Source: a bacterium (lineage in GTDB: Bacteria; Planctomycetota; JACOTG01; JAUIME01). From it: a DNA stretch of 32,122 bases. The notes below the pieces were generated by a model. The model did not search any database and was not told the DNA's origin. It saw nothing but the letters and a program-made list of their open reading frames with translations. This document shows, one piece after another, positions 1 through 32,122 of the stretch; position 1 is the first letter of the stretch, and the number at the start of each line of letters is the position of its first letter. Where the stretch lies: positions 1 through 32,122 of the forward strand of contig JAUIME010000001.1 in the NCBI GenBank assembly GCA_030433195.1, read 5' to 3'. Made by a program: the position numbers and the translations under genes.

Positions 1-1
1 G

Positions 2-628
2 TTGAGCCTTCTTCACGAGCTTCGAGAGGCGTGCCGTGGTGACGTAGTCGTCGGCATCGCCGAGCCGTCGGTGATCGACGGGATGCAGGAGGATGTGCAG
101 CGGCGTGTCGACGCGGCCGTTGTTCGAGTACTCGCGGAAGATCGCGACCTCGATGGCCTGGTGCTCGGTGCACGTGACCGCTCCGAACTTCGAGCAGATG
201 CGCCGCGTGCGGCCGTCGCGCTCGACCTCTTCGTAGCCGTGCTCGGTCGACAAACCACGGCTTCCGACGAGCACGACGAGACCGCGCGAGAGATCGATGA
301 ACTTCCTGTTCCGGTAAGTCTCGGTGACGATCCGCTCGTTCTCTTTCTCGCCGTCTTGGATGAGCGCGATCAGGATCGGGACGTTGCGCTCCTTGGCTTC
401 CGCGAACGCATGGTCGAAGTCGCTTTGGAAGCGGATCCCGTTCTTCTGAACGGCGAAGACGGTCGGGGTGTGAACCGAAGCGACGACCATCGTGAGCAGC
501 GCGCCGATGACGAGCGCGCAGGCGACCCGAGAACGCACGACGTCGGAACAAAGGACGGCGCCGACTCGACGGGTCGTTCCGCGGCGTGCCACGTCGTTGC
601 CGAATCGGTTTCTCGGAGCCTGTCGCAT
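2..628 (-). CDS. Exported hypothetical protein, possible thioredoxin-like fold (Thioredoxin_7/DUF255-like) without a canonical CxxC. Partial: the C-terminus runs off the left edge.
   Basis: Not in the ORF track, so I hand-translated the minus strand from the ATG at 626-628. The frame is open for all 209 codons to the window edge: MRQAPRNRFGNDVARRGTTRRVGAVLCSDVVRSRVACALVIGALLTMVVASVHTP...FQSDFDHAFAEAKERNVPILIALIQDGEKENERIVTETYRNRKFIDLSRGLVVLVGS...ICSKFGAVTCTEHQ... It has an N-terminal hydrophobic signal/anchor. The 'helper-protein' layout (AxxxAKexxkPiLi...f.d..v..l...fV.v.vd) resembles Trx-like families. It lies 148 nt downstream of trxA on the same strand. Confidence 0.45.
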   Translation of the reverse strand, partial: MRQAPRNRFGNDVARRGTTRRVGAVLCSDVVRSRVACALVIGALLTMVVASVHTPTVFAVQKNGIRFQSDFDHAFAEAKERNVPILIALIQDGEKENERIVTETYRNRKFIDLSRGLVVLVGSRGLSTEHGYEEVERDGRTRRICSKFGAVTCTEHQAIEVAIFREYSNNGRVDTPLHILLHPVDHRRLGDADDYVTTARLSKLVKKAQ

Positions 629-776
629 CACCTACCGCCCTCCTCGTCAGGGGTTCGCGGACGCATTCCGCGATCCGGGATCGCGTACGAGGGGGCCGGC
701 CGATTTCGCCATTCGCCCGGCAGCACAGCGGCGCGCCGGCCCACGATCGGGGCCGGCGACCGACTCTCGGCCTCGA

Positions 777-1109
777 TCAGGCCAAGACACCCTCGAGCAT
801 CTTCTTCGCGGCGTCGAAAGACTTCGCGCCGACTTCCTGCGCCACGACCTCGCCGTCCTTGAAGACCATGAGGAGCGGGATCGCGGTCACATTGTACTGC
901 ATGGCCGTCGCCTGGTTGTCTTGCGTGTCGAGCTTCGTGATCTTCACGCGACCGTCGAACTCGTCGGCGAGCTTGTCGATCACGGGCGCCATCGCGACGC
1001 AAGGGCCGCACCACGTCGCCCAGAAGTCGACCAGTGCCACGCCTTTGTGTTCGAGAATCTCCGACTGGAACGTCGCGTCGGTGACGTCTGTGACCTTGTC
1101 CGATGCCAT
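777..1109 (-). CDS. trxA: Thioredoxin
   Basis: 110 aa with the canonical WCGPC active site (DFWATWCGPCVAMAPVIDKLA) and the typical thioredoxin length and C-terminal pattern (IPLLMVFKDGEVV). Confidence 0.95.
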   Translation of the reverse strand: MASDKVTDVTDATFQSEILEHKGVALVDFWATWCGPCVAMAPVIDKLADEFDGRVKITKLDTQDNQATAMQYNVTAIPLLMVFKDGEVVAQEVGAKSFDAAKKMLEGVLA

Positions 1110-1292
1110 CGAAGGCTCCTGTATTCTTCAGGGGTTCACGGCGGCCGGGAGCGGGGCGACTCTCTCCCCAACAGGCGTGTCGTACATCCGACCGACATCC
1201 CGGGCCGCAGCTAATCTAGCTAGGGAATCTCCGTACCGTCAACCGGCGCCGGTTCGGGCCGGGCGCGGCCGATTCGAGGGGTCGGCGTCCCG

Positions 1293-2084
1293 TCAGGCCG
1301 GAGACTCCGACTCGTCGACGAAGTCGCCGAATTGCGGCGCGTCCTCGGGGCGATCTTCACGCCGTCGCACGAAGATCTCGCCGAACGCGACCTCCTGGTA
1401 AACGCGGATCTCCTTCTCGCGCACGAGCTCGAGCACCGCAACGAACATCGCCACGAGAACGCCTCGATCGGGGCTGCCCTCGAACAAGCTCCGGAACGAC
1501 ACCTCGGATTCGGCGCGAAGCCGCCGAACGATCGTCTTCATGTGATCTTCGACGGGCGTGTCGTCGAACACGACCTCGCGGTTCTGATTGAACTCGATCT
1601 CTTGCAGGATGCGCGAGTACGCCGCGCACAAGTCCCACAGCGAGATCTCGTCGAGCGCGAGCTTCGGTTCGTCCTCGTCGTCCCCGCCGGCGGTCTCGCC
1701 CGACGACCCTCGCGGAAAGCGCTTGGCCTGCTCCTTGCGCCGATCGTCGAGCTCTTCGGAGATCTCCTTGAAGCGCTTGTAGTCGAGAAGCTGGCGCACG
1801 AGCTCGGTGCGCGGATCCTCGAGCTCTTCGACCTCCTCGGGCTCCGGCGCCGGCAGGAGCATCCGCGACTTGATCTCCATGAGCGTCGACGCCATCACGA
1901 GAAACTCGCCGACGCCGTCGACGTCGAGGTGCGTGAGCAGCTTCATGTGCTCGAGGAATTGCTCGAGCAGATCGGCGATCGGGATGTCGTAGATGTCGAT
2001 CTCGTGCTTTTTGACGAGATACAACAAGAGGTCCATCGGCCCGCCGAAGGCCTCCAAATCGATGCGGTAGTCCACGACGCTCAT
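1293..2084 (-). CDS. scpA: Segregation and condensation protein A (kleisin ScpA)
   Basis: The segment from MSVVDYRIDLEAFGGPMDLLLYLVKKHEIDIYDIPIADLLEQFLEHM through GEFLVMASTLMEIKSRMLLP matches the ScpA N-terminal signature. I chose the ATG at 2082-2084 (28 codons inside the tracked ORF). It forms an ATGA overlap with the stop of the upstream M50 gene. Confidence 0.85.
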   Translation of the reverse strand: MSVVDYRIDLEAFGGPMDLLLYLVKKHEIDIYDIPIADLLEQFLEHMKLLTHLDVDGVGEFLVMASTLMEIKSRMLLPAPEPEEVEELEDPRTELVRQLLDYKRFKEISEELDDRRKEQAKRFPRGSSGETAGGDDEDEPKLALDEISLWDLCAAYSRILQEIEFNQNREVVFDDTPVEDHMKTIVRRLRAESEVSFRSLFEGSPDRGVLVAMFVAVLELVREKEIRVYQEVAFGEIFVRRREDRPEDAPQFGDFVDESESPA

Positions 2085-2749
2085 CCTTGGAACAGTCCCT
2101 TCCCGATGCCCACGAACTCCCCGAGGATGCCGCGCATCAGCGTGTCGGAGTGACCGAAGAGCTCGCATGTGCCGAAGATGGCCGCGAAGAGCGCGTTCGA
2201 GATCGCGGGCACGTAGAACACGGCGGCCAAGAGGATCAGGATACCGTATGGAGCGACGGCCTCGTATGCCCGACGCGCCCCTCCGGGCAGGAAATGTTTC
2301 ACGATGTGCGATCCGTCGAGCGGCGGGATCGGCATGAGGTTGAAGAACGCGAGCAGCAGATTCAGGAACGCCGTGACCCCCATGAGGATGGTGGCGCCGT
2401 TCTCGAGCGACGCGTCACCGAAGATCGGCACGTGCATCAGCAGCAGGAACGCGGCCGCGATGGCGAGGTTCGTCGCCGGACCGGCCGCGGTGACGAGGAT
2501 GTCGTCGACGACGGGCCGCCGCAAGTTCGAGGTGTTGACGGGGATGGGCTTCGCGCCACCGAAGAGGAACCCCGCGAAAAAGTACGAGAGAGCCGGCACG
2601 AGCAGCGTCATGAACGGGTCGATGTGCACGACCGGGTTGAACGTGAGACGTCCGAGCCTGCGCGCCGTCGGGTCGCCGCAGCGATCGGCCACCCAGCCGT
2701 GCGCGACCTCGTGCGCAACGACCGAGAGCACGAAGAACGCGAAACACAC
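2081..2749 (-). CDS. Site-2 protease family (peptidase M50) integral membrane metalloprotease
   Basis: HEVAHG (HExxH) sits in the first TM segment. Also present are RLTFNPVVHIDP, multiple hydrophobic helices and LMPIPPLDGSHI (the M50 LDG motif). The tracked start is the GTG at 2747-2749. The frame stays open to 2797, and an ATC at 2768-2770 sits 6 nt after AGGAGG, so the true start may be 2770. Confidence 0.8.
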   Translation of the reverse strand: MCFAFFVLSVVAHEVAHGWVADRCGDPTARRLGRLTFNPVVHIDPFMTLLVPALSYFFAGFLFGGAKPIPVNTSNLRRPVVDDILVTAAGPATNLAIAAAFLLLMHVPIFGDASLENGATILMGVTAFLNLLLAFFNLMPIPPLDGSHIVKHFLPGGARRAYEAVAPYGILILLAAVFYVPAISNALFAAIFGTCELFGHSDTLMRGILGEFVGIGKGLFQG

Positions 2750-2950
2750 AGCGACGAGAGCGAGCTCGATGACAGGCCTCCTGGCTCGACGGTAAAGTCA
2801 GCGCAACCCCGGTTGCAGCGGGGAATTATAGCAGCGCGGCGGGGCGCTTCCAAACCGGTCTCGCGGTTTACACTGCCTGCCGGCACTGATAAACTCCGAT
2901 CGGCCCGCGGCTTCCTGCCTCCGCGTTTCCGGTTTCGCACCGCCATCACC

Positions 2951-2970
2951 TCGGATCCGCTCGGATCCGC
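2951..2970. repeat. Perfect 10-bp tandem duplication (tcggatccgc x2) in the M50/kdsD divergent intergenic region
   Basis: Read directly: tcggatccgc at 2951-2960 and again at 2961-2970. Confidence 0.6.
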
Positions 2971-3004
2971 ACGTTTCGGGCCGGCATCCTTCGGACCCGC
3001 GCCG

Positions 3005-3047
3005 TTGCCGAAAGACGCCGTGCCGAAGACGCCGTGCCGAAGACGAA
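3005..3047. repeat. About three tandem copies of a 14-bp unit (gtgccgaagacgcc) spanning the predicted kdsD start codon
   Basis: ttgccgaaagacgcc (3005-3019), gtgccgaagacgcc (3020-3033) and gtgccgaagacgaa (3034-3047). The third GTG is the tracked kdsD start. Confidence 0.6.
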
Positions 3048-4077
3048 CAAAGAGGACACGCTCGTGAGCGACGAAACGCCCGTGAAGGTCGAAGCGCTCG
3101 AGGTCGATGCGCTCGAGTACGGCCGCTGGGTCGTCCGCACCGAGCTCGAAGCCGTCGGACTCCTCATCGATCGCCTCGACGGCGCCTTCCGACGCGCGGT
3201 CGACCTCATCTTGGGGTGCATCGAGTCGCGCGGCCGCACCGTGGTCACGGGGATGGGCAAGCCCGGGATCATCGCCGCGAAGATCTCCGCCACGATGGCC
3301 AGCACCGGGACGCCGTCCCTGTGCCTGAACCCGGCCGACGCCTACCACGGCGACCTCGGCCGCATCGTCGGCGACGACGTGATCCTCATCCTGTCGAACA
3401 GCGGCACGACGTCCGAGGTGACGCGTCTCCTGCCGCCGATCAAGCGCATCGGCGCCAAGACGGTCGCGATCACGGGCGACGCCGAATCGCCGCTCGGGCG
3501 GCATTGCGACGTGTTGTTGAACATCGGCGAGATCGCCGAAGCGTGCCCGATCGGGCTCGCGCCGACCGCGAGCACCACCGCGATGCTGGTCCTCGGCGAC
3601 GCGCTCGCGATGACGGTCGCGAAGATGCGCAACTTCACGCCCGAGGAGTACGCTTTCTATCACCCGGGCGGCAGCCTCGGTCGCAGACTGCTGAAGGTCG
3701 GCGAGATCATGCGAACCGGCGACGCCACGACGGTCGTTCGTGCGTCCGATACCGCGCTCGCGGCGCTTCGCGCCATCAACGAGACGAAGGGCCGACCCGG
3801 CGCCGCGTCGGTCGTCGACGACGACGGCATCCTGTGCGGATTCGTGACCGACGGCGACATCAACCGCCGGCTCGGCAGCGAGACCGCGTTTCTCGAGCGC
3901 CCCGTGAGCGAGATCATGGCGCGCGACCCGAAGACCGTGAACCCCGACCGACTCGCGTCCGAGGCCGTGCGGATCCTGCGTGAGCACAAGATCGACCAGC
4001 TCCCCGTCGTCGACGACGGTGGGCATCCGGTCGGCCTGCTCGACGTCCAAGACCTCATGGATACCGGCGGCGTTTGA
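3034..4077 (+). CDS. kdsD: Arabinose-5-phosphate isomerase (KdsD/KpsF type; SIS domain plus tandem CBS domains)
   Basis: SIS motif GRTVVTGMGKPGIIAAKISATMASTGTPS, then LSNSGTTSEV. The C-terminal CBS pair is EIMRTGD...VVDDDGILCGFVTDGDI and IMARDPKTV...QLPVVDDGGHPVGLLDVQDL. The start is GTG. An alternative GTG at 3064 cannot be excluded. Confidence 0.9.
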   Translation: MPKTNKEDTLVSDETPVKVEALEVDALEYGRWVVRTELEAVGLLIDRLDGAFRRAVDLILGCIESRGRTVVTGMGKPGIIAAKISATMASTGTPSLCLNPADAYHGDLGRIVGDDVILILSNSGTTSEVTRLLPPIKRIGAKTVAITGDAESPLGRHCDVLLNIGEIAEACPIGLAPTASTTAMLVLGDALAMTVAKMRNFTPEEYAFYHPGGSLGRRLLKVGEIMRTGDATTVVRASDTALAALRAINETKGRPGAASVVDDDGILCGFVTDGDINRRLGSETAFLERPVSEIMARDPKTVNPDRLASEAVRILREHKIDQLPVVDDGGHPVGLLDVQDLMDTGGV

Positions 4078-4109
4078 GCCGGCCGAATCGATAGCGGAAG
4101 GCCGTTCCC

Positions 4110-4640
4110 GTGTCCGAATCGCAAACCGAACCCGATCTCGAGCGTATCCGCTTTCTGGTCCTCGACGTCGACGGAGTCCTCACCGACGGCGGCATCCTCG
4201 TCGACGACGACGCGCGCGAGTCGAAGCACTTCGACGTGTACGACGGCATCGCGATCCGTTGGTGGATCCAGGCCGGACACAACGTCGCGATCCTCTCGGG
4301 TCGATCGTGCCGCGCGGTCGATCACCGCGCGGCCGAGCTCGGCATCTCGCCCGTCGTGCAAGGATCGAAAGACAAGGTCATGCATCTCGAGCGGATGCTG
4401 CGCGACCTCGAGTTCACGATGGACGAGGTGTGCTACATCGGTGACGACCTACCCGATCTCGGCGTGATGCGCCGCGTCGGCTTCGCGGTCGCGCCGGCGA
4501 ACGCGCGCCCCGAGGTGAAAGAGCGCGTTCCGTTCGTCACGCGAGCGGGCGGCGGATGCGGCGCGGTGCGCGAGCTCATCGAACATTTGCTGCGTGCCCA
4601 AGGCCGCTGGCAGTCGATCGTGGATCGACACGACGTATGA
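4110..4640 (+). CDS. kdsC: 3-deoxy-D-manno-octulosonate-8-phosphate phosphatase (HAD-IIIA, KdsC)
   Basis: IRFLVLDVDGVLTDG (DxDG nucleophile motif), FDVYDGIAIRW, ILSGR, the KdsC-typical GSKDK, and YIGDDLPDL. It lies directly downstream of kdsD. The start is GTG. Confidence 0.9.
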   Translation: MSESQTEPDLERIRFLVLDVDGVLTDGGILVDDDARESKHFDVYDGIAIRWWIQAGHNVAILSGRSCRAVDHRAAELGISPVVQGSKDKVMHLERMLRDLEFTMDEVCYIGDDLPDLGVMRRVGFAVAPANARPEVKERVPFVTRAGGGCGAVRELIEHLLRAQGRWQSIVDRHDV

Positions 4641-4650
4641 GGCGGATCGC

Positions 4651-7600
4651 ATGAAGCGAGTCGCACTGTTCCTCGTTTGCTTCGTGGTCAGCACGGGAAT
4701 CGTCGTCTGGCTCGTCGGCGGCATTCGGTCGCCGCTGAAGCCCGACGAGGACCGCGTGCCCGCGGAGCGCCCCGAGGAGTCGTCCGCGGGCAAGCTCCAC
4801 CCCCTCACGAAAGGCGACACGCGCGGCGTCTACATCGGGACCGTCTCGGGCGGCGAGATCAACCGCTACGAGGAGATCATCCACGAAGACGGCACCGTCG
4901 AGCACATCCCGCGCGAGACGTTCCGCTACGACAGCGCCGAGCCTTCGTCGAGCAAGCTCGGAGTCGTGCGAGGGCTCACGGGCACGTTCTACGACGACAA
5001 GGGAAACGAGTCCGCGCACGTGACGAGTGACCGCGCATCCGTGCGACTCGACGAGAAGACCGACGAGGTCTCGCAGATCTCGCTCGAAGGCGACGTCCGC
5101 TTCGAAGAACGCCAGGGAGCGACGCGGATCGGGTCGCTCGAAACTCCCGCCCTCGTGATCCGTTTCGCATCCTCGACGGATTCGACGAGCGACGCCGCGG
5201 ACGAGAGCGACGACGAGCGCACACCGACTCCGTCGCGTCCCGTGCTGTCGTCCGACGATCTCGTGACGATTCGCAAGGACGGCATGGTGCTTCGCGGCAC
5301 GGGCTTCCATGGCGACGTCGAACTGCGCGACTTCCGCATCGGCTCCGACGTCGAACTCGTCGTCGAATCCGACGCCGGGCTCTCGATGCCGGACATGCTC
5401 GGCAGCGGTGCCGACGACTCGAGCGGTCCTTCGTGGAAGATCGAGTCGCCCGGATCGCTGATCCTGAGCGGCGCGCCCGACGAAGGCGCCAAGGCCCCGA
5501 CCCCGACGAAGCGCAAGGGAGGGTGGGGCGTCAGCGAGGCAACGGTACGGTTCACCGACCGCACGACGCTCTCGCAGGGCGAACAACGGCTCGAAGTCGG
5601 CGCGCTCGAGATCGGCCTCCAGGCGGTGAAACCGACCGAATCGAACACCGGCGCGGCGAAGGACCCCGACGCGCGCGACGGGCGCGGCAATCTCCAAGCC
5701 AAGCGCCTCTTCGGATCGAACGGCGTCGTGTTCCGAGACGGGCAGATGGAGACTCGATCGCGCACGATCGAATGCAACGCCGGCGACGAACCGACGCTGC
5801 TGACGCTGGCGGGGTCGCCGCGTATCGTCATGAGTCAAGACGGCGGCCCTTCCCTCTTCGGCGAATCGGGCGGCGACGCGTCGGGGCTCATCACCGTCGA
5901 GTGCTCGGATCGTATCGAGCTGCGCTCGGATCCCGAGGCGGCGCGACGCGACGTCCAGTGTTTCGGCGACGTCCGGATCTACGAGGGTCGTACGTTCGAT
6001 CCGGCGAAGCCCGGCCTCTCGTCCGACCACATCGCGCTCGTCATCGACGAATCGGGCGACGTCACGCAGCTCGAAGAGCTCGTCGCGACCGGCTCGGTCG
6101 AGATCCGCGATCCCGAGTTCGTACTCACGGGAGGACGCTTCGAGCTCGTCCGCAGCGGGAACGCGCAAGAATTCGATCTCGTCATGAGCCGACGTCCCGA
6201 ACTGCGGCTTTCCGGTGCTCCGATCCAAGGCTTCCAGATGGATCTGCTTCCGGGTGCCGGATCCGACGTCGATGCCGAAACGTCCGATGCGAGCTCGCAG
6301 CTCGTCGCGAGCGCGGTCGACCGGATCGTCGTCTCGCGCGAAACCGAGGCGACGACGCTCATCGACTTCCTGGGCGGATTCACGATGCAGCGGCGCGTCA
6401 GTGACGAGCTTCTCGGCCAACTCACGTCCGAGAGCATGCTCCTCTCGATGCAGAAAGACGAGGCCGGCAAGTCGCGCCTCGCGTCGTGGAACGCGAGCGG
6501 CGACGTGCACTACGAGTCGCCCGAGGGTGAAGCCGTCGGTGACCACCTGAGCTATTCGAAGAGCGAAGGCCGCGTGCGTTTGCTCGGGACTCGCGGCGCA
6601 CATCGCGCGATCCTGCGATTCACGGATCCCGACGGCGGCGAGCCGCAGAAGCTGCTGGCCGAGACGTTCGTCTACATCGTCGACTCCGACGCGTTCGAAG
6701 CCGAGGGGCGTGTCGAAGGCGAGTTCACGACGGACGCCGTCGCCTGGGAATCGCTCGCCCGACGCGGCGACGACGACAAGGATGCCGAGGCCGACGCGAA
6801 CGATGCGACGAAGCCCGACCCGGCCGAACCCCCGCAGCGCTGGATCCTGAAGTGCGACGAGGCGGACATCGCGCTCGTTCGCGGTGGCGAGGACGACGAG
6901 TCGGACGCATCCGACGCGCGCGACGATGCCGCGAGCGGCACCGCGGACGACGAAGAGCGCGGTCCCTCGACGCAGCTCGCGTACTTCGACGCGCGCGGCC
7001 GCGTGCGGCTCGACGGCGAATCGCAGCGCGTTCGCGCCGAGCAGGTGACGTACAGCGCCGTGAAGAACAACGTGCTCATCCGCGGCACCGACGCCGAGCC
7101 CGCGTTGTTGTCGACACGCGACACCACTCTCGATCGACGCGCGGAAGACGAAACTTCGGCCGACGCTGAGCCTCGTCCCGAGGAATGGAGTTCGGTCGCG
7201 AGCTCTTGGTTCGACATAGACACCGAGAACGAGGTCGTACGCTGCGAAGACGGTGGTCTGCTCACGTTCCACGTCGAGGACCTGCTGTCGCGCGATCGCA
7301 GCACGACGCCCGAGCGACTCGTGACGACGATCTCGTGCACAGGGCTCATGGAGTTCCGGCGCGATCGCGACGCGAGCTTCCACGACGACGTGCGCGTCAC
7401 GCAGATCGGCGCCGGCGACACGCCCGAGCGTCCGCGCACGAGGCTCGAGTGCGGCTACATGCACGTCGCGCTCGAGCCCGAAGCGTCGACCGACGACGAA
7501 TCGCCCGTTGCCGACACGCGCAGCGCGACCGAGGCCGTCGGCGGTCTGCGGGTGCGCAAACTCACGTGTGAGCACGATGTCGTCGTGCGCCACAAGAACC

Positions 7601-7806
7601 CGAACGTCGTGGCATCGGGTGAGTACTTGGAACTCGTCACGCGAGAAACGATGATCTACGTCCACGGCGGCAACAAGAACGTCTTCTTCCGCCGCGACGA
7701 CGGCACGTTCGAGCCCAAGTCGCTGCGCTACGACTACAAGGCGGGCAAGGTCGAAGTGTGGCAGTTCAATTACACGGGCGGGCGGGCGAGCGCAGAAAGG
7801 AACTGA
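4651..7806 (+). CDS. Giant membrane-anchored periplasmic protein made of repeated LptC/LptA (OstA-like beta-jellyroll)-like modules. Putative LPS-transport bridge protein.
   Basis: The ATG at 4651 gives MKRVALFLVCFVVSTGIVVWLVGG, a single N-terminal TM anchor like LptC. It lies 10 nt after kdsC and ends 10 nt before lptD. One pattern recurs: a short strand, then G-D/S-V-x-hydrophobic, then 'main strand'. Examples are LEGDVRFEERQG, FHGDVELRDFRIGSDVELVV, GSNGVVFRDGQMETRSRTIEC...LTLAGSPRIVM, CFGDVRIYEG...ATGSVEIRDPEFVLTGGRFELV, ASGDVHYESPEGEAVGDHLSYSKSEGRVRLLG, ARGRVRLDGESQRVRAEQVTYSAVKNNVLIRG and CEHDVVVRHKNPNVVASGEYLELVTRETMIYVHG. The CDS itself is solid; the functional assignment is inference. 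Confidence 0.6.
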   Translation: MKRVALFLVCFVVSTGIVVWLVGGIRSPLKPDEDRVPAERPEESSAGKLHPLTKGDTRGVYIGTVSGGEINRYEEIIHEDGTVEHIPRETFRYDSAEPSSSKLGVVRGLTGTFYDDKGNESAHVTSDRASVRLDEKTDEVSQISLEGDVRFEERQGATRIGSLETPALVIRFASSTDSTSDAADESDDERTPTPSRPVLSSDDLVTIRKDGMVLRGTGFHGDVELRDFRIGSDVELVVESDAGLSMPDMLGSGADDSSGPSWKIESPGSLILSGAPDEGAKAPTPTKRKGGWGVSEATVRFTDRTTLSQGEQRLEVGALEIGLQAVKPTESNTGAAKDPDARDGRGNLQAKRLFGSNGVVFRDGQMETRSRTIECNAGDEPTLLTLAGSPRIVMSQDGGPSLFGESGGDASGLITVECSDRIELRSDPEAARRDVQCFGDVRIYEGRTFDPAKPGLSSDHIALVIDESGDVTQLEELVATGSVEIRDPEFVLTGGRFELVRSGNAQEFDLVMSRRPELRLSGAPIQGFQMDLLPGAGSDVDAETSDASSQLVASAVDRIVVSRETEATTLIDFLGGFTMQRRVSDELLGQLTSESMLLSMQKDEAGKSRLASWNASGDVHYESPEGEAVGDHLSYSKSEGRVRLLGTRGAHRAILRFTDPDGGEPQKLLAETFVYIVDSDAFEAEGRVEGEFTTDAVAWESLARRGDDDKDAEADANDATKPDPAEPPQRWILKCDEADIALVRGGEDDESDASDARDDAASGTADDEERGPSTQLAYFDARGRVRLDGESQRVRAEQVTYSAVKNNVLIRGTDAEPALLSTRDTTLDRRAEDETSADAEPRPEEWSSVASSWFDIDTENEVVRCEDGGLLTFHVEDLLSRDRSTTPERLVTTISCTGLMEFRRDRDASFHDDVRVTQIGAGDTPERPRTRLECGYMHVALEPEASTDDESPVADTRSATEAVGGLRVRKLTCEHDVVVRHKNPNVVASGEYLELVTRETMIYVHGGNKNVFFRRDDGTFEPKSLRYDYKAGKVEVWQFNYTGGRASAERN

Positions 7807-7816
7807 GTCGAACGAC

Positions 7817-10471
7817 ATGGGGAGGGGATTCCGTCGCATCGCGAGGGGCGTCGCGATCTCGACGGCGCTCGCGCTCGGTCTCGCTACGGGTCCGTTCGCG
7901 CTCGCGCAGTCGACCGCACCGCCCCCGACCGAAGAGCCGCCGCGCTCGACCGAAACCGTCGATTCGTCCGACACCTCGAAGGCCGTGGGCGAAGAGAAGT
8001 CCGCAGACGAACGCGAACGCGGCTCGCGTCGCCGAAAGCGCGAGCTCTCGCGGGCGGAGCGCGTCGAAGCGATCCTGTCCTCGCTTCGCGAAGGGCGCGC
8101 GCGCGTCGGCGCCGAGCTGTTCACAGGGTATCGCGAGCCGGCCATCGGCGTCTTCACGGGTGACTTCACGGTCGTCAGTCGCGAATTCACGCTGCAGGCC
8201 GACAATGCCGTCATCTGGCTCGAATCGTCCGAAGACGACGAAGAAGAGACGTTCGACCCCTACGCGATCGACGCCCAGGGAAATCCGAAGGACGCCCCGC
8301 CGAAGTCCGAGAACGACGCCGATCCGGAAGGATCGAGCGAGGCCGACGACGAAGACCTGGGCTCGGGGTTCGACGTCCCCGTCGACCGCGTGCGCGCGAT
8401 CTATGCGGAAGGTGACATCCTCTTCACGAGCGGCAGCGAGGTCGTCCGGACGGAACGCCTCGTGTTCGATCTTCCGACGCGGCGCTTGATCGCGTTCGAC
8501 GGGCAGCTCAAGAGCGTGTCCGAGATCGAACGACGCGGCGTGCGCAAGCAGATCCCGCTGTTCATGCGCGCCGCCATCATCCGCCAGACCGGCGACACCA
8601 TCGCGGCCGAGCGCGGCTTCGTGAGCAACTGCGGCTACGGCGCCGACGTCTTCCACGTGCGCGCGGAAGAGGTCGAGGTCGAGCTCGCGAACGAGCTCAC
8701 CGACGGACCCGACGACGAGACGGTCTACCGCTTGAAGCGCGGCGTCGCGTCCTCGTGGGGCATACCGTTCTTCTACGTGCCGTCGTTCGAAGGGACGGCC
8801 GGCGGTCCTTCGGGCTTCTACTTCAAACGTGCGCGTGCGGGCCACTCGTCGCAATTCGGCGCCTACCTCGAGACCGAGTGGGGCGACGACATCAAGATCG
8901 GCGAGAAGGGCGATCGTACGAAGATCGGCGACTGGACCGTCCACATCGATCCGCTCGAGAAGCGCGGCGTCGGGCTCGGGCTCGACCTCGCCTACAAGGC
9001 CGCGACCGGCTACGGAAACTTCCTGTCGTACTACATCCACGATCACGCCGACGAAGACCGCAAGGGACGCACGATCGATCCCGACACGGGCCAGCGCACG
9101 CGCATCCCGATCGACAATGCGGACCGCGCGCGATTCCGGCTGCAGTATCGCCACTTCCTCCCCTGGGACGTGGAGGGGACGTTCGAATACTCGTGGATTT
9201 CGGACCCGAACTTCCTGCGCGAGTACTACGAACGCGAGTTCAAGCAAGGGAAGGAGCAAGAAACGGTCGCCTACTTCAAGAAGGTCGTCGGCAACAACGC
9301 GTTCACGCTTCTGCAGCGCAACCGCGTCAACGACTTCCAGGAGCAGACCGAGTACTTGCCGCAGGCCGAGCATCGGCTCATCGAGCAGCCGGTGCTTCCC
9401 GAGCTCGTACTCGGCACGAACCTGTACTACTCGACGCGCAGCGTGCTCGGCAACATCCGTCAGCGACCGTCGTCGGAAGGGCCGCCGCTCACGGACGTCG
9501 ATCGCACCCGCATCACGCGCTTCGACACGACGCATCGCGTGTCGTCGCCGTTCACGATGGGGCCCGCCGTGCTGCGGCCGTTCTTCGAGGCCGGCGCCGC
9601 GAGCTTCTCGGAGACACGCGCCGAGGAAGGGCCGACGAATCGCTTCACGGCCGCGTTCGGTGCGAGCCTCGCGACCCAGATCCATCGCACGTTCGACGTC
9701 GAGAACCGCCTGCTCGGCATTGACGGGCTACGCCACATCGCCAACCCGATCGTCACGTACACGAACCGCTACGCGAATACGGTGGGCTCGACCGAGTTGA
9801 TCCCGCACGACGAGATCGAAGACCTCGACAAGGTCGAGTTCGTGCGCTTCCAACTGCGCAATCGCCTGCAGACGAAGCGACGCGACCAGGTCGTCGACTT
9901 CATCGACTTCGACAGCGCTATCAACATCTTCCCCGACGAGGAGCGCGACAACGTGAACCGCACGTGGGGCGACCTCGAGAACGACCTGTTCATTCGCGTC
10001 AACCGCCATACGACGCTCTTCTTCGAGTCGGAATGGGACTTCCGCGACGACGATTTCGAGGTGCTGAACACGGGGATTTCGACGAGGCCGCTGGAAGGCC
10101 TGATCTTCCGCGTCTCGTATCGCGAGTTCCAACAGCGACAGCGATTCATCACCGGCCTCATCGGAATCACGCTCAACGAAAAGTGGTCGGCGCAGTTCTT
10201 CGAACGCTACGACTTCGAACGCGAGCAGAACCAGGACTTCGGCATCGTCTTCGCGCGCAAGGGTTGCGGCTGGGTGACCGAGTGGTCGATCACGCACGAC
10301 GGCGGCGACAACGATACGCGCATCTCGCTCAACATCACCCCGTCGGCCTTCTACCGGGGTCCGAGTCGAAAGCGCGGCTCCTGGGACGACGAGGTCTATT
10401 CGTCGTTCATCGATTTGAGCGAGGAGGAGCCGATGTTCGGAGAGGACATCGACGAGGGTGAAGTAAGGTAA
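7817..10471 (+). CDS. lptD: LPS-assembly outer-membrane protein LptD (OstA family)
   Basis: Signal peptide MGRGFRRIARGVAISTALALGLATGPFALAQS. The N-terminal OstA_N-like region reads FTLQADNAVIWLE...IYAEGDILFTSGSEVVRTERLVFDL. The C-terminal portion is large, rich in aromatic/Gly/Asp beta-strands and typical of the LptD barrel (WGIPFFYVPSF, YLPQAEHRL, many YxF/WxF alternations). Its position after kdsDC and the lpt-like gene fits. Confidence 0.78.
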   Translation: MGRGFRRIARGVAISTALALGLATGPFALAQSTAPPPTEEPPRSTETVDSSDTSKAVGEEKSADERERGSRRRKRELSRAERVEAILSSLREGRARVGAELFTGYREPAIGVFTGDFTVVSREFTLQADNAVIWLESSEDDEEETFDPYAIDAQGNPKDAPPKSENDADPEGSSEADDEDLGSGFDVPVDRVRAIYAEGDILFTSGSEVVRTERLVFDLPTRRLIAFDGQLKSVSEIERRGVRKQIPLFMRAAIIRQTGDTIAAERGFVSNCGYGADVFHVRAEEVEVELANELTDGPDDETVYRLKRGVASSWGIPFFYVPSFEGTAGGPSGFYFKRARAGHSSQFGAYLETEWGDDIKIGEKGDRTKIGDWTVHIDPLEKRGVGLGLDLAYKAATGYGNFLSYYIHDHADEDRKGRTIDPDTGQRTRIPIDNADRARFRLQYRHFLPWDVEGTFEYSWISDPNFLREYYEREFKQGKEQETVAYFKKVVGNNAFTLLQRNRVNDFQEQTEYLPQAEHRLIEQPVLPELVLGTNLYYSTRSVLGNIRQRPSSEGPPLTDVDRTRITRFDTTHRVSSPFTMGPAVLRPFFEAGAASFSETRAEEGPTNRFTAAFGASLATQIHRTFDVENRLLGIDGLRHIANPIVTYTNRYANTVGSTELIPHDEIEDLDKVEFVRFQLRNRLQTKRRDQVVDFIDFDSAINIFPDEERDNVNRTWGDLENDLFIRVNRHTTLFFESEWDFRDDDFEVLNTGISTRPLEGLIFRVSYREFQQRQRFITGLIGITLNEKWSAQFFERYDFEREQNQDFGIVFARKGCGWVTEWSITHDGGDNDTRISLNITPSAFYRGPSRKRGSWDDEVYSSFIDLSEEEPMFGEDIDEGEVR

Positions 10472-10604
10472 GCACTGGAAATGACTTGCGGGTCGCCCGA
10501 CGACGTGCGAGCTCGGCACGAGGCGTAGTCTCCGGTGCCGGGCCGCCGGCAACCGATTCCTCGGGTGAGACCGAATGCCGCGCCTTTTCACCGCGGATCC
10601 GCCC

Positions 10605-10634
10605 GAGACAACTCCCGAGACAGGCTGTTATACT
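10605..10634 (+). promoter_or_regulatory. Possible sigma-70-type promoter for tatA
   Basis: GAGACA (10605-10610), an 18-nt spacer, then TATACT (10629-10634), about 43 nt upstream of the tatA ATG. It is embedded in a direct repeat, cccgagaca x2. This rests on a motif match only. Confidence 0.25.
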
Positions 10635-10676
10635 CGGGCGTCTCCGCCATCCCGATTTTGGAAGAGGTCCCTCATC

Positions 10677-11012
10677 ATGTTCCCGGCCCTGATCGGAAAC
10701 CTCGGCACGACCGAGGTCATCGTGATCCTCGTCCTCGCGCTTCTGCTCTTTGGACGCCGTCTGCCCGAAGTCGGTCGCTCGCTCGGCCGCGGCATCGTCG
10801 AATTCAAGAAGGGCGTGAAGGGAATCGAGGACGACATTCGGGACGACATGGATCGCAGCGACCGCGACATCGAGCGCATCCCCGAAACGCAGAAGCGCGA
10901 AGGCTTCCGCGCCGGCTCGAGCGGAGACGCGGCCCCTGCCCCGAAGCCGGACTCGACGGACGTCGACAAAGGCTCGGCGGGCGCCGGCCCGGCCGGTTCG
11001 CACGCGAGCTGA
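10677..11012 (+). CDS. tatA: Twin-arginine translocase subunit TatA/E
   Basis: MFPALIGNLGTTEVIVILVLALLLFGRRLPEVGRSLGRGIVEFKKGVKG shows the classic TatA TM helix, the hinge (FG) and the amphipathic helix. A charged tail follows. The internal ATG at 10677 is preceded by gaagagg. The 34 upstream codons of the tracked ORF look non-coding. Confidence 0.85.
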   Translation: MFPALIGNLGTTEVIVILVLALLLFGRRLPEVGRSLGRGIVEFKKGVKGIEDDIRDDMDRSDRDIERIPETQKREGFRAGSSGDAAPAPKPDSTDVDKGSAGAGPAGSHAS

Positions 11013-11038
11013 GTCACTCGCCGTGATCGCGCCGCCGC

Positions 11039-13639
<2,601 letters not shown>

Positions 13640-13661
13640 TTAGGAAAGTCCAGCGCTTTGC

Positions 13662-14141
13662 CTAGGCAACGAGGTCGAAACGGATGCGGCGCACTTCCTT
13701 GCGTCCCTTCTCGTTCTTCAGCCACTCGACCATCTTCCGAGCGTAAAACGATTCGAGCTCATGCTTTAGCGGCGCGGACCGCACTCCGATGAGGAGTTGG
13801 CCGGCGCGCAATCCGCGGATCTCGACCCGATCCATCCGCTCGGCGCCGAGCAACTCGGTCAGATCGACGCGGATCTCGGCTCTGAAGTCGGGCGCCTTTG
13901 CACCGCCCTTCCCTTGGCTCGCGCCGCCTCCGGGACGATAGCTCCCGCCCCCGTGCTTGCGCAGGAGCCGAGCCAGGATGTCGCCGACCGGCTCGGCCTT
14001 TCCCTTGCGGCGAGGCTTCCTCGGCCGCGATCCGTACGTCCGTTCGGAGGCGCCGACACGCTCGTACTCGCTCGGCGTTCCCGGGCGGTGATCAGCCTTC
14101 GATGTTGATCGGCATGACGACGTAGGTGTACCCCTCCCCAT
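13662..14141 (-). CDS. dciA: DUF721 / DciA-like protein (predicted replicative-helicase operator)
   Basis: The C-terminal part, LTELLGAERMDRVEIRGLRAGQLLIGVRSAPLKHELESFYARKMVEWLK, fits the DUF721 pattern (v.l..g.L.v.v.s..w..EL......i...l). The N-terminus is basic and disordered. It occupies the classic slot between dnaN and gyrB. The start is uncertain. The only ATG/GTG gives a 50-nt overlap with the dnaN 3' end. Confidence 0.6.
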   Translation of the reverse strand: MGRGTPTSSCRSTSKADHRPGTPSEYERVGASERTYGSRPRKPRRKGKAEPVGDILARLLRKHGGGSYRPGGGASQGKGGAKAPDFRAEIRVDLTELLGAERMDRVEIRGLRAGQLLIGVRSAPLKHELESFYARKMVEWLKNEKGRKEVRRIRFDLVA

Positions 14142-15195
14142 GACTGATCCTCCCCGGTGAAGATTGGTCCGTCAGGTCCAGATGGAACTCGACGTCGTCC
14201 GGCAACACGCGAAGCCCCTCGAGCAGGAAGTCGGGGTTGAAGCTGACCTCCTGGTCCTTCCCTTCGACGTTGGTCGTCATCGCGACCTTCGACTCGCCGA
14301 CGTCGGTCGACTTCGACGAGAACTGCGCCTGCCCGTCGCCGAAGTGGATCCGAACGGCACGCGTCTCGTCGCTCGTCATGATCGAAACCTTGCGCAGCGC
14401 CGAGCAGAACGACCCGGCCGTCGCCGTCACGCGGCTCTCGAAACTTTTGGGAATCACTTCCTCGAAGTCGGGGAACGCCCCTTCGACCTGCCTCACCGAG
14501 AGTTCGGCGGCGTAGGTGCGGATCCCGACCATGTTCTCTTCGAAGTACAGACGAACCATCTCGTCTTGCGGACGGATCATCTTCTCGAGCTGCGCGAGCC
14601 CCTTTACGGGCAGCAGCGCGCGTCGCTCGATCGCGTCGGGATTCTCGACCGGTACGACGTAGCGCGCGAGTCGACGCCCGTCGGTCGCGACCATCTCGAT
14701 CGCCTCGCCGCCGATGTGCAGCAGCACGCCGTTCAACGCATAGCGCGTCTTCTCGCGCGCCGCCGCGAACGTCGTCTTGCGGATCATCTCGCGCAGCGAC
14801 TCGGCCGCGACGTCGAAACCACCCGTCTCCGGCAACGCAGGGATCTCGGGGAAGTCCTCGGGATCCCATCCCAGGAGCTTGAAGAAACTGTTCTCGCAAA
14901 CGACCTGGCACGTCTGATCGGTCGTCTCGAGCACGACGCTCTCGTCGGTGATCTCGCGCAAGATCGACGTCATGCGTCCCGCGGGGATCACGAGAATCCC
15001 CTCCTCCTCGACGAGCACGCCATCGAGCCGGAAACGCAGCGAGATCTCGAGGTCGGTGCTCCACATCGTCAGCGTATCGCCCTGCGCGAGCAGCTTCACG
15101 TGCTGCAACACGGGCTTCACGCTACGCGGCGGAATGATTCCGGTCAGGATTTGGAAGGCGTCGGACAGACGCTTGCGATCACAACGAATCTTCAT
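14092..15195 (-). CDS. dnaN: DNA polymerase III beta sliding clamp
   Basis: MKIRCDRKRLSDAFQILTGIIPPRSVKPVLQHVKLLAQGDTLTMWSTDLEISLR is the typical DnaN N-terminus. At 367 aa it has the three-domain length, and it ends YVVMPINIEG. I chose the ATG at 15193-15195. The 45 upstream codons of the tracked ORF are S/R-rich and non-protein-like. Confidence 0.93.
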   Translation of the reverse strand: MKIRCDRKRLSDAFQILTGIIPPRSVKPVLQHVKLLAQGDTLTMWSTDLEISLRFRLDGVLVEEEGILVIPAGRMTSILREITDESVVLETTDQTCQVVCENSFFKLLGWDPEDFPEIPALPETGGFDVAAESLREMIRKTTFAAAREKTRYALNGVLLHIGGEAIEMVATDGRRLARYVVPVENPDAIERRALLPVKGLAQLEKMIRPQDEMVRLYFEENMVGIRTYAAELSVRQVEGAFPDFEEVIPKSFESRVTATAGSFCSALRKVSIMTSDETRAVRIHFGDGQAQFSSKSTDVGESKVAMTTNVEGKDQEVSFNPDFLLEGLRVLPDDVEFHLDLTDQSSPGRISHGEGYTYVVMPINIEG

Positions 15196-15344
15196 GGGTC
15201 CACTCACTGAGTGATGAGGTGTCGGGTCGCGTTGCGCAACATTCGCGCTGCTTCGCGTTGCGACCGATGTCGAAATCCCCGAGCTCGGAGATCGGTTTCG
15301 CGAGACCGAGTCTCCCGCTGAGCGCTGCAACTCAGCGCAGCTGG

Positions 15345-15890
15345 TGATAATAAGTCTTCTAGTTTAAAAAAGTAATCCTCTTCTTCATAAGGGGCGTGGA
15401 GATGTGGAAAACGCCTCGAGCCGATCCGGATCATCTTCTCTCGCAACGACTTGCAAGCCGGAAAGAGTCCGCCGAGTCGGTGGGAAAACGGTGGATCGTT
15501 TTGGGGGCGAATCGGGGAAAGCTCGGAGAACTCCAGGTGCCCCGAGAGTGAGCCCGAAGTCGTCCGAGTTTTCAGCGTTCTGTCCCCCGTCACTCCCCGA
15601 GTTTTCCACGGCTTTTGCACACCGGGACGAGCCGGAGTTTTCCACAATCGACTGTGGAATCGTGGACAAGTCGATGTGGAAAGCGTGAGGAGAACGGGGA
15701 GAAACGGCGGTTCGATCTTCGCGCTTCGGACGGATCGAGTCCCCTGAAGCACGACTTGGCATCGATGCACGGCCGTCCACGCACGCGTCGTCTGGAGAAA
15801 GCTGTGGAAAACGCGGGTCCGCGATCGCGAAGAGCTTCCTCAGCAGGCGATTACGAACACGGCAGATTTCCAGGCGGCTGTGGAGAACCC
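15345..15890. other. Candidate chromosomal replication origin (oriC): an AT-rich unwinding element plus a cluster of DnaA boxes in the dnaN-dnaA spacer
   Basis: An AT-rich stretch, gataataagtcttctagtttaaaaaagtaatcctcttcttcataa (15345-15390), stands out in an otherwise very GC-rich window.
Perfect TGTGGAAAA/TTTTCCACA 9-mers: 15403-15411, 15638-15646 and 15803-15811.
One-mismatch copies: 15602-15610 (TTTTCCACG), 15675-15683 (TGTGGAAAG) and 15879-15887 (TGTGGAGAA).
Two-mismatch copies: 15653-15661 (TGTGGAATC) and 15661-15669 (CGTGGACAA). Confidence 0.6.
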
Positions 15891-15959
15891 GTGGTGGAGA
15901 CGGGTTTTGCGGGCCGGATCGCAGCGCCTGAGGGCCGCGAGAGCGCCGACGCGCGAGGC

Positions 15960-17408
15960 TCACCGTCGAATCCGGGCTTCGAAGTCCTTGGTGAGGTACG
16001 CGACGTCGTGGTCGGACTCGACCATCTTCGAGATCTTCTCGATCGCGTACATGACGGTCGTGTGGTCGCGTCCACCGAAGTGCTTGCCGATCTCCTCGAG
16101 CGACAGGCTCGTGAGATTGCGCGCGAGGTACATGCAGATTTGCCGTGGGAACGTGAACGACTTGAGGCGTCGCTTCGACTCCAGATCGGCCTTCTTGACG
16201 CCGAAGTGCCCGGTCACGACGCGCAGGATGTCGTCCATGTCGGGGCCGCTCGTACGGCGCTCGGGGACGTCCATGAGTGCTTCGCGTGCGAGATCGAGAT
16301 TGGCGACCCGTCGCGTCAGACGCGCGTAGCCGACGATCTTCGTGATCGCGCCTTCGAGGTCTCGGATGTTCGATTCGATCCGCTCGGCCGTGTAGTGCGC
16401 CACGTCCTCGGGGAGTTCGAACTCCATGAGCGTCGCCTTGTTCTTGATGATGGCGACGCGCGTCTCGTAGTCCGGCAACTGCAGATGCGTGACGAGTCCC
16501 CAATTGAAGCGCGAGACGAGCCGCTCTTGGATCGAGCTGAGCTCGCTCGGCGGGCTGTCGCACGTGAAGACGATCTGTTTCTGCGAGTTGTAGAGCGTAT
16601 TGAACGTATGGAAGAACTCCTCTTGCGTGCGCTCCTTCTTGGAGAGGAACTGCACGTCGTCGATGAGGAGCATGTCGACGTGTCGGTAGTTGTACCGGAA
16701 CTCGTCGATCTTTCCGTTCTCGATCGCCGAGATGAAGTGGTTCACGAACGTTTCGCACGACAAGTAGAGGAAGCGTTCGATCTTCTTCTTCTGCAGCAAC
16801 GCATGACAGATCGCTTGCAGAAGATGCGTCTTTCCGAGGCCGACCGAACCGTGTAGGAACAACGGGTTGTAGGCACTCCCCGGTGAAGACACAACCGCTA
16901 GCGCTGCCGCGTGTGGAACACGGTTCGACGGCCCGACGATGAAGTTCTGGAACGAGTAGTTCGGATTGAGTTCCGACGCACTCGACGTCAGGTACGAGCC
17001 GTTGCCGTTTCGAGGGGCGTCCATCGCGTGCATCGGTCCGGCGAGCGGCGCACGGTTCGACTCGACGTCGGGGCCGGCGGGCTTCGATTCCGTAACCGTT
17101 TCGATCTCTGTGGCTTGCGCGAACTCGACAGAAGGCTCGTCACGCTGCGATTCGTCGACGACGAAGACCACCTGACGCTTGCGTCCCGTGATTCTGCGCG
17201 CCGAGTCTTCGATCACGCGGACGAAGTTCTTGCGAAGGAGCGTCTCCTTCGTGAACTGGTTCGGAACGAGAAGCTCGAGCGATTCGTCGGTGAATGCCTG
17301 GGGAACGAGCTGTGCAAACCACGTCTGGAACTGCTGCGGAGTGCAGTTGGCCTGGATTTCCGACAGAACGTTCGACCAGACGACGTTCCCTGAAGTCGAA
17401 ACTCCCAT
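15960..17408 (-). CDS. dnaA: Chromosomal replication initiator protein DnaA
   Basis: Domain I: VWSNVLSEIQANCTPQQFQTWF. AAA+ motifs: NPLFLHGSVGLGKTHLLQAI (Walker A), MLLIDDVQFL (Walker B) and FHTFNTLY. Domain IV: RQICMYLARNLTSLSLEEIGKHFGGRDHTTVMYA. The ATG at 17406-17408 is preceded by GAGGGG with a 6-nt spacer. The tracked ORF starts 20 codons earlier. Confidence 0.95.
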   Translation of the reverse strand: MGVSTSGNVVWSNVLSEIQANCTPQQFQTWFAQLVPQAFTDESLELLVPNQFTKETLLRKNFVRVIEDSARRITGRKRQVVFVVDESQRDEPSVEFAQATEIETVTESKPAGPDVESNRAPLAGPMHAMDAPRNGNGSYLTSSASELNPNYSFQNFIVGPSNRVPHAAALAVVSSPGSAYNPLFLHGSVGLGKTHLLQAICHALLQKKKIERFLYLSCETFVNHFISAIENGKIDEFRYNYRHVDMLLIDDVQFLSKKERTQEEFFHTFNTLYNSQKQIVFTCDSPPSELSSIQERLVSRFNWGLVTHLQLPDYETRVAIIKNKATLMEFELPEDVAHYTAERIESNIRDLEGAITKIVGYARLTRRVANLDLAREALMDVPERRTSGPDMDDILRVVTGHFGVKKADLESKRRLKSFTFPRQICMYLARNLTSLSLEEIGKHFGGRDHTTVMYAIEKISKMVESDHDVAYLTKDFEARIRR

Positions 17409-17677
17409 GTCGTACCCCTCCCCGTTCGCCCGCCGCAGTCGAATCACCCGCCTCAGAGATACCGTCACTCCGAAAGGTTCCGCTGGAATTCCGCGAGGAA
17501 TGTGAGGCGCAACGTGGAGTGCCGTCCGAAAACGCGAGCCGCGATGATATCAGCGACACTCGTGATGTCAAAGCGATTCGATCGCGAGGCGCCGGATGAT
17601 CACGACTTAGACGGTACCGCGACCCGAAATCCACAAGCGGACTAACACGTTGCAAACATCGCGAAGCACGTAAGATT

Positions 17678-18868
17678 TCATTTCGGCGGTTTGGGTGTAC
17701 CGGCCTCGGCGCCCGACGACGTTCGAGACGTGCGAATGCGCGCGACCGACGCCTCGATCACGTCGACGACGTGCAGCAGTTCGTCGCGCGTCGTCTCGCG
17801 TGAGAGCGAGAAACGCAACGCGCTGCGTGCGCGCGATTCTTCGAGTCGCATCGCGCGCAATACGTGCGAGATCTCGACGGATCCGGAGGAGCAAGCCGAT
17901 CCCGACGAGACCGAAACCCCTTCGAGATCGAGGTTGATCGCGAGCGACTCGGCGTCGGTTCCCGCGAACGATACGTTGAGCGTGTTCGCGAGGCGATTTG
18001 TCGCGGGACCGTTGAGCTCGACGCCGTCGATCCGGTCGCGGAGCGCCGCGAGAAAGTCGGATGCGAGGCCTTCGATACGCTCACGGTGCAGGACGGCGTC
18101 GGAAGCGCACGCGAGGCTCGCCGCTGTCGCGAAGCCGACGATCGCCGCGACGTTCTCGGTACCCGGGCGACGTCCTCCTTCTTGCTCGCCGCCCGCGAGG
18201 ACGCGGGTCCACGGTGTGCCGCGGCGCAGATAGAGCGCACCGATCCCTTTGGGACCGTGAATCTTGTGTGCCGAGACCGAAAGAGCATCAACATGTAGCG
18301 TGGCGACGTCGAGGGGCGCCTTGCCGAAGCGCTGCACGGCATCGGAGTGGAACGGAACTCCGCGCTCTCGAGCGAGCTCTCCGATCGCTTCGACCGGCTG
18401 GAGCGTGCCGACTTCGTTGTTGGCGGCCATGATCGAGACGAGGATCGTCGCGTCGTCGATCGCGCGCTCGACATCGTCGACGGCGACGGCGCCGTGCGCG
18501 TCGACGGGGAGTCGCGTCACGCGGAAGCCTTCGGCTTCGAGCAAGTCGACCGCCTCGAGGACTGCGGGATGTTCGACGGCGGACGTGATCACGTGGTCGC
18601 CGCGCTCGCGCCCGGCTCGCGCGATCCCGAGGACCGCGAGATTCGCGGCCTCGGTTCCCGTCGCCGTGAACAGGATCTCGTCTTGGTCGGCGCCGATCGC
18701 GTCGGCGAGCGGGCGACGCGCGGCGTGGACGGCGGCGCGCGCCTCGCGGGCCGGTCCATGGATGCTCGACGGATTGCCGAAGCGATCCGTGAGCCACGGC
18801 AACATGGCTTCGAGCACCGCGGGATCGAGCCGCGTGGTCGCGTTGTTGTCCAAGTAGACGCGGTTCAT
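17678..18868 (-). CDS. Cysteine desulfurase (NifS/IscS-type, PLP-dependent class V aminotransferase)
   Basis: MNRVYLDNNATTRLDP, NPSSIHG, FTATGTEANN-like TGTEAANLA, HSDAVQ, SAHKIHGPKGIGALY (PLP lysine) and SSGSACSSGS (catalytic Cys loop). Confidence 0.9.
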   Translation of the reverse strand: MNRVYLDNNATTRLDPAVLEAMLPWLTDRFGNPSSIHGPAREARAAVHAARRPLADAIGADQDEILFTATGTEAANLAVLGIARAGRERGDHVITSAVEHPAVLEAVDLLEAEGFRVTRLPVDAHGAVAVDDVERAIDDATILVSIMAANNEVGTLQPVEAIGELARERGVPFHSDAVQRFGKAPLDVATLHVDALSVSAHKIHGPKGIGALYLRRGTPWTRVLAGGEQEGGRRPGTENVAAIVGFATAASLACASDAVLHRERIEGLASDFLAALRDRIDGVELNGPATNRLANTLNVSFAGTDAESLAINLDLEGVSVSSGSACSSGSVEISHVLRAMRLEESRARSALRFSLSRETTRDELLHVVDVIEASVARIRTSRTSSGAEAGTPKPPK

Positions 18869-18879
18869 AGTCGGGCGTT

Positions 18880-20007
18880 TCAGCAGACGGCTTCGAGCAC
18901 TCGGTCGTAGTAGGATTCGTACTGGCCGACGATCTTCGACTCCTCGAAGCTCTCGACGGCGGCTTCACGGCACCACGCTCGCATCTCTTCTTGGCGCGAC
19001 GTGCTCTCGAGGTAGTCGATCGCCGCTTCACCCATCGCGTCGGCGTCGCCCGGCTCGCGGATGAAGCCGGTGCGCTCGTCCTCGACGAGCTCGGGGAGAC
19101 CGCCGCCGCGCGCGCCGATCACGGGCACTCCGCAGCTGATCGCCTCGAGCGCCGAGAGGCCGAAGCTCTCGAACTCGCTCGGGAGCAGGAACAGGTCCGC
19201 GGCTTGGAAGAAGCGTTCGACGCTGTCTTGCTTGCCGAGGAAGAGCACGCGGTCGTGGACGCCCAGTTCGCGGGCGAGCTCTTCGCTCGAGGCGCGCTCG
19301 GGCCCGTCGCCCACGAGCAGCAGCCGCGCAGGCAGTTTCTCGGCCACGCGTGCGAAGGTCCGCAGCACCACGGGGAGCCGCTTCACCTTGCGGAAGTTCG
19401 ACATGTGCAGGAGCACGCGCTCGCCGCCCGGTGCCACGCGCTGCCGCAGGCACGGGTTCGGGTCGGGGCGGAATCGCTGCGTGTCGACGAAGTTGGGGAT
19501 GACTTCGATGTCACGCTCGATCTCGAACAGTCGCCGCGTCTCGACGCGCAGGAAGTTCGAGACCGCGGTTACGCCGTCGCTCTGCTGGATGCCGAATCGC
19601 GTCACCGGGTAGTACGACTTGTCGTTCCCGACGATCGTGATGTCGGTGCCGTGCAGCGTCGTGATGAAGCGGATGCGCCGGTTCGGATTCATCTGCCGCG
19701 CGAGGAATGCGCTGATCGCGTGCGGAATCGCGTAGTGGACGTGGAGCAAGTCGAGATCGTGCGCCTCGATCACTTCGAGCATCTTGCACGCGAGCGCGAG
19801 ATCGTAGGGCGGGTACTTGAACAGCGGATACGTCGTGACTTCGACTTCGTGATAGTTCGTGTTGAGCAGGTCGTCGCGAAATCGGAAGGGCACCGAATAG
19901 CTGATGTAGTGGATTTCGTGGCCGCGCGTGGCGAGGATCCGGCCGAGCTCCGTCGCGACGACGCCCGAGCCGCCGTAGGTCGGGTAGCACGTGATGCCGA
20001 TCTTCAT
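18880..20007 (-). CDS. bshA: N-acetyl-alpha-D-glucosaminyl L-malate synthase BshA (GT4)
   Basis: MKIGITCYPTYGGSGVVATELGRILATRGHEIHYISYSVPFR, YHEVEVTTYPLFKYPPYDLALA, TTLHGTDITIVG, HMSNFRKVKR, LLLVGDGPE, and ESFGLSALEAISCGVPVIG. As I recall the Bacillus BshA sequence, these match it nearly motif for motif. The ATG at 20005-20007 is preceded by AGGAGA. The long N-terminal extension in the tracked ORF is a shadow extension. Confidence 0.87.
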   Translation of the reverse strand: MKIGITCYPTYGGSGVVATELGRILATRGHEIHYISYSVPFRFRDDLLNTNYHEVEVTTYPLFKYPPYDLALACKMLEVIEAHDLDLLHVHYAIPHAISAFLARQMNPNRRIRFITTLHGTDITIVGNDKSYYPVTRFGIQQSDGVTAVSNFLRVETRRLFEIERDIEVIPNFVDTQRFRPDPNPCLRQRVAPGGERVLLHMSNFRKVKRLPVVLRTFARVAEKLPARLLLVGDGPERASSEELARELGVHDRVLFLGKQDSVERFFQAADLFLLPSEFESFGLSALEAISCGVPVIGARGGGLPELVEDERTGFIREPGDADAMGEAAIDYLESTSRQEEMRAWCREAAVESFEESKIVGQYESYYDRVLEAVC

Positions 20008-20050
20008 GGGTTCTCCTGACGCTCGCGCGGCGAGCACAGCGTTCGGTGCG

Positions 20051-20788
20051 TCATTCGTCGGGGTCGTCGCCCGTCGACGCGAACGCGTGCAGCGGATCGC
20101 GCATGCGTACGGGCGTGGTCGTGTGGAACGGCTCGCCGTAGGGGGCGCGGATGAGGCTCCCGAAGTAGCGGAAGCGCGCTTCGAGACGTTCGAGGTAATC
20201 CGCGCTCGCGATGTTCGTCGCGGGCTCGTCGCTGCCGGCCCGGTAGAGTTGCGAAGAGAAGCAACGGATTGCGGCGAGCTTCTGCTCGAACACCGCGCTG
20301 ATATCGACGATGAACGATGGCGGGAACGGGTCGTGGCACATGTACGACCAGATCTGCTCGGCGCGCCAGGGGGCGCCGTCGGCATCGATCTTCGCGAGTC
20401 CGGAGAGGAACAACACGCGTTGCAGCAGGCGTCCGGTGGCGGCATGGTCCGGATGGTAGTCGGTCGAGTAGGGGCCGACGACGACGGCGGGGCGGTGGCG
20501 GCGGATCGCCTCGATGACCGCGCGCCGCGCGTCGGGTTCTTCGTCCGAGATCGCGCCGTCGGGCAGCTCGAGGTTCTCGCGGAACGACGCGCCGAGCAGG
20601 TTCGCCGCCGCCTCGGCTTCGTCGAGGCGCGTTTCGGGCGTGCCGCGCGTTCCGGTCTCGCCGCGTGTGAGATCGACGAGCCCGACGCGATAGCCGCGCT
20701 CGACCATCGTCGCGACGAGGCCGCCGCACGAGATCTCGATGTCGTCCGGATGCGGACCGAAGACGAGTAGGTCGACGGATTGCGTCAT
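20051..20788 (-). CDS. bshB: N-acetyl-alpha-D-glucosaminyl L-malate deacetylase BshB (LmbE/PIG-L family)
   Basis: DLLVFGPHPDDIEISCGGLVATMVERGYRVGLVDLTRGETGTRGT and YSTDYHPDHAATG are the PIG-L zinc-deacetylase motifs (AHPDD, HPDH) in the BshB1-like arrangement. Its ATG overlaps the bshC stop (ATGA). Confidence 0.82.
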   Translation of the reverse strand: MTQSVDLLVFGPHPDDIEISCGGLVATMVERGYRVGLVDLTRGETGTRGTPETRLDEAEAAANLLGASFRENLELPDGAISDEEPDARRAVIEAIRRHRPAVVVGPYSTDYHPDHAATGRLLQRVLFLSGLAKIDADGAPWRAEQIWSYMCHDPFPPSFIVDISAVFEQKLAAIRCFSSQLYRAGSDEPATNIASADYLERLEARFRYFGSLIRAPYGEPFHTTTPVRMRDPLHAFASTGDDPDE

Positions 20789-22416
20789 GATGCGGCTCCT
20801 TCGGGCGGGGGTCCGGGCCGAAGCGTGACGAACTGATGGCGGAAGTCGAAGGCGTCGAGTCCCTCGGTCACGCTCGATGCAAGACCGTCGCCGAATCGGG
20901 CGCGAAGCGCAAGGGGGCCGTAGACGCGCTCCTGCAGCCGACCGCGCGGCGCGACCTCGGCGCGCAGGCGCGACCAGCGATCCCGGCCGCGACCGGCGAC
21001 ACGCTCGGCTCCGTCGCGAACGACGCGATCGAGTTTCTCGAGGCGCGTGCGGATCTGATCAGCGAGCTTCTCGATCGATCGTGGCAGCCCGGGTTCGATC
21101 GCGCCCGCGCTCTCGGCGAGGCGTGCGAGATCCTCGGTCGCCGCGCGATGCAGTCGGTCGAGCGGTTCGCGGACGGCGTCGGGGAGGTCGGCCGTGACGG
21201 GGGGCGCTTCGGGCATCGAGAGCAGCGCTGCGCCGTCGAGACCGAAGTCGTCGGCCGTCGCGATCTGGCGCTCGGTGACGAGCGTCGCCGAGGCGCGCGG
21301 GAACAGGCGCGGCATCGTGAGATCCAACAGTCCGAACGCATCGCGAAGCTCCGCGAAGTACGCGATCTCGGAGGGACCGCCGACGAATGTCGGAACCGGG
21401 AGCACGTGCGACTGCACGAGCGGACGGGTCACGACGTCGGAACTGAAATCCTGAGGCCGCGCACGGACGTGCTCGACAAGCTCGTCGCGAGTCCACGACT
21501 CTCCGCTCGCTGCGGTGACGCGATCGCCGTCGACATCGAGTCGCGTGCGTTTGCCGTCGATCGTACGGAACAGATGCAGGGCGCCCGAACGATCGAGAAT
21601 CGGCTCGTAGCCGGCGTCCGACACGCGGGCGTTCGCGTTGGCGAGCGCCCCTTCGAGCGCTTCGTGCTCCCGGATCACGCGCTCGAACACCGGCGCCGAC
21701 GCGCCGCGGATCCAGCGCGGATCGACGATGGCGAGCCCCGTTTCGGGGAACGTCGCGAGCAGGGCGCGCGAGAACCAATCGGCGAGCGATTCGCCCGAAC
21801 GCGCGCCGAATCGCGCGAAGGCGTCGTCGCGGAAGTCGGAATCCGGGAGCTGTCCGCGGAGGTGCTCTTGGAATTCGAGGAAGGCGTCGTCGACGATCAC
21901 GTCGTGCGCGGCGCGGCCGTCGGCGTCGACCGGAGCGCGTTCGCGTTTCGGTGCGTCCGCGCCGGGGAGTTCGACCGACGTGATCTCGTCGAGGTCGTGA
22001 TCCTCGGACGCCGTCCAGAACAACGGCACGAACCGGAAGCGCCCGCGGCTCTGAGCCGTGAGGCGGCGTGCGACCGAGACCGCGGTCCAGGCCTTGTAGA
22101 GGGTGAACAGCGGACCGCCGTAGATGCCGGCCTGCTGCCCCGCGACGACCGCGAAGGTGTCGTCGTCGGCGAGCTGTGCGATCGATGCGAGCGCCGCGTC
22201 GTCGGCGCCCAGTCGTCGGTTCTCGCTCTCGAGCGATTCGGCGACCTCGGCACGCGGGTACGTGCGTGGGGCGAGCGCTTCGGTCGTTTGCAGGTGATCG
22301 TCGAGTTCGGCGAAGCCACCCTCGACGAGCTCGAGCGCGCGCGGCGATCCGGTCACGTAGTCGCGGAAGAATGCGGGAGAACGGGGCAGATCACGATAGG
22401 AGACCGGTTCGATCAC
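20785..22416 (-). CDS. bshC: Bacillithiol biosynthesis cysteine-adding enzyme BshC
   Basis: At 543 aa it has the typical BshC length. Motifs: YRDLPRSPAFFRDYVTG, VVAGQQAGIYGGPLFTLYKAWTAV (the BshC GQQxG..GPL.T..K signature) and VPLFWTASEDHD. The GTG start at 22414-22416 directly abuts the TGA of the upstream methyltransferase. Confidence 0.82.
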   Translation of the reverse strand: MIEPVSYRDLPRSPAFFRDYVTGSPRALELVEGGFAELDDHLQTTEALAPRTYPRAEVAESLESENRRLGADDAALASIAQLADDDTFAVVAGQQAGIYGGPLFTLYKAWTAVSVARRLTAQSRGRFRFVPLFWTASEDHDLDEITSVELPGADAPKRERAPVDADGRAAHDVIVDDAFLEFQEHLRGQLPDSDFRDDAFARFGARSGESLADWFSRALLATFPETGLAIVDPRWIRGASAPVFERVIREHEALEGALANANARVSDAGYEPILDRSGALHLFRTIDGKRTRLDVDGDRVTAASGESWTRDELVEHVRARPQDFSSDVVTRPLVQSHVLPVPTFVGGPSEIAYFAELRDAFGLLDLTMPRLFPRASATLVTERQIATADDFGLDGAALLSMPEAPPVTADLPDAVREPLDRLHRAATEDLARLAESAGAIEPGLPRSIEKLADQIRTRLEKLDRVVRDGAERVAGRGRDRWSRLRAEVAPRGRLQERVYGPLALRARFGDGLASSVTEGLDAFDFRHQFVTLRPGPPPEGAAS

Positions 22417-23202
22417 TCAGTCGAGCCTCCGGGCGGTGACGATCGTGCGCGGCGTATCGTCGTCGTGCGGTTCTCCCGCGAACGACCCGAACACGTCGAG
22501 CACCTCGAACCCTGCATCGGCCACCAATCGCACGAGTGCCTCCTTGTCGTAGAGCCGAACCGACTCGCGAAACGTCTTCGCCGTACGAGACGACGCAGAC
22601 GGCTCGGTGCCGTCGCCCGACGGATCGCCGCTGTCGTCTGCCTCGGGCTCGAGACGGATCGTCTTCTCGACGCGCAGCCCGTCGGGGCTGATCGCTCGGT
22701 CTTCGATGATCCGGACCCCCTTGCGGGTTACTTCCGAATGCGGGACGAGAGTCCGGATGACGCGCGGTGCGTTCAAGAAGTCGAGCAGGAAGCGGCCGCC
22801 TGGGCGAAGCACCCCGCGGATTTCGCGCAAGACGCGACCGTCATCGCTCGAGTCGTCGAAGTAACCGAAGCTCGTGAAAAGGCTTACGGCCGCGTCGAAG
22901 GCGGCTCGAAAGGGTAGCCGGCGCATGTCGCCGCGCACGAAGACGTCGTTGGGGCGGTCGAGTCGCGAGCGGCCGCTGCGCAGGAGATCGATCGAAAGAT
23001 CGATGCCCGTGACGCGAAGCCCGGCCTCCTCGAGGCTCACCGAATGACGGCCCGTCCCGCATCCCACGTCGAGCACCTTCATGCCGCGCTCGAGCGTCAG
23101 CATGCGGAGGATCGCGTCGGCTTCCGAGGAGCCCTGGCGGTCGTCGCGATGCGCATAGACCTCGAGGTAGTCCTTGCCGAAGCTTTCGCGATACCAGGCC
23201 AT
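22417..23202 (-). CDS. Class I SAM-dependent methyltransferase (candidate bacillithiol-modifying enzyme; see findings)
   Basis: Motif I is KVLDVGCGTGRHSVSLEEAGLRVTGIDLS. The post-I acidic residue is present, as are DAAVSLFTSFGYF and LRPGGRFLLD. The ATG at 23200-23202 is preceded by GAGGAG. The 24 upstream codons of the tracked ORF overlap pyrF. Confidence 0.8.
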   Translation of the reverse strand: MAWYRESFGKDYLEVYAHRDDRQGSSEADAILRMLTLERGMKVLDVGCGTGRHSVSLEEAGLRVTGIDLSIDLLRSGRSRLDRPNDVFVRGDMRRLPFRAAFDAAVSLFTSFGYFDDSSDDGRVLREIRGVLRPGGRFLLDFLNAPRVIRTLVPHSEVTRKGVRIIEDRAISPDGLRVEKTIRLEPEADDSGDPSGDGTEPSASSRTAKTFRESVRLYDKEALVRLVADAGFEVLDVFGSFAGEPHDDDTPRTIVTARRLD

Positions 23203-24106
23203 CGCGCCGACTACTCCTCGCGCCAGAGGGCGTTCGCGAGCTTCGTCGTCTCGCGTACGACACTCGATTCCCAATCGTTCGGGTCGTCGTCCTTCTCGTA
23301 GGCGTACAAGATGCCGCGCGACGAGTTCACGACACCGTTCGTCGCCGGCTCACCGAGCGCGGCCACGACGTCTTCGGCCTTCGCGCCCTGCGCGCCGACG
23401 CCGGGGATCAAGAACGGGCTTGCGGGCATGCGCTCGCGCGCTTCGAGAAGCTCACGCGGGAACGTCGCGCCGACGACCGCGCCGATCGCGCTGCGTCCGT
23501 GGCTGCCGACGCACTCGGCGCCCCATTCGGCGACGAGCCGTGCCACGCGATGGAAAACGAGCTCCTCGTCCGTGACCAACGACTGCACGTCGATCGACGA
23601 AGGATTCGACGTTTTAACGAGCACGAACAGACCTTTGCCGTGATCGCGGCAATAGGGCATGAACGGCCGAATGGCGTCGATTCCCATGTAGGGATTGACC
23701 GTGACCGCGTCGAACGGAAGCGCTCGCGCCGGGTTCGAGCTCGAGTCGAGCGAGGTGTCGCCGAAGTACGACTGCGCGAAGGCGTCGGCGGTGCTGCCGA
23801 TGTCGCCGCGCTTCACGTCGCCGATCACGAGGAGGCCGAGCTCGCTCGCATGGCGCGAGACGTTGCGCGCGGCGCGGATCCCGGGCGGGCCGAAGATCTC
23901 GAAGTAGGCAAGCTGGAGCTTCACGGTGGCCGCATGGGGGGCGACGAGCTCGCAGACGCGCTTGCAGAACCCTTCGATCGCGTCGGCGCCGCGCTCGAGC
24001 GGATCGTCGCTCGCGCCGCCGGCGTCGCGGAATTCGGCCGGCAGCCGATCCCAGACGGGATCGAGTCCGACACACACGGGACTGTGCTTGGCGAGGATCG
24101 CCTCGC

Positions 24107-24699
<593 letters not shown>

Positions 24700-24703
<4 letters not shown>

Positions 24704-25749
24704 GACGGCCGCTTTCGCTTCGGCGTCGACGATTTCGACGCCTTGCCGCCGGGTTTCGACGGGCTGCGCTTCGAGGTCTTGCCACCGGATTGCGAGGTCT
24801 TGCCACCGGTCTTCGAGGTGTTGCCACGGGTCTGCGATTTCTCGCGCTTCGAGGCCTTGTCTTGCGATTGCGCGTCGGGTTCGTGCTTTCGCTCGGAGCT
24901 TTCGCGAGGCGGCGGACGGTCCGATGCCACCGGGAGCACCTCGACGTCGTGCGCGGCCGGGACCGAGACGACTTGCGAGGCCGGCACGATCACGCCGCCC
25001 GTGATGATGAATCGGAAGGCTTGCTCGACGTCGATGTCGAGGGGGATGACATCCGCGCGCGGCACGAAGACCGTGTAGCCGGTCATCGGTGCGGGCGAAC
25101 TCGGGATGAACACCGAGACGAGCGGCCGCCCGCAGTGCTCGTGGAGCTGTCGGAGGCCGTCGCCGGTCATGAAGCCGATCGCCCAGATCTCGCGGCGCGG
25201 ATACTCGAACGCGACGACCGTATTGAAGTCGAGCTTCTTCTCCTTGAAGAAGAATTCGACGAGCTGCTTCGCGTTCGGGTAGATGATCTTGATGACGGGG
25301 AACTTCGAGAGCAGATTCTCGAAGCGCACGAAGACCCGCCTACCGAGGTACGACGCGAGGATGAAGCCGATCACGAAGATCAGCAGCAGCGCGATCAAGA
25401 AGCCGAGGATCGGCGGAATCGCCTCGTTGAGGATCTCCGTGAGTTTCTGGCGATCGGGGAGATTCGAGTCAGGCTTCTTGAAGGACATCCACTCGGTGCC
25501 GGGGCGCACGCGATAGCGGTACGTGCTGAGGTCGAGTTCGACACCGCCGTAGCGTTCGAGCAGATCCCGTCCGAAGGACGTGTTGACGAGGATCCGGTGG
25601 ATGGTGTGGTTGATCGGGGCCGCGACGTTGTCGCGGACGAAGCGGTAGCAAATGAAGAGGACGACGATCGTGAGGATCGTCGGGAGCAGCGAAGCGAGCC
25701 CGCGCATGAAGAACAGGCGAGCTTTCGACCGGTCCGTTTTGTTCTTCAT
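24700..25749 (-). CDS. DUF502 family membrane protein with a Lys/Ser/Gly/Thr-rich C-terminal tail
   Basis: RGLASLLPTILTIVVLFICYRFV (DUF502 N-terminal TM), a second TM IPPILGFLIALLLIFVIGFIL, and VSVFIPSSPAPMTGYTVFVPRADVIPLDIDVEQAFRFIITGGV (conserved DUF502 core). Its stop overlaps the trpG ATG (ATGA). Confidence 0.75.
24770..24832. repeat. Three tandem 21-bp repeats inside the DUF502 gene tail
   Basis: ttcgaggtcttgccaccggat / tgcgaggtcttgccaccggtc / ttcgaggtgttgccacgggtc. On the coding (minus) strand they encode heptads of the form TSKTGGK / TSQSGGK. Confidence 0.7.
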
Positions 25750-25835
25750 CGACGCACGCAGGCCCAGAGAGGGGTGAGCGTGCAGGATAGATTCCGCGAG
25801 GGGCGCGGTTCAAGGGGCTCCGGCCCGAAAGGACG

Positions 25836-26657
25836 TCAGACGCGCGTGTCGTCCCTCGTGAGGATGTTCTGGAGCTTGCGGAGGGCTTCGTTCTCGATCT
25901 GCCGCACTCGCTCGCGCGTGAGGTTGACGCGCTTGCCGATCTCCTTGAGCGTCATGGGCTCCGTGTTGCCGAGGCCGTAGCGCAGCTTGAGGATCTTCGC
26001 TTCGCGCTCGTCGATCGTCCCCAGCACTTCCTGCAGCTTCTCGAGATCGAGCGCCTCGAAGAGCGCCTTGTCGGGCTGCGTCGCGTTCGTGTCTTCGAGC
26101 ACGTCACTCAGCGACCACAGCACGTCGAGGCTCGTCGACTGCGACGACGACGTGTACGTTCGGATCGCGCGCTTGATCACGCCGACGCTTTCGGGAGCGA
26201 TGTTGAGCTCGATCGCCACTTCGGCGACGCTCGGCTGGCGGCCGAGCTTGTACTGCAGCTCCATCGAGACCGTCTTCCACTTGTCGATGATCTCGACCAT
26301 GTACGACGGGACGCGAACGGTCTTGACCGTGTTCACGAGCGCGCGGCGGATCGACTGCTTGATCCACCAGGTCGCGTACGTGCTGAAGCGGCACTCTTCG
26401 TCCGGATCGAAGCGCTCGACGGCCTTGAGCAGGCCGAGGTTGCCTTCTTCGATGAGGTCCATGAACGAGAGCCCGCGATTGATGTAGTTCTTCGCGATGC
26501 TTACGACGAGGCGGAGGTTGGCGCGGATCATTTGCTCGCGTGCGGCGGGGTCGCCGACACGGATCTTGCGAGCGAGATCCTTCTCCTCGTCCGCGGTCAG
26601 GAGCGAGACCTGGTTGATCTCCTGGAGGTACGTTTCGAGGGCAGACTCTCTGGCGAT
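25836..26657 (-). CDS. Sigma-70 family RNA polymerase sigma factor (RpoD/RpoS-like, group-2-like, about 273 aa)
   Basis: Region 2: LRLVVSIAKNYINRGLSFMDLIEEGNLGLLKAVERFDPDEECRFSTYATWWIKQSIRRAL. Region 3: VRVPSYMVEIIDKW. Region 4.2: LKEIGKRVNLTRERVRQIENEALRKL. The tracked ORF starts at ATG 26531. My hand translation of the same frame upstream gives SALETYLQEINQVSLLTADEEKDLARKIRVGDPAAREQ (regions 1.2/2.1). The 5' end given here is the ATC at 26655-26657, 6 nt after GGAGGA. The start codon remains uncertain (see findings). Confidence 0.85.
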   Translation of the reverse strand: MARESALETYLQEINQVSLLTADEEKDLARKIRVGDPAAREQMIRANLRLVVSIAKNYINRGLSFMDLIEEGNLGLLKAVERFDPDEECRFSTYATWWIKQSIRRALVNTVKTVRVPSYMVEIIDKWKTVSMELQYKLGRQPSVAEVAIELNIAPESVGVIKRAIRTYTSSSQSTSLDVLWSLSDVLEDTNATQPDKALFEALDLEKLQEVLGTIDEREAKILKLRYGLGNTEPMTLKEIGKRVNLTRERVRQIENEALRKLQNILTRDDTRV

Positions 26658-26954
26658 GGCTCTTCCTCCGGTGAACGGGACCGCGTCGAGGAAAGCGAAG
26701 TCTCGACCGGGCAGGATGTTCGCGGGATCGGCACACGACGGGAGCCGTGACCGACTGAGAGCCCTTCTTCTTAGGAATCCCCTGGGGGACCCTCCATTAT
26801 CGTACGTGCGGGGGGGAGGATTGAGGACTTGCCGGAAAAACAGTTGACTTCGGGCCGCGAACCCAGATGAACAAGCCCGTTAGTTGCGGGTCGAACGGCC
26901 GGGGGGAGGCGTTCAGGGGCAGCCCGGGAGCATGATCGGCCGGGAAATCCAGCC

Positions 26955-26976
26955 GGGAGCACCGCAAGGTGCTCCC
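26955..26976 (-). terminator. Hairpin downstream of the sugar-transferase gene (possible terminator)
   Basis: GGGAGCACC-GCAA-GGTGCTCCC is a perfect 9-bp stem with a 4-nt loop, starting 35 nt after the stop at 27011. A third copy of GGTGCTCCC lies at 26989-26997. There is no clean U-tract (the minus strand continues GGCUGGAUUUCC). Confidence 0.35.
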
Positions 26977-27010
26977 GTGTCTTGCGGCGGTGCTCCCGCG
27001 AGGCGCGGGC

Positions 27011-28414
27011 TCAATAGGCGTTGGGCTGTCGGAAGACGATGCGGACCGTGCGGAGCATGATCCGGAAGTCGAACCAGAGCGACCAATGCTCGAGATAGTA
27101 GAGGTCGTATTGAAGGCGCTTGCGGAGCGAGGTGTTGCCGCGCCATCCGTTGACCTGCGCCCAGCCCGTGATGCCGGCCTTGATCTTGTGCCGCATCATG
27201 TATCGGGGGATCGTCTCCTTGAACGTCTGGATGAATACCGGTCGCTCGGGACGCGGGCCGACGATACTCATGTCACCGCGCAAGACGTTGAAGAACTGGG
27301 GGAGCTCGTCGAGGCTCAGGCGGCGCAGCCAACGTCCGAGCCGCGTGGGACGTGGATCGTCTTCCGTGGCCCAGGTCGCGCCGGTGTCCGCTTCGGCGTC
27401 CTCTCCCATGGTGCGGAACTTCACGATCCGGAAAATGCGGCCGTCGAAGCCCATGCGCTCTTGGACGTAGAAGACGGGGCCCTTCGAGGAGAACTTGATG
27501 AGGAGCGCGATCGCCAAGAAGAGCGGGGACAGGAGGAACAAGAGCGCGGTCGAGACGACGACGTCGACGGTGCGCTTCAGAATGCGGTTCCAGCCATCGA
27601 TCGGGCTTTCGCGAACCGCCATGACGGGGAGCCCATCGAGATCGGCCAGGTGAGGCTTGAGAGAAACGAGCCGAGGGAACTCGGGTACGAAGCGAATGTC
27701 GACCGTCTCGCGCGAGAGCGTGTCGAGCAGAGGATCGATCGCGGGATACTCTTGCAGGGGCAGCGCGATGTAGATCTGGTCGATGCGGTGCTTCTGGACC
27801 CAAGCGAGCACCTCCTCGGTCTTGCCGAGGACCGGGATGTCGAGGATCGTCTTGCCGATCCGTGAGGTCCGATCGTCGAAGAAGCCGAGGATGCGGATCC
27901 CGGTCCAAGGATTCTTGAGCAGGTGCTCGGCCGTCGTCTGGCCGAGTTTGCCGGATCCGACGATGATCACGTGACGCAGGTTCCAACCGCGGGCTCGAAC
28001 GCGTCGCAGCACGAAGCGGATGGTGATGCGCGTCATGCTGAGCAGCGCCACGTTGAACACGCAGAAGATCACGAGGACCGCGCGCGAGAACTCGAACGAA
28101 CGATAGAAGAAGCTCCCGGCCGCGAGAAGAAGGGCGGTGAGCACGGTCGCTTTGGCGATATCGACGACTTCGCGCGGAATGCGGTCCACGCGGCGCGGCA
28201 CGTAGAGGCGCTGCCAGCTGTAGGTGATGGTGCAGATGAGCAAGCAGGCTGGAATCGCGCGCAGGTACTCGGCTGCGTCGGGGATGCCGAAGGGCGTCGG
28301 GATCAGGCCGCTATGGAAGCGCAACCAGAAAGCGGCGGAGAACGCGCCGATCGTGACCACGACGTCGACCAGGAAGATCAACGTCACCAAGAGTTGGTGG
28401 TATCGCTTCAGCAT
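27011..28414 (-). CDS. Undecaprenyl-phosphate hexose-1-phosphate transferase (WcaJ/WbaP-type polyprenyl glycosylphosphotransferase)
   Basis: Four or five N-terminal TM helices, then a central Rossmann-like segment (VIIVGSGKLG). The C-terminal 'bacterial sugar transferase' domain reads KRTVDVVVSTALLFLLSPLFLAIALLIKFSSKGPVFYVQERMG, IVKFRTM, DPRPTRLGRWLRRLSLDELPQFFNVLRGDMSIVGPRP and GITGWAQVNG. Confidence 0.9.
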   Translation of the reverse strand: MLKRYHQLLVTLIFLVDVVVTIGAFSAAFWLRFHSGLIPTPFGIPDAAEYLRAIPACLLICTITYSWQRLYVPRRVDRIPREVVDIAKATVLTALLLAAGSFFYRSFEFSRAVLVIFCVFNVALLSMTRITIRFVLRRVRARGWNLRHVIIVGSGKLGQTTAEHLLKNPWTGIRILGFFDDRTSRIGKTILDIPVLGKTEEVLAWVQKHRIDQIYIALPLQEYPAIDPLLDTLSRETVDIRFVPEFPRLVSLKPHLADLDGLPVMAVRESPIDGWNRILKRTVDVVVSTALLFLLSPLFLAIALLIKFSSKGPVFYVQERMGFDGRIFRIVKFRTMGEDAEADTGATWATEDDPRPTRLGRWLRRLSLDELPQFFNVLRGDMSIVGPRPERPVFIQTFKETIPRYMMRHKIKAGITGWAQVNGWRGNTSLRKRLQYDLYYLEHWSLWFDFRIMLRTVRIVFRQPNAY

Positions 28415-28708
28415 GGTTGCGCGGACCGCCCACTCCGATCGTGAAGTGCGTGCAGGACAAGGCCGTGACGCTCGTTCGAGCGATCGACTGCGCCATGGGG
28501 AACAGTCGAATCACGAGTTTCGGCCCCGATACACGAGACCCGGCACGCGAGACCGCCACCCGCCCGTGGACGCTCTCATGCGGAAGTACGCGCCGAGTTT
28601 CGAGGCGTCGTTAGTTGTTGTTTCGAAGTACTTTGCATGGACCAGCAGGGAACGACGCTTCGCGAGGAACGTATCACAGACGCGCGGTGAGGGCAACACC
28701 CGGTTCGG

Positions 28709-28736
28709 TTGACGGTGCCCTGGCGCGCAGTATAAT
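28709..28736 (+). promoter_or_regulatory. Near-consensus sigma-70 promoter upstream of the HPr-fusion gene
   Basis: TTGACG (28709-28714), a 16-nt spacer, then a perfect TATAAT (28731-28736). This lies about 89 nt upstream of the GTG at 28825. A hexamer pair this good is conspicuous in such GC-rich DNA. Confidence 0.5.
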
Positions 28737-28824
28737 GACGGCGCGCGGGCGGCGCTGAGTCCCCCTTTTTCGCGTCTCACTTCCATCGCCCGCGAAACTC
28801 CTCTCGGTCCTTTGAGGAACCATC

Positions 28825-30138
28825 GTGTCCAGTTCAGTCGACGAGTCCCTGGCGAAGATCATCAGCGAGGAGGACTTCCGCAAGCTCCTCCAGCGGGAGA
28901 TCCAAGGCTTGTTGAGGATTCGCAACTTCCTGCAAGGCCTCAGCGGGGCCCCCACGATGAAGCGGTTCTACTCGTGCCTCATGGAAGAGGCGCGAGAGCT
29001 CAAGAACTTCCTCGATGACTTCGATGCCCGCAACAACCAGCGCTACGCCTATCTGACCGAGCTCGTATTGTCGCTCGTGAGCTTCAGCGCGGTCGGCTAC
29101 CTCGTTCGTCACGTGTTGATGCGGTATCCGCGCTACCATCTTCGTGATGATCGAGACCATTTCATCGAGTACCACAAGATGGCCGAGGAGGTTCTGTCGG
29201 GGTGCCACGGTGCGATTTTACGGTTGTTCGACGCGGTGCATCGCGAATGCGTCGAAGAGCTTGAGATTCGGATTCCCGAAGACCGCGTCGACGAGGCGAG
29301 CTTCACGGACCCGTTGCCGCGCATGCACTTGCCGCATACCGTCGACGATGCCGACGAGAAGGTCGAGAGCGGCGAAGCGCCGATGGTCGCGACGATGTTC
29401 CTGCAGTTGGCCGACCAATTTGAGCACCTCGTCGTGTCCAGCGATCTCGAACCAGGGGCAATTGTCGAGTTCTTGGCCGAGCAATGCACGGAAGACCATC
29501 TTCGGCGGTGGGAGGCGCAGATCTACGTCGTCCAGCGCAAGTACGACACCGTCATCAAGGGGTCGCCGATCGAAGGGAGAGAGGACCGCGTGCGCGCGCT
29601 TCGCGGCCATATCTCCATGGTACTACACCACTTCGAGATGGTTCGGTACCAATCGCATTTCCTCGAGCATCTGCGAGAAGGAATCCGGTGCCGACTGTCC
29701 GCCGGTAAGCTCGGTGAGGTCATCGAGTGGGATGCGCTCGTGCGTCAGCTCTACGAATTCTCGTTCGGGAAGGCCTTGCACTACATCAAGCAGGGCCGCG
29801 AGCTCGCGAAAGAGATTCTGGGGAAGTACACGAACGTCCTCGAGCGCGAACTCGAAGTTCCGGGCGACGTCGTGCTGCATGCTCGCCCAGCCTCGTTGAT
29901 CGTCGGGATCGTGAACTACCACGGTACCCCCGTGTCTCTGCGCGTGGAAGGCGAGACGTGCGACGCGAGCTCGATGATCCAGGTCATGATGACTGTCGGG
30001 CGGCATTCCGAGGCGCGGGCCGTCACGTTCCTCGGTGATGAGAAGCCCCTCGACCACCTCGAGCTCCTCTTCCGGCACCGTCTCGGCGAAGGCGGACTCG
30101 ACGGGCTCCCGAGTGAGCTCGAGTACCTTCGCGGCTGA
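28825..30138 (+). CDS. Uncharacterised helical N-terminal domain (about 340 aa) fused to a C-terminal HPr-family phosphocarrier domain
   Basis: The GTG start is preceded by GAGGAA. The C-terminal 95 aa (nt 29851-30135) read LEVPGDVVLHARPASLIVGIVNYHGTPVSLRVEGETCDASSMIQVMMTVGRHSEARAVTFLGDEKPLDHLELLF. This shows the HPr His-site motif (LHARPA) and a Ser 31 residues later followed by MIQVMMTVG (compare S-I-M-G-V-M-S-L-G). I recognise no motif in the N-terminal part. Confidence 0.8.
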   Translation: MSSSVDESLAKIISEEDFRKLLQREIQGLLRIRNFLQGLSGAPTMKRFYSCLMEEARELKNFLDDFDARNNQRYAYLTELVLSLVSFSAVGYLVRHVLMRYPRYHLRDDRDHFIEYHKMAEEVLSGCHGAILRLFDAVHRECVEELEIRIPEDRVDEASFTDPLPRMHLPHTVDDADEKVESGEAPMVATMFLQLADQFEHLVVSSDLEPGAIVEFLAEQCTEDHLRRWEAQIYVVQRKYDTVIKGSPIEGREDRVRALRGHISMVLHHFEMVRYQSHFLEHLREGIRCRLSAGKLGEVIEWDALVRQLYEFSFGKALHYIKQGRELAKEILGKYTNVLERELEVPGDVVLHARPASLIVGIVNYHGTPVSLRVEGETCDASSMIQVMMTVGRHSEARAVTFLGDEKPLDHLELLFRHRLGEGGLDGLPSELEYLRG

Positions 30139-30271
30139 GCAAGTCTCGAAACGTGGGATTGCCCGGGGCCGTTCTTCGGCCAGCTCGATCCCCCGTTCCG
30201 ATCCGTCGCGATCCGCCAGCTCGATGCACCGTCGTGATCCGCGAGCTCGATCCGCGAGTCCGCCGCTAAGG

Positions 30272-31003
30272 CTATTGGCCGACTTTCAAACGTTCGCCGA
30301 GAATCGTCGGGAGGCCCGCATCGATGATCTTTCGGGCCGCCGCGTCGACATCGTAGGGGACGCGATGGCGGACGATGCGCTTCTCGTCGGAGTCGTAGAC
30401 CACGCACGACGCATCCGGATTCTGGTCACGCGGCTGTCCGACGCTTCCGACGTTGACGAGCGCCTTGTCGAACGGTTCGAGGCGGACGTCGGGATCGATC
30501 GTCACGAGCAGATTGTGCGCGGCAAGAAACGTGATGGGTACGTGCGAGTGCCCGAAGAAGCACAGGGTCGGACCTCCTTCAGGCATCGCGCCGAGGCAAC
30601 CCTCGGCCTCCTCCCATGACATCACGTACTCGAACTGCTCAGGGTGGTCCAACGAGCTATGGACGAGAATGAAGTCGTCGATCGTGCGGGTCAGCGGTAG
30701 CTCGGTGAGGCTCTCGAGATCGGCGGGGGAGAGACGCTCGCGCGTCCATAGGATCGCGGTCCGCGCGGTGTCGTTGAAGTAGGTGATGTCGAGGGCCCCC
30801 GCCGCCGCGAGGTCGTGATTGCCGGCAACCGACTGGACGTTGCGGTCCCGAAGCCGAGCGAGGCATTCGGTAGGCTGAGCCCCGTAGCCGACGATGTCGC
30901 CGATGCACAGGATGCGGTCGAGGCGCTCAGCGTCGAGCCGATCGAGGACCGCATCGAGCGCGTCGAGGTTGGCGTGAATGTCACCGATGATTCCGTAGCG
31001 CAC
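30272..31003 (-). CDS. Calcineurin-like metallophosphoesterase (YfcE/MJ0936-like family)
   Basis: RYGIIGDIHANLDALDAVL (motif I, GDxH), ILCIGDIVGYG (GDxxD-type), VAGNHD (GNHD), GHSHVP and VNVGSVGQPRD. I prefer the GTG at 31001-31003, with GGGAG 7 nt upstream. The 60 extra codons of the tracked ORF (to 31183) look non-coding. Confidence 0.8.
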   Translation of the reverse strand: MRYGIIGDIHANLDALDAVLDRLDAERLDRILCIGDIVGYGAQPTECLARLRDRNVQSVAGNHDLAAAGALDITYFNDTARTAILWTRERLSPADLESLTELPLTRTIDDFILVHSSLDHPEQFEYVMSWEEAEGCLGAMPEGGPTLCFFGHSHVPITFLAAHNLLVTIDPDVRLEPFDKALVNVGSVGQPRDQNPDASCVVYDSDEKRIVRHRVPYDVDAAARKIIDAGLPTILGERLKVGQ

Positions 31004-31210
31004 CGCATGCTCCCGAGCTGCTCGAAGGAAGGTGGAAGAGAGAGTCGAACCCGGTTCATCGTGCGATCCGTGCGGATTTGCGATGAAGCGCGATACGACG
31101 TTGTGCCCTTGCCTGAAGACGGGTTCGCAGGGCCGCAACCCGCGTATGGGCCACACAGTACGCCTCGTGGGGTGTTTCTGCAACGCCCTAGCGTCGGAAA
31201 CGTCGATTCG

Positions 31211-31969
31211 TCAGGTTCTACGAATCGCGTTCACCGTCAAGGCGAGGCAAACGAAGAGCATGGATTGGGCGCACGCGAGGCCGAACGAGTCGAAGGACGA
31301 GACGTGACCTGCGCCGGTGGGCCGCGCCAGTTGCGAGAGCGTGAAGTCGGGCCACAGAAAGAAGAGCGCCCCGAGGCGCGAGGCTACCCAAGGAGTGCCG
31401 ACAAGACTTGCGGCCACGAGCGCCAGGCACAGCGGGGCCGCAATGGCCGGACGAACCACGGTCGAGACGAGGCAAGAAAGCGTCGCAACGAGCATCACGA
31501 AGCCGAGCGCTCGAATCGCAAGTTCTCCCCAGCCGACGGCCAGAGAAGAAGGAGGCGGTGTGACGATGCAAGCGACACCGCTCGAGAGGCACCAAACGAC
31601 GATTCCGATCGAGACGGACGCGATGATCCCGGCAAGCGGAATCGATGCGATCGACCGAAGGCGCATCTCCATCAGCGGGGCCGGTCGGCTCCTGTGGAGT
31701 TGATGACAGTACATCCCGAGGAGAGCTGTGACTCCAGCGCTCATCCAGGCGAAGTCGAGGGCCACGCTTCGCGTCATGCTCGAGGGCGCGTCGATCCAGA
31801 AGACGGTCGACTGAGGCGCGAGCACCGTGAGGGCCAGGAACGTCGCGACCATCCAGAACAGCGCGCGCGCCCTGAGAATCCCAGATGTCTCGGCTACCGT
31901 AAGTACGCAGATTTCACGAAACAGGGCCCAACCCTCGAAGGAACTCGTCAGGGATTCACTTGCCGGCAT
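31211..31969 (-). CDS. Hypothetical polytopic membrane protein (about 6 predicted TM segments)
   Basis: Hydrophobic stretches include ALFWMVATFLALTVLAP, VALDFAWMSAGVTALLGMY, IPLAGIIASVSIGIVVWCL, LGFVMLVATLSCLVSTVV, APLCLALVAASLVG and LACAQSMLFVCLALTV. I chose the internal ATG at 31967-31969 because the preceding 46 codons are P/S/R/H-rich. No family was recognised. Confidence 0.45.
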   Translation of the reverse strand: MPASESLTSSFEGWALFREICVLTVAETSGILRARALFWMVATFLALTVLAPQSTVFWIDAPSSMTRSVALDFAWMSAGVTALLGMYCHQLHRSRPAPLMEMRLRSIASIPLAGIIASVSIGIVVWCLSSGVACIVTPPPSSLAVGWGELAIRALGFVMLVATLSCLVSTVVRPAIAAPLCLALVAASLVGTPWVASRLGALFFLWPDFTLSQLARPTGAGHVSSFDSFGLACAQSMLFVCLALTVNAIRRT

Positions 31970-32122
31970 GGTAGCAAGTGCCGAATGGCGTTGGTTCGGG
32001 TGGCACCCCTTCGGCAGTCTCGACGATGTCGACGGGCGTGGGTGATGGTTGGTCGGCGGGGATCGAGAGGAGGGGACGAGCAACCCCGATCTCTCGAGGG
32101 TGAGCATTCGCGTGGTGCGCCC

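Follow-up and report, generated by a model that had tools for sequence, protein, structure and literature searches.

An HPr domain fused to a helical domain without known relatives, encoded beside a sigma factor gene in a planctomycete-group bacterium

Planctomycete-group bacteria retain PTS phosphorelay proteins but are without PTS sugar transporters; Planctomycetes have been reported to contain EI, HPr and HprK, but no PTS transporters (PMC2405797). The locus described here encodes an HPr domain that is continuous with a large helical domain. It lies in a stretch of 32,122 nucleotides, the whole of which we call the window. The gene (28825–30138, forward strand, from the listing of open reading frames) has a GTG start and encodes 437 amino acids, which comprise an amino-terminal helical domain and a carboxy-terminal HPr domain; we use X for this protein and also for its gene.

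The carboxy-terminus of X is a genuine HPr (PTS phosphocarrier) domain (residues 339–418, encoded by 29839–30078 of the forward strand), assigned with Pfam family PF00381 and Foldseek. The PF00381 profile matches residues 340–390 of X at 25.8 bits (gathering cutoff 23) and also matches all 43 aligned members of the X family, with a best E-value of 2.7e-9. The stricter NCBIfam model TIGR01003 scores 33.5 bits against X, below its cutoff of 47.9. In the AlphaFold2 model, four beta-strands (residues 339–344, 370–374, 377–380 and 399–404) and three alpha-helices (residues 353–366, 384–393 and 406–417) form the open-faced beta-sandwich of HPr, with the order beta-alpha-beta-beta-alpha-beta-alpha. 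Using Foldseek, the predicted domain can be superposed onto solved HPr structures (PDB entries 3LE1, 1KKL and 1POH) with TM scores of 0.77–0.83 and r.m.s.d. values of 1.8–2.0 Å.

The residues that carry phosphate in HPr have clear equivalents. Histidine 352 (codon CAT, 29878–29880, forward strand), located in the sequence VVLHARPAS with its H-A-R-P motif, corresponds to the phospho-accepting His15 of HPr, while Ser383 (codon TCG, 29971–29973, forward strand), followed by MIQVMMTVG, corresponds to the regulatory Ser46. The two are 31 residues apart, as are His15 and Ser46. His352 is conserved in 231 of 234 cluster representatives (194/195 of the short class and 37/39 of the long class), Arg354 in 233 of 234 (195/195 and 38/39, respectively), Pro355 in 230 of 234, and Ser383 in 191 of the 195 short-class representatives. 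The prediction of an HPr domain, made in the sequence-only reading, is therefore confirmed by a profile match above cutoff, an HPr fold at an r.m.s.d. of 1.9 Å and family-wide conservation of His352 and Ser383. Compared with the PF00381 proteins HPr, NPr and Crh, the last 80 or so residues share the fold, the His15-Ala-Arg-Pro motif, the Ser46 spacing and the equivalents of Gly54 and Gly67-Asp-Glu.

There are also differences. The strict PROSITE-type histidine signature of HPr is G-[LIVM]-H, whereas X has V-L-H; the glycine ahead of the active-site histidine is replaced in the short class, where Val, Thr, Gly or Ile occupies position 350, and is present in the long class. The residue ahead of Ser46 in HPr is usually Lys, Arg or Asn, and that preceding Ser383 is Gly, Ala or Ser. 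Canonical HPr occurs free, with a length of 85–90 amino acids, while the HPr domain of X follows a helical domain of 336 amino acids and precedes a conserved tail of 19 amino acids. This tail (30079–30135, forward strand), recognised from conservation and from the model, lies past the HPr fold, has the consensus GExGLxxLPxxLxYLR and is also present in the long class. Residues G421, E422, G424, P429, L432, Y434 and L435 are each at least 80% conserved, and the tail is predicted with a pLDDT of about 90.

The two domains are joined by about three residues, with the helix of residues 302–335 running into the beta-strand of residues 339–344. The AlphaFold2 model of full-length X (pTM 0.83, against 0.88 for the amino-terminal domain alone) is continuous and confident across the junction, so that X appears from the model to be built as one rigid two-part unit. 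The close tethering of the domains and the conservation of the tail favour a functional unit made up of both domains. The same architecture of about 435 amino acids is found in 122 full-length homologues, the profile of the amino-terminal domain matches 447 cluster representatives, and relatives are encoded in at least 284 species genomes. An HPr-like domain is present in every full-length match of the amino-terminal domain inspected; the four shortest-looking matches that were read appear to be fragments. In view of these numbers, the 43 of 43 PF00381 matches and the confident junction, the probability that the fusion is an artefact, be it a frameshift or assembly error joining two genes or an HPr signature arisen by chance, is negligible. 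The case for an artefact is a general one, although family member P0165 demonstrates that such artefacts occur. P0165 is joined to a Metallophos_2 reading frame, as in a Rosetta-stone fusion with X, but the name of its contig marks it as 1x and the tail looks out of frame, and we rejected the fusion as probably an indel artefact.

X also falls outside the known families of HPr fusions, as the sequence-only reading had it. FPr (EIIA-Fru-HPr), DhaM (EIIA-Man-HPr-EI-N) and the multiphosphoryl transfer proteins (HPr-EI-EIIA) resemble X in that HPr is linked covalently to another phosphorelay module. However, X contains no EI, EIIA, EIIB or DhaM-type domain, Pfam and NCBIfam detect only HPr in it, and the domain to which HPr is joined consists of helices only and is without known relatives; where the known fusions have a long flexible linker, X has one of about three residues. 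The family offers a concrete and widespread candidate for a PTS output device, with HPr permanently joined to a domain whose fold is without a known match. Membership of a defence system was considered and rejected: PADLOC gave no match for X, and its sole match was to the TIR part of P0231.

The amino-terminal domain (residues 1–336, encoded by 28825–29832 of the forward strand, delimited from the AlphaFold2 model and conservation) is confidently predicted to be a bundle of twelve helices, with a pLDDT of 90.5 and a pTM of 0.88. No relative was found in Pfam (43 members searched), in NCBIfam, in a profile search of PDB sequences, or with Foldseek against the PDB and BFVD; against the PDB, the best Foldseek E-value was 0.04, with TM scores of at most 0.33. 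No Pfam family besides PTS-HPr recurred in more than two of the 43 members. That this region of some 340 residues is helical and cannot be assigned to a family, as first read from the sequence, thus stands, and the domain would make a new protein family, perhaps with a new fold. A relationship with histone H2B, suggested by the PDB profile search (E-value 8e-4 on a tandem chain, otherwise 0.03 or higher), is centred on a helix-loop-"LP" stretch and was judged to be due to chance.

Conserved motifs of the amino-terminal domain are FLDDxxARxN (residues 62–71), LP (169–170), ExxxRxxExxxxxxQxxYDT (223–242), LRGHxSxxxH (259–268) and HFxE (278–281). The polar residues D64, N71, H96, R227, Y240, D241, R260, H278 and E281 are invariant, and in the short class E79 and R100 are as well. 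A metal or di-iron site had been proposed for this region from its His/Glu-rich spacings. The idea is unsupported because one of the cited stretches, DHFIEYHKMAEE (residues 111–122), is not conserved. The other, HHFEMVRYQSHFLEH, is conserved only at H268, H278 and E281, with E271 present in most members; there is no conserved ExxH pair in the family alignment and no ferritin-like or hemerythrin-like fold among the Foldseek matches.

Such a set of polar residues is characteristic of sites that bind phosphate or metal, and could equally belong to an enzyme. X would then be a self-contained phosphotransfer enzyme, in which a pocket of the amino-terminal domain binds a donor or acceptor (nucleotide, PEP, polyphosphate or a metabolite) and His352 serves as the catalytic phospho-intermediate, comparable to DhaM-DhaL or to the phospho-His domains of EI and PPDK; adjacency to a sigma factor gene would be incidental. 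The constant fusion of the domains in the full-length members inspected, with their short linker, fits this explanation. The sole bacterial Foldseek lead for the amino-terminal domain is, moreover, a polyphosphate-binding CHAD domain (PDB entry 6QVA, probability 0.87, the highest of any match to the domain), which is likewise all-helical, about 300 amino acids long and equipped with conserved His and Arg residues. But this match is at noise level (TM 0.31–0.33, r.m.s.d. 17.6 Å) and Pfam CHAD (PF05235) gave no match at E-values up to 5 in 43 members, so a CHAD-like domain was rejected and the two are not regarded as relatives. All-helical phosphotransfer enzymes are rare, and the amino-terminal domain resembles no kinase, phosphatase or nucleotide-binding fold that is known. 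R282 and H283 also count against an enzyme: at least 90% conserved in the family, they are replaced by His and Leu in the clade of the window itself. Taken together, we consider a self-contained enzyme somewhat unlikely.

The sequence-only reading called X an orphan gene, located between a divergent WcaJ-type sugar transferase gene and a convergent metallophosphoesterase gene. Pfam bears out both neighbours, while the description as an orphan has to be abandoned: across the family, X belongs to a conserved arrangement of a divergent sigma factor gene, X and a metallophosphoesterase gene. The sigma-70-family gene (25836–26657, reverse strand) encodes an RpoS/RpoD-like protein with regions 1.2, 2, 3 and 4 (Pfam r2, r3 and r4), which in NCBIfam matches RpoD_Cterm and RpoS, both below cutoff. 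In 82 of 84 evaluable loci, this gene lies upstream of X and points away from it. The sugar transferase gene (27011–28414, reverse strand; Pfam Bac_transf and CoA_binding_3) is inserted between the sigma factor gene and X in nine of 85 loci, a clade-specific arrangement that includes the clade of the window. Downstream, the PPP/ApaH-like metallophosphoesterase gene (30272–31183, reverse strand; Pfam Metallophos) has a counterpart in 71 of 80 loci, four of which have it co-directional, 3–71 bp after X; in locus L002, a Metallophos_2 gene follows X in the same direction. The encoded protein matches PDB entry 3RQZ with an E-value of 4e-41 and, more weakly, ApaH and lambda phosphatase. As to the sigma factor gene itself, its start is probably the ATC at 26657–26655, and a putative AUU or AUC start codon is conserved in this gene.

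Since X is almost always back-to-back with a sigma factor gene, it probably connects signalling by phosphorylation with the control of genes. In one locus (L010), the sigma factor gene and X are kept together although the other neighbours differ. The adjacency may nevertheless partly be inherited gene order, because the module sits close to the replication origin (dnaA, gyrB, parB), in a region with general synteny. Outside the lineage, the sigma neighbour is absent from a Nitrospinae metagenome-assembled genome (L047) and from the long-class loci L006, L092, L094 and L095, while the two-domain architecture persists there; this counts against a sigma factor as the partner of X and in favour of the enzyme.

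The most reasonable reading of the fusion is that the HPr domain is a built-in phospho-switch for an effector function of the amino-terminal domain. Our best reading of the whole, held tentatively and at less than even confidence, is that X is an HPr-gated regulatory protein, the amino-terminal domain of which is switched by phosphorylation and acts within the sigma factor/X/phosphoesterase module. X would be a cytoplasmic signalling protein whose HPr domain, with His352, Arg354, Pro355, Ser383 and the G-D-E turn, should keep its phosphotransfer chemistry. The histidine may be phosphorylated by an EI-type enzyme, the serine by an HprK-type kinase, or both, as parts of a regulatory PTS without transporters. 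The phosphorylation state would alter the packing of the HPr face on the conserved polar surface of the amino-terminal domain, or its release from it, and this would switch the activity of that domain towards a partner. The likeliest partner would be the neighbouring RpoS/RpoD-like sigma factor, as suggested by gene adjacency and by analogy with HPr-Rsd or partner switching, and the neighbouring metallophosphoesterase would be a candidate phosphatase for resetting the switch.

In E. coli, dephospho-HPr controls the anti-sigma factor Rsd, a functional precedent in which the phosphorylation state of HPr controls a helical sigma-binding protein. Binding of HPr to Rsd has been described in the literature, and the HPr-Rsd co-crystal structure (PDB entry 4XWJ) appears among the Foldseek results for the HPr domain of X. 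The likeness lies in an HPr domain fused to a helical domain and encoded beside an RpoD/RpoS-like sigma factor gene. However, the amino-terminal domain is twice the size of Rsd, and neither in sequence nor in fold could a similarity between the two be detected; the putative link of X to a sigma factor comes from gene adjacency. An Rsd-like domain was rejected on an hhalign probability of 0.3%, a weak test as the profile was compared with the single E. coli Rsd sequence; no Pfam match to Rsd was found, and Rsd is absent from the top 50 Foldseek matches of the domain. Partner switching (RsbV/RsbW/RsbU-SigB and SpoIIAA/AB/E-SigF) also combines a sigma factor, a phosphorylatable switch and a phosphatase, but the similarity is one of arrangement logic only. 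No STAS domain, GHKL kinase or PP2C phosphatase is present in X or its neighbours, the candidate phosphatase at the X locus is of the calcineurin-like/ApaH class instead of PP2C, and the genes are divergent and convergent, unlike those of a partner-switching operon.

In its fullest form, the proposal is that X is a single-polypeptide switch of a new kind, with an HPr domain charged by the PTS and reset by the phosphoesterase, gating an amino-terminal domain that sequesters or releases the sigma factor. We regard this form as unlikely. Besides the syntenic region and the members without a sigma neighbour, the dissimilarity of the amino-terminal domain to Rsd or any anti-sigma fold argues against both this form and our best reading. 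Sigma and anti-sigma factor genes are usually co-transcribed and not divergent, whereas the sigma factor gene and X are divergent, and the invariant polar residues (three Arg, His, Asp, Glu, Asn and Tyr) suit an enzyme active site equally well. If true, it would directly connect the PTS with sigma factor activity, a connection that has so far not been described, in the planctomycete lineage to which Engelhardtia belongs (proposed phylum Saltatorellota). The cultured and fully sequenced strain Engelhardtia mirabilis contains a family member (P0075, locus L001), and the hypothesis is therefore directly testable.

No EI or EIIA gene was found in the window, in agreement with the sequence-only reading, as judged from Pfam on 20 large open reading frames covering most of the window and from tblastn with EI, HPr and EIIA proteins. 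In locus L095, genes for EI, HPr and EIIA(Ntr) are located about 5 kb from a long-class member of the X family. Used as a query, the EI of this locus retrieved only its close relatives, of which the named ones belong to Phycisphaerales, Sedimentisphaerales and unclassified Planctomycetota. The coexistence of these genes with a family member would suit X as an ordinary phosphocarrier in a regulatory PTS, in which the amino-terminal domain serves only for oligomerisation, localisation or as a scaffold and the output passes through unlinked partners. In the alignment, X is near canonical HPr in helix 1 (HARPASLIV) and around Ser46 (S-M-I-x-V-M), which suggests the usual EI and HprK partners, and public databases already name family members "HPr family phosphocarrier protein". 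Yet the L095 organism has a separate, free HPr adjoining its EI, and X is therefore not simply the HPr of that organism. If the domain were a scaffold, about 20 polar residues would not be expected to stay invariant across 447 diverged representatives, and the tether and tail discussed above favour a two-domain functional unit. An ordinary phosphocarrier is thus distinctly improbable, and an HPr-gated regulatory protein remains our preferred reading.

The expression signals of X are partly peculiar to its clade. A regulatory RNA in the 5′ untranslated region was rejected, as Rfam gave no match and the fold z-score was −0.9. A Shine-Dalgarno-like GAGGA (28814–28818, forward strand) can be read six nucleotides ahead of the GTG. 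Upstream of it, a sigma-70-type promoter-like site, TTGACG-16-TATAAT (28709–28736, forward strand), agrees with the consensus at 11 of 12 positions. It had been taken for the best promoter in the window; its score holds, but it shares first place with TTGACA-16-TATCAT (17571–17544, reverse strand), upstream of dnaA, which likewise agrees at 11 of 12 positions. No equivalent was found in the family outside loci L011, L012, L020 and L021, and a sigma-70 promoter conserved family-wide was rejected, the site being confined to the clade of the window. Its hexamers are identical in L011, and weaker versions are present in L012, L020 and L021.

Gene X, on the forward strand (28825–30138), has a GTG start codon with a GAGGA Shine-Dalgarno sequence 6 nucleotides upstream, and encodes a protein of 437 amino acids. 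A promoter-like site (TTGACG-16-TATAAT, 28709–28736) precedes it and agrees with the consensus at 11 of 12 positions. The sequence-only reading had ranked this site as the best promoter of the window; the near-consensus match stands, but it is only joint best, because a site upstream of dnaA scores equally. This second site, TTGACA-16-TATCAT with an extended TG, is located on the reverse strand (17571–17544), just upstream of dnaA (15960–17468, reverse strand), and also matches at 11 of 12 positions. Among the loci compared, the near-consensus promoter of X is found only in the window's clade.

The carboxy-terminal part of protein X is a bona fide HPr domain with its phosphorylation sites intact, as had been proposed from its histidine and serine signatures. 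Residues 340–390 match the Pfam family PF00381 (PTS-HPr) with 25.8 bits (cutoff 23); the match to NCBIfam TIGR01003 (33.5 bits) lies under the cutoff of 47.9. PF00381 also matches each of the 43 aligned family members. The top PDB sequence matches of X are solved HPr proteins, but weak ones (E about 0.006–0.05), and the HPr part of the model superposes on solved HPr structures with TM scores of 0.77–0.83 and r.m.s.d. values of 1.8–2.0 Å (Foldseek). His352 (codon CAT, 29878–29880, forward strand) lies inside VVLHARPAS, and Ser383 (codon TCG, 29971–29973, forward strand) is followed by MIQVMMTVG; the 31 residues between them equal the His15–Ser46 spacing of HPr. Conservation was calculated over 241 family representatives: out of 234 sequences, 231 have His352, 233 have Arg354 and 230 have Pro355, Ser383 is kept in 191 of the 195 members of the class of around 435 amino acids, and G404 and D405 are likewise conserved. 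When aligned to HPr proteins of the PDB, helix 1 (HARPASLIV) and the Ser46 region (S-M-I-Q-V-M) are still near canonical, and from their sequence would be compatible with the usual HPr partners. For Planctomycetes, enzyme I (EI), HPr and HprK have been reported without PTS transporters (PMC2405797).

The full-length protein was modelled with AlphaFold2 on a 43-sequence alignment (pLDDT 90.2, pTM 0.83), and the amino-terminal domain was also modelled alone (pLDDT 90.5, pTM 0.88). Twelve helices are present within residues 15–335. The loop of about residues 146–183, which bears the invariant L169 and the near-invariant P170, is modelled less confidently. The helix of residues 302–335 passes almost straight into the HPr strand of residues 339–344, with a linker of around three residues, and the HPr fold is followed by a conserved, confidently modelled 19-residue tail (consensus GExGLxxLPxxLxYLR). 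A very short linker joins the HPr domain to this novel helical domain, and the fusion is constant.

That the first 340 or so residues match no known family is borne out: no consistent family was found in Pfam (43 members), NCBIfam or PADLOC, Foldseek gave no match in BFVD, and no structural relative was found in the PDB, where the best E-value was 0.04 and the TM score never exceeded 0.33. The PDB matches were GPCRs, CusC, PvRBP2 and a CHAD domain; weak matches to histone H2B in a PDB profile search were regarded as chance. Conserved polar residues of the domain are D64, N71, H96, Y104, E223, R227, Q237, Y240, D241, E250, R260, H268, H278 and E281 (241 representatives), to which the class of around 435 amino acids adds D65, E79, R100 and T242. 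R282 and H283 are present in at least 90% of the family; at these positions the clade of the window has H and L. A metal or di-iron site had been suggested from two His/Glu-rich stretches. The first, DHFIEYHKMAEE (residues 111–122), is unconserved, while in the second, HHFEMVRYQSHFLEH, H268, H278 and E281 are conserved and E271 is present in most members. The suggestion is unsupported, because neither conservation nor fold searches brought out a ferritin-like or hemerythrin-like pattern or fold.

A homologue search with X returned 122 full-length proteins of about 432–450 amino acids, whose named sources are mostly Planctomycetota MAGs and one cultured organism, Engelhardtia mirabilis. An exhaustive search of 1.84 billion cluster representatives with a profile of the amino-terminal 336 residues yielded 447 proteins at E ≤ 1e-3, 217 of them at E ≤ 1e-30; relatives occur in at least 284 species-representative genomes. 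This wide conservation of the full-length architecture, together with the PF00381 match of all 43 aligned members, refutes a sequencing frameshift as the origin of the fusion. Nor is there evidence among the profile matches for an amino-terminal domain without an HPr-like domain, since the four shortest-looking ones, when read, were each cut at one end and resemble fragments. Public databases name the homologues only "HPr family phosphocarrier protein" or "hypothetical", and no description of the architecture was found in the literature searched. X is an HPr fusion whose partner domain is without recognisable relative.

About 39 representatives form a longer class of 505–553 amino acids (among them P0201, P0213, P0224, P0144, P0156 and P0251, at loci L006–L008 and L092–L094). 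Their amino-terminal domain and tail are as in the shorter class, the HPr-like domain reads GFHVRPS, and an insertion of around 90 residues follows the serine region. Their gene neighbours differ, and include an FHA-domain cyclase, a hybrid histidine kinase and a permease fused to EIIA_2. One long-class protein, P0231 (locus L095, 8001–10280), has an extra amino-terminal TIR domain and may be a defence-island variant; its gene, with neighbours at 863–3871 and 6715–7266, adjoins a ThsB-type TIR gene and lies around 5 kb from an EI/HPr/EIIA(Ntr)/hpf/DUF502 cluster. Judging by its EI relatives, this contig seems to belong to Phycisphaerales or Sedimentisphaerales.

In the window, X is located between a divergent Bac_transf/CoA_binding_3 sugar transferase gene (27011–28414) and a convergent Metallophos gene (30272–31183); Pfam confirms the two neighbours originally assigned. 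Its description as an orphan gene does not hold. The comparison covered 85 non-duplicate loci of the shorter class. Of the 84 that were evaluable for it, 82 have a sigma-70-family gene upstream of X and on the opposite strand. Downstream, 71 of 80 have a gene homologous to the metallophosphoesterase of the window, convergent in 67 and co-directional at 3–71 bp in four. The sigma/X/phosphoesterase arrangement is conserved, with median identities to the window's proteins of 61%, 35% and 45%, respectively; in the clade of the window, which accounts for 9 of the 85 loci, the sugar transferase gene is an insertion that separates the sigma gene from X. Part of the adjacency could be inherited synteny, because the whole region is near the replication origin (gyrB, dnaA, bshABC, pyrF, parB). 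Counted against mere synteny is locus L010, where the sigma/X pair is retained though other neighbours differ.

The sigma factor contains regions 1.2, 2, 3 and 4 and best matches the RpoD carboxy-terminal and RpoS models, below their cutoffs. Its gene (25836–26657, reverse strand; orthologues in loci L001–L090) appears to start at a non-canonical AUU or AUC codon, conserved across loci, a feature that recalls infC and other genes with IF3-sensitive AUU starts. In the window this codon is ATC (26657–26655); region 1.2 (IARESALETYLQEINQ...) precedes the first ATG in the same reading frame, and no in-frame ATG, GTG or TTG is present between the upstream stop and that ATG. Of 75 distinct loci, 53 have ATT at the aligned position, 18 have ATC and 4 have ATG, GTG or TTG, generally with a GGAG-type Shine-Dalgarno sequence about 5–10 nucleotides upstream, and 23 loci lack any canonical in-frame start upstream. 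As a result, some gene callers predict a shortened protein that begins at an internal methionine.

The window's phosphoesterase is homologous to PDB entry 3RQZ (E = 4e-41), deposited only as "Metallophosphoesterase"; ApaH and lambda Ser/Thr phosphatase are more distant relatives. We tentatively read X as a phospho-switch: phosphorylation of the HPr domain would switch the amino-terminal domain, the most likely target of which would be the neighbouring sigma factor, and the adjacent phosphoesterase would be a candidate for resetting the switch. Such a mode of action would resemble that of E. coli HPr-Rsd (co-crystal 4XWJ) and partner switching; X itself falls outside both families, because their defining domains are absent (Pfam, hhalign, Foldseek). 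The main rival, which we consider somewhat less likely, is a catalytic amino-terminal domain with His352 as its covalent phospho-intermediate. It is favoured by the large number of Arg, His, Asp and Glu residues that are invariant and by the persistence of the architecture where the sigma neighbour is absent, as outside the lineage in a Nitrospinae MAG (L047) and in the long-class loci L006, L092, L094 and L095; the lack of any kinase-like or phosphatase-like fold speaks against it.

In L005, P0165 (6278–8347) is X joined to a Metallophos_2 reading frame, probably an indel artefact because the contig name marks it as 1x and the protein tail seems out of frame; in L002, a separate co-directional Metallophos_2 gene (11361–11849) follows X. 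One MAG (CAZQZX01, loci L011 and L012) contains two copies of the whole sigma/Bac_transf/X/phosphoesterase block, whose X proteins share 70% and 61% identity with that of the window; the explanation is either genuine duplication into paralogues or a mixed bin. In L009, an acylphosphatase gene (10136–10405) directly follows the metallophosphoesterase gene. The large window ORFs 4576–8214 (1212 amino acids), 2608–4050 (480) and 31211–32107 (298), all on the reverse strand, have no Pfam match, and the last, downstream of the phosphoesterase, has no tblastn match in related loci. The near-origin region (11039–25749) contains genes for gyrB, dnaA, a class-V aminotransferase, a GT4 glycosyltransferase, a PIG-L deacetylase, BshC, a methyltransferase, pyrF, GATase and DUF502, with the PIG-L deacetylase and BshC belonging to a bacillithiol-type thiol pathway, and much of its gene order is repeated in several related loci.
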